Part shown: positions 1 to 64,000 of the stretch, piece by piece | Layout: every line of letters begins with the position of its first letter | Position numbering within the stretch: position 1 is the stretch's first letter | Source of the DNA: Alphaproteobacteria bacterium | GTDB taxonomy: Bacteria; Pseudomonadota; Alphaproteobacteria; UBA828 | Assembly: GCA_963422645.2 (NCBI GenBank) | Contig: CAXXVO010000002.1 | Span: forward strand, 128,001-192,000 | Direction: 5' to 3' | DNA length: 64,000 bases | Program-made: the position numbers and the translations under genes | The notes under the pieces: generated by a model | The model's input: only the letters and a program-made list of their open reading frames with translations | Told to the model about the DNA's origin: nothing | The model's database searches: none

Positions 1-64
1 CCGAGACCGTGAGCACCGCGATGTTCACGGCGCGGAAGGGCCGCTTCTCGTCGATCCCGATCAT
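1..64 (-). CDS. moaB: Molybdenum cofactor biosynthesis protein B, 5' part (runs off window edge)
   Basis: Reverse strand from ATG at 64 reads MIGIDEKRPFRAVNIAVLTVS, matching the MoaB N-terminus (IAVLTVSD); ATGA overlap with the UDG stop. Confidence 0.7.
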   Translation of the reverse strand, partial: MIGIDEKRPFRAVNIAVLTVS

Positions 65-906
65 GGCAGCGTCTCTCCCTTCTTCATCTTGTCCTCGATC
101 TCCAACAGGTCGCGCCAGACCTCGCGCTTCGCAGAGGGTGTGCGCAGCAGGTAGGCGGGGTGAAAGGTCGCCGTGGCCTGGATCGCCCCCTCCATTCCCG
201 GCGTCGAGAAGGGGAACCACTGGCCGCGCAGGCGGGTGATGCCCTCCCGCCGGTTGAGCAGGGCCTTCGCGGCGATGCCGCCCACCAGCACCAGGATGCG
301 GGGCGCGATCAACTCGATCTGGCGCTCCAGGAAGGGCTGGCAGATGGCGAGCTCCTCGGCGGTGGGCGAGCGGTTGCCGGGCGGCCGCCAGGGCAGCATG
401 TTGGTGATGTAGACGGCGGAGCGGTCGAGCCCGATCGCCGCCAGCATCCGGTCCAGCAGCCGGCCCGCCGGCCCGACGAAGGGGAGTCCCTGGCGGTCTT
501 CTTCGGCGCCCGGCGCCTCCCCCACGATCATCAATGCAGCCTGCGGGTTGCCGTCGCCGATCACCGTGTTGGTGGCGGTGCGCTTGAGCGCGCAGCCGTC
601 GAAGGCACGCACCGCCGCCACCAGCCGATCGAGGCTGGTGCAGGCGGCGGCGATCTCCTGCGCGCTCCAGGTCGCGTCGCCCGGCGGGAGCAGCGATTGC
701 GCGGGCAGCACCGGCTGAGGGGGCGCAGGCGCTGCCTCGCGTGCGACTGCTGGCTCAGGCGCGGGGGCTGGCGGGGGCTCGGCCGCAGCCGCCAGCGCGT
801 CGGCCGCTTCCCGGTAGCGATCCCGCGGCGCGTGGTCGATCGCCTGGTCGACGCCGGCGAGCGTGTACCACTCAAGAAGCGCCCGGATCGCCTGGTCACC
901 GCTCAT
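61..906 (-). CDS. Uracil-DNA glycosylase, family 4
   Basis: GEAPGAEED, PFVGPAG, PPGNRSP and TFHPAYLLR motifs; start set at MSGDQAIRALLEW. Confidence 0.92.
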   Translation of the reverse strand: MSGDQAIRALLEWYTLAGVDQAIDHAPRDRYREAADALAAAAEPPPAPAPEPAVAREAAPAPPQPVLPAQSLLPPGDATWSAQEIAAACTSLDRLVAAVRAFDGCALKRTATNTVIGDGNPQAALMIVGEAPGAEEDRQGLPFVGPAGRLLDRMLAAIGLDRSAVYITNMLPWRPPGNRSPTAEELAICQPFLERQIELIAPRILVLVGGIAAKALLNRREGITRLRGQWFPFSTPGMEGAIQATATFHPAYLLRTPSAKREVWRDLLEIEDKMKKGETLP

Positions 907-1009
907 CGGCGGCACGATACCAGACCCGCTCCTGGCGGGCGATTGCATCCCCCACGCGTGCGGCCCAGGATGGTCTCGGAAGCCATACGCATTCGGCAGG
1001 GAGAGAGGG

Positions 1010-2020
1010 ATGAGCGACTACGAGATTTTCGACGCGGGCGATGTGGTGCTGCAGAAGGGTGCGACGCTCAGGGACGCCAAGCTCGCCTACAAGACCTACG
1101 GCACGCTGAACGCCAAGAAGGACAACGTCATCATCCAGCCGACCTGGTACTCCGGCCACCACACCGACGTGGAGTGGACCATCGGCGAGGATCAGGCCCT
1201 CGACCCCAGGCAATACTTCATCATCGTGCCCAACATGCTGGGCAACGGCCTCTCGTCGTCGCCGAGCAACACGCCGGCGCCCTACGACAAGGCGCGCTTC
1301 CCCAACGTCACGGCCTGCGACAACGTGCGCCTGCAGCACCGGCTGGTGACCGAGGTGTTCGGAATCGAGCGCATCAAGCTGGTGACCGGCTGGTCCATGG
1401 GCGCGCTCCAGACCTTCCACTGGGGCTGCCTCTACCCCGACATGGTGGAGCGCATCGTGCCGACCTGCGGCTCCGCCAAGTGCTCGCGCCACAACTTCGT
1501 GTTCCTGGAGGGCGTGAAGGCGGCGCTCACAGCCGACGACGCCTGGAAGGGCGGTTGGTACGACGCACCGCCCACCAAGGGCCTGCGCGCCATGGCGCGG
1601 GTCTATGCGGGCTGGGGCTTCTCCCAGACCTTCTACCGGGTCGAGGAGGACCTCAAGCTCGGCTTCTCATCGCTCGAGGATTTTTTGGTGGCGTTCTGGG
1701 AGGGCTTCTTCATCCACAAGGACGCGAACAACCTGCTCACCATGCTCTGGACCTGGCAGAACGGCGATGTCGGCGACAACGAGATCTACGGCGGCGACTT
1801 CAAGAAGGCGCTCGCCGGGATCAAGGCCAAGGCCATCGTGATGCCGGGGCGCACCGACCTCTACTTCCCGCCGGAGGACAGCGAGATCGAAGTCGACCAC
1901 ATGCCGAATGCCGAGTTGCGCGTGTTCGAGTCCTACTACGGCCACTTCGCCTCGAGCTTCCTGAACCCCGCCGACGTGGCGTTCCAGAACGAAGCGATCA
2001 GGGAGATCCTGGCGAGCTGA
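1010..2020 (+). CDS. Homoserine O-acetyltransferase-like alpha/beta hydrolase
   Basis: AYKTYGTLN, NMLGNGLSSSPSN, nucleophile GWSMGA, DLYFPP, GH; purine-rich RBS before ATG 1010. Confidence 0.8.
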   Translation: MSDYEIFDAGDVVLQKGATLRDAKLAYKTYGTLNAKKDNVIIQPTWYSGHHTDVEWTIGEDQALDPRQYFIIVPNMLGNGLSSSPSNTPAPYDKARFPNVTACDNVRLQHRLVTEVFGIERIKLVTGWSMGALQTFHWGCLYPDMVERIVPTCGSAKCSRHNFVFLEGVKAALTADDAWKGGWYDAPPTKGLRAMARVYAGWGFSQTFYRVEEDLKLGFSSLEDFLVAFWEGFFIHKDANNLLTMLWTWQNGDVGDNEIYGGDFKKALAGIKAKAIVMPGRTDLYFPPEDSEIEVDHMPNAELRVFESYYGHFASSFLNPADVAFQNEAIREILAS

Positions 2021-2086
2021 CCCGGAATTCACGCCCCGGTCGCGGCCAGAGCGCTGCACGAGACGCCCGCGCCACAACAATTTTAT

Positions 2087-2131
2087 GTGGGATTCGCGGG
2101 ATAAGTGGGATGTAAGTGGGATAAGTGGGAT
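2087..2131. repeat. Short degenerate tandem repeat (AA)GTGGGAT, about 5 units
   Basis: gtgggat-tc-gcgggat-aagtgggat-gt-aagtgggat-aagtgggat between convergent genes. Confidence 0.6.
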
Positions 2132-2256
2132 TCCACCCGACAGGCGGTCGATCATCCCGCATGCTGTGGCCCCTTCGTTTTTCCCTTGCATGGCGCGATC
2201 CTGGCGCATGAGCTGCGCGCGGTGCACCGCACCATGTTCCGGGGTTTTCGGCGGGG

Positions 2257-3015
2257 CTACCCCCGGCCGATGAAGGGCATCGTCGTCGCCATCACTGTCA
2301 TGAACTGAACGTTGGCGTCGAGCGGCAGGCGCGCCATGTAGAGCACCGCCTGGGCCACGTTCTCCACCGCCATCGTCGCCTCGGAGGCAACGGAGCCGTC
2401 GGCCTGCGGCACCCCCTGGCTCATGCGCTGGGTCATCTCGGTCGCCGCGTTGCCCACGTCGATCTGGCCGCAGGCGATGTTGTACTTGCGCCCGTCGAGC
2501 GAGGTCGAGCGGGTGAGGCCGGTCACGGCGTGCTTGGTCGACGTGTAGGGCGCGGAGTTGGGCCGGGGCACGTGAGCCGAGATCGAGCCGTTGTTGACGA
2601 TGCGCCCGCCCATGGGCTCCTGCGCCTTCATGATGCGAAAGGCTTCCTGGGTGCAGAGGAAGATGCCCGTGAGGTTGGTATCGACCACCTGCTGCCACTT
2701 GTCGAAGCGGAGGTCTTCCAGCGGCACGGGCGGGGCGCTGATACCGGCATTGTTGAAGAGCAGATCGAGCCGGCCGAACGCGGACTTCGTCTCGGCGAAG
2801 AGCGCCGCGACCTGGTCCGGCTTGCCGACATCGCAGGTCACGGCGATCGCCCTGTCCGCGCCCGCGCCGGCCTCGGCGATGGCCGCCTCCAGCGTCTCCT
2901 GCCGGCGGCCGGAGAAGACCACTGTCCAGCCGTCGGCCAGCAGCCCGTGGGCCGCCGCCTTGCCGATCCCCTGACCCGCGCCCGTCACGAGGGCGACCCT
3001 GCGATCCGCGTTCAT
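2257..3015 (-). CDS. SDR family oxidoreductase
   Basis: [12 protein letters not shown] and YTSTK motifs. Confidence 0.9.
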
Positions 3016-3118
3016 GGATGATGTTCCCACGCTTCTGCCGCCAGAGGCGGCGTGCATATCCCTTTCGAGGCACCGCGTATAGCATGGCGCCGAAGCATCG
3101 CGAAATCGCTTCGCCGCA

Positions 3119-4732
3119 TCATCGTGAGCGCTTGCGCTCGCGGAGGTCGTGGCAGCCCGCGACCTGACGCGGGTCGGTGCCGTCGGGGAAGAGCTTCACC
3201 TTCTGCACCTTCTGCGTGCTGGTGACCGGCAGCGTATCGACGAAGAGCAGGTAGCCCGGCGCCTTGTAGTAGGCGAGGCGCTCCAGGCACATGTCCTGCA
3301 GCGCCTCCGCCGCGCCCTGATCCGCGCCCGCACCCGGCGCCGGCACGATGCAGGCCATCACCTCCTCCTGCCGCAGCTCGTCGGGCACCGCGATCACCGC
3401 CGCCTGGGCCACCCGCTCGTCGGCCTGGAGCACGGCCTCGACTTCGGCGGCGGCGATGTTCTCCCCACTGCGGCGGATGATGTTCTTCTTGCGGTCGACG
3501 AAGCAGAGCATGCCGTCGGCAGCCTGGGTCACGACGTCGCCGGTGTGGAACCAGCCGCCCCGCCAGGCTTCGCCGGTCGCTTCCGGGTCCTTGAGATAGC
3601 CGGAGAAGAGCCCGCGCCTGGGATCGTGGCCGGTCATCCGCAGCGTGAGCTCGCCCGGAACGCCCGGCGGCACCGCACGATCCTCGTCGTCGACCACCTG
3701 CACCTCGCAGCCCGAGAGCGGGCGGCCGAAGGCGCGCGTATCGCTTTGCCGGGGCTCGACGCTCGCCCAGGTCGGCATCGCGACCTCGGTCATGCCCCAG
3801 CCCTCGATGAGCGGGAAGCCGAAGCGCGCCTCGAAGGCCTCGTGATGCTTGGGATCGATGCCGGCGCCGGCGCCGAACTTCACGGCATGGGTGCGGTCCT
3901 CGGGCCCTGGCGGCAGGCTGAGCAGGAGCGGCGGCATGATGCCGAGATAGTGAATGATCGTGGCCCGGGTCGCGGCCACATCGGTCCACCAGCTACGAGG
4001 GTGGAAGCGGTCGGCCATGACGATGCACCCGGCCGCGCTCAGCATCGCCATGCTGCCGATGGCGAGCGCGTTTGCATGGTGGAGCGGCAACGGATTGAGC
4101 AGCCGCTCGCAGCCTTCCTCCAACGCCATCAGGCCGCCCGCCTCCCGATACCAGCGCGCCGCATTGAGGAAATAGCGGTTGGTGAGGATGCAGCCCTTGG
4201 GGCGCCCCGTGGTGCCCGAGGTGTAGAGCAGCGCCGCCTCGTCGTCGACGCCGGGCGCGCCAGCTGCGCTGACGCCGCCCAAGGGTGCCGGCAGCCGGGC
4301 CGGGAGAGCGGCGGCATCGACGATCGGCACTGCATGTTTGCAGAGGCGGACCGCAGCCTCGATATCGGCCAGCCGCTCCGGCACCGAGACCACCAGGCCC
4401 GCCTCGGAATGGTCGATGAGATAGACCATCTCGTCCTGCCGCCAGGCCGGGTTGATGGGCACGATGGCGCAGCCCAGGGCGTTGAGCGCCCACCAGTGCA
4501 GGTGGAAATCGGGCCGGTTCTCCAAGAGCAGCGCCACCCGGTGGCCGCGGCCGTAGCCTGCCTCGCGATAGAGAGCGCCGAGCGCCGCCACCCGCTCGCG
4601 CGCCGCGCGGTAGCTGATCTCGACACCATCGGGATGGTAGGGCCTGCCCGCCATGGGCGGCGCGCAGAGGCAGCCGCCCTCCGGCGCGCGCCGGGCCGCC
4701 GCGGCGAACAGGTCGAACACCGTCTCCGTCAT
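3119..4732 (-). CDS. AMP-binding acyl-CoA ligase (CaiC-like)
   Basis: [37 protein letters not shown] motifs. Confidence 0.88.
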
Positions 4733-4806
4733 CGCTGCTCCGCTTGTCGCTCCCCGGCTGGACGCTTAGGTTGTCGCCCCTTCCGCCATGACGTGAGAGT
4801 CGAAGC

Positions 4807-5055
4807 ATGGGCAGGTTCTACGAACCCGATCTTGGCCGCAATCCGGACGATCCCTTCGCCCGAGACGCCGAGGGCAAACTGATCCGCCGCTCCTTCTGGC
4901 TCGACATGAGCGACCGCTCGCTGGTGCTGGCCATGACGCAGGGCGTCGGCGCCGCGCTCAGCAACGATTATAAGCGCGCTCACCTGGCGGATATCGGCCG
5001 CGCCCACGTGATCGACCAAGTGTGCGTGCAGGAGATATTGCCGCCGGAGAGATAG
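4807..5055 (+). CDS. Hypothetical protein, 82 aa
   Basis: Fills the gap between minus-strand genes, host-like codon use. Confidence 0.55.
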   Translation: MGRFYEPDLGRNPDDPFARDAEGKLIRRSFWLDMSDRSLVLAMTQGVGAALSNDYKRAHLADIGRAHVIDQVCVQEILPPER

Positions 5056-5059
5056 GCGG

Positions 5060-5977
5060 CTAAGGCTTCGCCGGCGTCGCCGGCTGGCGCCGCGCAGCGT
5101 GGATCAGCAGGGCGACGCCTGCCAGCATCAGCGCCGCGGCGGCCCACACATAGGCGCTGTGGCTCTCCTGAAAGAAGAGGATGCCCCAGCCGAGACCGGC
5201 CACCACCACCACGTAATTGAACTGCGAGAAGAACACCGGGCCGGCGGCGCGGACGATGATCAGGAAGGTGATGTACATGGTGATGGTGACGCCGGCGGCG
5301 CCCAGGATCGCGAGATCGGCGGCGGTGTCCGGCCCCGGCACCACGTAGGTCTCGCCGAGCCCGATCATCACCGGCGCCAGCAGGATCGCCGCCGCCGTCA
5401 CGATGCCGCTTGCAAAGGTGAGCACCGGTGTCTCCGGCGGATCGATTAAGGCCGCGAGGTTGTTGGTCAACGCGAACGAGGCGGGCGCCAGCAGGGCGAG
5501 CAGGAACCAGACGACCAGGCCGGGGTCCGGCAGGGAAAACGTGGGGATCGCCATTAGCAGGATGCCGCCCACCCCGCACAGCACGCCGATCAGGCTCAAG
5601 GCGCGCACCCGCTCCAGCCGGAGCGTCAGCGCAATCAGATAGGTGATCGGCGGCGAGAGGATCACCACCATGGAGAGGATGCCGGTCGGCAGCTTCGGTG
5701 CGAGCCAGGTCATCAGCGCGACCGGTGCAGCGATGCCGAACAACCCGAGCACGAAATAGACCTTGAGGTGCCGGGCCTCCAGCCGCGGCAGCGCCCGCCG
5801 CCACGCGGCGACGATCAGCAGCAGGACTGCGGCGCCGAGGGTCTGCCAGAAGGTGAACGCGAGCGGCGGAGTCCCGGCGTCCACCGCGATCTTGTTCATG
5901 GTGAAGATGAGCGGATAGACCGCCCCGATCGTGAACAGCAGGAATATCGGGAGAGAAAGCGGCCCGCGGCGCCGCAT
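5060..5977 (-). CDS. DMT/EamA family transporter
   Basis: About 10 hydrophobic helices, AGPVFFSQFNY, GILFFQE; start set at MRRRGPLSL. Confidence 0.85.
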   Translation of the reverse strand: MRRRGPLSLPIFLLFTIGAVYPLIFTMNKIAVDAGTPPLAFTFWQTLGAAVLLLIVAAWRRALPRLEARHLKVYFVLGLFGIAAPVALMTWLAPKLPTGILSMVVILSPPITYLIALTLRLERVRALSLIGVLCGVGGILLMAIPTFSLPDPGLVVWFLLALLAPASFALTNNLAALIDPPETPVLTFASGIVTAAAILLAPVMIGLGETYVVPGPDTAADLAILGAAGVTITMYITFLIIVRAAGPVFFSQFNYVVVVAGLGWGILFFQESHSAYVWAAAALMLAGVALLIHAARRQPATPAKP

Positions 5978-6005
5978 CAGGCTTGTGATCCAAGGACGGG
6001 CAGGA

Positions 6006-6803
6006 CTATTGGGCGGCGGCGGTGCGCTCGGGTTCCACCAGGAGACAATCGTCGCCGAGGGCTTCGATCGGCGTGAAGTCCCTGTGCGCGATGTACTCCG
6101 GCCGCTTGAAACGGCGGATCGCGTTATCCACGCAGTTGGCCGAGAAATAGACCGCAAGCCGGCCCCAGGGCGACATGTTGGGCGCGGAGCCGTGCACCAG
6201 ATTACAGTGGAAGAGCAGCGCTGCGCCGGGCTCGCCCTTGGGCGCGACGATTCCGCCTTCCGCAACCAGCTGCTCGATGGTCTCGTTGTCGACCGTCCAG
6301 AGCGGGTAGCTCGTGGTCTCGATGTCGTGGCCGGCCTCGATCCGGCCGCGCCGATGCGAGCGCGGGATGAACATGAGCGGCCCGTTGAACTCGTTCACCG
6401 GGTCGAGGAAGACCGCCAGGTTCATCGCCTGGGGCTCGGGCATGAGGTCGTCCCGCGACCAGGTGCCGTAGTCCTGATGCCACTGCCAGACGTCGCCGTC
6501 GAAGGCGGCCTTGGCGTTCACCTTGAACTGATGGATGTAGATCGGCCCGCCCAGCACCTGCATCGCAGGCTCGACCAGGCGCGGATGGCGCGAGAGCCGC
6601 CAGTAGATGTCGCTATAGGTATGGACGCCGAAGGCAGTACGCACCGCGCCGCTGTGCTCGCGCACGATTTCCGGCCCCTTGCGCGCGAAGACGGCCGGCA
6701 GCGCCGCGCGCAGTGCCGCAGCCTCCTCGGCCGAGAAGAGGTTCGGCAGGAAGAGATAGCCCTCGCGGTCCAGGGTCTCGCACTGTTCGGCCGAAAGCTT
6801 CAT
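6006..6803 (-). CDS. PhyH-family Fe(II)/2-oxoglutarate dioxygenase (EctD/proline hydroxylase-like)
   Basis: WHQDY (HxD), NGPLMFIPRSH, LVHGSAPN motifs. Confidence 0.88.
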   Translation of the reverse strand: MKLSAEQCETLDREGYLFLPNLFSAEEAAALRAALPAVFARKGPEIVREHSGAVRTAFGVHTYSDIYWRLSRHPRLVEPAMQVLGGPIYIHQFKVNAKAAFDGDVWQWHQDYGTWSRDDLMPEPQAMNLAVFLDPVNEFNGPLMFIPRSHRRGRIEAGHDIETTSYPLWTVDNETIEQLVAEGGIVAPKGEPGAALLFHCNLVHGSAPNMSPWGRLAVYFSANCVDNAIRRFKRPEYIAHRDFTPIEALGDDCLLVEPERTAAAQ

Positions 6804-7104
6804 GGTCCGCTCCCTCCTGCGGCTGAGGCGCAAATTGCGCCCAGAGCGGCGGGTGCGTCAAGACGCCGGATCGGATGCCTTGCCCTGCGGCGCGGCCGGC
6901 CGGTTGACTAGAAAGAGTCCGGCGAGCATGAGCACGAGCGCGAGCCAGATCCAGTAACTGTGGCTCTCGCCGAAGAAGAGCACGCCCCAGCCGATGCCGG
7001 TGAGCGGGATCATGAAGTTGACCGTGGTGAAGAACACGGGGCCGGCGAGGCGGATGATTTCCACCATCAGGTAGAAGACCAGCGCCGTGACCCCCGCCGC
7101 GGCG

Positions 7105-9580
7105 CAATGGCATTCATTTGGCGCGAAGATTGTTCCGGGGTTTTTTTGGTGGTGTCGTAACGAGTTGATTTCTTGTGTGGATTGTCGGTCTCGGCGTTTC
7201 CCGCACGAGGGGGATTGACCGGCGGCGTGTGCTTTGGCACACTGTGGCTGTCCCCCTGTCAGTGGAGCCGGCCCATGGACCCCCGCATCACCGCGCTGAA
7301 GTCGACGACCTTTTTCGGCAGACGTCTGACCCGCCGGCAGATTGCCGACATCCAGGAGACGGTGGCGCTGTTTCCGGCGATCAGCCGCAACGAGCTCGGG
7401 CACACGATCTGCGAGCATTTGAACTGGCGCGCGCCGAGCGGGCGGAACCGTGTCGCGGTCTGCCTGCGGATGCTGGAGGAGTTGGAGCGGCTGGGCATCC
7501 TGACCCTGCCGGCGCGGGACGAGGCGCAGGTGCGGGGGCCGCAGGAGGCGATGGCCCGGAGCGAGCGGACGGCGCCGGCCGCGGCGATCGCGGAGGACCT
7601 GGCCGCGCTGATGCCGCTGCGCCTGTCGATTGCGGCGGGCAAGGAGGAGGGCGGGCTGTGGAACGAGTTCGTCGCGCGCCACCACTATCTCGGGCTGCAT
7701 CGTCTGGGGTCGGCGCGCATCTGCGCTATTTTCTCCTGGACCGCCACGGGCGGCCTCTGGGCTGCCTTCTGTTTGCCCGGGCGTCGCGCACGCTGCCCTG
7801 CCGCGACGAGTGGATCGGGTGGCCGGCGGAAGGCTTCCGCAAGCACCTCGATCTGGTCGTGGGTCACACGCGTTTCCTGATCTTTCCCTGGGTCCGGGTC
7901 GACAACCTGGCGTCGAAAGCGCTGTCGATGGCGCTGCGCCAGCTGCCCGGCGACTGGGAGGCGCGCTTCGGAGCGCGCCCGGTTCTGGTGGAGACCTTCG
8001 TGGACCCCAGCCTCTTCGACGGCGCCTGCTACCGCGCGGCCAACTGGCGCTGTCTCGGCGAGACCGGGGGCGGCAAGGGCAAGACCCGCAAAAGCGTCTA
8101 CGTCTACCCGCTGACGCCGGACTTCCGCTCGATCCTGCTCGAAGGCCCGCGGCCGGCGCGGCGCGGGAACAGGACACGGCCGGCAGCGCTGGCGCCGGAC
8201 GATCCCTTCGTGGCGCTGTGGCAGGACCTGATCGGCGCACTGGCGGCGGTGGCCGCCGATCACGACCGGGTGTGGCAGAGCCGCCGGCGGGTCCTCGACA
8301 CCCTTCTCGTCATGCTCTTCATCTTCCGGCTGGCGTTCTCGAACGGCCGCGCGGGCTACGCCACGACGCTGGCCGGGCTGTGGGAGCAGTGCCGGGTCCT
8401 GGGCGTCGCACTGCCGCAGCCGGCGCCGGTCTCGGCCTCGGCGATGTGCATGGCGCGGGCCAAGGTCGACGAGGCGGTGTTCAAGACGCTGCACGCCGAG
8501 ATCCTCAAGCGCGCCGACGGCCCGGCCTGGAAGGGCCACCGCGTGTTCGCGGTCGACGGCTCCAAGCTCAACCTGCCGCGGCCGCTGCTCAAGGCCGGCT
8601 ACCGCACGCCCTCCGAGGCGGCCCACTACCCGCAGGGCCTGCTGAGTTGCCTCTACCGGCTGCACGCGAACATCCCGGTGGACTTCGACCTGGTCGCGCA
8701 CGGCGACGAAAGAAGGGCCGCCCTCGCCCACCTCAAGGCGCTCTCGGCCAACGACATCGTGGTCTATGACCGCGGCTACTACTCTTGGGAGATGCTGCAC
8801 GCCCATGTCGCCCGCGGCCTGCACCCCGTGTTCCGGATCAAGAAGAAGGCAGGCGCCGCCCTCGACGCCTTCATCGCCGACGGCCGCACGGACGCGCCGA
8901 TCACCGTCGCTCCCGGAAAGGACACCCTGAGAAAGCTGCGCCGCAAGACGCCGCACGTCGACGCCACCCCGCTGCGCCTGCGACTGGTCCGCTACCGCAT
9001 CGGCAGCACGGTCTTCATCCTCGCCACCACCCTCCTCGACCCCAAGGCCTGGAGCGTCGCGGAACTGGCCGAGCTCTATCACGCGCGCTGGGGAATCGAG
9101 GAACTCTACAAGACCTCGAAACAGGCCATGGCCGTCGAGGCCTTCCACAGCCAGACCGAGCGCGGCGTCCGCCAGGAGCTCTTCGCCCACTTCAACCTCA
9201 TCGCCATGACCCGGCTCTTCACCAACCGCAGCAACGCAAGCCTCGACGCCGAGCGCCCTGCCGACGGCAAGCCGGCGATGAAAGCCAACTTCAGCAACGG
9301 CCTCGCCACCGTCGCGCGCAACCTCGAAGCGCTGCTGCTGCGCCATACGGCGATGGTCGCCGAAACCCTCAGCCATGTCCTCTCCTGCATCAACCAGGCG
9401 CGTCAGCGCCCGCGCCCCGGCCGGTCCTGCGAACGCAGGTCGCGCAAACCCCGCGGCAAGTGGGCACGCGCAAAGCGGGCCGTCGCCTGAACACCTGAAC
9501 GACAGAAACGCACGCAACCGACAGCGCAAGAACACGACTCCTTAAGTGAACAGTCGAAAACCGCTAAGTGAATGCCATTG
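7105..9580 (+). mobile_element. IS4-like insertion sequence, 2476 bp
   Basis: Terminal IRs CAATGGCATTCA(T/C)TT(G/A)GCG; 10-bp TSD CGCCGCGGCG at 7095-7104 and 9581-9590. Confidence 0.92.
7275..9490 (+). pseudogene. DUF4338-like domain fused to IS4-type DDE transposase, frameshifted near 7695-7710
   Basis: HHYLG / GAHLRYF / RFLIFPWV / VETFVDP / CYRAANW, then AVDGSK, YDRGYY, YHARWGIEELYK; two overlapping frames. Confidence 0.8.
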
Positions 9581-10298
9581 CGCCGCGGCGGCCAGCGCCC
9601 AGTCGCCGTCGCTCATCGGCCCCTCGAACCACCACCACTCACCGGTCGCCGCCATCACCACGAACATGAAGACCGCCCCGGTCGCCAGCATGCCTCCGGC
9701 GAGCGGCAGTGCGCCATCAGGCGGCGGCTTGAGCCACGATATGATCAACGCATTCGCGACGTAGAGCACCGCTGCCACGAAGCTCAGCAGCACCCAGGGC
9801 GCCATGTCGGGGGTGGGAAGGCTGGTCTCGGGCACCACCACCAGCGCCACGCCGCCGACGCCGAGGACCAGTCCCACGGTGCGGATCGCGCGGAAGCGGT
9901 CCATGCGAAGGAGCGCGGCAGCGGGATAGGTGAGGATGGGCGTGAGCGTCGCGCCCAGCCCGAGCACGCCCGCCGGCACCTTGGGCGCGACGAAGACCAG
10001 CACGGTGTAGGTCATGCCGAAGGAGATCGTGCCGAGCACGAGATAGCCGCGCATGTGCTCCCACGAGAGCTTGGGCAGCGTGCGGAACACCGCGCCGAGC
10101 GCCAGCAGGATGAGCGCGGCGCCGGTCCCCATCCAGAACACGTAGGGGATGAAGGGAATGCCGTCGGTCGTCGCCAGCCGGTTGAGCGAATAGAGCATGC
10201 CCCAGCCGAGGGCCGAGACCGCCAGCAGAACCGCCGGCCAGAGGAGCGCGTGTGCGCCGCTGCGCGGCTCGGGCCCCGTCACGCGCGCCCCTCCCGCG

Positions 10299-12293
10299 TT
10301 ACAGTCTCATGCCGAGCATCCGGCCTTCGTAGAAGGCCATGCTGGCGGTGCGTGCCGCGACCATGTCGCCCACGGCGTGAAGCTCGATGGAATCGTCCGC
10401 AAGCGCGCGGGCGAGCGTGTCGTCGACCGTGTTGGTGGTCGCCAGCACGAGGCTGTCAGCCTCCACCTGCCGCTCATCGCCCGTGTGAAGGTTCACGATG
10501 GTGGCCGTGTTCCCCTCCCAGCGGGTCAGCGCATGGGCGCAGATCACCTCGACGCCCTGCTTCGCAAAGCGTTCGCGCGTGCTCGGGCCGAGATGCGAGC
10601 CATCGAGCGCCTCCGCCGCCTTCTCGGATGCGGTGACCACGGTCACGGCGTGGCCCCCCTCTGCAAGGTGGAGCGCGGTGCCGGATGCGGGCCACCAGCC
10701 GTTGAGATCGTCGAGCAGGAGGACCCGCGCGCCGGGCCGGGCGGTGCCGTCGAGAACGTCGTTCGCGGCGCAGACATTCTCCTGCTCGACGCCGGGAAGG
10801 GCATCGAGGTGGGGGAGCGCGCGCTGGAACCCGGTGCGCGTCGGCACCGAGCCGGTGGAGAGCACGACCGCATCGGCCCCAAGATCCCGGATGGCGTCGG
10901 CGGTCATTTCCGTGCCGAGCTCGACCCGGACCTGCAGCTTCTCCAGCTGGGTCCGGTACCAGCCCAGCAGCTCGTCGATCTCGTCCCGCTCGGGCTGCGC
11001 GGCGGCGAGGCGGAACTGCCCGCCGAGTTCCTCCGCCTTCTCTGCCAGCGTCACGCGGTGCCCGCGTGCCGCCGCCATCCGCGCCGCCTCCAGCCCGGCC
11101 GGGCCCCCGCCCACCACCAGCACGTGGCGGGGCGTCTCGGCCGGCGGGGCGCTGTCGCCGTCCCACGCGAACTCCCGACCGGCGGAGGGATTGACCAGGC
11201 AGGAGATGTGATAGTCCCGCATGCGCCGGCCGAGGCAGAGCTGATTGCAGGAGATGCACGGTCGGATGTCTTCCGCCCGGCCCTCGCGCGCCTTGTTGGC
11301 GAGGTGCGGATCGGCGATCTGTCCGCGCACGATGGAGACCAGATCGCAGCAGCCGCTCGCGATGGCGGCCTCGGCGCGCGCGGGCGTCTTCACCCGCGCC
11401 TCGGCCGTGACCAGTGCGTGCTTCACCACCTGCTTGATGGCGGCGGCGTCCTCCGTGCCGAGCGGCGCCGCGTAGTGGAAGCCCGGCACGATCGCCGTGA
11501 ACTTGTTGATGTAGCTACCAGTGCCGCAGGAGAAGTAGTCCGCGAGGCCGCGTTCGTCGAGCCACGCGAAGATCTCCTGCTTGTCAGCCATGGTGAGGCC
11601 ACCGGGGTAGGGCTCAGGCCCGGAGACGGTCATGCCGACGATGAAGTCCGGCCCGCAGGCCTTGCGGATGCCGTCCGCGATCTCGGTCACGAAGCGCAGC
11701 CGGTTCTCCAGGCTGCCGCCCCAGGCATCGTCGCGCCGGTTGGTCAGCGGCGACCAGAACTGGTCGATCAGGCAGGAATAGCCGGCGAAGAGGTCGACCC
11801 CGTCGAAGCCGCCCTTCTGGTCGCGCAGCGCTTGGTCGATGAAGGCCTGGATGAGCTCGCGGATCTCGGGCTCGCTCATGGCGTGGCTGCCCCAGGGGTC
11901 GTGGTGGCTGACCTGGCCGGAGGGGGACCAGTAGGGCGCCCAGGAGTTGTCCTGATCGCCGTGGGCGCCCACATGATAGATCTGGTGGCACATGACGGTG
12001 CCGTGGCTGTGGCACTCGTCGGTAATCTTGCGGAAGTGGGGTATCACCGCGTCGTCGGCCATGAAGTTGCCGCGCGTGAGGATCGCCGTCGGATGCGGCG
12101 GGGTGGGCTCCACCACGATCATGCCGGCGCCGCCGCGCGCGCGCTCCCGGTAGTAGCCGAAGTGCCGGTCGGCCGGCAGCCCGCCTTCCGCCATGTTCGC
12201 GGTGTGCGCGCCGAAGACGATGCGGCAGCGGAGCGTATGCCCGCGCAGGCGCGCCGGCGCGAACAGGTTCGGGAAGTGTCCAGGCTCCGTCAT
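10299..12293 (-). CDS. NADH:flavin oxidoreductase (OYE barrel + 4Fe-4S + FAD domain; TMADH/StcD-like)
   Basis: RARGGAG, NRRDDAWGGSLENRLRF, CISCNQLC, GGGPAGLEAA; 664 aa. Confidence 0.88.
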   Translation of the reverse strand: MTEPGHFPNLFAPARLRGHTLRCRIVFGAHTANMAEGGLPADRHFGYYRERARGGAGMIVVEPTPPHPTAILTRGNFMADDAVIPHFRKITDECHSHGTVMCHQIYHVGAHGDQDNSWAPYWSPSGQVSHHDPWGSHAMSEPEIRELIQAFIDQALRDQKGGFDGVDLFAGYSCLIDQFWSPLTNRRDDAWGGSLENRLRFVTEIADGIRKACGPDFIVGMTVSGPEPYPGGLTMADKQEIFAWLDERGLADYFSCGTGSYINKFTAIVPGFHYAAPLGTEDAAAIKQVVKHALVTAEARVKTPARAEAAIASGCCDLVSIVRGQIADPHLANKAREGRAEDIRPCISCNQLCLGRRMRDYHISCLVNPSAGREFAWDGDSAPPAETPRHVLVVGGGPAGLEAARMAAARGHRVTLAEKAEELGGQFRLAAAQPERDEIDELLGWYRTQLEKLQVRVELGTEMTADAIRDLGADAVVLSTGSVPTRTGFQRALPHLDALPGVEQENVCAANDVLDGTARPGARVLLLDDLNGWWPASGTALHLAEGGHAVTVVTASEKAAEALDGSHLGPSTRERFAKQGVEVICAHALTRWEGNTATIVNLHTGDERQVEADSLVLATTNTVDDTLARALADDSIELHAVGDMVAARTASMAFYEGRMLGMRL

Positions 12294-12426
12294 CGCGTGC
12301 CCCCTACGGCTTCGGCCACGTGCGGCTACGCCGCGCCACCCACGGCGTAGCCAGTAACGATATCACCATCTGTACCGGCAGGTTTTCGTGGACATCGCGG
12401 CGATGGCATGACATCAGGCACCCACC

Positions 12427-13341
12427 ATGACCTGCGAGAGCGTGAGCTTCTACAGCGAGGGTGTGCGGCTCGAGGGCGATCTCTATCGGCCCAAGGGTGC
12501 AAGCACGGACGAGTTGCGCGCCGGCATCGTGCTTTGCCACGGCTACACCGGCGTGAAGAGCCTCTATCTGCCCGATAACGCGCGGGTGCTGACGGAGGCG
12601 GGCTACGTGGTGCTCGCCTTCGACTACAAGGGTTGGGGCGCGAGCGAAGGGCCGCGCGCCAGACTCGCACCCTTCAGCCGCGTTGCCGACGTGCAGGCCG
12701 CGCTCACCTTCTTGGGGACCCGGCCGGGGGTCGACCGCACCCACCTTGGCCTCTACGGCACCAGCTACGGCGGCGCCACGGTGATCTGGACGGCCGCAAT
12801 CGACGAACGCGTGCGCTGCGTGGTGAGCGTGGTGGGAGTGGGCGACGGCAGACGCTGGATGCGGAGCGTGCGCCGGCCGGACGAATGGCACGACCTGCTC
12901 GAGAGCGCGCGCGAGGATCGGGAGCAAGCGGTGGAGAGCGGCGAGTCCGCGCTCGCCGAGCGCGACGAGATACTTCTGCAAGATCGGGCGTCCGCCGCGC
13001 TCTCGGCGGCAGCGCGGGCCAACAATCCCGACGCGGTCTCGACCGTGCCGGCCTCATTCATCGACGAGACGCTTTCCTTCCACGCCGACTGGGTGGTGGG
13101 GAAGATCGCCCCGCGCCCCCTCCTGCTCATCACCACCGAGGACGACCGGCTGGTGCCGCCGGAGCAATCGCGAGCCCTCTACAACCTCGCCGGCGAGCCC
13201 AAGAAGCTCATCGTGCTCAAGGGCTACGGACACTACGACGTCTATGCCGAGCCCGCTTTCGGCGAGGTCATGGCGGCGACGCTCTCGTGGTACCGGGCGC
13301 ACCTGCCGGCACAGTCTCTCGACGCTCCATCGACAGGCTGA
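12427..13341 (+). CDS. Alpha/beta hydrolase
   Basis: CHGYTG, FDYKGWGASEG, GTSYGG, GHYDVY. Confidence 0.85.
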   Translation: MTCESVSFYSEGVRLEGDLYRPKGASTDELRAGIVLCHGYTGVKSLYLPDNARVLTEAGYVVLAFDYKGWGASEGPRARLAPFSRVADVQAALTFLGTRPGVDRTHLGLYGTSYGGATVIWTAAIDERVRCVVSVVGVGDGRRWMRSVRRPDEWHDLLESAREDREQAVESGESALAERDEILLQDRASAALSAAARANNPDAVSTVPASFIDETLSFHADWVVGKIAPRPLLLITTEDDRLVPPEQSRALYNLAGEPKKLIVLKGYGHYDVYAEPAFGEVMAATLSWYRAHLPAQSLDAPSTG

Positions 13342-13344
13342 TCC

Positions 13345-14343
13345 ATGACCGAGCCCGTGACAATCAGGCTGGAGCCCTCCGGCGACAGCTTCACCTGTGG
13401 CCCGGGCGAGACCATCCTGCGCGCTGGGCTCGCGGCGGGCTTCGCCATGCCCTACGAATGCGCGAGCGGAAGCTGCAGCTCGTGCAAGGGGCGGCTGATC
13501 GAGGGCAAGGTGGATCACCTCTGGCCCGAGGCGACCGGGCTGAGCGAGCGCGACCGGCGCAAGGGCGACCGCATCCTCTGCTGCCAGGCGCTGCCTCAGG
13601 GCGACTGCAGGGTCCAGGTGCGCCTCGGCCCGGTGGAGGGTGCGCGGGAAGAGCCCAGGCCTGCGCCCTTTAGCGCCACCGTCGAGACGCTGGAGCGCCT
13701 GGTGCCGGGCGTGATCGCGTTCAGTTGCAGGCCGGCGCAGCCCGTCCCCTTCCTGCCCGGGCAGTACGTGCTGCTGCAGGTACCGGGCGGCGAGCGCCGC
13801 GCCTACTCGATGGCCAACACCGAGGCGGAGACCTTGGACTTCATCGCCAAGGAGAAGCCGGGCGGCCACGCGTCCCGCTATCTCTTCGACGAACTTGCCA
13901 CAGGCGGCACGGTGAACCTGGAGGGGCCCTACGGCCGCGCCTACCTGCGCACCCCGCCGGAGCGCGAGATCGTCTGCGTCGCCGGCGGCTCCGGGCTCGC
14001 GCCGATACTCTCGGTGGTCGAGGGGGCGCTCGCCAGGCCCGATACCCCCGGCGTCCGGCTCTTCTTCGGCGCGAACACGGCCGAGGAGCTCTTCATGGTG
14101 GACGAGATGGAGGCGCTTGCGGCCGCGCACGATCGACTCTCGCTCACGCTGGCCGTCCGCGACGGCGCGCCGGGCGCGGCCACCGGCCTGGTCGGCGATG
14201 TCGCGCTGGCGGCGATGGAAGACCTTGACGACTGCGACTTCTACATGGCCGGCCCGCCGGGGCTGATCGACGCGCTGCTCCGCCCCGTCATGCGCAGCCG
14301 CAAGGCCCGGCCCGAGCGCATCTTCTTCGACCGCTTTTACTAG
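13345..14343 (+). CDS. 2Fe-2S ferredoxin-FAD/NAD reductase (multicomponent monooxygenase reductase-like)
   Basis: CASGSCSSC..CC, RAYS, GPYG, AGGSGLAP, AGPP, FFDRFY. Confidence 0.88.
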   Translation: MTEPVTIRLEPSGDSFTCGPGETILRAGLAAGFAMPYECASGSCSSCKGRLIEGKVDHLWPEATGLSERDRRKGDRILCCQALPQGDCRVQVRLGPVEGAREEPRPAPFSATVETLERLVPGVIAFSCRPAQPVPFLPGQYVLLQVPGGERRAYSMANTEAETLDFIAKEKPGGHASRYLFDELATGGTVNLEGPYGRAYLRTPPEREIVCVAGGSGLAPILSVVEGALARPDTPGVRLFFGANTAEELFMVDEMEALAAAHDRLSLTLAVRDGAPGAATGLVGDVALAAMEDLDDCDFYMAGPPGLIDALLRPVMRSRKARPERIFFDRFY

Positions 14344-15525
14344 TCACCTGGCACTGAAGTAGGGTTCATTGTAGGGTGGCTCTCCGAGTCGGACAGAGGA
14401 GGTCATCTCGATGGCGCGCGGTACGGGACGGCCGCTGGCGGCCCTGGTCTTGAGCGGTGAGGAGCGGTCGTTTCTGGAAGCGCAGGTTCGCCGCCACCGT
14501 GTGGCGCGCTCCATGTCGGATCGCTGCCGCATGATCCTGCTTTGCGCGGACGGGCTTGGCAACAAGGCGGTGGCCGCAGAGATCGGCGTGCACGAACACA
14601 CCGTCGGCAAGTGGCGGAGGCGCTTCGTCAAGGACCGCATCGAGGGTCTGTCGGACGAACCCCGGCCGGGACGGCCGCGGACCATCGCGGACGAGAAGGT
14701 GGCGCAAGTGATCGAGCGGACGCTCACCTCGACGCCTGCGGACGCCACCCACTGGTCGCTGCGCTCGATGGCGAAGGAGGCGGGGCTGTCGCACACGTCG
14801 ATCTGGCGCATCTGGGGCGCCTTCGGCCTGCAGCCCCATCGGGCCGAGACCTTCAAGCTGTCGGCCTATCCGCACTTCGTGGAGAAGGTCCGCGACATCG
14901 TAGGCCTCTACATGTCGCCGCCGGATCGCGCGCTGGTGCTCTGCGTCGACGAGAAGAGCCAGATCCAGGCCCTCGACCGTACACAGCCGGTCCTGCCGAT
15001 GCTGCCGGGCATCCCTGAGCGGCGCACCCATGACTACAAGCGCAACGGCACGACCTCGCTCTTCGCCGCCCTCGACGTTGCCACCGGCTCGGTCATAGGC
15101 AAGTGCTATCGCCGCCACCGGGCCAGGGAGTTCCTCGACTTCCTGAAGGTGATCGATCGCAATGTCCCGGACGGACTGGACATCCACGTCGTCATGGACA
15201 ACTACGCCACCCACAAGACGGCGGGGGTCAAGGCCTGGCTGGCGCGGCGTCCGCATTGGCACGTTCACTTCACGCCGACGTCGGCGTCGTGGATCAACCA
15301 GGTCGAACGCTGGTTCGCCGAGCTGACACGCAAGCAGCTGCAACGCGGGGTGCACCGCTCCACCCTCCAGCTCGAGGCCGACATCCGCGCTTTCATCGAA
15401 ACCCACAACGAAAATCCTCGACCCTTCAGGTGGACCAAATCAGCCGACGACATCCTCGCTGCCGTCAAGCGCTTCTGCCTTCGGGTCGAACAAAACTTAT
15501 GCCACGAACTTTAGATTCAGGTGAC
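14343..15525 (+). mobile_element. IS630 family element, copy 1 (1183 bp)
   Basis: GTCACCTG...CAGGTGAC ends, TA on both flanks. Confidence 0.92.
14411..15514 (+). CDS. IS630 transposase
   Basis: [31 protein letters not shown]. Confidence 0.95.
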
Positions 15526-15527
15526 TA

Positions 15528-16710
15528 GTCACCTGGCACTGAAGCAGGGTTCATTGTAGGGTGGCTCTCCGAGTCGGACAGAGGAGGTCATCTCGATGGC
15601 GCGCGGTACGGGACGGCCGCTGGCGGCCCTGGTCTTGAGCGGTGAGGAGCGGTCGTTTCTGGAAGCGCAGGTTCGCCGCCACCGTGTGGCGCGCTCCATG
15701 TCGGATCGCTGCCGCATGATCCTGCTTTGCGCGGACGGGCTTGGCAACAAGGCGGTGGCCGCAGAGATCGGCGTGCACGAACACACCGTCGGCAAGTGGC
15801 GGAGGCGCTTCGTCAAGGACCGCATCGAGGGTCTGTCGGACGAACCCCGGCCGGGACGGCCGCGGACCATCGCGGACGAGAAGGTGGCGCAAGTGATCGA
15901 GCGGACGCTCACCTCGACGCCTGCGGACGCCACCCACTGGTCGCTGCGCTCGATGGCGAAGGAGGCGGGGCTGTCGCACACGTCGATCTGGCGCATCTGG
16001 GGCGCCTTCGGCCTGCAGCCCCATCGGGCCGAGACCTTCAAGCTGTCGGCCTATCCGCACTTCGTGGAGAAGGTCCGCGACATCGTAGGCCTCTACATGT
16101 CGCCGCCGGATCGCGCGCTGGTGCTCTGCGTCGACGAGAAGAGCCAGATCCAGGCCCTCGACCGTACACAGCCGGTCCTGCCGATGCTGCCGGGCATCCC
16201 TGAGCGGCGCACCCATGACTACAAGCGCAACGGCACGACCTCGCTCTTCGCCGCCCTCGACGTTGCCACCGGCTCGGTCATAGGCAAGTGCTATCGCCGC
16301 CACCGGGCCAGGGAGTTCCTCGACTTCCTGAAGGTGATCGATCGCAATGTCCCGGACGGACTGGACATCCACGTCGTCATGGACAACTACGCCACCCACA
16401 AGACGGCGGGGGTCAAGGCCTGGCTGGCGCGGCGTCCGCATTGGCACGTTCACTTCACGCCGACGTCGGCGTCGTGGATCAACCAGGTCGAACGCTGGTT
16501 CGCCGAGCTGACACGCAAGCAGCTGCAACGCGGGGTGCACCGCTCCACCCTCCAGCTCGAGGCCGACATCCGCGCTTTCATCGAAACCCACAACGAAAAT
16601 CCTCGACCCTTCAGGTGGACCAAATCAGCCGACGACATCCTCGCTGCCGTCAAGCGCTTCTGCCTTCGGGTCGAACAAAACTTATGCCACGAACTTTAGA
16701 TTTAGGTGAC
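15528..16710 (+). mobile_element. IS630 family element, copy 2 (tandem)
   Basis: Near-identical to copy 1, separated from it by one TA (15526-15527). Confidence 0.92.
15596..16699 (+). CDS. IS630 transposase
   Basis: Protein identical to 14411-15514. Confidence 0.95.
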
Positions 16711-17016
16711 TAGGGCGTGGACTCATTAGCGCGCAACCAGATGCGGATTGTGGCGAGTTTGATCATCGCGAGGTAGTTTGCGGCGAGTTTTTCGTAGCGT
16801 GTTGCGGTGCACCTGAACTGCTTGAGTTTGGTGAAGAATCGCTCGACCCGATTACGCAGGCGGTGGAGAATGTGACTGAAGGCATGGGCAGCCTTGGCGT
16901 TGCTGCGGTCGGGAATGATCGCCACGGCGTCCTGCGCCTCGATCATCGTTCTGATCCATTCGGCGTCGTAGGCCTTGTCGCCGAGGAGGAAGCTGTCTGC
17001 AGGAAGTTGATCTTCG
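16710..17016 (-). pseudogene. IS5-family transposase 3' remnant with right end
   Basis: LGDKAYDAEWIR...RNRVERFFTKLKQFR..ATRYEK...WLRANESTP*; cut at 17016 by the IS66-type element. Confidence 0.8.
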
Positions 17017-17111
17017 GTAACTACCCAGGTACCCCGCCGCCAGTTCTGAGTGCGTGCTGATGTTGCTTGCCGTCGGTGCCGTTTCGCCGTCGGCGCGTCG
17101 TTGATCCCCGC

Positions 17112-17140
17112 TTGACTGTATAGGTTCTCTCGCCTATGGG
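17112..17140 (+). promoter_or_regulatory. Putative sigma70-like promoter of the MTase-transposase operon
   Basis: TTGACT-N17-TATGGG; the divergent variant keeps TTGACC-N17-TATGGA at 31681-31709. Confidence 0.5.
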
Positions 17141-17168
17141 TTGCACTCTCGCATGAGAGGAGCAGCCG

Positions 17169-17837
17169 GTGGGGTATTTCGGGTCGAAGGCGACGACCGG
17201 TCTGAGCCAGGCGCTGATTGCGCTGATGCCGCGGCACTCTGTCTATATCGAGAGCCATCTTGGGGGCGGGGCGCTGATGAAGCGCAAGCCTGCGGCCATG
17301 CGCTCGATCGGGATCGACCGCGACGAGCGGGCGCTTGAGGCCTTTGGCTGCGACTACCCGGTGGAGTTGGTGCACGGCTGCGCCCATTCCTTCCTGGCCT
17401 CGTTCCCGTTTCTGGGCCCGGAGCTGGTCTACAGCGATCCGCCCTATCTGCACGCGACCCGGCGTTCGTCGCAGCGCTACCGCTTCGAGTACGAGGAGGC
17501 CGACCACGTCGCGCTCCTCGAACTGCTCAAGGGTCTGCCCTGCCAGGTGATGGTCTCGGGCCACCCGTCTGCGCTCTATGACGAGCTGCTGGCGGGCTGG
17601 CGCCGGCTGGCGCTGCAGGTGACGACCCAGGCCCAGGTGCGGACCGAGGTCGTGTGGTTCAACTTCGCGCCTGACCGGGTGCACTGGGCGAGCTTCGCCG
17701 GCCGGAACTTCACCGAGCGCCAGTGCATCAAGCGCAAGGCGGCCAACTGGGGCCGGCGCTACGAGGCCATGCCGGCGGGCGAACGCCTGGCGGTGCTGGC
17801 CGCGATCATGGCCGTCGAGGCCGACGAGGGTTCGTGA
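17169..17837 (+). CDS. Compact Dam/D12-like DNA N6-adenine methyltransferase
   Basis: YFGSK (motif X), ESHLGGGA (motif I variant), DPPY (motif IV), TEVVWFNF. Confidence 0.82.
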   Translation: MGYFGSKATTGLSQALIALMPRHSVYIESHLGGGALMKRKPAAMRSIGIDRDERALEAFGCDYPVELVHGCAHSFLASFPFLGPELVYSDPPYLHATRRSSQRYRFEYEEADHVALLELLKGLPCQVMVSGHPSALYDELLAGWRRLALQVTTQAQVRTEVVWFNFAPDRVHWASFAGRNFTERQCIKRKAANWGRRYEAMPAGERLAVLAAIMAVEADEGS

Positions 17838-19376
17838 CAGTGTCGCGCTGGCACGAGGACCTCGCTGCCCACGACGAGGCCTTCGCGTGCCTGCAGGACC
17901 TTTTCACCCCACAATCCTTCGCAATGACCGCCGTCAAAGCCATTCGGGAATGGGGCCAGAGGTTGCTGCGCCTGAGCGCGGCCCTGGTCAAGGAGAACGA
18001 CGCGCTGGAGCGGGAGAACGCCCGCTTGCGCGAGCGGATCGCCGAACTCGAGCGCAGCGCCGCGCTCGACAGCACCACCAGCTCCAAGCCGCCGGCCAGC
18101 GACGGTCTGAAGAAGAAGAGCGGTGACCGGGAGAAGCGCACCCGGAGCCAGCGCGGCAAGTCCGACAGGCCCAGTGGCGGCCAGCCGGGCCACAAGGGAA
18201 CTACCCTGGAGCGGACCGCGACGCCCGACCATGTCGTCGATCATGATCCCGTCCGCCTGTGAGGGCTGCGGCGCGCCGCTGTCGGACGCTGACCGTCACG
18301 GAGCCCCCGTCTGCCGGCAGGTCTTCGATGTGCCCGAGCCGCAGCCCCTCGAGGTCACCGAACATCGCGGCCATCGTTGCCTCTGCGCTGCCTGCGGCAC
18401 CGTGACGACAGCCGTCTTCCCGAACGGCGTGAGCGCACCGGTCCAATACGGGCCGCGCATCACCGCGTGGGTGACCTACCTGCTGCACGCTCAGTTCATT
18501 CCCGAGAAGCGGGTCGCCGAGGTCATGAGCGACCTCTTCGCGGTCAAGCTCTCAACAGCCACCATCGTCGCCATGGGAAGGCGCACCGCCCGGCGCTTCG
18601 AGGGCTTCCTCGATCGCCTCGCGGAGATCATCCGCACCGCAGCCCCAGTCAAACACCTCGACGAGACCGGCATCCGCATCGCCGCCCGGACCCATTGGCT
18701 CCATGTGCTGTGCACCCCGTTGCTCACCATCCTGCGCGTCGCCACCGGGCGCAGCCACATCGACGAGAAGCTCAACGGCATCGTCATCCATGACGACTAC
18801 GCCACCTACTTCGCTCTCGAGGGCGTGCGCCACGGGGCCTGCAACGCCCATCACCTGCGCGAGCTCCAAGCCCTCATCGAGATCGAGAAGGAAGACTGGG
18901 CAACGAGCACGCACCGGCTCCTCATCCGTGCCAACAGAGCCGCCCGCTTCGCCCACAAGAACGACCGCGACGTGCCCGCCTCACTGGTGGCCCGCATCTC
19001 GCGAGCCTGGGACCGCATCCTCGAACGTGCCATCGCCTCTCACGAAGAAATGCCACCGCTCCAGACCGGAAAGCGCGGACGACAAAAGCGCCGCATCGGT
19101 CACAACCTCGCCCTCCGACTCCAGAAGTACAAGGAGGGGTGCCTGCGCTTCCTCACCGATCCGCGAACCCCCTTCTCCAACAACGAGGCCGAGCGCGACC
19201 TCCGAATGGGCAAGCTGCGCCAGAAAATCTCAGGCGGCTTCCGCTCGATACAAGGCGCCCGCGACTTCGCAAACCTGCGATCCGTCATCGCCACCGCTCG
19301 AAAACAGCGCTGGAATGTCCTCGAAACCCTGGCGCACCCCGATCCAATCCAGCTGATCCCCGTATTGCGCTTCTGA
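17834..19376 (+). pseudogene. IS66 TnpC-type transposase, +1 frameshift near 18248
   Basis: SSKPPASDG, GGQPGHKG, zinc finger, LDETG, CNAHHLREL, NNEAERDLR; extra C compared with copy B. Confidence 0.88.
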
Positions 19377-19510
19377 AATCCTGCGCTGCTCCGGGAAAGC
19401 GCCGCCTGACCCCTGGCTGGTCAGAACCATCAATCCATCACGTCCGAGTGCTCGGCAGAATCAGACCTGGGCAGTTACATGGCGGCCACAGGACTTTGAC
19501 TTGCATCCCA

Positions 19511-19531
19511 TGATAGCATAATTTGCTGGCA
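19511..19531. promoter_or_regulatory. Putative TA operator
   Basis: TGATAGCA...TGCTGGCA upstream of the antitoxin; TGATAGCA is the known Neisseria FitAB operator half-site. Confidence 0.4.
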
Positions 19532-19575
19532 AAATAGCCTATGAGCAGGCTGCCAACCCTGCCGGAGCCGCCGAC

Positions 19576-19833
19576 ATGAGCACAAGCATTACCGTCCGCG
19601 ACATCGATCCCGGAGACAAGTCCTGGCTCCGACGCGAAGCCCGCCAGATCGGCGTGTCAATGGAAGAGCTGGTCCGCCGTCTGATCCACGAGAAGCGTAC
19701 CAGGACCGAGCGCCGTCTGAAACCGTCCGAGGTCTTCGCACGGCATTTCGGGGAGGAGCACGGCGTCGAGCTTCCGCCTCCGCTCCGTCGCGGCTATCAG
19801 TCGCTGTCGTTCTCCCGTGAGGACGAGGAATGA
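19576..19833 (+). CDS. FitA/VapB-like ribbon-helix-helix antitoxin
   Basis: SITVRDID...LRREA...GVSMEELVR; ATGA overlap with PIN gene. Confidence 0.8.
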   Translation: MSTSITVRDIDPGDKSWLRREARQIGVSMEELVRRLIHEKRTRTERRLKPSEVFARHFGEEHGVELPPPLRRGYQSLSFSREDEE

Positions 19834-20279
19834 CCGCCTCACTGGCGTGGCTGATCGACACGAACGTCGTCTCCGAAATGATGCGACAGCGGCCCGAGCC
19901 GGGGGTCGGGGCTTTTCTCGATTCGATTGCCGACGAGGGCCTTGGCCTCGCCTCCATCACCGTCTGGGAGGTGCTTGACGGCATCGGCCGGCTCGACCCC
20001 GGCCGGCGACGGCGCGACCTCGCTGACCGGTTCCAGGACCTTGTCGACGAGTTGTTCGAGGACCGGATCGTCGAGTGGTCCTTGGCCGATGCGCAGGCAT
20101 GCGCGCGGATCATGGAAGAAAAGCGCCGGCGCGGGGAGGCGCTCGACGACCATGTACCGGATGCCTTCCTCGCCGCGGCGGCCGCCACGCGAGGCCTCGC
20201 CGTCGTGACCCGCAACGCGGGCGAGTTCCGCAATACCGGCGTTAAGACTGTCGATCCATGGACGGCAGGACCGCGATGA
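19830..20279 (+). CDS. vapC: VapC/FitB PIN-domain toxin
   Basis: LIDTNVVSE, DAFLAAAA, VVTRN. Confidence 0.9.
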   Translation: MTASLAWLIDTNVVSEMMRQRPEPGVGAFLDSIADEGLGLASITVWEVLDGIGRLDPGRRRRDLADRFQDLVDELFEDRIVEWSLADAQACARIMEEKRRRGEALDDHVPDAFLAAAAATRGLAVVTRNAGEFRNTGVKTVDPWTAGPR

Positions 20280-20384
20280 GGATGGTTCCCAACACGGGAC
20301 ATCGTCGTTCGGTCGACGTCGTCCGGTCTGGGAGGCTATTTGCCGTCGGGGCGGCCGTTCAGGACTTGCCTCGCTGTGGTAGCG

Positions 20385-20476
20385 TGTTGTTAAGCGTCGA
20401 ATCCTGACCCCCTAGTATCTAGCTTTCTCAATAGGTTACAGTGCCGATCGGCGTCAAACACCTGCGCCGAACAACA
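20385..20476 (+). mobile_element. IS21-type MITE (92 bp)
   Basis: Ends TGTTGTTAAGCG...CGCCGAACAACA; first 13 bp and TGACCCCCTA shared with the IS21 end at 34384. Confidence 0.7.
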
Positions 20477-20504
20477 CTCTAGGCGGGCTGGAGGTGGACT
20501 GAAC

Positions 20505-21968
20505 ATGGTTTCACGAGTCATTCCGGTCGATCCCTTCGATCTTGTGGTCTTCGGCGGCACTGGCGATCTGGCGCGGCGCAAGCTGCTGCCCGCGCTCTAT
20601 CGCCGCATGCTCGCAGGCCAGGTGTTGCAGGGTTCGAGGGTGATCGCCGTCGGCCGAAGAGCGCTCGACGCCGACGGCTACCGCCGCATGGCCGAGGCGG
20701 CGCTCAAGGAGCATGCGGGTCCCGGCGCACTCGATCCCGATCGGGCGGCGACCTTCCTCGACATGCTCGACTACGCGCGCGTCGATGCGGAGGGCGAGGG
20801 GGGCTGGGCCTCGCTCTCCGACAAGCTCGAAGGCTCGGAGCGCATGCGGGTTTTCTACCTCTCGGTGGTGCCGCAACTCTTTGGCCCAATCAGTGAACGG
20901 GTGGCGCGGAGTGGCTGCCGCACGCCCGACACGCGGCTGGTCGTCGAGAAGCCGCTCGGCCGCGATCTCCAGAGCGCGCAGACGCTGAACCGCCGGCTTG
21001 CGACGCTCTTCGACGAGCGCCAGATCTACCGGATCGACCACTATCTCGGGAAGGAGACGGTGCAGAACCTGATGGCGCTGCGCTTCGCCAATGCGCTCTT
21101 CGAGCCGATCTGGAACGCGCGCCATGTCGACCACGTGCAGATCACCGTCGCCGAGCGGGTCGGCGTCGGCGGCCGGGGCGCCTATTACGACCGGAACGGT
21201 GCGCTTCGGGACATGATGCAGAACCATCTTCTGCAACTTCTCTGCCTGACCGCCATGGAGCCGCCGGCGCATTTCGATCCGGACGCGGTGCGCGACGAGA
21301 AGCTCAAGGTGCTACGCAGCCTGAAGCCGCTGGAGGGGCTCGGCGACGTCGTGCGCGGCCAGTACCTCGGCGCGGGCGGCGAGGCGGGCTACCTGGAGGA
21401 TTCGGAGAACCCCGGATCGCGCACCGAGAGCTTCGTCGCGGTCAAGGCGGAGGTCGCCAACTGGCGCTGGAACGGGGCGCCCTTCTATCTGCGCACCGGA
21501 AAGCGGCTGCGGGCGCGAATGTCGGAGATCGCCGTCGTCTTCAAGGACGCGCCGCATTCGATCTTCTCCGAAAGCGCGGGCAACACGCGTCCCAACGTAT
21601 TGGCGATCCGCCTGCAGCCCGACGAGGGGATAAAGCTGAGGCTGACGATCAAGGAGCCGGGCCCCGGCGGCATGCGGCTCTGCGAGGCGCCGCTCGACAT
21701 GACCTTTGCCGAGACCCTGGGCGCCGAGGGGCTGCGCATGCCGGACGCCTACGAGCGGCTGGTGATGGACGTGATCCGCGGCGACCAGACGCTCTTCATG
21801 CGGGGCGACGAGGTCGAGGCGGCCTGGCGCTGGATCGATCCGATCATCGCTGCGGCGGAGAGCGCGCCCCAAGGGCCCCAACCCTATGACAGCTATTCGT
21901 CGGGACCCGAAGATGCGCTGATGCTGATGCATCGGGACGGGCGGCGCTGGCGCTCGCTCGCGGCGTGA
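20505..21968 (+). CDS. zwf: Glucose-6-phosphate 1-dehydrogenase
   Basis: GGTGDLA, EKPLG, RIDHYLGKE. Confidence 0.97.
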   Translation: MVSRVIPVDPFDLVVFGGTGDLARRKLLPALYRRMLAGQVLQGSRVIAVGRRALDADGYRRMAEAALKEHAGPGALDPDRAATFLDMLDYARVDAEGEGGWASLSDKLEGSERMRVFYLSVVPQLFGPISERVARSGCRTPDTRLVVEKPLGRDLQSAQTLNRRLATLFDERQIYRIDHYLGKETVQNLMALRFANALFEPIWNARHVDHVQITVAERVGVGGRGAYYDRNGALRDMMQNHLLQLLCLTAMEPPAHFDPDAVRDEKLKVLRSLKPLEGLGDVVRGQYLGAGGEAGYLEDSENPGSRTESFVAVKAEVANWRWNGAPFYLRTGKRLRARMSEIAVVFKDAPHSIFSESAGNTRPNVLAIRLQPDEGIKLRLTIKEPGPGGMRLCEAPLDMTFAETLGAEGLRMPDAYERLVMDVIRGDQTLFMRGDEVEAAWRWIDPIIAAAESAPQGPQPYDSYSSGPEDALMLMHRDGRRWRSLAA

Positions 21969-22618
21969 CGCGAATCGTCGAGGCCGAGGACCGGGGCGCG
22001 CTGGCCCGGCTTCTGGCCGGCGAGGTCGCGGCGGTGCTGGAGGGGGCGATTCGAGACACCGGCCGCGCCGCGCTGGCGGTGCCGGGCGGCACCACCCCCG
22101 CCGCGTTCCTCTCCGCGCTCGGCGGCCAAGCGCTCGACTGGGGGGCCGTCGCGGTGACTCTCACCGACGAGCGCTGTGTCCCCGCTGATCATCCGCGCTC
22201 CAACAGGCGTCTGCTCGACGAGACGCTGTTTGCCGGACCGGCCAACGCGGCGCGGTTCGTGGCGCTCGACGATGCGCAGGCGCTGTCCACGCTCCTGCCC
22301 CTCGATGCCTGCGTGCTGGGGATGGGGGAGGATCTGCACATCGCCTCGCTCTTCCCCGGTGCCGAGCGCCTGGACGAGGCGCTTTCGGCGGAATGCGGCA
22401 CGCCGGCGCTCAGGTTGCGTGCCCCCGGTGCGCCGGAAGAGCGCATCACGCTCACCGCGCCGGTGCTGACCGGGGCGGGCCGGTGCTTCGTGCTAATCCA
22501 TGGCGCGGAGAAGCGCGAGGCACTCGATCGGGCAGGGGCTGCGGCCGGCCTGGCGCACGCCCCGGTCCGGCTGGTGCTCGACGGGCCGAACCCCGCCACC
22601 CTCTACTGGGCGCCCTAA
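21965..22618 (+). CDS. pgl: 6-phosphogluconolactonase
   Basis: GGTTP, DERCV, LGMGEDLHIASLFP, RITLT; overlaps zwf stop. Confidence 0.93.
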   Translation: MTRIVEAEDRGALARLLAGEVAAVLEGAIRDTGRAALAVPGGTTPAAFLSALGGQALDWGAVAVTLTDERCVPADHPRSNRRLLDETLFAGPANAARFVALDDAQALSTLLPLDACVLGMGEDLHIASLFPGAERLDEALSAECGTPALRLRAPGAPEERITLTAPVLTGAGRCFVLIHGAEKREALDRAGAAAGLAHAPVRLVLDGPNPATLYWAP

Positions 22619-22639
22619 GGCAACGATCGGGAGAGCCCG

Positions 22640-24454
22640 ATGCCACTGAACGATACCGTGCACCAGGTGACCGAGCGGATCCGCGCGCGGAGCCGGAGCG
22701 TGCGCACCGCCTATCTTGAGCGCATGGCCCGGGCCGCCGACGCAGGGCCCGCGCGCGCGCATCTCTCCTGCGGCAACCTCGCGCACGCCTTCGCCGCCAG
22801 CCCGGGGGCCGACAAGACGCGCCAGGCCGAGGGCGCCGCCGGCAACATCGGCATCGTCACCGCCTATAACGACATGCTCTCGGCCCACCAGCCCTTCGAG
22901 GGTTTCCCCGCGCTGATCCGAGAGGAAGCACGGCAGGCGGGCGGCACTGCCCAGGTCGCCGGCGGCGTGCCGGCGATGTGCGACGGCGTCACCCAGGGGC
23001 AGCCGGGCATGGAGCTCTCGCTCTTCAGCCGCGATGTGATCGCGCTCGCGGCGGGCGTGGCGCTCTCGCACAACTGCTTCGACGCCGCGATCTTCCTCGG
23101 CGTCTGCGACAAGATCGTCCCCGGGCTCGTGATCGCGGCGGCGACCTTCGGCCATGTCCCGGCCATCTTCGCGCCGGCGGGGCCGATGACCTCGGGCCTG
23201 CCGAACGACGAGAAGGCCGCCGTGCGCCAGCGCTTCGCCCGCGGCGAGATCGGCCGGGACGAGCTGATGGCCGCCGAAATGGCCTCCTATCACGGCCCCG
23301 GCACCTGCACCTTCTACGGTACGGCGAACTCGAACCAGATGCTGATGGAGTTCATGGGCCTGCACCTGCCCGGCGCGAGCTTCGTCAATCCCGGCACGCC
23401 GCTCCGCGAGGCGCTGACCCGAGCGGCGGCGCGGCGGGCGCTGGAGATCACCGCCAAGGGCAACTCCTACACGCCCGCGAGCGCGGTGCTCGACGAGCGC
23501 GCCTTCGTCAACGGCATGGTCGGCCTGCACGCCACGGGCGGCTCGACCAACCTGACCCTGCACCTCGTTGCGATGGCCCGTGCCGCGGGCGTGCTGATCG
23601 ACTGGGGAGACATGGCGCAGCTTTCCGCCGTCACGCCGCTGATGGCGCGGGTCTATCCCAACGGGTTGGCCGACGTGAACCACTTCCACGCCGCCGGCGG
23701 GCTCGGCTTCATGATCGGCGAGCTGTTGGACGCCGGGCTGCTGCACGGCGACGTCCGCACCGTCGCCGGCGACGGACTGGCCCGCTACACCGAGGAGCCG
23801 GTGCTGGGCGACGATGGGCTGGTCTGGCGCGAGGGCACGCGCGCGAGCCTGAACCAGAGGATCCTGCGCCCCGCGGCCGATCCTTTCCAGCGCACCGGCG
23901 GGCTCGCCATGCTGACCGGCAATCTCGGCCAGGCGGTGATCAAGACCTCGGCGGTTAGACCTGAGCACCATGTCGTCGAGGCGCCGGCCCGCGTGTTCCA
24001 GGATCAGGAGGAGATCAAGGCCGCGTTCCGCGCTGGCGCGCTGGCGCAGGATTTCATCTGCGTGCTGCGCTTCCAGGGCCCCCAGGCCAACGGCATGCCC
24101 GAGCTGCACGCGCTGACGCCGGTTCTCGGCAGCCTGCAGGACCAGGGCTTCCGCGTGGCGCTGGTCACCGACGGGCGCATGTCCGGCGCGTCGGGCAAGG
24201 TGCCGGCGGCCATCCATGTTACGCCCGAGGCCGCGGCGGGCGGGGCGATCGCGCGGGTGCGCGACGGCGACATGCTCCGGCTCGACGCCGCGGCGGGCCG
24301 GCTCGACGTGCTTGTCGATCCGGCAGAGTTCGCCGCGCGCACGCCGGCTCAGGTCGATCTCTCCGCCAATGCCAGCGGCATCGGGCGCGAGCTCTTCACC
24401 GCCTTCCGCAGCAATGTGGGTCCCGCGGAAGCCGGCGCCGCGGTCGTGGTCTAG
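22640..24454 (+). CDS. edd: Phosphogluconate dehydratase
   Basis: [33 protein letters not shown]. Confidence 0.97.
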
Positions 24455-24662
24455 AGCATATCCGTTTTAAACGGAACCATATCCGACGTTTCGGATGTAG
24501 TTTTGGCATTCTGCGGGCTCGATGGTGGCGATGAGGTGCCCGAGGTGGCGCCAAGTGTCCTCGAAGTCGCGCCTCTGCGCGTTGCGCATCCAGTGCTTGA
24601 TCTTGGCGAAGGCCTGCTCGATGGGGTTGAGGTCGGGTGAGTAGGGTGGCAGGAACCAGAGG
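24453..24662 (-). mobile_element. IS630-family right-end remnant inserted at the edd stop (CTAG)
   Basis: LWFLPPYSPDLNPIEQAFAKIKH...GYGSV*; IR TAGAGCATATCCGTTT. Confidence 0.8.
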
Positions 24663-24811
24663 CAGTCTCCGGTGCTGCGGATCGCCACCTTGGCGCTGCG
24701 CCCTTCGGCGAGGTGCCGGTCGATGAAGGGCACTGCGACGTTGAAGACGTTGGCGAAGGTCAGCGCGGTCGGCGTCTGTGCGGCATCAACCGCGACGGTG
24801 TGATCGTCCAT
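24663..24811 (-). pseudogene. Benzoate-CoA ligase-like 5' fragment fused to the IS630 remnant
   Basis: FANVFNVAVPFIDRHLAEGRSAKVAI resembles aryl-CoA ligase N-termini. Confidence 0.6.
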
Positions 24812-24988
24812 ACCGGTTCCCTGCCATCCCGATGTCCTTGTCTGCCCCCGCCGGACACGATCGCCGGATTCGCCTGCGTGGAGCGGCGCAATCGGAGTAC
24901 CCTATGCCCAAACGCGGGGGCCCAGCAGTCTCCAATTTCAGGGAGGTGTGCGCGCAAATCCGGCGCAGGTCGGGATCGTGAGGAGGCG

Positions 24989-25026
24989 ATGGTGACGTGG
25001 GATTACATCGTCGTGGGCGCGGGGAC
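24989..25026 (+). pseudogene. GMC oxidoreductase 5' stub
   Basis: AGGAGG RBS + MVTWDYIVVGAGT, cut by the MITE end at 25027. Confidence 0.55.
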
Positions 25027-25126
25027 TGTTGATCGGCGCACGGGTTCGGTGCCGATCGGCGCGGTAACCCATTGATCTGGCTGGATTACGGGGGGTCAAC
25101 AAAGCGTGCTCTTGAGTAACAGATGC

Positions 25127-26545
25127 CTAAGCGATTGACGGCATTGGGTTCTGTTTTTCCTCTCCTTGCGTTTTCGGGATGAGTTGGAACCCGAGCTTTT
25201 GGGCTTGGCGGTCGAGATGAGCGAACTTTCTGTTGAGGCGCCGCTTCTCGTAGGCGCCGATGCCCTGCTCGACGTATTCCTGGCCCTCGGTCACCATGAG
25301 GTAGATCAGACAGGCGAGTTCGCGGGCGGTCGCCTTGATCGCGACGGGGGTGTCCATTCGGGCGAGCCTTGCGCGGTGCTTGGCGCCGATGAAGGTCTGG
25401 CTGCGGCGCGCGGCCATGGCCGCCAAGCGCAGGGCCTGTCCGACGGGGTTGACCGCCTTCGGCGACTTGCCGGGGAGATTCTTGCCGCCGCTGATCCTGG
25501 TTCCCGGCGCGAGCGCAAGCCAGGAGCAGAAGTGCTGAGCGGAGGGGAAGGCGGAGAAGTCCGGGCCGATCTCCGAGGCGATCACCAGTGCGGTACCGGG
25601 ACCGACGGTGGGGATCGCGGTGAGGTCGACGCCCATCATCTTGCGCAACGCCAGGGGCTGGATGCCCTCCTTGCCGGTGTCGTTGGTTGCGGCGTTCGCG
25701 GAGCGGCCCGACGCGGTGTCCGAGGTCGTGCCGGGGGCAGGGTCCGGTGCACCGCCCTCCGGGGGATCGTCCGGCGGTGTCAGGCGCTCGACCTCGGCCA
25801 TCACCCGGGCCTCGCAGTCGTCGATCTGCCGGGTCAGGAAGTCGTAGCGCTGCATGGCCTGTTCGAGGGCGAAGAGATGCTCCTCGCGCCACGTCCCCTG
25901 AAGGCTCGCGGCGATCGTATCGGCGTCGGCCTTGATGCCCCGGTGGCGGAGCGTCGCCAGGCGCTCCGGGTCACGCTCGCCGTCGACGATCGCGCGCAGG
26001 ATGCGCTGGCCGGTCAGTCCCGTGATGTTGGCGATCACCGAGTCGAGCCTGACGTTCATCTCGGTCAGCGCCTTTTGCATGTGCAGGACGCAGCGGGAGC
26101 GGTCCTCGGTCAGCCGCCTCATCTGGCGGGCGTAGGAGCGCAGCGGGCAAACCTCGTCGCCCGGACGGAACGCTCCCCGCAGCAGACCGTAGGACATCAG
26201 CTGCCAGATCCACTGGCAGTCCAGCACGTCGCTCTTGCGCCCGCCGATCTGCTTCGTCATGCGCGGCGGCACCAGCATCACCTCGAAGCCCGCGCGCTCC
26301 AGCGTCTCGTAGACCGGGATCCAGTAGACCGAGGTCGACTCCATTGCGACCTTCGTCACCCCGCACGACGCCAGCCACGCCGCCATCGCCGCCAGATCGC
26401 GGGTAAAGGAGCCGAACGAACGCACCGGCTCATCGCTGCGTTCCGCCTCGACCGCCACGAAGTGCCGGTCCTTGCCGATGTCGATCCCTGCGCAGTCAGG
26501 GTTCACCACCCTGAGGCGACGGGTTCTTCGAGACTTGCGCGCCAT
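25127..26545 (-). CDS. IS110 DEDD recombinase/transposase
   Basis: AGIDIGK, AMESTSVYW, RKSDVLDC, LAPGTRISGG. Confidence 0.93.
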   Translation of the reverse strand: MARKSRRTRRLRVVNPDCAGIDIGKDRHFVAVEAERSDEPVRSFGSFTRDLAAMAAWLASCGVTKVAMESTSVYWIPVYETLERAGFEVMLVPPRMTKQIGGRKSDVLDCQWIWQLMSYGLLRGAFRPGDEVCPLRSYARQMRRLTEDRSRCVLHMQKALTEMNVRLDSVIANITGLTGQRILRAIVDGERDPERLATLRHRGIKADADTIAASLQGTWREEHLFALEQAMQRYDFLTRQIDDCEARVMAEVERLTPPDDPPEGGAPDPAPGTTSDTASGRSANAATNDTGKEGIQPLALRKMMGVDLTAIPTVGPGTALVIASEIGPDFSAFPSAQHFCSWLALAPGTRISGGKNLPGKSPKAVNPVGQALRLAAMAARRSQTFIGAKHRARLARMDTPVAIKATARELACLIYLMVTEGQEYVEQGIGAYEKRRLNRKFAHLDRQAQKLGFQLIPKTQGEEKQNPMPSIA

Positions 26546-26589
26546 GGAACATCCTCCCGCCTTTCATCTCCGTCGCGAGCGGGGAGGAA

Positions 26590-26780
26590 CCATGGTCGAA
26601 GTCCCATTCTCTTGAACGAGGTCGCGGGAAACCCGCGCCATCAGTGACCGGAGCCGACAAAATGGTTCGGGCCAAGCTTAACAGCGGGTGCCGCTACAGC
26701 ACGCCAGTGCACGAACGGCCTCTTCACCCCACCCGCCGCCAGTTCACGACCGAGGCGTCGCAGACACAAGCCCCCGTTAC
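26590..26780 (-). ncRNA. Putative bridge RNA of the IS110 element (limits approximate)
   Basis: Two stem-enclosed loops carrying guides that match the target flanks (26676-26683, 26698-26704) and the element end (26609-26615). Confidence 0.7.
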
Positions 26781-26826
26781 TCCCGCGACCGAGCCGGAGC
26801 GCCGCGCCGGTGGAAGCTTAACAACA

Positions 26827-27221
26827 AGCGGGCGCAGCCAGCGCTTGGACTCCACCACGGCAAGGCCGAGCTCGTAGCGCCGCCATTCCTCGGCGAAGCC
26901 GTTGGCCTGGCCCTTCGCCGCTTCGTCCGCAAACAGCAAGCCGTCCGGCACGTCCACCCGGCCGTATGCGCTCAGGTTCTGCTGCCGCAGGCTCGCCGTC
27001 CACCCAAGCCGTGCGAGGACGGGCCAGATCAGATCATCCTCGGTCTGGCTTTCGTTGGGCGATGCGGCGACCGGGAGGCGGTCGCAGATCGCGCGCAGCG
27101 CGGCCTCGAGGTCTTCAAGCGACGCGTCGTCCAGTTCCTGCCAGTCGGGCAATCCGGTGATGGCGTCGCACAGGAAATCGCTGGCGAAGAGGCTCCCCTG
27201 AAATGCAGTGTCGAGGCTCAT
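26827..27221 (-). pseudogene. Type IIG/Eco57I-like restriction-modification enzyme, 5' fragment
   Basis: FQGSLFASDFL...NESQTEDDLIWPVL...VPDGLLF...VVESKRW (PD-(D/E)xK-like); truncated at the MITE end. Confidence 0.6.
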
Positions 27222-27552
27222 ACGCCTATGATCCACGATCCAGTTCGATATTTCAGCATCACGCCATAGGCGCGCGCCATCACGACCGCAGGCGGCGCAC
27301 TATGGCGAAACCTCATCGGCGACCCATCCCAGTCGAAGGGAGACTCCTTCGACCTCGACCTCCGCGGAAAGCTCATTCGTGCCGGAGACAGATGTGCCGA
27401 TGGCGTCGGCGAACGCCCGAAAATCGTCGAACCAGCTATGATTTTCGGAGAACGAGTGCACGAGCATCACCGCCCGACGGACCTTGTAGCGCTGCGCTTC
27501 GTATATCGCCGCTGCCGTGCGGTGTAGAAGCTGGTATCGCAGTTTCGAGATA

Positions 27553-28603
27553 ACCGCTTATGCACATGGCTCCGGTCGCGAGAGTTTGCCACCAGATGTT
27601 GAGGTTGAGGTTAGGGCGGGAGAACGGGTAGAATGTTGCCTATACGTTCCTGCCGACGGAGCCACCACATGAAACAGGTCGCCGACAGCCTCCTCGCCTT
27701 CCAGCACATGTTCCCGGACGATGACGCCTGCGCCGCCTGGCTGATCGAAATGCGCTGGCCGGACGGCTTCGTCTGTCCCGCGTGCGGCCATGAAAAGGGA
27801 TGGGCGCTGCGCAGAAAAGCACACACCTTCGAGTGCGCCGGCTGCCGCCGGCAGACCTCGGTGACGGCCGGGACGATCCTGCACGCCAGCAAGCTGCCGC
27901 TCACCGTCTGGTTCTGGGCCGCCTACCTGATGGCGACCCACTCCAACGGCATCTCTGCCCTGCAGCTCCAGAAACAGCTCGGTATCGGCTCTTACCGCAG
28001 CGCTTGGCTGCTCGCCCACAAGCTGCGCGCCAGCATGGTCGACCCCGAGCGCAACCCGTTGTCGGGCCTGGTGGAAATCGACGAGGCCAGCCTTCCATTC
28101 CGGACCAAAGACGATCCTCCCACCGGAGGGCAAGGACGCAGCCACGACGGCAAGATGCTCATCGTCGGCGCCATCGAACTGGGGGATGGAACCATCCCGG
28201 GCCGCCTGCGGCTGGCCGAAATCTCCTCCTACGGCGCCGCCGACCTCGGACACTTCGTCGAAACCGCCGCCGATCCCGACGCCATCGCGAAAACCGACGG
28301 CTGGTCCGGCTACGCTGCGGTCCCCGCCGATCGCCACAATGTCCATGTCGTCGGGAAGACCGCCGCTCACCTCGTCCTGCCGTGGATCCACCAAGTCTTC
28401 TCCAACCTCAAAGGATGGGCGCGAGGCGTCTACCACGGGCTGCGCCGCAAGCATCTGCAGGCCTATCTCGATGAGTTCGCCTTTCGCTTCAACCGCCGCA
28501 AAACCCGCCACGCTGCTTTCCGCTCGCTCTTCCGCATCGCCACCAATGCAAAACCCCTTACCTACAGCATGTTGATCGAACCGGAGCCATGTGCATAAGC
28601 GGT
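27553..28603 (+). mobile_element. IS1595 family element (1051 bp)
   Basis: 24-bp IR ACCGCTTATGCACATGGCTCCGGT; 8-bp TSD TCGAGATA. Confidence 0.93.
27669..28598 (+). CDS. IS1595 transposase
   Basis: RWPDGFVCPAC, VEIDE, KTDG, YLDEFAFRFNRR. Confidence 0.93.
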   Translation: MKQVADSLLAFQHMFPDDDACAAWLIEMRWPDGFVCPACGHEKGWALRRKAHTFECAGCRRQTSVTAGTILHASKLPLTVWFWAAYLMATHSNGISALQLQKQLGIGSYRSAWLLAHKLRASMVDPERNPLSGLVEIDEASLPFRTKDDPPTGGQGRSHDGKMLIVGAIELGDGTIPGRLRLAEISSYGAADLGHFVETAADPDAIAKTDGWSGYAAVPADRHNVHVVGKTAAHLVLPWIHQVFSNLKGWARGVYHGLRRKHLQAYLDEFAFRFNRRKTRHAAFRSLFRIATNAKPLTYSMLIEPEPCA

Positions 28604-28613
28604 TCGAGATATT

Positions 28614-31125
28614 CAGACTTCCTGACCTCGTGATGCTGGCTGTTCTGGGCAGCGTGCCGGGAACTCCTTGAATTCTGATACATTTCGGTTGTTTCAGGCG
28701 GTTTTTCGCTGGGTGTCGCGCCCGAGGTCTGATATTATAATTTGATACCAATTGCACGGTCTCAACCATGCCCAGTACCCTCCCAATGTGCCCTCCAGAG
28801 GCGGTCTCGATCGGCAACAGCTGCTTCGCCGTCCTGATCTCGGACGACACCTTCACCTACTTTTCCAACCTCATTCCCTTTGACAGCCACGCCGCCGATG
28901 ACCGCACGGCCATGCTCTTGCGGATCGGCCGCCTCGCGGCGATCAGCGCGGTCTCGCCGCAGGAACTGGCTGACGCTTTCGCTGTCTCGCGCGCGACGGT
29001 GCAGCGCGCACGACGGCGCTACCTGGCCGAGGGCGAAGCGGGGTTCATGAAGCCCCGGCGCGGTCGCGGGCCGTCGGTGTTCACTCCGGAGTTGGCGGAG
29101 AAGGCGACGGCGTTGCTGGCATCGGGCCTGAGCGGCTCTGCGGCGGCCCGGGTTCTCGGCGTGTCAGCGCCATCGGTCAACAAGTGGCGCCGTCAGGGAC
29201 TGATCGGCAACACGGAGGCGGATGGGGAGCCCGGACGCTCAGCGCTGGCTGCGCCGCCTGACGCGGGTGCGGCTCCTGAAGGCCGTGTCGATGAAGAGAG
29301 TACCGGTGCCCCGGGGCCGGAGACGGCGCCGGGGCTGGAAGCGCAGCCGCAAACGGATCGCAGCGCGCGCGATCGGCGGGACCGGCAGGCGCCGATGGGG
29401 CGTGCGACTTGCGATGTTCCGGCTCGGGTTCTGGCCAGTTGTGGACAGGCGGGGCCGGTCGAACCGCAGTTCGCCGCCGCCGCCCGCGGTGTCCGCTTCG
29501 GCGGCGTGCTCGCCGCCCTGCCGGCCCTGCTGAAGGAAGGTCTTCTCTCCGAGACCGGTCTCCTGCCATTGCTGCCGAAGGGCTATTACGGCTTGCCTAC
29601 GATCCTGCTCTTCCTGGCCTTCATGACCTTGGCGCGGGTGCGCAACCCCGAGAGCCTGCGCTACCAGGCGCCGGGCGAATGGGGCGCCATTCTCGGCCTC
29701 GATCGCTGCCCCGAGGTCAAGACGCTGCGCCGCAAGATCGCTCTCATCGCCGACGACGAGGCCGGCGTGCGGGCGTGGCAGCTCGCCCTTGCCAGGCGCT
29801 GGCAAGGCCGACGAGCCGGAGCTCTGGGCGACGCTGGCCATCGACGGGCACGTCAAGGTCTACTCCGGCCGCAAGGGGCGCTTGCCCAAGCACTTCGTCT
29901 CGCGCGAGAAGCTGTGCCTGCCGGCGAGCGCCAGCTACTGGATCAACGCTCTGGGCGGCAAGCCGCTGCTCTGTCTGCACAAGCCGCTGGACCCGAAGAT
30001 GGTCGCGGCCATCGAAGCCGACGTGGTGCCGGCGCTGCAGGAGCTTGGGATCGTTGGCGCCGGGGCGCCGGACCTGACCGCCGAGCATCCCGGCCAGCCG
30101 GCGCTCACCCTGGTCTTCGACCGCGAGGGCTGGAGCCCGGATCTGTTCCGCCGGCTGGCGAGGCGCGGCGTCGCCTGCCTGACCTGGCACAAGAACTTCA
30201 GGGGCGAGGACTGGCCGGCCGAGGACTTCGGCGCGATGACCGTTCCCATTCACGGACCGGCGGCGGACGGCAGCGCCACCATGCGGCTGGCTGAGAAGCC
30301 GGTGACGTTGCCGAACGGCTTCAGGGTGCGCCAGATCCGCCGCCTGCTCGACAACGGCCGTCAGGTGCCGCTGATCACCACCGATCCGCACAAGCCGATG
30401 GCTGAGGTTGCGGGCGCCATGTTCTCGCGCTGGTCGCAGGAGAACTTCTTCAAGTACATGCGTGACGAGTTCAATCTCGACGCCCTGCCGACCCACGAGC
30501 TCGAGCCTCTCGATCCCGCCGCCATGGTCGTCAACCCGCTGCGGCGGGCCTATGACAAGGCAATCCATCGCCTCGACCGCCAGCTTGGCCGCCTGCGCAA
30601 CCGCATCGCCGACACGGCCCGGAAGAAGCAGCCGACGGCGGAACTCAGGAGGGAAGTCAGGGACCTCCAGGATGTCCGCGACATCGTCAGGGCCAGCCGC
30701 AGGGAGACGCCCAAGCACTGCCGGGCCGGCGACCTCGACGAAGCCGAGCAGCTCGATGCCTTGCCCGCGCGCGAGCGCCTCCTCCTCGACGTCATCCGGA
30801 TGATCGCCTACCGCGCCGAAACCCGCATGATGATTCCCGTCATGCAGGCGCAGGGCCACAAGCCCCATCCCCGGAAACTGCTTCAAGCGCTGCTCACCGC
30901 CGATGCCGACATCCTGCCGGATCCTGGCAATGGCCTCCTGCGGGTCCACATTCTTGGCCTCGCAAACGACGCCTGCGACCGTTGGATCGATGCGGTTCTG
31001 AGCGACCTGAACGCCACCGAAACGGTCTTCCCCGGCACCCGTCTGCGCATAGTCTACGACATCGACGGGGCCTCGGAATCCGCGCGGCTCGTGTCACCTA
31101 AAATCAGCAGAGGTCAGGAAGTCTG
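28614..31125 (+). mobile_element. Unclassified (ISNCY-like) IS, 2512 bp
   Basis: 16-bp IR CAGACTTCCTGACCTC; 5-bp TSD ATATT. Confidence 0.88.
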
Positions 31126-31126
31126 A
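28768..31126 (+). pseudogene. Large putative DDE transposase, frameshift near 29804
   Basis: HTH, GLDRCPEVKTLR, IDGHVKVY, VFDREG, RWSQENFFK; the two ORFs join if one base is removed. Confidence 0.75.
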
Positions 31127-31596
31127 TATTGTGACCCGCAAGCCCCAATGTCCCTTGAAGAACCGACAGTCGCGCTTGCTTGTTCGCCGAGGCATCGACG
31201 AGCCACTCCGAGACGAGCGACCCGAAGGGCTCGTCCACCTTGCCCTCGACACCAAGCACCGCAAAACCCTCGCCGTCGCCAATCAGCGCCAGCAGGTCCG
31301 TCTGGCTGGGCCGCCCGCGGGAGCGAAGATCGGTCTCTTTCTCGAAGAAGCCCTCGATAAGCTCCATGCCCCGGAATTCTTCCGCCTGATGCAGGATCGC
31401 ACCCACCTGGTCAGGAATGCCTTTCGCTCCCACCCAGGAACAGGCCAGCTCGTAGGCTGAGTATCCCTTCTTCCAATGCCGCTCCTGCTTCGCCAAGTAC
31501 GGAATTATATCCTCGGGCCTCGTGATCGGCGCGGCAAAGAAGAGTCTATCGGTCATTCGAAAGTGCAATACCACTTGCTTGGAGCAGAAAGATGTT

Positions 31597-31833
31597 GTAA
31601 CTACCCAGGTACCCAATCCTGAGTTGAGGACGGTGATTATGGCGGCGGCCGCGGCCTGGTTCTGCCACCGCGATTGGTTCTTGACCTCATAGAGTTGCGG
31701 GACTATGGACTGCTCTCTCGCGTGACGGGAGCGGTCCATGGGGTATTTCGGCTCGAAGGCGACAGCAGGTCTGTGCCAAGCGCTGATTGCGCTGATGCCG
31801 CCGCACTCCGTCTACATCGAAAGCCACCTTGGG
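31597..31833 (+). mobile_element. IS66-MTase variant, left end plus MTase 5' stub
   Basis: GTAACTACCCAGGTACCC; MGYFGSKATAGLCQALIALMPPHSVYIESHLG from 31738, cut by IS21. Confidence 0.85.
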
Positions 31834-32035
31834 TGTCAATCGGCTTTCAATACTGACCCCCGATCGGCGTGCAAAATTGACCCCCCTGAGTGGCACGGCG
31901 GAGGTTGTCCCGGTAGCCAATAGGGGGGACCCGCGCGGCTTCGTGTGGCGCCCTGCGCTACGCGGAGCGAAGCCGCGTGGGGGGTCCCTGTTGGCCCACC
32001 GGGGCAACCGGGCCGCAAGGGAGGCCGGCGGCGGG

Positions 32036-32764
32036 TCAGGAGCGGTTCTTGAAGCGCCAGCTCTCGTTGCCGGTCTCGATGATCTCGCAATGATGGGTGA
32101 GGCGATCGAGCAGCGCTGTGGTCATCTTGGGGTCGCCGAAGACGGATGGCCATTCGCCGAAGGCGAGGTTTGTGGTGATGACGATCGAGGTGCGCTCGTA
32201 GAGCCGGCTCATCAGATGGAAGAGCAGCTGCCCACCGGCCTGGGCGAAGGGCAGGTAGCCGAGCTCGTCGAGGATGACGAAGTCGCGGCGGACGAGCTGG
32301 TCTGCAGTGCGGCCCTGGCGTCCGGCGCGAAGCTCGGCCTCGAGGAGGTTGACCAGGTCGACGACGTTGTAGCACCGGCCGCGCGCGCCCTTGCGGATGC
32401 AGGACCGCGCGATGGCGACGGCGAGATGGGTCTTGCCGGTACCGGTGCCGCCGACCAGCACGATGTTGCGTTTGCCCTCGAGGAAGCCGCCGCCGGCGAG
32501 CTCCTGGATCAGGGGCTCGTTGACCGGCGAGGCGGCGAAGTCGAAGTCGGCCAGCTCCTTGACCGTCGGCAGCTTGGCGGAGGCCATCTGGTACTTGATC
32601 GAGCGGGCCCTCTTGTCGGCGATCTCGACCTGCAGCAGCGTACCGATGATCTGTTGCACCGGATGGCGGCGCTTGAGCCCGTCGGCAAGGATGTCGTCGT
32701 AAGCGGCGCGCATACCTGCGAGCTTCAGCTGGGTCATCATCTCCAGCACATCATGACGCTCCAT
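32036..32764 (-). CDS. istB: IS21 helper ATPase IstB
   Basis: [26 protein letters not shown]. Confidence 0.95.
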
Positions 32765-34265
32765 GACCGGCCTCCCTCAGGCTGTCGTAGCGCTGACAGT
32801 CGGCTACCGGCTTGTGGCGAAGCTGCAGGCCCTCGGGCGTCGGGATGATTGCCGGCGGTGCCGGCTGGCGCTGCCGGGCGAGGATGTTGAGCACCACGTC
32901 GGCGCTGCAGGCACCGCAGTCGAGCGTCTCGGCACAGGCCGCCTCAACCGCCTCCAGTCCGTCCTCCAGCACCGCCGCGAGCACCTTGACGAACTGCCGG
33001 TCGCCGTCGTCGTGGCCCGCGAGCCGGGTTCGCAGGCGGCCGAGCGCGTTGGGCAACTGCCAGTCCTTGAAGGGCGCGCCATTGCGTAGCGCGCCGGGCT
33101 TCCGCGTCAGGATCGGCACGTAATGCCACGGATCGTAGACGAACCGGCCGCGCCCGAAGCTGCGGGGGTGCTCGGCAACGGTCTCGCCGTCCTGGCGGAT
33201 GACGATCCGATCGGCATAGGCCCGCACGTCCACCGGCCGGCCGACGGCGCGGGCCGCGACGCTGTACTGGTTGTTGTCGAAGCGCACCAGACAGGTCTTC
33301 GAGACCGACACCTCGCTGGCATGGAAGCCGTCGAAGGGGCCGCGATACGCCATCAGGAAGGGCTGCTCCTCCTCGAACACCTGCCACACCGTCTTGCCCG
33401 GGATTGTCGGATGCGGATGCTTCTTGGCGTCCTCGATGCACCGATCCATCAGCCACTCGTTGATCTCGGCGTAGGAGCGGCCCCGCGGGATGGGCACGAA
33501 CAGGCGGCCGCGAAGGTCACCCACCTGCTTCTCGACCTGCCCCTTCTCCCAGCCAGCCCCTGGCGTGCACGCCACAGGCTCCACCAGATGGTGCGAGCAC
33601 AGCTCCTGGAAGCGGCGGTTGTAGTCCCGCTTCTTGCCCACGAAGATCGTGCTCACCGCCGTCTTCATGTTGTCGTAGATGCCCCGCCGGCAGACCCCGC
33701 CGAAGAAGCGGAAGGCACGCTCGTGCGCCTCGAAGACCATCTCCTGGCTCTCGCGGGGAAAGATCTGGACCAGATACATCCGGCTGTGGCACAGCCGCAT
33801 GTGCGCCGCCTTCACCCTGGTCGTCGCGCCCGACAGACGCGCGTACTCGTGGCTCCAGTCGAACTGGTAGGCCTCGCCGGGATCGAAGATCAGCGGCACA
33901 TAGGCCTGCGCCGGCGACAACAGCCGCCACCGGCGCCGCCAGGCCCTGGCATAGCGGCGAACCGCGTCATAGCCGCCCTTGTAGCCCAGCGACACAAGGT
34001 CTTCATGAATCCGCAGAAGAGACAGCCGATCCTTGCGTGCCTTCTTCTCGTTGGCCTTCAGCTGGCGCTCAAGCTCCTCCACCCACAGCCCAAGCTTCGG
34101 CATCGGCTGGATCTTGCGCTCGTAGCTGTGCGAGGTCGCATCGCCCCGCACCACCTTGCGTATCGTGTTCTTGGAAACCCTCAAATCCCGGGCGAGCTTC
34201 TTGATCGGAACGCCCTTCACCAGATGATCCCGACGGATCTTCGCGATCGTTTCCACAACCAGCAT
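32751..34265 (-). CDS. istA: IS21 transposase IstA
   Basis: [20 protein letters not shown]. Confidence 0.95.
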
Positions 34266-34384
34266 CTCCCCCACCACCCCGTCCGTCCAAACGACGAGGT
34301 GTGTTCATGGACACAAATCCAAGGGGGTCAATTTTGGACGCCGATCACCCCCAATAGGGGGTCACTTTTCCACGCTTAACAACA

Positions 34385-35278
34385 GGCGGCGAGCCCAAGT
34401 GCGGCAAATCCCTGCTCGCGCTCGATCTCGCCGTCGCCGTGGCCACCGGCGTCCCATGCCTGCGCCACTACCGCCCCAGCGCAAGCGGCACCGTGCTGCT
34501 CTTCGCCGCCGAGGACGCCGGCCACAGGGTGCGCAAGCGTCTGCAGGGGATCGCCCGCGCCGCCGCCACCCCCTTCGACGAACTCGACATCGCCGTCATC
34601 GACGTGCCCACCCTGCGTCTCGACCGGCCCGGCGACCGTCAACGCCTGCAGCAGACCGTGGAGCGCATCGAACCGCGCCTCCTGATCCTCGATCCCCTGG
34701 TCCGCCTGCACAGCGTCGACGAGAACGCCGTCGCAGAGATCGCCCCCATCCTCGGCTTCCTGCGCGAACTGCAGCGCCGCTTCGAAACCGCCGTCCTCCT
34801 CGTCCACCACGCCCGCAAGAGCGGCGGCACCCGGCCGGGGCAGGCCCTGCGCGGGAGCAGCGAGCTGCACGCTTGGGGTGACTCAAATCTGTACCTGCGC
34901 CGGCGCGACAAGAAGATCGTCATGACGGTCGAGCAGCGCGACGCCCGGGGCCTCAACGACATCGAGCTGGAACTCGTCGACGGCGGACATGGGCCGGCCT
35001 TCCGTCTGCACCAGGACGCGGCAGATGAAGACAGGCACGAGCCCGCCACCGTCGAGCAGCGCGTCTTCAAGGCGATCGAGCAGGCCGAAAAGCCGCTCTC
35101 GAAAGCCCAGATCCGCTCACGCGCCGCTGCCCGCAACGCCACCGTCGTTGCCGCCATCGAGAGCCTCACCAGGGAGGGGCGCATCGAACGGGCGCCCAGG
35201 GGTGGCTATCGCCTCGCAGCCGCCGAGGCGCACCGGGAGCCGCAATCCCCTGCCGCCATCAACGGAAGTGCGGGATGA
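34385..35278 (+). pseudogene. AAA_25/RecA-like ATPase (replicative helicase-like), 5' truncated by IS21
   Basis: Walker A GGEPKCGKS directly after the IS21 end; LILDP, LVHHARK, LRGSS; C-terminal wHTH-like region. Confidence 0.78.
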
Positions 35279-35339
35279 GGCGTTCCCGTTCCCGTTCCCG
35301 GAACTCTTAAGCGTTGAAGGGTACAGGAACGGGAACGCC
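35279..35339. repeat. 14-bp inverted repeat with GTTCCC iterations (copy at 37111-37171)
   Basis: GGCGTTCCCGTTCC ... GGAACGGGAACGCC between ATPase and primase. Confidence 0.7.
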
Positions 35340-35380
35340 GTCAGCCTCCCTTCCAAGCAGACCTTCGCCGGGACCCGGCA

Positions 35381-36250
35381 ATGAGCGGCGGCGATCCCCT
35401 GGCCACCTGCCGCAACATCCCCCTCGACCGGGTCGCCGCCGCCCTCGGCTACCGCAGAGACCCGACCGACCGGGCGCGCTTCAAGCGCGGGGGCTCGGTC
35501 ATCAGCATCAACGGCGAGAAGTTCTTCGATCACCTGCGCGGCACGGGAGGGGGTGGCGCCATCGACCTCGTCATCCATGCGACGGGATGCCGCTTCCCGG
35601 AAGCCCTCCGCTTCCTCGGAAGCCATGAGGGGCGGAGGGAGATCACCACCATCCCAGCCGCCCCGCGACGCCTGCGGCTGCCAAGGCCCAGTCCCCGCGC
35701 CTGGCCCAGGGTCCGGGACGCCCTCATCCGCCAACGCGCTATCGGCACCGACGTGCTCGAAGCCTGCCACGGCCGAGGCCTCCTCTACGCCGATGACAGG
35801 ATCAACGCCGTCTTCATCTGCCGAAACGCCAGCGGGCACACGACCGGCGCCGAGATCCTCGGCACCGCGCCGCAGCCCGGAACAAAACGCTTCAGGGGCA
35901 TGGCCCCGGGATCGCGCAAGGCGCGTGGCGGCTTCTGGCTCCACTGCGACCGAAACCAGCCCGCCCTCGTCATCCTCACCGAGAGCGCCGTCGACGCCAT
36001 CTCTGCACGAAGCCTGCGCGTCGAGGGGACGCGCGAGAACGGCGCCGTCGTCGCCTCAACCGCCGGCATCGCCAGCTCGGTCCCGCCCTGGATCAAGGAG
36101 TGGAAGCCACGTCGCATCGTCTGTGCCTACGACGCAGACAGCGCCGGCGACACTGCCGCCGAGCATCTCGTGCTCAACGATCCAAGGGTGAAAAGGTTGC
36201 GCCCACGACACGCCAAGGACTGGAACGAGATGCTCCTGCGGTCTCGATGA
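35381..36250 (+). CDS. DUF3991/Toprim primase-like protein
   Basis: GGGGAIDLV, LTESAVDAIS, CAYDADSAG, KDWNE. Confidence 0.82.
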   Translation: MSGGDPLATCRNIPLDRVAAALGYRRDPTDRARFKRGGSVISINGEKFFDHLRGTGGGGAIDLVIHATGCRFPEALRFLGSHEGRREITTIPAAPRRLRLPRPSPRAWPRVRDALIRQRAIGTDVLEACHGRGLLYADDRINAVFICRNASGHTTGAEILGTAPQPGTKRFRGMAPGSRKARGGFWLHCDRNQPALVILTESAVDAISARSLRVEGTRENGAVVASTAGIASSVPPWIKEWKPRRIVCAYDADSAGDTAAEHLVLNDPRVKRLRPRHAKDWNEMLLRSR

Positions 36251-36350
36251 AAGCCAGGCCACTCACCGCTCTCGCAGATCAACCAAGCGCCGCATCACGA
36301 ACATCAAATAATCCGAAAACCGCACCATCAAATGCTGGGCGCACGCTCAC

Positions 36351-37110
36351 CGGCCACAGGGTGCGCAAGCGTCTGCAGGGGATCGCCCGCGCCGCCGCCA
36401 CCCCCTTCGACGAACTCGACATCGCCGTCATCGACGTGCCCACCCTGCGTCTCGACCAGCGCATCGACCGTCAGCGCCTGCAGGAGACAGTGGAGCGCAT
36501 CGCACCGCGCCTCCTGATCCTCGATCCCCTGGTCCGCCTGCACAGCGTCGACGAGAACGCCGTCGCAGAGATCGCCCCCATCCTCGGCTTCCTGCGCGAA
36601 CTGCAGCGCCGCTTCGAAACCGCCGTCCTCCTCGTCCACCACGCCCGCAAGAGCGGCGGCACCCGGCCGGGGCAGGCCCTGCGCGGGAGCAGCGAGCTGC
36701 ACGCTTGGGGTGACTCAAATCTGTACCTGCGCCGGCGCGACAAGAAGATCGTCATGACGGTCGAGCAGCGCGACGCCCGGGGCCTCAACGACATCGAGCT
36801 GGAACTCGTCGACGGCGGACATGGGCCGGCCTTCCGTCTGCACCAGGACGCGGCAGATGAAGACAGGCACGAGCCCGCCACCGTCGAGCAGCGCGTCTTC
36901 AAGGCGATCGAGCAGGCCGAAAAGCCGCTCTCGAAAGCCCAGATCCGCTCACGCGCCGCTGCCCGCAACGCCACCGTCGTTGCCGCCATCGAGAGCCTCA
37001 CCAGGGAGGGGCGCATCGAACGGGCGCCCAGGGGTGGCTATCGCCTCGCAGCCGCCGAGGCGCACCGGGAGCCGCAATCCCCTGCCGCCATCAACGGAAG
37101 TGCGGGATGA
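36351..37110 (+). pseudogene. Second, 5'-truncated AAA ATPase copy
   Basis: Duplicate that lacks Walker A. Confidence 0.75.
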
Positions 37111-37212
37111 GGCGTTCCCGTTCCCGTTCCCGGAACTCTTAAGCGTTGAAGGGTACAGGAACGGGAACGCCGTCAGCCTCCCTTCCAAGCAGACCTTCGC
37201 CGGGACCCGGCA

Positions 37213-38082
37213 ATGAGCGGCGGCGATCCCCTGGCCACCTGCCGCAACATCCCCCTCGACCGGGTCGCCGCCGCCCTCGGCTACCGCAGAGACCCGACCG
37301 ACCGGGCGCGCTTCAAGCGCGGGGGCTCGGTCATCAGCATCAACGGCGAGAAGTTCTTCGATCACCTGCGCGGCACGGGAGGGGGTGGCGCCATCGACCT
37401 CGTCATCCATGCGACGGGATGCCGCTTCCCGGAAGCCCTCCGCTTCCTCGGAAGCCATGAGGGGCGGAGGGAGATCACCACCATCCCAGCCGCCCCGCGA
37501 CGCCTGCGGCTGCCAAGGCCCAGTCCCCGCGCCTGGCCCAGGGTCCGGGACGCCCTCATCCGCCAACGCGCTATCGGCACCGACGTGCTCGAAGCCTGCC
37601 ACGGCCGAGGCCTCCTCTACGCCGATGACAGGATCAACGCCGTCTTCATCTGCCGAAACGCCAGCGGGCACACGACCGGCGCCGAGATCCTCGGCACCGC
37701 GCCGCAGCCCGGAACAAAACGCTTCAGGGGCATGGCCCCGGGATCGCGCAAGGCGCGTGGCGGCTTCTGGCTCCACTGCGACCGAAACCAGCCCGCCCTC
37801 GTCATCCTCACCGAGAGCGCCGTCGACGCCATCTCTGCACGAAGCCTGCGCGTCGAGGGGACGCGCGAGAACGGCGCCGTCGTCGCCTCAACCGCCGGCA
37901 TCGCCAGCTCGGTCCCGCCCTGGATCAAGGAGTGGAAGCCACGTCGCATCGTCTGTGCCTACGACGCAGACAGCGCCGGCGACACTGCCGCCGAGCATCT
38001 CGTGCTCAACGATCCAAGGGTGAAAAGGTTGCGCCCACGACACGCCAAGGACTGGAACGAGATGCTCCTGCGGTCTCGATGA
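37213..38082 (+). CDS. DUF3991/Toprim primase-like protein (duplicate)
   Basis: Identical to 35381-36250. Confidence 0.82.
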   Translation: MSGGDPLATCRNIPLDRVAAALGYRRDPTDRARFKRGGSVISINGEKFFDHLRGTGGGGAIDLVIHATGCRFPEALRFLGSHEGRREITTIPAAPRRLRLPRPSPRAWPRVRDALIRQRAIGTDVLEACHGRGLLYADDRINAVFICRNASGHTTGAEILGTAPQPGTKRFRGMAPGSRKARGGFWLHCDRNQPALVILTESAVDAISARSLRVEGTRENGAVVASTAGIASSVPPWIKEWKPRRIVCAYDADSAGDTAAEHLVLNDPRVKRLRPRHAKDWNEMLLRSR

Positions 38083-38263
38083 AAGCCAGGCCACTCACCG
38101 CTCTCGCAGATCAACCAAGCGCCGCATCACGAACATCAAATAATCCGAAAACCGCACCATCAAATGCTGGGCGCACGCTCACGATTGAGCATCGAGATAG
38201 ACCGGTGCCAAGCCCGAAACCCGGCGGCCTGGACGTCGAGCCCCTGGCCCGTGCGGCGTGCCT

Positions 38264-39436
38264 TCAGGACGACGCTGCTGCTGGCGACTCGCCGGTCTCC
38301 ATCGCGGCCTCGATGGCCTTTCCGATGCGCTCGGCGGCGGCCTGCAGGTCGCGGTCGCCGACATGGGCGTATCGCAGGGTCATCACGGGGTCGGCGTGCC
38401 CGAGCATGCGCGCGACGGTGGACAGGGGAACGCCCCGGGCGACGGCCTGGCTGGCGACGGTATGCCTGAGATCGTGCAGGCGGACGTCGTCGAGACCGGC
38501 TTCCTTCCGCGCCCGCTGCCAAAGGTGCAGTATGTGCGAAAGCGGTTTGTCAGGTCGCCTCGGGGACGGGAACACGTAAGGGCTTGCGGCACGCGGCTGG
38601 CGGGCGAGGATGGTCTGCGCGGCCTGACTCAACCAGACCCTTCGCGGCCCGGTCTTGGTGTGCGTGAGGTTGAGACGGTCGCCGTCGACCTCCGACCATT
38701 GGAGCTTCAGGATCTCGCCCTTCCGGCAGCCGGTGAGCAGGAGCAGCCGGACGACGTCGGCCTGTGGCCGGCGGGAAGGCCGCTCCGCGACCAGCCGATC
38801 GAGGACGCGGTGAAGCCTTTCGATCTCTTCGGCGGATAGGAAGCGGGTGAGCTTCGAGCGCGGGTTCTTCGCGATCCCCTTGACGGGAGCGGTTCCGGTA
38901 TGGCCGGCGGCGAGGGCGGCGTTCATGATCTGGCCGAGGATCTCGAGCGCCTTGTTGGCTCCGCCCGGCGCGGTGCGGCTGTAGGCGTCGAACCAGCGTT
39001 CAACGTCGATCCGCCGGATGGCGTCCAGCGGGAGGCGGCCGAAGGCGGGGATCAGCTGCCGTTTGAGCACACGATTGGCGAATTGGCAGGACGATGGGGC
39101 GCAGCGGCGGCGGTACGCCGGCAACCACTCGTCGAGGACGAAGTCGCGGAAGAGGGGAGCGCCGGAGCGTCCTTCCGCCGTGCGCGGTGCGGTTCCCAGG
39201 CGGAGCGCCAGGGCTTCCTTCCGGGCGTCCTCGACGGTCATGAGCGCGGCCGGGCCGACGGTCGCCCTGACCGGCTCTCCCTGGACGCGCCCGTGCCAGA
39301 CGAAGCTGCGATGCCCGGACGGGCGTACCCGCACGCCGAGGCCGGATACCTCGCTGTCCCAGACCGCGTATTCCGTCGTGTGTGGCTTCAACTTGCCGAT
39401 GCCCGCGTCGGTGAGCCGGAGCCTCCGACCCTTCAT
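38264..39436 (-). CDS. Tyrosine recombinase/integrase 2 (arm-binding domain)
   Basis: WDSEVSGLGVRV, TGCRKGE, HDLRH, LGH, RYAH; ATGA overlap with integrase 1. Confidence 0.9.
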   Translation of the reverse strand: MKGRRLRLTDAGIGKLKPHTTEYAVWDSEVSGLGVRVRPSGHRSFVWHGRVQGEPVRATVGPAALMTVEDARKEALALRLGTAPRTAEGRSGAPLFRDFVLDEWLPAYRRRCAPSSCQFANRVLKRQLIPAFGRLPLDAIRRIDVERWFDAYSRTAPGGANKALEILGQIMNAALAAGHTGTAPVKGIAKNPRSKLTRFLSAEEIERLHRVLDRLVAERPSRRPQADVVRLLLLTGCRKGEILKLQWSEVDGDRLNLTHTKTGPRRVWLSQAAQTILARQPRAASPYVFPSPRRPDKPLSHILHLWQRARKEAGLDDVRLHDLRHTVASQAVARGVPLSTVARMLGHADPVMTLRYAHVGDRDLQAAAERIGKAIEAAMETGESPAAASS

Positions 39437-40560
39437 GCGCGTCTCCCTGACAGGACGGGAGACAGGGTCTCGAACGCTTCGCGCACCGTGGCGTCGGACA
39501 GATGGGCGTACTTCAGGGTGGTCGCCGCCTTCTCGTGACCGAGCAGGCGGCCGACGGCGCGCACGCTCTCCCCGCCGAGCAGCGCTATGCTGGCGTACGA
39601 ATGCCTGATGTCGTGCAGGCGGACATCCCGCAACCCGGCCTCCTCCCGCACGCAGCGCCAGAAGTAATCCAGCCACAGCCACGGGGTACGCCGTCCGCCG
39701 ACCGGGAAGACAAATCCGGACGACCGGGGCAGACGGTCGAGGACATCGCGCGCCGCTTCGCACAGCCAGACCGTGCGCGGCCCGGTCTTGCTGTCCTGCA
39801 GATAGAGCCGCCCCTCCCGGTAGGAGCGCCATTGGAGGGTGAGGATCTCCGACTTGCGGCACCCGGTGAACAGCAGCAGGCGCACAGCGGCCACGTGCAG
39901 GGGGCGGGCGGCCTCGTGCCGGCCCAGCACCCCGGCGAGGCGGCGATACTCCTCGGGGGTCAGGAAGCGCTCGGACCGCCCCTGCCGGTAGCGGCGGATG
40001 CCGGCGCAGGGGTTGCTGTCCTCCGGGCGCTATCCCCAGGCCTCGGCCTGCTGCATGATGACCGAGAGGATCGGCGCCGAGCGGTTCGCGGCGGCGGGCG
40101 TCGCGTGGAGTGCGCGGAACCAGGTCCGCACGTCCTCCCGGGTGATCTCTCCGATGGGCCTGCCCGCGAAGAAGGGCAGGATTTGCCGGCGGAGGTAGTT
40201 CCGGTTCACGTCCATGGTGCGCGGCTTCCAGCGGCGGCCGTAGCGGTCGAAGACCTCCCTGGCAACCGTCTCGAAGAGAGTGCCTCCGGGGTCCGCCACA
40301 GCGGGCTCCCGGCCGTCGCGCAGCGCGGCGAGCATCGCCCTGGCCCTGGCCCGCGCCTCGGGCTCGGCGATCGCCGCCGCGTCGCCTATGATCTTCCAGA
40401 CCCCTTTGCCCCTGTGCTGGCTGTGGATGAAGTAGCGCTTGGCGCCGGAGGGCATGACCCGGACGCCGTACCCCTTGAGCTCGGCGTCCCGGATGTCGCG
40501 CACCTTGCGGCGGGGCCGAAGGGCGTCGACCCGGCGCTGGGTGAGGCGGATGGATGGCAT
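39433..40560 (-). pseudogene. Tyrosine recombinase/integrase 1 with in-frame TAG at 40030-40032
   Basis: MPSIRLTQ..., WG*RPEDSNPC, TGCRKSE, HDIRH, LGH, KYAH. Confidence 0.85.
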
Positions 40561-40681
40561 GACCGCGCGTCCCCGATCTGTTGCAGCGGGGTGCGGAATC
40601 GGCTTGAATTCCGCGCCCGGTGGCAATAGAAACGGATGACCATCGCAATCGAATCAGCCACTTAGAACCGAAGGTGCGTGT

Positions 40682-40707
40682 TTCCGTGTGAAACGGATAC
40701 GCTCTAG
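40682..40707 (-). repeat. IS630-type inverted-repeat end pairing with 24451-24476
   Basis: Reverse complement CTAGAGCGTATCCGTTTCACACGGAA vs CTAGAGCATATCCGTTTTAAACGGAA (23/26). Confidence 0.7.
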
Positions 40708-40766
40708 GGACGGCGCCACTGAGAGGAGCATCCCCGCTTCCCTAAGCGATCAGGTGAATATCACCT

Positions 40767-41693
40767 TCAGAGCTCATGCCGCCATGGCGGGTTTGCGCCG
40801 GCCCGGGAGACGGTAATCGCAGCGACCCGGTTGCCGAAGCGAATCGCCTCGCGCATCCGATCCGAATCGACGGCGGCCAGGGAGTCCTTGGTGAGCAGTC
40901 CGAGCTCCGCGAGCTTGGCCAGCACGCCCGCGTTGAAGGTATCGCCCGCGCCGATGGTGTCGACGACATCGACGCGATCGGCCGGAACCGAGACCTCGGT
41001 GCCATCTTTCAGAAAGGCGCTGGCGCCGCTCTCGCTGCGCGTCAGGATCACGACGGACGGTCCGGCCTGGCGCACGAAATCCAGCTTCTCGACCAGCGAC
41101 TCCGGACCGGGGTAAAGCCAGTTCAGGTCCTCGTCCGAGACCTTCACGATGTCCGACAACGCGATCATCCGATCCAGACGGTCGCGATGGCGCCTGATGT
41201 CCCGGATGAAGCTCGGGCGGACGTTCGGATCGAGCATGATCACGCGGGCCGCGGCCTCGCGCTTCAGAAGGGCAGCATAGGCCTCGGCACCCGGCTCGAA
41301 GACCAGACTGATACCGCCGAAGTAGAGCGTGCCGACCTCGTCGGGCAGCGGGGGCATGTCGGCCTGATCGAGCATCCGGCCGGCCGAGTTCTCGTCGTAG
41401 AAGGTGTAGGTGGCCTGGCCCTCCGTGAGTTGCACGAACGCGAGCGTGGAGAGACGGTCGGAGGTGACGACCAGCGACGTGTCGACATGGTTCGCGTGAA
41501 GCGACGCGGTCAACTGCCGGCCGAACAGATCGGTGGAGAGCCCGGTCAGCATTCCCGTCTGCACGCCGAGCCGCCCGAGCGCGATCGCGGTGTTGAACAC
41601 CGCACCGCCAACGTGCGGCACGTAGCCATCCTGCCCCGACTCGGTCGGCATCGGGATCATGTCGATCAGAGCTTCGCCGCAGCAAAGGAGCAT
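40767..41693 (-). CDS. PfkB carbohydrate kinase (fructokinase-like)
   Basis: CGEALIDM, GGAVFN, DPNVRP, DTIGAGDTF. Confidence 0.9.
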   Translation of the reverse strand: MLLCCGEALIDMIPMPTESGQDGYVPHVGGAVFNTAIALGRLGVQTGMLTGLSTDLFGRQLTASLHANHVDTSLVVTSDRLSTLAFVQLTEGQATYTFYDENSAGRMLDQADMPPLPDEVGTLYFGGISLVFEPGAEAYAALLKREAAARVIMLDPNVRPSFIRDIRRHRDRLDRMIALSDIVKVSDEDLNWLYPGPESLVEKLDFVRQAGPSVVILTRSESGASAFLKDGTEVSVPADRVDVVDTIGAGDTFNAGVLAKLAELGLLTKDSLAAVDSDRMREAIRFGNRVAAITVSRAGANPPWRHEL

Positions 41694-41697
41694 CGAA

Positions 41698-43185
41698 TCA
41701 CGCCTCCACGCCGTCGAAGAAGCGGTGCAGGGCTTCGCGCGGGCCCCTGGACGATACCTCTTCGAGCTGCCGTGCAAAGGCCTCCGTCCAGGGCTTGCTC
41801 CGGCCGAGGTCGCCAAAGATTTCCGAGAGGCCGAGGAAGGCCATGGGGTCGTTCCGCGCAGCCCGCGCTGCAGAGGTCAATTGATCGCTCCTCAAGTCCT
41901 GGAGCTCGATCCCGGAGTCGGCAGCGGTGGCGCAAAAGCGGCTCCAGAACGCGATCTCAAGCGCCAGCCCTTCGATCGGCGCCCCACACTCGAGGGCATC
42001 CGAGACCGTGGGCAGCACGAACTTCGGCAGCCGGTTCGAGGCATCCTGGCAGAGCCGTGCGACGGTGTCACCGAGCGCAGGGTTCGAGAAGCGCCGGGCA
42101 CAGGTCGTCAGGTAGTCATCGAAGTCGAGGCCGGGAATCGGCGTGAGCACCGGAATGACCTCGCGGCGCATCAACTGCACCATCCAGCGGGCGATGTCCG
42201 CGTCGTCCATGGCGTCGTGAACCGTCTCGTAGCCCAGCAGGGCCGACGGATAGGCGATTGCCGTGTGACTCGCGTTGAGAATGCGGAGCTTCATGGTCTC
42301 GTAGGGCGTCACGTCGTCGACGAATTGCACGCCGACATGCTCCAGCGCCGGGCGGCCCTGGGGAAAGTTGTCCTCGATCACCCACTGCCTGAAGGGCTCG
42401 CAGACGACGGGAGAAGCATCGTCCAGGCCGAAGCGCTCCGCCACCAGCTCGCGCTCGCGTTCCGACGTGGCCGGCGTGATGCAATCGACCATGGAGTTGG
42501 GAAAGGCGACGGTATCGGCAATCCAGTCGTGCAGCTCCCGCGAGACCAGGCCTGCGAGGCCGAGCACGGTCCGGCGGGTGACATCGCCGTTGTGCGGAAC
42601 GTTGTCGCAGGAGAGCACGGTGAAGGGCGCTATCGCTCGTGCCCGGCGCTCTTCGAGAGCCGCGAGCAGTACGCCGAACACGGTCTGCGGATCGCCGGGA
42701 TGCTGGGCGTCATGGCGGATTTCCGGGTGTCCGGCATCGAAACCGCCGGTCGTCGCGTCGATGAAGTATCCGCCCTCGGTAATTGTCAGCGAGACGATGC
42801 GGATCGCCGGGTCGGCAAGGCGGGCGACGATCGCCTCTGCGCGCACTTCGCAGAAATCGACCATCGAGCCGACGACCCGCGCCGAGGACCCCTCCGCGCT
42901 CAGGTCGACCACCGTCGTCAGCCAGTCCTGCGCGGCCAGCCGGCGCCTTTGCGCGGCGTCGAAGGACCTGATCCCGGCACCGACAACCGCCCAGTCGAGA
43001 TCGCGGCCCTGCTCGAAGAGCCTGTCCAGGTAGAGCATCTGGTGGGAACGATGGAAGTTGCCGACGCCGATGTGGAGGATGCCCGGGCTCAGCGAAGAGC
43101 GCGCGTAGCGCGGGCCGGCGACGTGACCCGGCATCCGGTCGAGATTGGCGAGGGAGAGTTTCACGGGGTTGACCGGTCGATTCAT
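41698..43185 (-). CDS. mtlK: Mannitol 2-dehydrogenase
   Basis: HIGVGNFHRSHQ, TITEGGY, SCDN, NSMVDCITP, KLRILNASH. Confidence 0.88.
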   Translation of the reverse strand: MNRPVNPVKLSLANLDRMPGHVAGPRYARSSLSPGILHIGVGNFHRSHQMLYLDRLFEQGRDLDWAVVGAGIRSFDAAQRRRLAAQDWLTTVVDLSAEGSSARVVGSMVDFCEVRAEAIVARLADPAIRIVSLTITEGGYFIDATTGGFDAGHPEIRHDAQHPGDPQTVFGVLLAALEERRARAIAPFTVLSCDNVPHNGDVTRRTVLGLAGLVSRELHDWIADTVAFPNSMVDCITPATSERERELVAERFGLDDASPVVCEPFRQWVIEDNFPQGRPALEHVGVQFVDDVTPYETMKLRILNASHTAIAYPSALLGYETVHDAMDDADIARWMVQLMRREVIPVLTPIPGLDFDDYLTTCARRFSNPALGDTVARLCQDASNRLPKFVLPTVSDALECGAPIEGLALEIAFWSRFCATAADSGIELQDLRSDQLTSAARAARNDPMAFLGLSEIFGDLGRSKPWTEAFARQLEEVSSRGPREALHRFFDGVEA

Positions 43186-43258
43186 TCTTATTGTCCGCGA
43201 CGCTGAGTGTGAGTGACGCGGCACGCCGCGCACCAGAAGATGAGTGAGGCCCTTCCGC

Positions 43259-43471
43259 TCAGGCCCTGCGGCTTGAACGGCCTCGTCTTGGCGACCCGTC
43301 GGCGAGGCGCCGGGAGGGCCCACGTCGTTCATCAGTTCGAGGTAAACGTTTAGCCTGTCTGACCACGCCCAGCTTTTGGGCGATCTCGTCCTGGGTGTTG
43401 CCCGCGACGTAGTAAAGCCATCCGGCCCGGGCCGCGTCGTCCAGACGGTTGCCGCCCTTGGTCCTGGCCAT
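43259..43471 (-). pseudogene. SorC/SmoC-family regulator, N-terminal HTH only
   Basis: LDDAARAGWLYYVAGNTQDEIAQKLGV, then homology is lost. Confidence 0.7.
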
Positions 43472-43608
43472 GCTCGCCCTGTCACGCCTTCAGTTCAGGC
43501 GCCAATACGTAAAACCGCGCCCATATCAGGATCTGGGTGGAGAAATACGAGGCCGGCACCTTCAACGAAACGGCCTACAACGGGTCGCAGGTTTGCGCCG
43601 CAAGATTG

Positions 43609-44604
43609 TTACACGGGTGTGAATTGAATCTTCAGGCTTCCGGCTGGTGCGCCTTCGGCAAAGACCCGGGCGACCTCCTCGAGCGAAAGTTTGTGGGATA
43701 TTAGCCGATCCGCTTCGCCTCCGAATGCGCGCAACGCTGCAAGGGCGTCGGGGATGTTGTGGTTGAGCGAGTGCGATCCGACAATCGTGATCTGCCGACG
43801 GAAGAGCTCGAAAGGGCTTAGCTCAATCCTGGCGTCGGAGGGGCAGACGCCAAATAAGAGTCCCGTGCCGCCATCGGCAATGTAGCGAATGAGGCCGCCG
43901 GCAACTTCGGGCACACCTGTCGCATCAATCACCAGATCGGCCTCGCGCTCCCAGGACGGCAGTTCCGGGCTGCCATTGCCGAAGGCGTGGAATCCGAACT
44001 CCTTTGCGAACTCCACACGAGCCTCGTCGATTTCCACAAAGGTGACGTCCGGGACGCCGCTGATTCTCAAACCGACGCCTAGCAACAGCCCCATGGAACC
44101 TGCACCGAAGATCAGTGCGTTTCGGGCTTGATCTGCCTGCGCGGCACCCAGTCCGTTGAGCGCGCAGCCGAGCGGTTCGGCCAGCGCGGCGATGGCATAG
44201 GGCATGGTGCCGATGGGATGTACGGCTGAGGTATGCACGAGGCTTCGCTCGGCTAATCCCCCGTTCCGTGTGACCCCATAGGCGCCAAGCGCCTCACAGA
44301 GATGCGCCCAGCCCCTCCGACAGGCGCGGCAGGTGCCGCATTCGACATTCGGGTCGACCACCACGCGGTCGACCACTTGCAGGCCCTCGACCTCCGGACC
44401 CAGCCCAACGACGGCGCCGGCATATTCATGCCCGGGAACGACCGGAAACGCCGACGTACCATAGTTGCCGTGCATAACCTCGATATCTGTGTGACAGATT
44501 CCGCTTGCACGAACTTCGACGACAACTTCGCCGGGGCCGGGGCGCGGCTCCGGGAGAGCGGTGGCTTCCACCGCGTTTCGGGACGGAATTACGATTGCCC
44601 GCAT
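43609..44604 (-). CDS. Zinc-dependent polyol dehydrogenase
   Basis: GICHTD, GHEYAG, CGTCRAC..C, EPLGC, GAGSMG. Confidence 0.88.
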   Translation of the reverse strand: MRAIVIPSRNAVEATALPEPRPGPGEVVVEVRASGICHTDIEVMHGNYGTSAFPVVPGHEYAGAVVGLGPEVEGLQVVDRVVVDPNVECGTCRACRRGWAHLCEALGAYGVTRNGGLAERSLVHTSAVHPIGTMPYAIAALAEPLGCALNGLGAAQADQARNALIFGAGSMGLLLGVGLRISGVPDVTFVEIDEARVEFAKEFGFHAFGNGSPELPSWEREADLVIDATGVPEVAGGLIRYIADGGTGLLFGVCPSDARIELSPFELFRRQITIVGSHSLNHNIPDALAALRAFGGEADRLISHKLSLEEVARVFAEGAPAGSLKIQFTPV

Positions 44605-44611
44605 GGCCGGA

Positions 44612-44923
44612 TTACCCTCCTAGATAGGCGCGCATGGCACCGAAGGCAGTGCGCGGCGTGTTCGGGTTTACAACATCGTGCAGGATGGCCGGGTAGACTG
44701 CGACGAAGCCCTGGGTCGCGGGTGCCACGTCGTATTCTCCCCCGGTGACGGTGAGGGCCATGATCCGGATTGCCGGATCGGCCATCTGTTCGATCAGCGC
44801 TGCATTTTGTGCTTCGACCGGGACCTGGTCAATTGTTAGACCGACGATTGGAGTAGGCCCCTGGGGTCGGACAGACAGCTGACGGCGCATGCGCTTGGAC
44901 AGCTTCACTGGCATCGCTGTCAA
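44612..44923 (-). pseudogene. Eroded second mannitol dehydrogenase remnant
   Basis: MPVKLS... then MADPAIRIMALTVTGGEY...HDVVNPNTPRTAFGA, paralogous to mtlK. Confidence 0.65.
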
Positions 44924-45690
44924 CTCATGTAGTTTCCGCCATCGACGTTAAGCGTTTGCGCGGTGATGTAGCGCGCGTCGTTGGAGGCGAGAAAGACGCA
45001 AGGATCTGCGACATCCGCGGGTACGCCCATCCGGCCGAGCGGCACGGCCTCGCCCACTTCCCGTTTCTTCTGACCTATGGGCTTGCGTTCGAAGGCCGCG
45101 AATTGTGCGTCGACCACGTCCCACATCGGCGTGTCGATCACACCCGGCGCTACGGCGTTGACGCGGATATTGTCCCTTGCGAACTCCAGCGCCAGCGACT
45201 GGGTAATGGAGATCACGGCCGCCTTGGTCGAACAATAGATCGTGACGTTCGCCTCGCCTCGCCTTCCCGCCTGGCTCGCGAAGTTTATGATCGCGCCCCC
45301 GCCGCGTTCTCTCATTCCCGGCGCCACTGCCTGGCTCGCGAAGATCGTGCCGCCGACGTTTACGTCGAACTGGCGGCGGTAGTCCTCCAGTGTCACCAGG
45401 CCGATCGGAGCCATCTTGAAAATGCCGGCGTTGTTGACGAGGATGTCGATCCCGCCCCAATGCTCTTCCGCCGCCTTGACGCCCCTGCGGATGGCATCGA
45501 GATCGGTCACATCCATGGCAACCGCCATGCCGTTGTCGCCGAGCGCGTCTGCCGTCTGAACCGCTTCTGCTTCCAGAAGATCCGCGACCACAACCCTGGC
45601 ACCTTCGTCGGCGTAGGCTTCGCAGACCGCACGCCCGATACCGCGGGCGCCACCGGTTACGAGGGCGACCTTTCCTTCAAGCCGTTTCAT
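44920..45690 (-). CDS. smoS: Sorbitol (L-iditol) dehydrogenase, SDR
   Basis: [31 protein letters not shown]; position after the ABC genes. Confidence 0.82.
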
Positions 45691-46691
45691 GAGATGCGTA
45701 GGCCCCTTTCGTCGAAGCGATGCAGGTGGTCCAGGTTCGGAGTGAGATGAATGGTATCACCGTAGTGCAGGTCGATTTCCCCGCCTGCGCGGACGGTCAA
45801 CGGTTGCGATAGGTCCTTCACGACGACGTGGAAGAATGTATCGCTGCCCAGATGCTCGGACACGCCGACCGTGCCGGTCCACGTGCCGCTGTTGCTGGTG
45901 ACGTCGACATGCTCTGGCCGGATGCCCACGGTGTGAGCATCATGCCTGGCGGCCTCGGGTCCCTCGATGAAGTTCATCTTGGGGCTGCCGATGAAGCCCG
46001 CAACAAAGGTGTTCTGCGGACTTCGATAGAGTTCGAGGGGAGTTCCCACCTGTTCGATTACGCCCAGCTGCAGCACGACGATTTTGTCAGCCATGGTCAT
46101 GGCTTCGACCTGGTCGTGTGTGACGTACACCATGGTCGTCTTGAGCCGCGCGTGAAGTTCGCTGATTTCGAGCCGCATGCCCACGCGGAGCGCCGCATCC
46201 AGGTTCGACAGCGGTTCGTCGAAGAGAAAGGCTGCCGGCTCCCGCACGATGGCGCGGCCAATGGCGACGCGCTGGCGCTGGCCGCCGGAAAGCTGGCGCG
46301 GGCGCCTGTCGAGAAACTCGGTGAGATTGAGCACGCGCGCCGCCTCCTGGACGAGGCGCTCCTGCTGGTCCTTCGGGACGCCTGCCATTTTCATCGGGAA
46401 GGCGATGTTCTTGCGGACCGACATGTGCGGATAAAGTGCGTAGGACTGGAACACCATTGCCAGGCCGCGCTTTGCAGGCGGTATGGCGGTTGCGTCGCTG
46501 CCATCGATGACTATTGACCCGGAGGTCACGTCCTCGAGGCCCGCGATCAACCGCAGCAGGGTGGACTTCCCGCAACCCGAAGGTCCGACGAACACCACGA
46601 ATTCGCCGTCGTCGACGTCGAGATCCAGCGGCGGGATAACCTCGACGTTGCCGAAGGACTTGCTGACCTGCTTCAGCTGTATGCGTCCCAT
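45687..46691 (-). CDS. smoK: Polyol ABC transporter ATP-binding protein
   Basis: [23 protein letters not shown]. Confidence 0.88.
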
Positions 46692-46701
46692 CGCCCCTTC
46701 C

Positions 46702-47535
46702 TCACTTTACCGCACCGAAGGTCAAGCCGCGCACGAGTTGCTTCTGGCTGAACCAGCCCAGAACGAGAATTGGCGCAATTGCCATCACGCTGGCAGCACT
46801 CAGCTTGGCATAGAACAGGCCCTCGGGGCTCGAATAGCTGGCGATGAATGCCGTGAGCGGGGCGGCCTTGGCCGATGTCAGGTTCAGGGTCCAGAATGCT
46901 TCGTTCCAGGCAAGGATGATGTTCAGAAGCACCGTTGAAGCTATTCCCGGGACGGCCATTGGCGTGAGGACATGGACGATCTCCTTGCGCGGGGATGCCC
47001 CGTCCATTCTGGCCGCTTCGAGAATTTCGCCCGGTATCTCGCGGAAATACGTGAAGAGCATCCAGATTATGATCGGAAGGTTAATCATCATTAACACGAA
47101 GACCAGTCCGATCCGGCTGTCCAGGATTCCCAGATCGCGGAAGATGAGATAGATCGGAACCAGCACGCCCACCGGCGGCAGCATCTTGGTCGACAGCATC
47201 CACATCAGAACGTGCTTGGTGCGCTTCGTGGGGACGAATGCCATCGACCAGGCCGCAGGGATCGCGATCAGAAGACCGAGCAGGGTCGATCCGAACGCAA
47301 TGATGACGGAGTTCGAAAAGTGTTTCGGATAGTCGGATCGTGCCTGTACGGCGCCGTAGCTCTCGGCGGTCCAGCCAGTGTTGAACAGCACCTCCAGCGG
47401 GGCCTTGATTGCATCGCCTTCTGACTTGAACGACAGGATCACGATCCAGAGCACCGGGAAGAACATCAGCAAGCCAAGCGTGCCGGCGACCAGTGTGGTG
47501 ATGGTCTTGCGGGATGTCGTGACGGAGCGTGCCAT
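46702..47535 (-). CDS. smoG: Polyol ABC transporter permease
   Basis: EAARMDGA motif, [11 protein letters not shown]. Confidence 0.88.
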
Positions 47536-47545
47536 GGTGTCCTCT

Positions 47546-48418
47546 TCACGCGTCCAGGTTCTTGCCGATCATGCGCATCAGGAAGATCGCGACGATATTG
47601 GCGAGGATGATGGCAATCACGCCGCCGGCGCTGCCCATACCGACGTCGAACTGCAGCAGTGACGAGACATAGATCAGGTAGGTCAGGTTGGTCGTCGCCG
47701 TGCCAGGGCCGCCGTTGGTCGTCACGAGGATCTCGGCAAAGATCGACAAAAGGAAGATCGTCTGGATCAGGATGACCACCGTGATTGCCCGAGCCAGGTG
47801 CGGCAGCATGATGTAGATGAACCTCGAGAACCACGCGGCACCGTCCATCTCGGCGGCTTCGAGCTGATCCTGGTCAAGCGATTGCAGGGCGGTCAGCAGG
47901 ATCAGCGTGGCGAATGGCAGCCACTGCCAGGATACGATGAAGATGATCGACAGGAGCGGAATCTCACCGAAGAACGAGAGCGGCTCCATGCCCAAGCCCT
48001 GCGCAAGATGCCCGAAGATCCCGTTGACCGGGTTCATGAACATGTTCTTCCAGACCAGGCCGGACACCGTGGGCATGACGAAGAAGGGCGCGATGACCAA
48101 GATCCGAATAACACCCTGGCCCCACATCGGCTGATTGAGCAGGAGGGCCATCATCGTTCCGCCGATCACGGTAATCAGCAGCACGCCGCCGACCAACAAG
48201 AGCGTGTTGATCATTGCCGCCTTGAAGCTCGGGTCGGTCACAAACCAATAATAGTTTTCCCATCCGATAAAGGGATTGGTTCCTGGCGTGATCAGGTTGT
48301 AGCGGAGAAAGGAGAAATAGAGGGTCAGGCCCAGCGGAACCAGCATCCATCCCAGCAGCAGCACGACGGCAGGCGAAATCATCAGCCTGGCATCGGCGCG
48401 GGAAGCTTTGGTTGCCAT
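47546..48418 (-). CDS. smoF: Polyol ABC transporter permease
   Basis: EAAEMDGA, TNGGPG. Confidence 0.88.
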   Translation of the reverse strand: MATKASRADARLMISPAVVLLLGWMLVPLGLTLYFSFLRYNLITPGTNPFIGWENYYWFVTDPSFKAAMINTLLLVGGVLLITVIGGTMMALLLNQPMWGQGVIRILVIAPFFVMPTVSGLVWKNMFMNPVNGIFGHLAQGLGMEPLSFFGEIPLLSIIFIVSWQWLPFATLILLTALQSLDQDQLEAAEMDGAAWFSRFIYIMLPHLARAITVVILIQTIFLLSIFAEILVTTNGGPGTATTNLTYLIYVSSLLQFDVGMGSAGGVIAIILANIVAIFLMRMIGKNLDA

Positions 48419-48551
48419 GCGGACCTCCCCGAAACTCGACTGCATAACGCGTCAAAGCGGCAAGGACCAGTTCGCAGTCCTTGCCGCAGCACTCACACAA
48501 CCGAAAAAGATACGTGCCGGTCCGTCCGGACCGGCACGTGTAGGGAGGCGG

Positions 48552-49862
48552 CTACTCGATGTAACCGGCCTTGGTCATTTCGCGGACTGCAAACTGCTGG
48601 CCGTTGGCCAGGGCCTCGTCGACAGACTGCTGGCCCGCGAGCGCAGCCGCGACTTGCTGTCCGACATAGTTGCCGATGCCCTGGAATTCCGGGATCGCGA
48701 CAAACTGTACGCCGGTATAGGGCACCGGGTCCCTGGTTGCATCGGCCGGGTTGGCCGCGAGAATCGAGTTCAGCACGGTCTCGGCAAAGGGCGCGGCCTC
48801 GATGTATGCCGGGTTGGCGTAAGTCGAGGCACGGGTGCCCGGAGGCGCCGCAACCCAGCCCTTGGTCTCGCCGACGAGCGTCACGTATTCCTGGCTCGTC
48901 GACCAGGCGAGGAACGCCTTGGCCGCATCGACCTGCTTCGAGCTTGCCGGGATCGCCAGCGCCCAGGCCCAGAACCAGCCTGTGCCCTTGTCGGTCACCT
49001 GCTTCGGTGCCTGGAAGAAACCGGTCGTGTCGGAGACAGACGATTCAGCCGGATTGTAGATGTAGCCGGCAGCCGAGGTTGCGTCGACCCAGGTGGCGCA
49101 CTTGCCGTCGGCAAAGAGCGCACGGTTTTCGTTGTGACCGTTGGATTCCGCACCCGGAGGACCGTAGTTGTGCATCAGGTCCACATAGTAGGTGAGCGCA
49201 GCCTTCCACTCGGGGCTGTCGATCGTCGGGTTCCATTCCATGTCGAACCAACGCCCGCCGAAGGCGTTCACCAGCGGACCGACAAAGGCCATGTTCTCGC
49301 CCCAGCCGGCCTTGCCGCGCTGGCAGGTCCCGAAGACACCGTTGTCCGGATCATGCACCTTGGCCACGATCTCGGTCAACTCGTCGTAGGTGATCTGCTC
49401 GCTGGGGGCCTCGATGCCGGCCTGCTCGAACAGGTCCGTGCGATAGAAGGTAAACGAGCTTTCCGCATAGAAGGGGACCGCGTAGAGCTTGCCGTTGGCC
49501 GAAAGCCCATTGCGGACAGGCTCGAAGATGTCGTCATAATTGTATGCGTCGCCCAGGTCGTCGAGTGGCTCCAGCCAGTCCTGCGCACCCCAGATCGGAG
49601 CCTCATAGGCACCGATGGTGATGACGTCGAACGACCCGCCGCCGGTCGCAATGTCGGTCGTGACGCGCTGGCGCAGCACGTTTTCCTCGAGCACGACCCA
49701 GTTCAGCGTGTGTCCGCTGGCCTCTTCGAACTGCGATGACAACTCCTGCATGATGATCATGTCCGAGTTGTTCACCGTGGCAATCGTCAACTCAGCCGCG
49801 CTCGCAGCTGTGGTGGCCGCCACCAGAGCAGTCGCGCCAACCAATGCGCTTGCAAGTTTCAT
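48552..49862 (-). CDS. smoE: Sorbitol/mannitol ABC substrate-binding protein
   Basis: Signal peptide, LTIATVNN, LEENVLRQRVTTDI, VPYTGVQFVAIPEF. Confidence 0.88.
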   Translation of the reverse strand: MKLASALVGATALVAATTAASAAELTIATVNNSDMIIMQELSSQFEEASGHTLNWVVLEENVLRQRVTTDIATGGGSFDVITIGAYEAPIWGAQDWLEPLDDLGDAYNYDDIFEPVRNGLSANGKLYAVPFYAESSFTFYRTDLFEQAGIEAPSEQITYDELTEIVAKVHDPDNGVFGTCQRGKAGWGENMAFVGPLVNAFGGRWFDMEWNPTIDSPEWKAALTYYVDLMHNYGPPGAESNGHNENRALFADGKCATWVDATSAAGYIYNPAESSVSDTTGFFQAPKQVTDKGTGWFWAWALAIPASSKQVDAAKAFLAWSTSQEYVTLVGETKGWVAAPPGTRASTYANPAYIEAAPFAETVLNSILAANPADATRDPVPYTGVQFVAIPEFQGIGNYVGQQVAAALAGQQSVDEALANGQQFAVREMTKAGYIE

Positions 49863-49976
49863 CACAGGTTCCTCCCTGTTAGCTTCGTGGATGCAGCGGA
49901 GGCACCTAACGCCATCCTCAATGTCGAGTCAACCAAATACTTTACGCACGGAAACTTTCGCGACGACATGGCTCGG

Positions 49977-51002
49977 TCAGGCCGACAATCTGAGCACCAG
50001 GCTGCCTTCGAAGAGCTCCTCCGGGCGCTCGCCGGCGGGCTCGGCACCGTCGATGAGTTCAAACAGGATCTCGACGCTGCGCTCGGCTATCGCCTTGTAA
50101 TCCTGGGAGACCGTCGTGAGGGGTGGACAGGTGAACTGCGACCAGGGATGATCGTCGTGCCCGGCGACCCGGAGCGCGCATCCCGGCCCATGCCCGACGC
50201 GTAGCCCTTTCTGGTAGGCCGCCGCGATCAGGCCGATTGCCAGACGGTCGTTGCTGCACAGCACCGTGTCCGTGGGAAGCGCGCGCTCCTCGATCAGGCG
50301 CATGCCTTCTTCATACCCGATTTGCTCGAACTCCCAGTCACCACCCGCCACCCGTATGACTCTGGGGTCGAGACCCAGGCGCTCCATGGCCTGGACATAG
50401 GCATCCCGGCGCTTGTTCGCGTTCGGGTTGACCGGCGGCATCTCGAGAAAGCAGGGCGGCTCTCCGGTGCGGCTGAGATATTGCACGATCAAGGGAATGC
50501 TTTGGAAGTTGTTCGTTCCCACGAAAGCCTTGCCCACCTCTAGGTTGCTGTCGAAGACGACCGTCGGCACCTCTTCAGTAAAACGTTGCACGCCCTCGAG
50601 ATCAGAGCTTCGCCCAAGCGGCGCGATCAGGGCACCAGCCGGGCGCAGTGACTGCAACGTGGCAAGCGCGTTGTTCTCCAGATTCTTCTGGCCGTGTGCG
50701 CTGAACACGATCGGCCAGTAGCCCGCACTCATGCACTGCCGCTCGATCAGGCGGACGATTTCGGCAAAGAAGGGATCCGCGAGATAAGGCACCAGGATTC
50801 CGATTGTCTTCGTAAGCTTCCGGTTCTGGTTGATTGCAAAGATGTTCGGCCGGTAATCGTACTTCACCAGGGCGCTCTCGATCCGGGCGCGAGTCGATTC
50901 CCGTACGCTCTCAGGATCGTGGAAGTACTTCGATATCGTCGGGCGCGAAATGCCGCTGACCTCGGCGAACTCCCCCATGTTCCTGATCTTCCTGACAGAC
51001 AT
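49977..51002 (-). CDS. LacI family transcriptional regulator
   Basis: N-terminal HTH (GISRPTISKY), PPLTTVSQ. Confidence 0.9.
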   Translation of the reverse strand: MSVRKIRNMGEFAEVSGISRPTISKYFHDPESVRESTRARIESALVKYDYRPNIFAINQNRKLTKTIGILVPYLADPFFAEIVRLIERQCMSAGYWPIVFSAHGQKNLENNALATLQSLRPAGALIAPLGRSSDLEGVQRFTEEVPTVVFDSNLEVGKAFVGTNNFQSIPLIVQYLSRTGEPPCFLEMPPVNPNANKRRDAYVQAMERLGLDPRVIRVAGGDWEFEQIGYEEGMRLIEERALPTDTVLCSNDRLAIGLIAAAYQKGLRVGHGPGCALRVAGHDDHPWSQFTCPPLTTVSQDYKAIAERSVEILFELIDGAEPAGERPEELFEGSLVLRLSA

Positions 51003-51235
51003 TCGTCCCCATCCCTGCTAGTGCCGCGAGGTTGCCGGATCACCGATACTGGAAGGGTTTCACTTATGGCAATTCTTTACGCGCGGCATTTTCTACATTG
51101 ACAGTAGTGCCTCGATTGGGCGACGGTCAACAAGATGTTGCAATTGCCGTGTCGCGCTTGTCAGGGACGGGCGCAAACCGTGGATCGGAATCCCGGGCTG
51201 CTCGTGTCCGGGGAGCGGGACCGGTCGGGGAATAG

Positions 51236-51306
51236 ATGAAGAAGGTTGTCGTAATCGGAGAAATCCTCGTCGAGATCATGGCCGACACGGCTGGCGATGG
51301 ATTCCT
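51236..51306 (+). pseudogene. PfkB sugar kinase 5' stub
   Basis: MKKVVVIGEILVEIMA, cut by GTAAC at 51307. Confidence 0.6.
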
Positions 51307-52513
51307 GTAACTGCCCAGGTCGTCTGATTTGTCATTTTGGGCCAGTGGATTGAGGCGTTTCTCGTTCGGAGTTGGTGGAAAGGGCTTGACGGGAATTTCG
51401 GGAAATGACTCAACAACGACATGAGCAATCCCGAGTCGCCGCGCGGCCCTTCGACGGGAGCAGCGCCCGAAACGCCCGCGCAGAAGATCGCCCGCCTGGA
51501 GGAGGAGAACGCCCGGCTTCGGGAGGAAAATGCCTGGCTTCGGCAGCAGAACGCGCGGCTGGAAGAGCAAGTCGCGCGTCTCGTCGAGCGCATCGAGGAG
51601 TTGGAGCGCCGTCTCGGCCTCAACAGCGGCAACAGCGGCAAGCCGCCTTCGAGCGATGGGCTGAGGAAGCCGAATTCGAAGCGGCGAACCCGAAGCCTGC
51701 GCGGCAAATCGGGCCGCAAGCCCGGTGGCCAGCCCGGCCACAAGGGCAAGACGCTGCGCCGCGCCGATCACCCGGATCGGGTGAAGGATCACGTCCCGGC
51801 TTCCTGCAAGGGATGCGGTTCGCCGCTTTCGGACGCGGCCAGGGCGGGAACGCCCGTCGCCCGCCAGGTGTTCGATCTGCCCGAGCCGAGCCCCCTGGAG
51901 GTGACCGAGCACCGGGCGCATGCCAAGTGCTGCGGGCATTGCGGGACGGTGACCCGGGCGGCGTTCCCCGACGGGGTGTCGGCGCCGGTGCAGTACGGCC
52001 CGCGCATTGCCGGGGTGGCGGTCTACCTTCAGCACGCTCACTTCCTGCCGGAGGATCGGCTGTCGCAGGTGATGGCCGAGCTCTTCGGCGCGCCGGTGAC
52101 GGCTGCGACGTTGGCGACGATGAGCGAGAGGGCGGCCGAGCGGCTTGCGGGACGCGGCCTTGCACATACAGGACCTGGCGGCGGGCACGGCGCGGGTGAA
52201 ACACATGGACGAGACCGGCTTGCGGATCGGCGGTCAGACGCAGTGGCTTCATGTGATCTGCACGCCGCTGCTGGCGGCGTACCGGGTCAGCGGCAAGCGC
52301 GGCGCCCTGCTCTCGGGTGTCTCCGGCATCGTCGTGCACGATCACTGGAAGCCGTACTTCGCGATGGAAGGGGTGGAGCACGGCCTGTGCAACGCCCATC
52401 ACCTGCGGGAGTTGCAGGCGCTGGTGGACATCGAAGGGGAGGCTTGGGCCCGGCGGATGCAGCAGCTCCTGCGCCGAGCCAATCGCGCCGCCCGCATCGC
52501 GCTGGACAAGGAT
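51307..52513 (+). mobile_element. IS66-type element without MTase; transposase (from 51421) frameshifted near 52145 and truncated
   Basis: GTAACTGCCCAGGT end; SGKPPSSDG, GGQPGHKG, HMDETG, CNAHHLREL. Confidence 0.85.
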
Positions 52514-52585
52514 CAGACTTCCTGACCTCTGCTGATTTTAGGTGACACGAGCCGCGCGGATTCCGAGGCCCCGTCGATGTCGTAG
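52514..52585 (-). mobile_element. Solo right end of the 28614-31125 IS
   Basis: 72 bp identical (reverse complement) to 31054-31125. Confidence 0.85.
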
Positions 52586-52618
52586 CTCAAGGTGGTCCAA
52601 GGTGGCTCAAGGTGGTCC
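52586..52618. repeat. 10-bp tandem repeat x3
   Basis: ctcaaggtgg tccaaggtgg ctcaaggtgg tcc. Confidence 0.65.
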
Positions 52619-52801
52619 GCAGCGGGCGGTTCATAGTGGCTCATGGCGAGCCAAGGCGGCGCCTCGCAGGGGTGTGGCGCTCCTGCCGCTCCGCCGGTTC
52701 TGCGTCCGCATGGTGAATTCCCTCTTCCCAATAGGCCTGGAGCGCGGCTTCTCCCTCCACCGCCGCCGTCCGCTCTCCCCAATAGCCTTCGACGGCGGCG
52801 C

Positions 52802-52830
52802 GGATGGCCGCAACAAGTGCGGCCATGACG
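52802..52830. repeat. Alphaproteobacterial REP-like palindrome
   Basis: GGATGGCCGCA-ACAAG-TGCGGCCATGACG. Confidence 0.5.
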
Positions 52831-53026
52831 TCATGGTGGTGGCTTCGCTTGCCGCCCACGCAGACTGCTCCCATGCCTCGCCCGACACTGAACCGAGGCC
52901 CACGGTGGAAGGGCGCGGCGCTTCTGAGGCCAGGAAGCACCTACCCCGGCTGCTCCACCTTGCGCTTGACCGGCAACCGGGGCGGGCGTAACCCGTTGTC
53001 AGCAAACGGCGAGGCTCGGGAGCATC

Positions 53027-54394
53027 ATGGACGAGCGGCAGCAGCTCCTCGCGGCGATCGAGAGTTTTTGTGAGCGGGAGGGCATGACGCCCGCCGCCTT
53101 CGGCCGCAAGGCCATGGGCGACGGGCGTTTTGTGGGCAGGCTGCGCGACGGCAGGCAGGTGAGGGCGGCGACGCTCGCCAAGGCACGGCAGTTCCTCGCG
53201 GATCATGCGCCGAACGATGGCGAGGCGGCTGCTGCGCCCGGCCGGCCGGCCGGGCCTGCGGGGAGCGACGAGAAGGGCGCCTTCCGCTTCTACGACAATC
53301 GCCAGAAGTACCTGATGTTCGTCAACACCTGCAGCGAGAAGTGGGTGGTCTCCGAGCGCGCCGGGATGGAGCTCGGCCTGGTTCATCCGCGCCCGCCGGC
53401 GCTCCGGGTGTTCGACGCCGGCATGGGCGACGGCACCGTGCTCATCGGGGTCATGCGCCAGATGCACCGGCGCTTCCCGACCTTTCCCTTCTACGTCGTC
53501 GGCAAGGAGATCTCGGTGGAGGACGTGCGCCTCTGCCTCGAGAAGATGCCGGACCGGCTCTTCGAGCATCCGGCGACGGTGCTGGTGGTCACCAACATGC
53601 ACTACTCGGAGGCGCCCTCGCTTCAGCCCCGCTCGATGCAGGCGGCGGCGACGCTGAACTGGATCGAGACGCCGCTATCCGGCAACACCTCCCACGAGTT
53701 CCACGAGCAGATCGCGGCGCTCCAGCCCACCCTCGCTGAGACCTGGCGCGTGCGGCAGAGCCCGAAGACCGGCAATCCACTCTACGCCCGCGCGTCGGTG
53801 CTGGTGCTCTACCGCGAGGACCACAAGTTCCTGCTCGACCCCGTGATCCCGCGCCCGGGCCGGGCCAGCGACGGCTACGACCTGGTCATCGCCTCCCAGC
53901 CCTACCGGGCGCGGATGCCTGCCAAGTTCAAGGTCCAGAAGGTTCTGGCCCCGCTTTCGCGCAGCCTGGCGCCGGGCGGGCGGCTGCTCTGCATCCAGTC
54001 CCACGGCGGCGATCCCGGGCTCGAGATAGTCCGAAAAATCTGGCCGGACGAGCAGCCCTTCCAGACCGACCGCCACCTGCTGCTCAAGGCGCTCAAGGAC
54101 GAAATCGGCAAGAGCCGGCGCGACCTCAGGTACAACGCCTATTCTGACCGCCGCGCGCTCTTTCGCTACGACATGCACACGCTGCCGACCGAGATCGAAG
54201 GCTCCAGCATCGGCACCTCGACGCTCTTCGCTGCCTGGAACGCGGCGATCTATGTCTCGCAGATCGAGGACGCGCGGCTGGAGGGCGTGGTCGCCGACGG
54301 CTCCTATCTGGACGCCACGCGCGAGGTCCTGAGCGCCCACGGCGGGCTCTGGTTCTACGACGAATCCTTCGTGGTCTCGCGCCGCCGCGACTGA
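53027..54394 (+). CDS. Hypothetical protein: small HTH-like N-terminus + SAM-dependent methyltransferase-like domain
   Basis: FGRKAMGDGRFVGRLRDGR; VFDAGMGDG; SLAPGGRL. Confidence 0.7.
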   Translation: MDERQQLLAAIESFCEREGMTPAAFGRKAMGDGRFVGRLRDGRQVRAATLAKARQFLADHAPNDGEAAAAPGRPAGPAGSDEKGAFRFYDNRQKYLMFVNTCSEKWVVSERAGMELGLVHPRPPALRVFDAGMGDGTVLIGVMRQMHRRFPTFPFYVVGKEISVEDVRLCLEKMPDRLFEHPATVLVVTNMHYSEAPSLQPRSMQAAATLNWIETPLSGNTSHEFHEQIAALQPTLAETWRVRQSPKTGNPLYARASVLVLYREDHKFLLDPVIPRPGRASDGYDLVIASQPYRARMPAKFKVQKVLAPLSRSLAPGGRLLCIQSHGGDPGLEIVRKIWPDEQPFQTDRHLLLKALKDEIGKSRRDLRYNAYSDRRALFRYDMHTLPTEIEGSSIGTSTLFAAWNAAIYVSQIEDARLEGVVADGSYLDATREVLSAHGGLWFYDESFVVSRRRD

Positions 54395-54415
54395 GGCCGC
54401 GAGCAGGCTGCCGGC

Positions 54416-55636
54416 TCACATCCCGTCGATCGTCGCGGCGTCGGCCGCAGGCTCGTAGAACACGAAGTCCTCTGCGTCGAGATTGTCCGCGGTGGTGTCC
54501 GCGAGCCGGATCGTGCCCCCGCCATGGCTCGTGAGGTCGATCACCGCCGTGTTCGCGTAGTTCGTGATTTGCAGATCGTCGAAGCCCGAGATCTCCGTGA
54601 ACGCGGAGAGGTCGATCCTGTCCTGGCCGCCCGCGAAATCCACGACCGTGTCGTAGCCGCACTCCGCCCCGAAGGCGAAGACATCCGCGCCCTCGCCGCC
54701 CCTGAGCTCGTCGTCGCCCTCGCCGCCGTGGAGGAAGTCGTTCTCGGTCCCGCCGTCGAGCTTGTCGTCGCCCTCGCCACCGAAGAGCCGGTCGCGCCCC
54801 GCGCCGCCTTCGACGGTGTCGTCGCCCTCCTCTCCGAAGAGGTCGTCGGCGCCTTCCTTCCCCTCGATCCGGTCGTTGCCTTCGCCGCCCAGGATGGTTT
54901 CAGGCGCACCACCGCCGATGAGGCTGTTGCCGTCCGAATCGCCGAGCACGAGCGAGGAATTATGGTCGTGGATGGACGGCGGGGTTCCGTCGGGCAGGGC
55001 GAAGTTCAATGCCGAGAGTTCGGCCGCGGCGAGACCCCTGAGCTCGATCGAGCCGTCGAGTGCTGCGTGCGTGATGCAGACCCCACTCCCGTCCTCCTTG
55101 TCGACGATGGAGAGGTCGGTGAACGCGATCGCCTCGGGCAGCAGGCGCAGGTCGATCACGTCCTTGTTCACCTCGAATTCGTAGATGACGTCGTCGCCCG
55201 CTTCCGCGCTGTAGACGAAGGTGTCCGCGCCGCTTCCGCCAATCATGGTATCGTCGCCGGACCCGCCGATCAGGACGTCGTTTCCGACGCCGCCGCGCAG
55301 GGTGTCGTTGCCCTCACCGCCCCACAGGTGATCGTTGCCGACGAAGCCGACGAGGTGGTCGTCGCCGGTGTCCCCCAGCAAGAAGTCATCGCCGGTGCCG
55401 CCGTTGACGAAATCGTTGCCGCTCCCGCCGCGCACGGCGTCGCTGCCTCCTCCGCCGCGCACGACGTCGTCGCCCGATCCGCCGAGCACCACGTCGTGCC
55501 CCCCGTTGCCCTGCAGGGCGTCGCTGTGGCTGCCGCCTTCGATGACGTCGTTGCCGCCGTGGCCGTCGACGGTGTCATGGCCCTCGCCGCCGATCAGGAT
55601 GTCGTCTTGCTGCGTCGCTTCATTCCGGTTGGCCAT
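54416..55636 (-). CDS. Hemolysin-type (RTX) calcium-binding protein 1
   Basis: Many GGxGxDxL repeats; C-terminal DFVF. Confidence 0.9.
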   Translation of the reverse strand: MANRNEATQQDDILIGGEGHDTVDGHGGNDVIEGGSHSDALQGNGGHDVVLGGSGDDVVRGGGGSDAVRGGSGNDFVNGGTGDDFLLGDTGDDHLVGFVGNDHLWGGEGNDTLRGGVGNDVLIGGSGDDTMIGGSGADTFVYSAEAGDDVIYEFEVNKDVIDLRLLPEAIAFTDLSIVDKEDGSGVCITHAALDGSIELRGLAAAELSALNFALPDGTPPSIHDHNSSLVLGDSDGNSLIGGGAPETILGGEGNDRIEGKEGADDLFGEEGDDTVEGGAGRDRLFGGEGDDKLDGGTENDFLHGGEGDDELRGGEGADVFAFGAECGYDTVVDFAGGQDRIDLSAFTEISGFDDLQITNYANTAVIDLTSHGGGTIRLADTTADNLDAEDFVFYEPAADAATIDGM

Positions 55637-55717
55637 CGCTGCCTCCTGTTGGCTTGTCCATGTGTTTGATTCGATATCGGGCCGAGCGGGGAATTCTCCT
55701 CGGCACCGAGAAACCCG

Positions 55718-56992
55718 TCACACCCCTTCGACGGACCCCGCATCGCTGGCCGGCTCGTAGAACACGAAGTCCTCTGCACTGAGATCGCTCACAGCCGTGT
55801 CCTGAAGCCAGATTCGGCCCCCGCCGTGGTCACTGAGATCGACGACCGCAGCGGTCCCGAGGCTCCAGACGTGCAGGTCGTCGAATCCCGAGATCCCCTT
55901 GAACGCCGAGATGTCGATTACGTCCGCGCCGTCACCGAAGTCGGTGATCCAGTCTGACCCGTGCCCGCGGCCGAAGACGAAGGTGTCGGCGCCGGCACCG
56001 CCGGTGAGCTGGTCGTTGCCCTCGCCGCCGACCAGCAGATCGCTGTATCCGTTGTCGCCGCCTTTGAGCTTGTCGTCGCCCTCGCCGCCGAACAGCCGGT
56101 CGGGGCCGTATCCGCCTTCGATGACGTCGTTGCCTTCCTCTCCATAGATGGCGTCGGCCCCGCTTCCGCCGTCGAGGTGATCGTCGCCCTCGCCGCCGAA
56201 GACGCGGTCTTGTCCGCCCTTGGCGAAGGCGGTGTCGTCGCCCTCACCGGTAATTTCGAGCACGCTGGCGTCTGACCCGTCGTAGGTATCGCTCGGCCGG
56301 GTGATCCAGGCGCCGCCGATAGTGATCTCGGTCGTCTCCCCGTCCGGCATCTTGAAGTCCGACGCCGAAAGTTCAGACGCGTTGCATCCCCTGAGCTCGA
56401 TGGAGCCACCGAGGGCCTCGTGGGTGATCTTGACCCCGCACCCTTCCTCAATGTCCGCGATGGTAAGGTCGGAGAACCTGATCGCCTCAGGCAGCAGGCG
56501 CAGGTCGACGACGTCCTCCCCCGGCTTGAAGTCGAGGATGACGTCGTTGCCCTCATTCTCGCGGTAGACGAAGTGATCCTCGCGCGCGCCGCCGCTCAGG
56601 AGATCGTCGCCCACGCCCCCGACAATGACGTCTTCTCCACCGCCGCCTTCGAGAAAGTCGTTGCCGCTGCCGCCGATGAGACGATCCCACCCTTCGTCGC
56701 CCACGATGTGGTCGTTGCCGGAGTCGCCGAAGAGGAAGTCGTCCCCCGCACCCCCCTTGACGAAATCGTCGCCGCTGCCGCCGCGCACGATGTCGCGGTC
56801 GCCGCCGCCGTCGACGACGTCGTCGCCGGAGCCGCCGAGGACGTGATCGCGGCCGCCGCCGGCCGAGAGCGTGTCGTTGCCGCCCCCGCCTTCGAGGATG
56901 TCGTGGTCGTTGCTGCCGTTGAAGGTGTTGTTACCGCTGCCGCCGGTGCGGATGACGGACTCGTCGGTGATGGGATCCAAGGTCTTGGCCAT
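55718..56992 (-). CDS. Hemolysin-type (RTX) calcium-binding protein 2
   Basis: GGxGxDxL repeats; paralog of protein 1. Confidence 0.9.
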   Translation of the reverse strand: MAKTLDPITDESVIRTGGSGNNTFNGSNDHDILEGGGGNDTLSAGGGRDHVLGGSGDDVVDGGGDRDIVRGGSGDDFVKGGAGDDFLFGDSGNDHIVGDEGWDRLIGGSGNDFLEGGGGEDVIVGGVGDDLLSGGAREDHFVYRENEGNDVILDFKPGEDVVDLRLLPEAIRFSDLTIADIEEGCGVKITHEALGGSIELRGCNASELSASDFKMPDGETTEITIGGAWITRPSDTYDGSDASVLEITGEGDDTAFAKGGQDRVFGGEGDDHLDGGSGADAIYGEEGNDVIEGGYGPDRLFGGEGDDKLKGGDNGYSDLLVGGEGNDQLTGGAGADTFVFGRGHGSDWITDFGDGADVIDISAFKGISGFDDLHVWSLGTAAVVDLSDHGGGRIWLQDTAVSDLSAEDFVFYEPASDAGSVEGV

Positions 56993-57056
56993 CGCTGCCT
57001 CCTGTAGGCTGCTCTCGATACCTGTCCCCTAAGTCGGTCCGAGCGAGGGCGATTGC

Positions 57057-57085
57057 CAATAGCGTTTTCCTAATGGTTCCATAAG
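57057..57085 (-). promoter_or_regulatory. Conserved upstream motif (copy at 58541-58569)
   Basis: 23/29 identical; both copies lie 65 bp upstream of an RTX ATG. Confidence 0.55.
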
Positions 57086-57210
57086 GTTAGGCATAATGGG
57101 CGGCCGCGTTGGCATAGCCGATGGCCGGCGACGTCGTCGGCCGCCGGTCTGGGCAGAGCAGGCCTTCGCTAGACTATGCGCGCCTTAGGGTGAGTGCCGG
57201 GCTGGAGCCG

Positions 57211-58476
57211 TCAGATTCCGTCGATCGACGCTGCGTCGGCGGACGGCTCGTAGAACACGAAGTCGTCCGCGTCGAAATCGTTTGCGTCGACGCCTTCGAG
57301 CCGGACAATGCCCCCGCCGCAGCATGCCAACTCGATCACCGTCGTCATCCCGTAGTTCTCGATGTTGACATCTTCGAAGCCGGCGATCCCTTTGAGGCTC
57401 GACAGGTCGATCAGGTCTTCGCCAAGGGCGAAGTCGGTGATCGTGTCGTCGCCGTGGTCCGGCGTGAACACGAAGGTATCGGCGCCCGTGCCGCCCGTGA
57501 GAACGTCGTCGCCTTGGCTGCCGACGAGCAGGTCGTCCTCGGTGCCGCCGTCGAGCACATCGTTGCCCTCGCCACCGAAGAGCCGGTCTCGACCAGCGCC
57601 GCCGTAGAGGCTGTCGTCGCCTTCCTCGCCGTAAATGTCGTCGAAGCCGCTCCCTCCCTCAGTGCGATCGTCGCCCTCGCCGTTCAAGACCGTGTCGGAG
57701 CCGCCATTGGCGAGGATGTGCGTACCCGCAGAGTTGTCCAATATGACCGAGGGGCTGTCCGAGCCGCTAAAGGTATCGCTCTCATGGCCGATGATCGTGC
57801 TGCCGATCCGGATCGATGTCGTGGCTCCGTCCGCCATATCGAAGTTCGATTCCGAGAGGTCGGACGCGCTGAGGCCCCTGATCTCGATGGAGCCGTCCAG
57901 CGCCTCATGAGTGATCCGGACCCCGCTACCGTCCGCCATGTCGACGATGGAAAGCTCGGAGAACGCGATCGCTTCCGGCAGCAGGCGCAGGTCGATCACG
58001 TCCTTCTCGACCTCGAAGTGGAAGATGAGGTCATTGCCCGCGTCTGCGTAGTAGATGAAGCAATCCGCGCCGGCGCCGCCGACCATCAGGTCGTCGCCCG
58101 CCCCGCCCACGATGATGTCGTCGCCGTCACCGCCATGAATGGTGTCGTTGCCCTCGTCGCCCCACAGGCGATCGTCGCCGCCGTCACCGTGGAGGGCGTC
58201 CGCGCCGCTATCGCCACGCAGGAAGTCTCGGTCCGCGCCACCGGAGAGCACATCGTCGCCGCTCCCGCCACGCAGGTAGTCGCGACCGGCACCGCCGCCC
58301 ACGACGTCGTCACCCGACCCCCCGAGCACGACATCGTGGCCGGCGCCGCCTACGAGATGGTCGAGATTGCTCCCGCCCTCGATGATGTCGTTGCCCTTGC
58401 CGCCGTTAATCTCGTCGTCGTGCGCGCCGCCGATGAGGATATCGTCGCGCTCCGTCGCTTCGCCCGTGTTGGCCAT
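57211..58476 (-). CDS. Hemolysin-type (RTX) calcium-binding protein 3
   Basis: GGxGxDxL repeats; paralog of proteins 1 and 2. Confidence 0.9.
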   Translation of the reverse strand: MANTGEATERDDILIGGAHDDEINGGKGNDIIEGGSNLDHLVGGAGHDVVLGGSGDDVVGGGAGRDYLRGGSGDDVLSGGADRDFLRGDSGADALHGDGGDDRLWGDEGNDTIHGGDGDDIIVGGAGDDLMVGGAGADCFIYYADAGNDLIFHFEVEKDVIDLRLLPEAIAFSELSIVDMADGSGVRITHEALDGSIEIRGLSASDLSESNFDMADGATTSIRIGSTIIGHESDTFSGSDSPSVILDNSAGTHILANGGSDTVLNGEGDDRTEGGSGFDDIYGEEGDDSLYGGAGRDRLFGGEGNDVLDGGTEDDLLVGSQGDDVLTGGTGADTFVFTPDHGDDTITDFALGEDLIDLSSLKGIAGFEDVNIENYGMTTVIELACCGGGIVRLEGVDANDFDADDFVFYEPSADAASIDGI

Positions 58477-58579
58477 GGCGCACTCCTGTGGTCAGCGTAT
58501 CGCGTCTCACCGGGAGGTCGGCCCGGGCGGGAGCCATGTCCAATATGCTTTTCCTGTGGGTTCCATAAGCGCGGCCGGC

Positions 58580-58729
58580 CTAGAGCGTATCCGCTATACG
58601 CGGAAACGCTCTCGCGTCTTGTCGCTCACGGCAGTCGGCCTGCGGCCGGCGCCTCCGCGAGGGCGCCGCTAACGCGGCGGGCCGCGGTCGCGGCCTGTCG
58701 CGCGTCCGTCAAAGACGGACGCGCTCTAG
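58580..58729. mobile_element. 150-bp MITE with IS630-type ends
   Basis: CTAGAGCGTATCCG...CGGACGCGCTCTAG; same end as 24451 and 40707. Confidence 0.65.
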
Positions 58730-58731
58730 CC

Positions 58732-59928
58732 TCAGCTCTCGGGCCCGGGCGCCGCGTCGATGCGGGGCCGGGTGAGGCGGGGCCAGTAGGCCGCGAGGAA
58801 GAGGGCGAAGGCGCCCGACCAGAGCAAGGCCGAAGCGGCGAGGGCGTGAGGCTCGGCCTCCGCGCCGGAGAGCGGGCCGAAGACCCGCAGCGCCGCGCCG
58901 AGGTGAACCAGAACGTACGCCGTCAACTCCGCGCGGCCTGCGGCGAGCGGCCGGCCGCTATGGCCGAGCGCGCTCCGCGTCATCATCCCCAGCATGAGCC
59001 CGCCCATCGTGCCCGCGCCCAGCGCGTGATAGGCCGCAGCCGGCGGCACGCTGACATCGGCGAGCCAGAGCGCGCGCAGGATCAGCGCCGCCGGCAGCCA
59101 GGCGTAGGAGAGTGGCAGCACCCAGAGCAGCGGCTCGCGCAGCGTCGCCGCCGGGTCCCAGAGCCAGAGCCGCACGCCATGCGCGAGCGCGCCGAGCGCC
59201 GCCACCGCGACCAGCCACGCTCCGCCCGGCACCCAGTCGCCGAGCGCGCCCGCGACCAGGAGGATGGCAAGCGTGGCGAAGGCCGTAATCTCGACGTAGG
59301 CGTTCCGCCGCGGCCGGGCCGCCGGCACCGCGTTGGCGGTGAACGCCGGGATCACCCGCCCCGCCATCAGCGTGACCAGCAGCGCGAAGAGATCCAGTCC
59401 CAGCAGCGCGCCGCCGTTCGCGCGGGGAAGCGCGATGAAGTCCGCGTGGTCCAAGTGGAAGAGCAGGTTGGTCGTGCCGAGCAGCGCCGGCACCGCCGCG
59501 ACGGGCAGGTTCCGATGGTTGCGCGCCTTCAGGACCGGCAGCGCCACCACGAGCGAGACGCAGGGCAGGAACAGGCAGTCCACGACGATGGCCGGGATCG
59601 CCGGCCCGGTCGCGACCAGCACCCGGCCTGCCACCCAGAGCCCCGCCAGCGCCGCGAGTCGCCAGCCGGTAGGCGTCGCGAGCCCCGTCCACGCCCGCGC
59701 CGCCGTCAGCAGGAAGCCCGTCAGCACCGCCGCAGCGAAGCCAAAAACCATCTCGTGCGCGTGCCACGGGGGCCCCGCAAGGTAGGGTTCGCCCGGCAGC
59801 ACATCCCCCGGCGCAAAGTGCCAGATGGGCAGTGCGAACGCCGCAAACGCCCCTGCCAGCAGATAGAAGGGCCGAAAGCCCATGGTGAGGAGTGGGATCT
59901 GCAACCATGACCCAGGCGCCCCTTTCAT
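58732..59928 (-). CDS. nnrS: NnrS family membrane protein
   Basis: GFRPFYL, WHAHEMVFGF, GFLLTA, GRVIPAFT, RSALGHSGR. Confidence 0.92.
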   Translation of the reverse strand: MKGAPGSWLQIPLLTMGFRPFYLLAGAFAAFALPIWHFAPGDVLPGEPYLAGPPWHAHEMVFGFAAAVLTGFLLTAARAWTGLATPTGWRLAALAGLWVAGRVLVATGPAIPAIVVDCLFLPCVSLVVALPVLKARNHRNLPVAAVPALLGTTNLLFHLDHADFIALPRANGGALLGLDLFALLVTLMAGRVIPAFTANAVPAARPRRNAYVEITAFATLAILLVAGALGDWVPGGAWLVAVAALGALAHGVRLWLWDPAATLREPLLWVLPLSYAWLPAALILRALWLADVSVPPAAAYHALGAGTMGGLMLGMMTRSALGHSGRPLAAGRAELTAYVLVHLGAALRVFGPLSGAEAEPHALAASALLWSGAFALFLAAYWPRLTRPRIDAAPGPES

Positions 59929-60131
59929 TGCCGAGACATAGGCTGACCAGCGCGCGCTGGTCAAATTCGTTCATTGCTTGTAACTACCCAGGTACCCCGC
60001 CGCCAGTTCTGAGTGCGTGCTGATGTTGCTTGCCGTCGGTGCCGTTTCGCCGTCGGCGCGTCGTTGATCCCCGCTTGACTGTATAGGTTCTCTCGCCTAT
60101 GGGTTGCACTCTCGCATGAGAGGAGCAGCCG

Positions 60132-60800
60132 GTGGGGTATTTCGGGTCGAAGGCGACGACCGGTCTGAGCCAGGCGCTGATTGCGCTGATGCCGCCGCAC
60201 TCTGTCTATATCGAGAGCCATCTTGGGGGCGGGGCGCTGATGAAGCGCAAGCCTGCGGCCATGCGCTCGATCGGGATCGACCGCGACGAGCGGGCGCTTG
60301 AGGCCTTTGGCTGCGACTACCCGGTGGAGTTGGTGCCCGGCTGCGCCCATTCCTTCCTGGCCTCGTTCCCGTTTCTGGGCCCGGAGCTGGTCTACAGCGA
60401 TCCGCCCTATCTGCACGCGACCCGGCGTTCGTCGCAGCGCTACCGCTTCGAGTACGAGGAGGCCGACCACGTCGCGCTCCTCGAACTGCTCAAGGGTCTG
60501 CCCTGCCAGGTGATGGTCTCGGGCCACCCGTCTGCGCTCTATGACGAGCTGCTGGCGGGCTGGCGCCGGCTGGCGCTGCAGGTGACGACCCAGGCCCAGG
60601 TGCGGACCGAGGTCGTGTGGTTCAACTTCGCGCCTGACCGGGTGCACTGGGCGAGCTTCGCCGGCCGGAACTTCACCGAGCGCCAGTGCATCAAGCGCAA
60701 GGCGGCCAACTGGGGCCGGCGCTACGAGGCCATGCCGGCGGGCGAACGCCTGGCGGTGCTGGCCGCGATCATGGCCGTCGAGGCCGACGAGGGTTCGTGA
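60132..60800 (+). CDS. Dam-like DNA adenine methyltransferase (copy B)
   Basis: Differs from 17169-17837 at two residues. Confidence 0.82.
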   Translation: MGYFGSKATTGLSQALIALMPPHSVYIESHLGGGALMKRKPAAMRSIGIDRDERALEAFGCDYPVELVPGCAHSFLASFPFLGPELVYSDPPYLHATRRSSQRYRFEYEEADHVALLELLKGLPCQVMVSGHPSALYDELLAGWRRLALQVTTQAQVRTEVVWFNFAPDRVHWASFAGRNFTERQCIKRKAANWGRRYEAMPAGERLAVLAAIMAVEADEGS

Positions 60801-62077
60801 CAGTGTCGCGCTGGCACGAGGACCTCGCTGCCCACGACGAGGCCTTCGCGTGCCTGCAGGACCTTTTCACCCCACAATCCTTCGCAATGACCGCCGTCAA
60901 AGCCATTCGGGAATGGGGCCAGAGGTTGCTGCGCCTGAGCGCTGAGCGCGGCCCTGGTCAAGGAGAACGACGCGCTGGAGCGGGAGAACGCCCGCTTGCG
61001 CGAGCGGATCGCCGAACTCGAGCGCAGCGCCGCGCTCGACAGCACCACCAGCTCCAAGCCGCCGGCCAGCGACGGTCTGAAGAAGAAGAGCGGTGACCGG
61101 GAGAAGCGCACCCGGAGCCAGCGCGGCAAGTCCGACAGGCCCAGTGGCGGCCAGCCGGGCCACAAGGGAACTACCCTGGAGCGGACCGCGACGCCCGACC
61201 ATGTCGTCGATCATGATCCGTCCGCCTGTGAGGGCTGCGGCGCGCCGCTGTCGGACGCTGACCGTCACGGAGCCCCCGTCTGCCGGCAGGTCTTCGATGT
61301 GCCCGAGCCGCAGCCCCTCGAGGTCACCGAACATCGCGGCCATCGTTGCCTCTGCGCTGCCTGCGGCACCGTGACGACAGCCGTCTTCCCGAACGGCGTG
61401 AGCGCACCGGTCCAATACGGGCCGCGCATCACCGCGTGGGTGACCTACCTGCTGCACGCTCAGTTCATTCCCGAGAAGCGGGTCGCCGAGGTCATGAGCG
61501 ACCTCTTCGCGGTCAAGCTCTCAACAGCCACCATCGTCGCCATGGGAAGGCGCACCGCCCGGCGCTTCGAGGGCTTCCTCGATCGCCTCGCGGAGATCAT
61601 CCGCACCGCAGCCCCAGTCAAACACCTCGACGAGACCGGCATCCGCATCGCCGCCCGGACCCATTGGCTCCATGTGCTGTGCACCCCGTTGCTCACCATC
61701 CTGCGCGTCGCCACCGGGCGCAGCCACATCGACGAGAAGCTCAACGGCATCGTCATCCATGACGACTACGCCACCTACTTCGCTCTCGAGGGCGTGCGCC
61801 ACGGGGCCTGCAACGCCCATCACCTGCGCGAGCTCCAAGCCCTCATCGAGATCGAGAAGGAAGACTGGGCAACGAGCACGCACCGGCTCCTCATCCGTGC
61901 CAACAGAGCCGCCCGCTTCGCCCACAAGAACGACCGCGACGTGCCCGCCTCACTGGTGGCCCGCATCTCGCGAGCCTGGGACCGCATCCTCGAACGTGCC
62001 ATCGCCTCTCACGAAGAAATGCCACCGCTCCAGACCGGAAAGCGCGGACGACAAAAGCGCCGCATCGGTCACAACCT
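60797..62077 (+). pseudogene. IS66 transposase with 7-bp duplication near 60940, truncated
   Basis: CTGAGCG duplicated relative to copy A; cut by the solo IS end. Confidence 0.85.
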
Positions 62078-62165
62078 CAGACTTCCTGACCTCTGCTGAT
62101 TTTAGGTGACACGAGCCGCGCGGATTCCGAGGCCCCGTCGATGTCGTAGACTATGCGCAGACGGG
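62078..62165 (-). mobile_element. Second solo right end of the 28614-31125 IS
   Basis: About 88 bp identical (reverse complement) to the element's right end. Confidence 0.85.
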
Positions 62166-62177
62166 TGTTGTTAAGCG
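62166..62177 (+). mobile_element. IS21-type terminus stub TGTTGTTAAGCG
   Basis: Same 12-mer as 20385 and the IS21 end; directly abuts an IS66 IR. Confidence 0.6.
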
Positions 62178-62342
62178 GTAACTGCCCAGGTACCCCCTCT
62201 CTCTTATGGAACAAGCCAGTTCCTTTTGCGTCAACGCCCCCACGCCGCGGGGGTGCCTACTCTCTTGAGCGCGAGAGGATGATGAACGCCGCGTCGCGAA
62301 CAAGATGAGAGGACAGCGATACTCAGGATGAGCCGGAGAAGT

Positions 62343-63881
62343 TCAGGAGCGCAGTATAGGGATCAGCTGCATCGGTTCCGGGTGCGCCAGGATTTGCAGG
62401 ATGTTCCAGCCTTGCTTTCGAGCGGTGACGATGACGCTGCGCATTCCGGCGAAGTTGCAGGCGCCTTGCAGGGAGCGGAAGCCGCCTGAGATCTTCTCAT
62501 GCACTTTGTTCATACGGATGTCACGCTCCGCCTCGTTATTCGTGAACGGCGTGCGCAGGTCGGTGAGGAAGCGCAGGCAGCCCTCCTTATGCTTTTGAAG
62601 GCGGCGCGCGAGGTTGTGGCCGATGCGGCGTTTCTTTCGCCCTCGCTTTGCGATCTGGAGCGGCGGTTGGGCCTCATGGAAGGCGATGGCTTCTTCGAGG
62701 ATACGGTCCCATGCCCTTGAGATGCGGGCCACCAGGGAGGCGGGGACTTGACGGTCTTTCTCACGGGCGAAGCGGGCGGCCCTGCGCGCGCGCTGAAGCA
62801 GGCGGTGCATGCTCGCCGCCCATTCCTCCTTCTCGATGTCGATCAGGGCCTGGAGTTCGCGCAGGTGATGTGCGTTGCAGGCGCCGTGGCGGACGCCCTT
62901 GATGGTGAAGTAGGGGGCGAAGTCGTCGTGGACGAGGATGCCTTTCAGGTTCTTTTCGACATCGCCGCGTCCCTCGCCGATGCGCAGGACGGTGAGCAAC
63001 GGGGTGCACAGCACATGGAGCCAGCGGGTACGGGCGGCGATACGCAGGCCGGTCTCGTCGAGGTGCTTGACCGGCGCCTGCGTGCGGATCAGATCGGCGA
63101 CATGGTCGAGGAAGCCCTCGAAGCGCTGCGCTGTGCGCCGGCCCATGGCGGCGATCGTGGCAGTGGAGATGGACACCGCGAAGATGTCGCTCATGAGTTC
63201 GGCCAGACGCTTCTCGGGCACGAACTGGGCGTACAGCAGGTAACTCACCCAAGCGGTGATGCGAGGGCCGTACTGGACCGGGGCGGTGACGCCCGGCGGG
63301 AAGGCGGCTCGTGTCAGCGTGCCGCATGCGCCGCAGAGGCAGCGATGGGCGCGGTGTTCGGTGACCTCGAGAGGCTGCGGCTCGGGTACGTCGAAGACCT
63401 GCCGACAGGCGGGCGCGCCTTGCCGGTCGGCGTCCGAGAGCTCGACGCCACAGCCGGAACAGGTGGAGGGGTGGTGATCGACGACACGGTCCGGGCTGTC
63501 GCTCCGCGCGAGGGTGGTTCCCTTGTGGCCGGGCTGGCCGCCACTGGGCCCGCCGGACTTTCCGCGCTGGCTTTGGGTGCGCCTCTGGGCTCCGCTTTTC
63601 TTCTTGAGCCCGTCGCTGGCGGGGGGCTTGCTGCTTGTGGTGCTGTTGAGGGCCGCGCTGCGCTCGAGTTCGGCGATGCGCTCGCGCAGGGCCGCGTTCT
63701 CCTGCTCGAGTGCGGCATTTTCCCGGGCGAGCGCGGTGGCTGATCGCAGCAGCCCCTGCCCCCATTCCCGGACGGCAACGACGACAGTGGTTGCGAGGGA
63801 TGATGGCTCGAGAAGCTCCTTCAGGCAGCAGAAGGCCTCGTTACGGGCGGCGAGGTCTTCGTGCCAGTGCGACACCGTCAC
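62343..63881 (-). CDS. IS66 TnpC-type transposase, intact (512 aa)
   Basis: All motifs in one frame; GTG start overlaps the MTase stop. Confidence 0.92.
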   Translation of the reverse strand: MTVSHWHEDLAARNEAFCCLKELLEPSSLATTVVVAVREWGQGLLRSATALARENAALEQENAALRERIAELERSAALNSTTSSKPPASDGLKKKSGAQRRTQSQRGKSGGPSGGQPGHKGTTLARSDSPDRVVDHHPSTCSGCGVELSDADRQGAPACRQVFDVPEPQPLEVTEHRAHRCLCGACGTLTRAAFPPGVTAPVQYGPRITAWVSYLLYAQFVPEKRLAELMSDIFAVSISTATIAAMGRRTAQRFEGFLDHVADLIRTQAPVKHLDETGLRIAARTRWLHVLCTPLLTVLRIGEGRGDVEKNLKGILVHDDFAPYFTIKGVRHGACNAHHLRELQALIDIEKEEWAASMHRLLQRARRAARFAREKDRQVPASLVARISRAWDRILEEAIAFHEAQPPLQIAKRGRKKRRIGHNLARRLQKHKEGCLRFLTDLRTPFTNNEAERDIRMNKVHEKISGGFRSLQGACNFAGMRSVIVTARKQGWNILQILAHPEPMQLIPILRS

Positions 63882-64000
63882 GTGTCTTCGGCCTCGACGG
63901 CCATCATGGCGGCGAGCACGGCGAGGCGTTCGCCCGGCGGCAAGGCCTGGTAGCGCCGGCCCCAGTTGGCTGCCTTGCGCTTGATGCGCTGGCGGTCGGT
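63878..64000 (-). CDS. Dam-like MTase, 3' part
   Basis: TDRQRIKRKAANWGRRYQALPPGERLAVLAAMMAVEAEDT*, homologous to the copy A C-terminus. Confidence 0.82.
   Translation of the reverse strand, partial: TDRQRIKRKAANWGRRYQALPPGERLAVLAAMMAVEAEDT

Follow-up and report, generated by a model that had tools for sequence, protein, structure and literature searches.

A Dam-like gene cassette passed between unrelated transposable elements probably helps to control them

The window, that is, the whole 64,000-nucleotide stretch of alphaproteobacterial DNA that was analysed, holds four copies or stubs of one IS66-family insertion sequence (IS). Type A elements are 2461 bp long and type C elements 2508 bp; both subfamilies have inverted repeats with GTAAC ends and duplicate 8 bp of the target. 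The main features are listed below.

17017..19478, + strand: copy A, 2462-bp IS66-family element of type A (IRL/IRR, genome comparison)
17017..17030, + strand: left inverted repeat of copy A, GTAACTACCCAGGT
17169..17837, + strand: ORF1 of copy A, 222 aa, Upf31 family, predicted Dam-like core without target-recognition domain
17834..19376, + strand: IS66-family transposase gene of copy A, GTG start overlapping the ORF1 stop (GTGA)
19465..19478, + strand: right inverted repeat of copy A, reverse complement GTAACTGCCCAGGT
31597..31833, + strand: left-end stub of a type C element, with the inverted repeat, the promoter cassette and codons 1-32 of ORF1 (ATG at 31738)
59980..62078, + strand: copy B, positions 1-2093 of a type A element, with an intact ORF1 (60132-60800, 222 aa)
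62178..64000, - strand: copy C, type C element running past the window edge (2508 bp in the genome)
62178-62191, - strand: right inverted repeat of copy C
62343-63881, - strand: transposase of copy C, intact, 512 aa
63878-64000, - strand: 3' end of the copy C ORF1

An earlier note on this DNA had placed GTAAC ends at 17017, 31597, 59980 and 62178, and all four were found there. It had also taken the 31597 stub for a separately diverged variant; the stub proved to be the left 237 bp of type C, cut by an IS21-type insertion (ORFs 32036-34277), and the window contains two subfamilies, not three. Copy A is one base longer than the 2461 bp found in 11 of the 14 other full-length type A copies and has no target duplication. 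Its transposase is broken into two frames (17834-18262 and 18123-19376), with a 1-base length difference near 18248. The supposed near-identity of copies A and B was borne out: copy B is 100% identical to 17017-17316 and 99.5% identical over element positions 1-2093, where it stops and another element replaces the 3' part. The transposase frame of copy B is broken by a 7-bp length difference. Copy C, whose target duplication is CGCTTAAC, carries the only intact transposase within the window (512 aa).

The assignment to IS66 made in the earlier note was confirmed by the transposase, the ends and the 8-bp duplications. The transposase matched PF03050 at E 4.4e-41 and scored 289.7 bits against NF033517 (cutoff 180), and DUF6444 and zf-IS66 regions accompany DDE_Tnp_IS66. 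In both types the terminal inverted repeats start with the 5'-GTAA that the IS66 family requires, and the termini GTAACTACCCAGGT and GTAACTGCCCAGGT were present in 15/15 type A and 36/36 type C full-length copies. A tblastn search of the 5.9-Mb genome with ORF1 gave 91 matches, 75 of them full length (about 75 IS copies), and 73 of these 75 had no internal stop. Perfect 8-bp target duplications flanked 11 of the 15 full-length copies of type A and 22 of the 36 of type C, and swapped flanks were seen in several of the others. Such numbers go far beyond chance. Relatives of the element, 85-99% alike, were found on metatranscriptome contigs from four runs of three studies, two of them whole-length, which is not proof of transcription; one contig spans the ORF1-transposase junction, although such contigs give neither transcript start nor strand. 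The nearest plasmid-borne transposases, from Bradyrhizobium, cyanobacteria, Bacillus, Geobacillus and Deinococcus, are less than 50% identical. The family is an active IS66-family element of the single-transposase, ISBst12-like kind, ISBst12-like being the name of the IS66 group with a single ORF.

ORF1 (221-222 aa) lies inside the duplicated-target boundaries of both types and is thus a non-transposase gene moving with the element, as a passenger gene does. The claim that a Dam-like gene is fixed within the element was supported; in the two type A copies of the window, ORF1 lies at 17169-17837 and 60132-60800. ORF1 is directly upstream of the transposase, and its stop overlaps the GTG start (GTGA) in copies A, B and C, as previously described. 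Of the 72 sources in which the script located ORF1, 49 have a long ORF that opens 4 nt ahead of its stop, and 63 carry the GTGA string at that stop. The two genes are a single unit whose reading frames overlap. No tnpA or tnpB was found upstream of the transposase; ORF1 is the sole upstream ORF, and its Pfam search returned only PF02086 (E 0.013). The arrangement is not a one-off capture, since an IS66 transposase lies directly downstream in 71 of 80 loci of ORF1 relatives from other genomes. At one locus (L106), ORF1 is present without a transposase downstream. The dN/dS check proposed in the earlier note revealed purifying selection on ORF1 in 12/12 pairs (0.08-0.32). Among the 36 type C copies, ORF1 has three variant alleles and the transposase 21, numbers too small for selection to be compared within the genome. 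A 5' UTR hairpin hiding the ribosome-binding site was considered and rejected, as the consensus energy was just -2.25 kcal/mol over 8 pairs.

The identification of ORF1 as a DNA adenine methyltransferase was sustained in part. ORF1 contains motif I (ESHLGGGA, FxGxG-like) and motif IV (DPPY). G32, D90, P91 and P92 are invariant in the 31 sequences of alignment A1, Y93 is kept in at least 90% of them, and DPPY occurs in 117/118 close homologues and in 104/110 family representatives of at least 200 aa. The AF2 model (pLDDT 90.9) matched the catalytic-domain fold of the D12 class (Dam): E. coli Dam was the best structural match (Z 17.6; 147 residues superposed at an rmsd of 2.1), followed by T4 Dam (Z 17.3) and DpnM (Z 16.7), and generic class I methyltransferases gave Z 13-14. 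Support did not extend to an active adenine methyltransferase. ORF1 falls below the curated D12 cutoffs (PF02086, 15.6 bits vs 22; TIGR00571, 27.1 bits vs 114.85), and the target-recognition domain is missing. In the profile alignment, positions 16-62 align with DpnM 28-74 and positions 64-158 with DpnM 169-265, leaving DpnM residues 75-168 (about 95 residues) without a counterpart; the structural alignment likewise covers 147 residues only, spread across Dam 8-270. In the AF2 model, residues 181-221 form an extra C-terminal helical hairpin, a basic two-helix tail. PF02086 was matched at E <=0.01 by 27 of the 31 aligned relatives, phrog_56 'DNA methyltransferase' matched ORF1 at E 4.6e-20, and the ESM Atlas label is D12 methylase and nothing further. 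The homodimer prediction for ORF1 scored 0.29 against a mark of 0.42, a result that speaks neither for nor against a dimer. From the model and the alignments, ORF1 is predicted to be a Dam-type catalytic core that keeps the SAM-binding and DPPY motifs and has no Dam target-recognition domain. A putative methylation activity of ORF1 is likely.

The region upstream of ORF1 contains a promoter-like cassette with a candidate dyad-symmetric site, which in copy A reads as follows.

17122..17150, + strand: promoter-like cassette of copy A, read from the sequence
17122-17127, + strand: -35 hexamer TTGACT
17129-17134, + strand: left half-site TATAGG
17143-17148, + strand: right half-site CCTATG
17145-17150, + strand: -10-like hexamer TATGGG

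The 'TTGAC-N-TATGG' promoter-like motif noticed earlier is conserved well beyond this genome. Its standing as a promoter was not upheld by the sigma-70 consensus scan in copy A, where the -10 hexamer is TATGGG and no promoter was called. At the homologous place in two other IS66 lineages, the same scan called TTGACA-17-TATACT (11/12; L110) and TTGACA-17-TATTGT (10/12; L107). The dyad motif TTGAC-N2-3-YATAG-N8-12-CTAT was present in 24 of 30 distinct upstream regions, and the strict motif was absent from the other six. It spans GC-rich and AT-rich lineages with a varying spacer sequence, and it occurs 79 times in the element's own genome, near the ORF1 copy number. A motif scan of the element ends did not find the YATAG dyad. 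Part of the right half-site (TATG) doubles as the -10 hexamer, which leaves the left half-site as the only one whose conservation does not depend on the promoter. About 15 bp separate the centres of the half-sites, an unusual spacing for a simple dimeric repressor.

The cassette has moved between transposons. ORF1 is 63-87% identical between elements whose transposases share just 24-34%. The comparison of methyltransferase and transposase trees that the earlier note had called for was run, and the trees disagree: AU tests rejected congruence (p 0.0016 and 3.7e-26). The cassette was identified in at least four IS66 lineages and one IS701-family element; in three IS66 lineages besides the window's own (L105, L107 and L110), ORF1 lies inside the inverted repeats. 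The IS701-family element (PF13546; 2785 bp) has its own 20-bp inverted repeats, carries the cassette including the promoter, and keeps a remnant of an IS66 transposase start. It was found at six loci in four assemblies, L098 and L097 being compared by blastn only. Because the cassette sits also in this element, the role of ORF1 is not tied to IS66 chemistry. The genome of the window also contains an ORF1-less relative (1888 bp) of the type A and C elements, with a single ORF, the same inverted-repeat termini and no dyad. Its 66 full-length copies show that spread does not require the cassette. This relative lacks the roughly 50 residues with which the type A and type C transposases begin. The transfer of one cassette between unrelated transposable elements suggests that it probably helps to control them.

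Upf31 (upf31.0), encoded by IncP-1β plasmids such as pBP136 and R751, is the closest, and the only, experimentally studied relative of ORF1. Upf31 of pBP136 is similar in size (224 vs 222 aa), colinear with ORF1 over the full length at 43% identity (E 4e-62), and also keeps DPPY and motif I. In the available part of the preprint on this protein (bioRxiv 10.1101/2024.02.05.579024), SMRT sequencing in E. coli ER2796 picked up no methylation signal from Upf31, and GATC was left unprotected; the protein autorepressed the upf31 promoter, with inverted repeats as the likely operator. The upf31 promoter has repeated motifs beside a TTGACA -35 and resembles that of ORF1. The operator given in the same part of the source, CAGCATCG, differs from the ORF1 dyad, so that the analogy is one of architecture only, and KorB, proposed there as a partner of Upf31, has no counterpart in the ORF1 elements. 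In addition, Upf31 is encoded by a stand-alone plasmid gene, whereas ORF1 lies within transposable elements and is coupled to a transposase. The wider family comprises at least 2873 ORF1-related proteins, with 479 cluster representatives reaching E 1e-30. Relatives on plasmids (42-53% identity, full length) are stand-alone genes; of the 198 matching plasmid records, 134 were typed as conjugative, and three of seven inspected contexts adjoin relaxase or ArdC-like (zincin-like metallopeptidase) genes. An ISSp1 (IS1380-like) transposase beside one plasmid homologue was judged an incidental insertion, as the identical protein occurs on another plasmid without such a neighbour.

Here, we propose that ORF1 is a portable autoregulator that binds the promoter of the orf1-transposase operon, a reading to which we give an even chance. 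IS66 elements would have acquired a three-part cassette consisting of a sigma-70-type promoter, a dyad-symmetric site and ORF1. The candidate site, YATAG-N8-12-CTAT(G), lies between and over the promoter hexamers; by binding it in the element's own promoter, ORF1 would limit its own expression and that of the transposase, and transposase output would be kept bounded while the copy number rises. The cassette would work with any downstream transposase because control acts on the promoter, not on transposition chemistry, and such promoter-level control would account for the way in which it has been exchanged among IS lineages and families. ORF1 probably also methylates adenine in or near the dyad, and this putative methylation would render the switch replication-sensitive. 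As for a role as a pure repressor, the near-invariant catalytic and SAM-binding motifs argue for chemistry, and that reading is therefore incomplete.

A more elaborate form of this control, which we consider rather unlikely, is an epigenetic switch. The C-terminal helices would aim ORF1 at the dyad YATAG/CTATG of its own promoter, which ORF1 would methylate; full methylation would shut the promoter, and passage of the replication fork would leave it hemimethylated and allow a short burst of ORF1 and transposase. If true, this would be a portable counterpart of the Dam control of IS10 and IS50 for Dam-less hosts, it would explain the repeated pick-up of the cassette by IS66 and IS701 elements, and it could explain the apparent inactivity of Upf31, which was tested without cognate sites.

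ORF1 may instead, in line with the earlier note, be first of all an orphan N6-adenine DNA methyltransferase that is active and travels as cargo. It would methylate the DNA of host and element, either broadly or at some short motif, and so give IS-bearing DNA restriction protection after transfer or change the host methylome, any promoter control being ordinary autoregulation of a methyltransferase; the note had also suggested methylation of the element's own ends as a candidate role. We regard this reading as possible but doubtful. The retention of motif I and DPPY across the family, the Dam-like fold of the model and the phrog_56 match are consistent with it, as are the stand-alone relatives on plasmids, most of whose records are conjugative, and their relaxase or ArdC-like neighbours. 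Dam relatives with little sequence specificity do exist, namely the Hia5 family as described in the accessible text of PMC3299994. However, Upf31 keeps DPPY and yet gave neither a methylation signal in ER2796 nor GATC protection in the portion of the preprint cited above. The whole target-recognition domain is absent from ORF1, its scores are under the PF02086 and TIGR00571 cutoffs, and cargo of this kind leaves unexplained both the promoter dyad and the position directly upstream of the transposase.

Its position, upstream of and overlapping tnpC like the accessory genes of classical IS66, would also suit a transposition cofactor specific to the IS66 transposase that replaces TnpA/TnpB, for instance a protein that marks or bends the element ends or binds to the transposase. 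The N-terminal residues that the ORF1-linked transposases of types A and C have and the ORF1-less relative lacks would fit such a partner. This role is nevertheless very unlikely: the cassette is found with the unrelated DDE_5 transposase of the IS701-family element and was swapped between IS66 lineages with highly divergent transposases, full-length homologues stand alone on plasmids, the ORF1-less relative multiplied with the same termini, and the element ends have no YATAG dyad. ISs with passenger genes exist, and the ORF1-less relative is about equally successful in its own genome, as would be expected if ORF1 were a passenger of no benefit, kept merely through its position between the promoter and the transposase gene. 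Against this are the purifying selection in all tested pairs, the near-complete integrity of the full-length ORF1 copies, the preserved catalytic motifs and the independent gain of the cassette by several transposase lineages; we consider it highly improbable.

A literature search, from which ISfinder, TnPedia and supplements were left out, found no paper describing an IS66 element with an ORF1-type gene; PMC3925955 deals with other genes in its available text. The accessory genes of IS66 are poorly understood, and in ORF1 there is one of another kind, whose enzyme fold can be recognised. It is fixed in an IS701 element as well as in several lineages of IS66, and these elements have expanded to dozens of copies per genome. 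The enigmatic Upf31 family thereby gains a second, very abundant genomic context. It is simple to test the hypothesis of a regulator that has a methyltransferase fold and binds the promoter, possibly as a replication-coupled switch encoded by the element itself. Labelling such genes 'DNA adenine methylase' would count them as parts of the host methylome or of restriction-modification, and in IS-rich symbiont genomes they would be heavily over-counted.

Compared with the ISBst12-like, single-transposase group of IS66, the ORF1 elements have the same transposase type, GTAA-start repeats and 8-bp duplications, but add an upstream coupled Upf31/Dam-like gene with its own promoter and dyad. Hia5, as far as the accessible text of PMC3299994 goes, is Dam-related, borne on mobile elements and endowed with DPPY and FxGxG like ORF1; it keeps a divergent target-recognition region (about 80-170), which ORF1 lacks, and its activity has been demonstrated. 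Dam, T4 Dam and DpnM share with ORF1 the catalytic fold (Z 16.7-17.6), motif I and DPPY, whereas the target-recognition domain (about 95 residues) present in these D12-class enzymes is missing in ORF1, which adds the hairpin 181-221. In classical IS66/IS679 (tnpA-tnpB-tnpC), the DDE transposase is preceded by accessory frames whose stop and start codons overlap. The ORF1 elements have the same upstream, overlapping arrangement, but with one accessory gene instead of two and without similarity to those proteins. In IS10/Tn10 and IS50/Tn5, adenine methylation in the transposase promoter ties expression to replication. The ORF1-element dyad likewise overlaps the promoter hexamers; IS10 and IS50 use host Dam and GATC, whereas the ORF1 elements would bring their own Dam-like protein and site for a putative methylation.

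An IS66-family element in the window holds ORF1, a gene for a 221–222-residue Dam-like protein of the Upf31 family located directly upstream of the transposase gene, in a cassette (promoter, dyad, and ORF1) that is fixed, coupled, selected, and portable. Two ORF1-bearing subfamilies, types A and C, were distinguished, and the following features were located.

Element copies and relatives in the window
17017–19478, +: copy A, type A element; left end GTAACTACCCAGGT, right end the reverse complement of GTAACTGCCCAGGT
17169–17837, +: ORF1 of copy A (222 aa), inside the element
GTG start at 17834, +: IS66-type transposase gene of copy A, with DUF6444, zf-IS66, and DDE_Tnp_IS66 regions
59980–62078, +: copy B, type A, 99.5% identical to element positions 1–2093
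60132–60800, +: ORF1 of copy B, intact, inside the element
62178 to past the window edge, −: copy C, with an intact 512-aa transposase at 62343–63881
From 31597, +: stub, 237 bp from the left end of an element of the copy C type
~51585–52500, also genome-wide: 1888-bp single-ORF IS66 relative with 8-bp duplications and the GTAACTGCCCAGGT terminal repeat
62079–62177 and ~29789–31126: spots related to an unclassified ~2.5-kb IS

The earlier note had described an overlap between the stop codon of the methyltransferase gene and the transposase GTG; this GTGA junction was seen in copy A, at 17834, and likewise in copy C. Copy A (2462 bp) lacked a target duplication, and its transposase was broken into two frames (17834–18262 and 18123–19376). 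In copy B, the transposase frame was disrupted by a 7-bp length difference, and the 3′ limit was the start of another element; the end of the unclassified IS follows this copy. The stub, which had been counted as an independent variant, proved to belong to the copy C type: it is the left end (237 bp) of such an element, cut off by an IS21-type insertion. The IS21-type pair (508-aa and 242-aa ORFs, 32036–34277, −) truncates it at 31833, and a DUF6946 ORF (31104–31739, −) extends into it. The left flank of copy A resembles a broken IS5-like transposase. Two copies of an IS630-like element, 1185 bp apart, lie at 14339–16699; they were 100% identical over one compared 300-nt stretch, and the 367-aa ORF carries DDE_3 and HTH domains. 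At 54400–58200 (+), three diverged direct repeats of ~1.35–1.49 kb (60–78% identity, internal 54-bp periodicity) probably form one large repetitive gene.

A tblastn search of the 5.9-Mb assembly (23 contigs) returned 91 ORF1 matches. Seventy-five were full length, and 73 of these had no internal stop.

Full-length copies aligned, by subfamily
Type A: element 2461 bp; ORF1 ~99–100% identical to that of copy A; 15 copies; perfect 8-bp target duplication in 11/15
Type C: element 2508 bp; ORF1 86–87% identical to that of copy A; 36 copies; perfect 8-bp target duplication in 22/36

The length of 2461 bp was found in 11 of the 15 type A copies, and two variants, 97% and 91% identical, measured 2434 and 2427 bp; in the latter the ORF1 frame was open by tblastn. 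ORF1 of 221–222 aa was accompanied by a 513-aa transposase in 13/15 type A copies, and a long transposase frame was present in 34/36 type C copies. Several type C copies without a target duplication had swapped flanks, as expected from recombination between copies. The transposase passed the curated IS66 model NF033517 (289.7 bits, cutoff 180). The ORF1-bearing element is thus a real, active insertion sequence.

Relatives of ORF1 (68–98% identical) were then examined at 80 loci of other genomes, from ~24 assemblies, nearly all metagenome-assembled. At 71 of them, an IS66-type transposase match started within 600 nt downstream, which bears out the earlier claim that the arrangement is not a one-off. 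Among the 72 sources in which ORF1 was located, the GTGA string stood at the ORF1 stop in 63, and a long ORF began at the GTG of this overlap in 49. The gap between the two genes was 30–131 nt in distant lineages, and ORF1 lay within inverted repeats in L105, L107, and L110. The remaining nine loci were L095, L096, L100, L102–L104, L097, L098, and L106. In the first six, which come from four assemblies, the same 2785-bp unit recurs (95–99.9% identity; for example, L102:3446–6230), bounded by inverted repeats of its own (~20 bp) and with a CTTAG repeat in the flanks. It comprises, in order, ORF1 preceded by the same promoter and dyad, what is left of an IS66 transposase start, and a 490-aa DDE_5 (PF13546) transposase; the unit is an IS701-family element that has acquired the ORF1 cassette. 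A further ORF on its reverse strand (176 aa) matched nothing in Pfam. In L097, an IS630-like gene follows the transposase-start remnant, and L098 is similar.

Judged by pairwise identity, the histories of ORF1 and the transposase differ. L107 was 84–87% identical to L105, L108, and L110 in ORF1 and 24–25% identical in the transposase; both genes were 81% identical between L105 and L108. L109 matched the clade of the source genome at 73–78% in ORF1 and 30–34% in the transposase; with the L105 group, the values were 63–65% and 50%. AU tests rejected congruent groupings (p = 0.0016 for the transposase alignment and 3.7e-26 for that of ORF1), these p-values being post hoc because the groups were chosen once the identity matrix was known. 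The selection check on ORF1 gave dN/dS of 0.08–0.32 in all 12 pairs, indicating that ORF1 is selected; the transposase gave 0.10–0.40 in the 8 pairs with both rates estimable and unsaturated. For ORF1 of L105 and L107, dS was ~1.0 and dN 0.083, so the cassette has long been conserved and is not simply a recent transfer. In the comparison of type A with type C, synonymous divergence of ORF1 (0.31) was half that of the transposase (0.63), a sign that the subfamilies may have exchanged the ORF1 region by recombination or gene conversion. At E ≤ 1e-20, matches were present in 5 of 401 sampled genomes of the same class and in none of 3 of the same family; such patchiness is characteristic of mobile elements. 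Taxa named in the record titles for the 80 loci were Alphaproteobacteria, Gammaproteobacteria, Dehalococcoidia, Binatia, Tectimicrobiota, Planctomycetota, Uhrbacteria, and Bacillota, a spread to be read with caution as multi-copy repeats are error-prone in binning.

ORF1 had no Pfam match at E < 0.01. At a looser threshold it scored 15.6 bits against PF02086 (D12 methyltransferases; cutoff 22), and it gave 27.1 bits against TIGR00571 (dam; cutoff 114.85) and E 4.6e-20 against phrog_56 'DNA methyltransferase', a weak but consistent Dam signal in family searches. The family is large: one database yielded at least 2873 matches at E ≤ 1e-3 to proteins about as long as ORF1, all ≥69% identical to it among the 120 matches listed, and a second yielded 5949 cluster representatives at E ≤ 1e-3, 479 of which reached E ≤ 1e-30. 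In an alignment of 31 full-length members (38–87% identical to ORF1), G5, H23, G32, D90, P91, P92, H113, S130, G178, and R184 were invariant, and motif I (E-x-[HF]-L-G-x-G-A), DPPY, and a basic C-terminal motif, ERQRIKRKA-x-RW, were conserved. DPPY was present in 117/118 close homologues and 104/110 representatives of ≥200 aa. The alignment profile matched DpnM in two blocks (16–62 to DpnM 28–74 and 64–158 to DpnM 169–265; E 2.4e-9), leaving DpnM 75–168, the segment that forms the target-recognition domain in Dam structures, without a counterpart. In the confident AlphaFold2 model (mean pLDDT 90.9, pTM 0.85), residues 1–167 superposed best on E. coli Dam (Z 17.6; 147 residues across Dam 8–270 at rmsd 2.1 Å), closely followed by T4 Dam at Z 17.3 and DpnM at Z 16.7, compared with Z 13–14 for class I methyltransferases in general. 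Helices 181–200 and 203–221 are extra to Dam-type folds. From the profile gap, the model, and these helices, ORF1 is an Upf31-family Dam catalytic core with its catalytic motifs kept, lacking the recognition domain and extended by a basic helical hairpin.

The pattern TTGAC-N2-3-YATAG-N8-12-CTAT was present in 24 of 30 distinct ORF1 upstream regions, drawn from the source genome and the 80 loci. The spacer between the half-sites varied freely, and the dyad was kept in GC-rich and AT-rich lineages; the strict dyad pattern occurred 79 times in the source genome. YATAG, immediately 3′ of the −35, was conserved though dispensable for a promoter. The other half-site, on the right, shares bases with the −10, and the dyad is arranged like an operator embedded in a promoter. 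Support from a consensus promoter scan was mixed: homologous sites scored 11/12 in L110 (TTGACA-17-TATACT) and 10/12 in L107 (TTGACA-17-TATTGT), and the window's copy, with TATGGG as −10, gave no call. In the ORF1 leader (17140–17174 and homologous loci), CTCT could pair with the ribosome-binding-site GGAG in a short stem, a weak lead with a consensus energy of just −2.25 kcal/mol.

In several type A copies, the unclassified ~2.5-kb IS (L116, at G000:C10:125226–130228, L117, and L118) is inserted exactly in the −35 hexamer, TTGACT, and element positions 106–111 are duplicated (6 bp); 1022-bp and 148-bp deletion derivatives occupy the same site. Four such composites had perfect outer 8-bp target duplications and hence moved after promoter disruption, presumably with transposase supplied in trans.

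Plasmids yielded 198 records matching ORF1 by tblastn, all below 60% identity; 134 were typed conjugative, and the set includes upf31.0 of IncP-1β plasmids. Upf31 of pBP136Km, the one relative that has been studied, was 43% identical to ORF1 over its full length (E 4e-62), with DPPY and motif I kept. According to a preprint (bioRxiv 10.1101/2024.02.05.579024), Upf31 did not protect GATC, left no kinetic methylation signature in SMRT sequencing when expressed in methylation-free E. coli ER2796, and repressed its own promoter; it probably binds inverted CAGCATCG repeats, and contact between its C-terminal domain and KorB is predicted. In the Upf31 promoter, as in that of ORF1, the repeat lies right at the −35. 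Plasmid homologues stood alone in the seven contexts inspected. An IS1380-like transposase beside one of them was absent next to the identical protein on another plasmid.

We weighed what ORF1 may do for its carrier. An IS66-specific cofactor is very improbable, since the IS701-family element also carries the cassette, plasmid homologues stand alone, and the 1888-bp relative succeeds with neither ORF1 nor the dyad. The last has 66 full-length copies in the genome with the same termini as types A and C, and its transposase is 55–57% identical to theirs; in the transposase tree it is the sister of the A/C clade, nearer than other ORF1-bearing lineages, so that ORF1 presence is scattered on this tree. 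The proposal of the earlier note, a methyltransferase carried as cargo, is a serious rival, albeit a doubtful one: conservation of DPPY and of the SAM-binding motifs favours some chemistry by ORF1, but a general methyltransferase is hard to reconcile with the negative Upf31 result and the absent recognition domain. The favoured reading, at about even odds, is that ORF1 would act at the conserved dyad of its own promoter and so govern transposase expression.

A literature search, which did not extend to ISfinder and TnPedia, found no account of an Upf31/Dam-like accessory gene in an element of the IS66 or IS701 family. Passenger genes are already known from insertion sequences, as are accessory regulators from IS families; the ORF1-bearing element is thus a variation on known themes.

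Follow-up and report, generated by a model that had tools for sequence, protein, structure and literature searches.

The locus described here lies in a 64,000-nt stretch of an alphaproteobacterial contig (the window) and holds an IS110-family element on the minus strand at positions 25111-26816, as delimited by its junctions, its other copies and an empty site. The right end (RE) terminates at 25111 and the left end (LE) at 26816. The element sits between two CT cores, one at the RE junction (25109-25110, reading AG on the transposase strand) and one at the LE junction (26817-26818); counting one core, its period is 1708. The encoded transposase, or recombinase, is a protein of 472 aa (25127-26545, minus strand). 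Pfam recognizes a DEDD RuvC-like domain in the N-terminal part (PF01548, E = 1e-21, residues 19-163) and a C-terminal Tnp domain (Transposase_20, PF02371, E = 5.5e-12, residues 308-383), and the protein scores 260 bits against the NCBIfam model NF033542, 'IS110 family RNA-guided transposase', for which the cut-off is 140. Residues D22, E69, D106 and D109 are unchanged across seven relatives. The length of the protein is due to a low-complexity linker between both Pfam domains together with a C-terminal tail, and only just exceeds the published range of 315-450 aa (Siddiquee et al. 2024, PMC11187229). Upstream of the gene lies a long non-coding LE of 270 nt, while the RE is short and extends 16 nt past the stop codon.

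A preliminary description of this locus had proposed that the element belongs to the IS110 family and has a bridge RNA of two loops in its upstream non-coding end, and this is borne out by the protein domains and by covariation in relatives. Several features of the family are present: insertion that is specific for site and orientation, with a CT core at either junction and one orientation everywhere; absence of terminal inverted repeats; the DEDD RuvC-like and Tnp domains; a structured RNA in the long non-coding end; and RNA loop strands that covary with the target flanks and the element ends, the LE terminus excepted. When the sequence was re-read, every string quoted in that description was found where it had been placed: GCT at 25108-25110 and 26816-26818; CTCTTGA at 26609-26615, repeated at 25109-25115; GTTCGGGC at 26665-26672; GCTTAACA at 26676-26683; AGCACGC at 26698-26704; and GCACGAAC at 26709-26716, with AGCGG-GTG-CCGCT also present. 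The shared core is CT rather than the GCT first proposed. At six RE junctions of a relative, G034, the transposase strand has AG and next to it T, C, C, G, A and C, respectively, and since only AG is constant among them the core is AG/CT.

Copies and target site

The home genome contains two copies that are identical over 1705 nt, the one in the window and one on C18. Additional copies comprise one on C5 (99.5% identity, with a frameshift), a truncated one on C8 (97%) and a 200-nt fragment on C18 (96%), and C8 also carries one relative at 77%. In the orientation of the window plus strand, all copies of this genome are followed on the right by TAACAACA, whereas the left flank is GCGTGCT at the window copy and the truncated copy and CCACGCT at the C18 and C5 copies. 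The empty site that had been rebuilt from the flanks of the element is real, as GGGGTCAACAAAGCGTGCTTAACAACA is found unbroken at position 52111 of C21 in G000.

The sequence GCTTAACAACA occurs 83 times in the genome, and 70 of these occurrences form the end of one abundant element of ~2.5 kb, which is assigned to the IS21 family because it encodes IstA-like and IstB proteins. Seen from outside, the IS21 terminus reads TGTTGTTAAG and then CGTGGAAAAGTGACCCCC, and the IS110 insertion lies 10 bp inside, always in the same orientation. In the window, the insertion has severed the 10 bp at 26817-26826, which form the outermost part of an IS21-family left terminus and read TGTTGTTAAG on the transposase strand; the matching 11-mer ends 70 IS21-family copies. 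The inner remainder of the IS21-like terminus is a remnant at 25020-25110 without IS21 genes behind it, and an IS630-type fragment lies beyond it at 24467-24811. The cognate target, TGTTGTTA-AG-CACG, consists of the bases at the extreme tip of the IS21-family left terminal repeat. Its position at the tips of IS21 elements makes this an insertion sequence that lands in other insertion sequences; in the literature searched we found no report of an IS110-type element that targets the outermost 10 bp of left termini in the IS21 family.

Insertion of other copies at unrelated sites had been named beforehand as evidence against guidance by the RNA. Instead, the LE-side half-site is common to all copies. 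The RE-side half-site differs among them, yet it can pair with the 6-nt guide described below through wobbles of the G-U type.

Structure of the bridge RNA

The left non-coding end (26546-26816, minus strand, the RNA having the sense of the transposase strand) encodes a bridge RNA with a conserved two-loop structure that includes G-U pairs. This structure was tested on an alignment of 27 sequences, in which its 29 pairs amount to 770 cells. The proportion of cells paired was 96.4%, compared with 39-43% when the partners were slid, and changes on both sides were seen in 12 of the pairs. On four of five measures none of 500 shuffles equalled the structure, while 25 of 500 did so for further pair types. 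RNAalifold, run unaided, recovers the same helices of the target and donor modules. Folding of the 270-nt end as a single sequence (26546-26815), which had been suggested as a check, was uninformative and gave no signal (z = 0.91, with 167 of 200 shuffles folding equally well), and a search of Rfam with the left end returned no matching RNA family and two sub-threshold chance matches.

The target-binding loop spans 26670-26720, with a basal stem formed by 26716-26720 and 26670-26674 and an inner stem formed by 26699-26706 and 26685-26691; helices 1 and 2 of this loop are paired in 88% and 99% of cells. Its layout starts with GAGGCCG and six variable bases, after which come CAN and the helix UGG-N-GUGC/GCACCCG. 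A spacer of one or two bases then leads to a 7-nt word that ends in AG, and two more bases separate this word from UGGCC. The donor-binding module (26587-26668) has a basal stem of 26662-26668 with 26587-26593 and an inner stem of 26632-26639 with 26620-26628. Its helices 3 and 5 are each paired in 99.5% of cells, with both-side changes in five and four pairs, respectively.

This structure differs from the one drawn in the preliminary description, in which a stem GUUCGUGC/GCCCGAAC enclosed the guides GCGUGCU and GUUAAGC around a hairpin AGCGG-CAC-CCGCU. That drawing is attractive for the window copy, where GCGUGCU complements the flank at all 7 nt and 7 of 8 positions of the stem can pair, but it fails in comparison. 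In the relatives its enclosing stem and small hairpin are paired in 56.7% of cells against 55.6% after shuffling, a value reached by 96 of 500 shuffles, and they show no covariation, while GCCCGAAC is split between two other helices that both covary. GCGUGC is kept in lineages with different flanks, and the GCGTGCT flank is absent at two of the three full copies in the home genome. The supposed left-arm guide AGCACGC is in fact the 5' strand of the helix UGG-N-GUGC/GCACCCG, kept in all 27 aligned sequences, so that its fit to the window flank is a coincidence of the site type. The supposed stem strand GCACGAAC holds the six variable bases that form the second target guide (26710-26715). We therefore regard the earlier anatomy as extremely improbable and retain the 29-pair structure.

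The strand of the RNA can be read from the same alignment. U-G pairs occupy columns 23:44 (26 of 27 sequences) and 86:113 (27 of 27), and a G-U pair occupies columns 13:55 (20 of 27); on the opposite strand these conserved pairs would turn into C-A mismatches, which indicates that the RNA has the sense of the transposase strand. A guide RNA transcribed from the window plus strand, antisense to the transposase, would be compatible with the strand symmetry of the helices, and no promoter-like site was found on either strand when the LE and the natural RE-LE junction of a tandem array were scanned. The C-A mismatches at all three positions speak against such an RNA, as does the published description of characterized IS110 and IS1111 elements, in which the RNA is co-directional with the transposase (PMC11208160, PMC11187229), and we give an antisense guide hardly any credence.

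Target and donor guides

The 3' strand of the target loop carries the guide UGUUAAG (26677-26683, minus strand), consisting of 5 nt and the core AG; it is identical to the flank adjoining the LE and pairs with the bottom strand. The target-arm match GCTTAACA (26676-26683) noted at the outset contains this guide. To follow the proposal that guides and flanks be compared across relatives, we examined the 28 lineages for which the upstream sequence is long enough. In 23 of them, representing 17 different words, the 7-nt word agrees exactly with the 7 nt that adjoin the LE in that lineage, compared with one match in 448 cross-controls in which words were set against the flanks of foreign lineages. 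The five misses comprise one tandem neighbor, one single-base mismatch and three unresolved cases. These lineages are kin, and their counts overstate independence.

The donor guide, UCAAGAG (26609-26615, minus strand), has the same sequence as the final 5 nt of the RE together with the core AG. Here the match of CTCTTGA to the RE proposed earlier held, as eight variants of the word each match the RE of their own element, with one mismatch in G040. Thus the original claim that the guides match the element's own site and ends stands for the LE-side flank and for the RE, and fails for the assignments of AGCACGC and of CCATCAG, the second donor match. CCATCAG sits in an invariant segment. A guide for the LE terminus, the fourth one expected, was not found when all alignment columns were compared with 14 positions in 22 lineages, the only hits of this search falling on G+C-rich columns that do not vary.

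The second target guide is the 5' strand stretch UUCGUG (26710-26715, minus strand), followed by a conserved CAC at 26707-26709, in which CGUG complements the CACG beside the core on the RE side. Allowing wobble, at least three contiguous pairs from the core were found at 15 of 45 sites as against 62 of 893 cross-controls (Fisher p = 6e-7); without wobble the corresponding numbers were 6 of 44 and 21 of 873. A natural single-base change points the same way, since the window element has the guide CGUG and the site CACG while a 95% relative in G033 has CGCG and the site CGCG. The flank CCACGCT of two copies was considered as an argument against guidance and was dropped, as the true 6-nt guide may pair there via wobbles: these two copies, with the flank CGTGGA, could pair all six guide bases if three wobbles are allowed. 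The guide fails in G034 and G040, which have at most one matching base without wobble (0 to 1 at the seven sites of G034), and with wobble a single G034 site reaches three pairs. Such limited matching in whole lineages suggests that the RE-side arm is read loosely.

A further complementarity involves GAGUAAC (26776-26782, minus strand), the loop of the 5' hairpin of the LE. It is the reverse complement of the RE subterminus, where its partner GTTACTC lies at 25114-25120 on the transposase strand, and it covaries with the RE in several variants. The two form the sole inverted repeat of the element, 6-7 bp in length, with the right arm 3-4 bp from the core and the left arm ~34 nt inside.

The possibility that the protein itself recognizes the IS21 terminal repeat, with the RNA matches arising as by-products of descent, has to be weighed against these data. 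Every site of this lineage is an IS21-type terminus and further conserved bases, GGGGTCAA, lie nearby, which would suit direct recognition. Relatives bearing other 7-nt words, however, occupy unrelated sites, each of which agrees with the word of its own element, across 17 words and with the single foreign match in 448 comparisons given above, and some copies have inserted where another copy encodes its guide, a place that is no IS21 end. Recognition by the protein is accordingly very unlikely, and guidance by the RNA remains the preferred explanation.

Proposed mechanism

The comparison shows that UGUUAAG, on the 3' side of the target loop, repeats the 5 nt and AG core outside the LE, and that UCAAGAG, on the 3' side of the donor module, repeats the final 5 nt of the RE and the core. 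The 5' target-loop stretch UUCGUG complements the core-adjoining bases on the other side, loosely read. By analogy with IS621 and ISPpu10, a complex of recombinase and RNA would pair these guides with opposite strands of the target and of a circular RE-LE donor, and strand exchange would then occur at the CT core. An RE-LE junction is seen in chromosomal tandem arrays and in one contig from an RNA library, in which 26815 is joined to 25108; a circle and a tandem array look alike in such data.

Relatives, tandem arrays and self-insertion

Among 44 genomes from the taxonomic family, seven carry close relatives; one of the seven is G000, and the remaining six all belong to the same genus. A scan of species-representative genomes identified 78 loci with 52-94% protein identity. 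The clade as a whole spans 52-100% identity and includes alpha-, gamma- and delta-proteobacterial records; the Pseudomonas relatives examined are 52-55% identical to the 472-aa protein. Within each lineage the flank adjoining the LE is constant and that adjoining the RE is variable. Contigs from four metatranscriptome studies span the whole element in relatives that are 90-97% alike, and these contigs may derive from DNA.

One genome of the genus contains at least 37 copies of a 94% relative, many of them in tandem with a period of 1707, and in G043 13 of 26 right junctions lead into another copy. Copies inserted in the guide-coding DNA of other copies were found at L040, L041, L065 and L102, in the genomes G043 and G040. 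Both patterns would be expected from the guide arrangement. The LE-side half-site dominates recognition and outlasts insertion, which would leave the left junction of a resident copy targetable and may account for the tandem arrays among relatives. As the guide repeats its own target, the guide-coding DNA would itself be targetable, which may account for the self-insertions.

An alternative is that the element is now an immobile, structurally intact relic in its home genome. Only three full copies are present there, one of them frameshifted, and 70 IS21 ends that have the LE-side half-site are all empty, as are two sites that match fully. Against this, two copies that lie in different contexts show no difference over 1705 nt, and the 94% relative has reached its high copy number in another genome of the genus. 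We consider a relic unlikely. The evidence makes it highly probable that this is a bridge-RNA IS110 element with a target loop followed by a donor module, probably still mobile, which targets IS21 termini.

Comparison with characterized systems

Among known RNA guides, only bridge and seek RNAs direct a recombinase to both DNA partners, and natural variants of them can reveal which rules of this programming are fixed. The element described here is a genuine bridge-RNA element of this known RNA-guided system, whose RNA had been partly mis-drawn in the preliminary description, and its clade combines an IS1111-like guide order with an IS110-like gene layout.

The likeness to IS621 as published includes the DEDD and Tnp domains, an RNA encoded ahead of the gene in the long left end, a target loop placed before the donor loop, a CT core, and for each target a long and a short guide, both with core bases within them (Durrant et al. 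2024, PMC11208160). The long upstream non-coding end and short right end likewise agree with the narrow IS110 group (IS621/ISEc21 type). The proteins are only remotely alike (E = 5e-6 to PDB 8wt6; 28.7 bits by phmmer). In contrast to IS621, the donor module of the window element is not a simple internal loop, and no LE-terminus guide was found. According to the published account, the left target of IS621 becomes linked to the element's left end, and the guide for the LE-side flank is on the 5' loop strand, whereas in the window element it is on the 3' loop strand (PMC11208160). With the LE-side guide on the opposite loop strand, the gene cargo lies opposite to that of IS621 in the frame of RNA-DNA pairing.

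The guide order, too, departs from the narrow IS110 group, in which the guide pairing with the bottom strand is 5' and that pairing with the top strand is 3'; the reverse holds in the window element. A reversal of polarity relative to IS621 had been suspected at the outset and is real, but the same order is already published for IS1111-type seekRNAs, in which the complement of the top strand is described as lying 5' of that of the bottom strand, opposite to the IS110 type (Siddiquee et al. 2024, PMC11187229). IS4321 of plasmid R751, which we inspected, also has this order, with AAAACGGA preceding TATTTTC. As described for the IS1111-type elements ISEc11, ISPa11, ISKpn4 and IS4321, a second likeness is the use of terminal repeats of mobile elements as targets (PMC11187229). 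The differences are equally clear. Reported IS1111-type elements carry the RNA downstream of the gene, where the window element has only 16 nt and its RNA is upstream; they have subterminal inverted repeats of 11-13 bp located 7 and 3 bp from the ends, compared with 6-7 bp here; and their protein is ~340 aa long versus 472 aa (PMC11187229). BLASTP alignment of the IS4321 and window proteins is weak (37.7 and 33.5 bits), and an attempt to place the protein closer to either IS621 or IS4321 failed, both being remote by these scores and by the 28.7 bits of phmmer. An IS1111-like guide order combined with an upstream RNA gene and the lack of IS1111-type subterminal repeats is unusual.

ISPpu10 of Pseudomonas putida is probably a characterized member of the clade, a placement made only from its published target and guide lengths. 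Its reported target consensus has, on the opposite strand, the form GTAGG-AG-CGGGTT, and this layout equals that of the sites of the Pseudomonas clade members L136 and L138 (bioRxiv 10.64898/2026.03.19.712850). The same preprint describes a strict 5-position and a tolerant 6-position guide with wobble around a CT core, as we infer for the window element, and REP elements as the targets of ISPpu10, in contrast to the IS21 ends targeted here. Other members of the wider group are also described as targeting mobile elements, namely the IS110-type ISEc21, in IS3-family transposase genes (PMC11187229), and IS4321/IS5075, in Tn21-family terminal repeats.

These comparisons raise the possibility that the clade represents a third bridge-RNA layout. 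With an upstream RNA like that of IS621, the clade may have its cargo of RNA and gene turned round in the frame of RNA-DNA pairing and may read the DNA in the IS1111 manner. The GAGUAAC hairpin loop (26776-26782) may likewise be an RNA contact to the donor rather than an inverted repeat read by the protein. The joint reading, a third layout with this loop as a third RNA contact to the donor, is a tentative one that we hold to be somewhat doubtful; if true, the clade would link the IS110 and IS1111 groups.

The clade provides a compact natural data set of 17 target words and eight donor words with matched sites. It indicates that one half-site, 5 nt plus the core, can bear most of the specificity, and that guide order is independent of the position of the RNA gene. 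A guide that repeats its target turns its own RNA gene and the left junction of the element into targets, which would explain both tandem arrays and self-insertions. For the host, the effect of the element is to disrupt the left terminus of IS21-family elements, of which the genome has ~70 copies. None of these findings changes the accepted mechanism.

A control with the IS621-type layout was sought among further IS110 families in the genome, and the two that were examined are without it. One has ~340 nt of non-coding sequence upstream and ~170 nt downstream of its gene, and the second has a long downstream non-coding end.

Target sites within guide-coding DNA and IS21 termini

The target-loop guide of the studied IS110-family element and its relatives is a copy of the element's own target half-site, and among the relatives the guide-coding DNA of the target loop was found interrupted in one copy by another copy at L040, L065 and L102 in genome G043 and at L041 in genome G040. 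These insertions share the layout …CCCGATGTTAAG/element/…TGGTCCGAACC. The window itself contains a complete IS21-family element (31835-34384) with its genes, IstA (32751-34277) and IstB (32036-32764), on the minus strand. This element is one among approximately 70 copies in the genome that carry the half-site TGTTGTTAAG in the left terminus, and none of these half-site-bearing termini is occupied.

The same IS21 end is used by two different IS110-family elements, as a third member of the family in this genome, comprised of a 393-aa frame and a long non-coding end downstream, also lies in the IS21 left terminus that the studied element targets, at a slightly deeper site (GACCCC..ATT/GGAGATGCC). 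This third element is present at L031 (contig C18, 203078-204061) and five other places, and at L031 it directly adjoins a copy of the studied element.

A short inverted repeat and a fragment broken at the donor guide

An inverted repeat of 6-7 nt links the loop of the 5' hairpin in the left end (26776-26782) with the right-end subterminus (25114-25120), and it covaries across clades as AGTAAC/GTTACT, GGAACAT/ATGTTCC, CAAACAT/ATGTTTG and GAAACA/TGTTTC. A 200-nt fragment of the studied element (L006, C18:55926-56125) is broken where the donor guide begins (window 26615/26616), with CCTCGTT on one side of the cut and CAAGAG on the other. Contigs from two RNA-library studies (X17 and X20), which may derive from DNA, contain the same breakpoint joined to the same foreign sequence.

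Genomic surroundings and mobile element load

The surroundings of the studied element form a patchwork of pieces of mobile elements, including an IS630-type DDE fragment to its left (24467-24811) and an IS1595-family transposase gene to its right (27633-28598). The IS110 transposase model gave 70 matches in the genome in all. A second IS110-family element (421 aa, ~1768 bp) is represented by 48 copies, among them L010-L014 (contig C11, 47796-57962), and its target appears, from the flanking sequences, to be very short, approximately ACA/AA. Several of these copies lie head to tail in arrays that reach five units, the period being 1768-1769.
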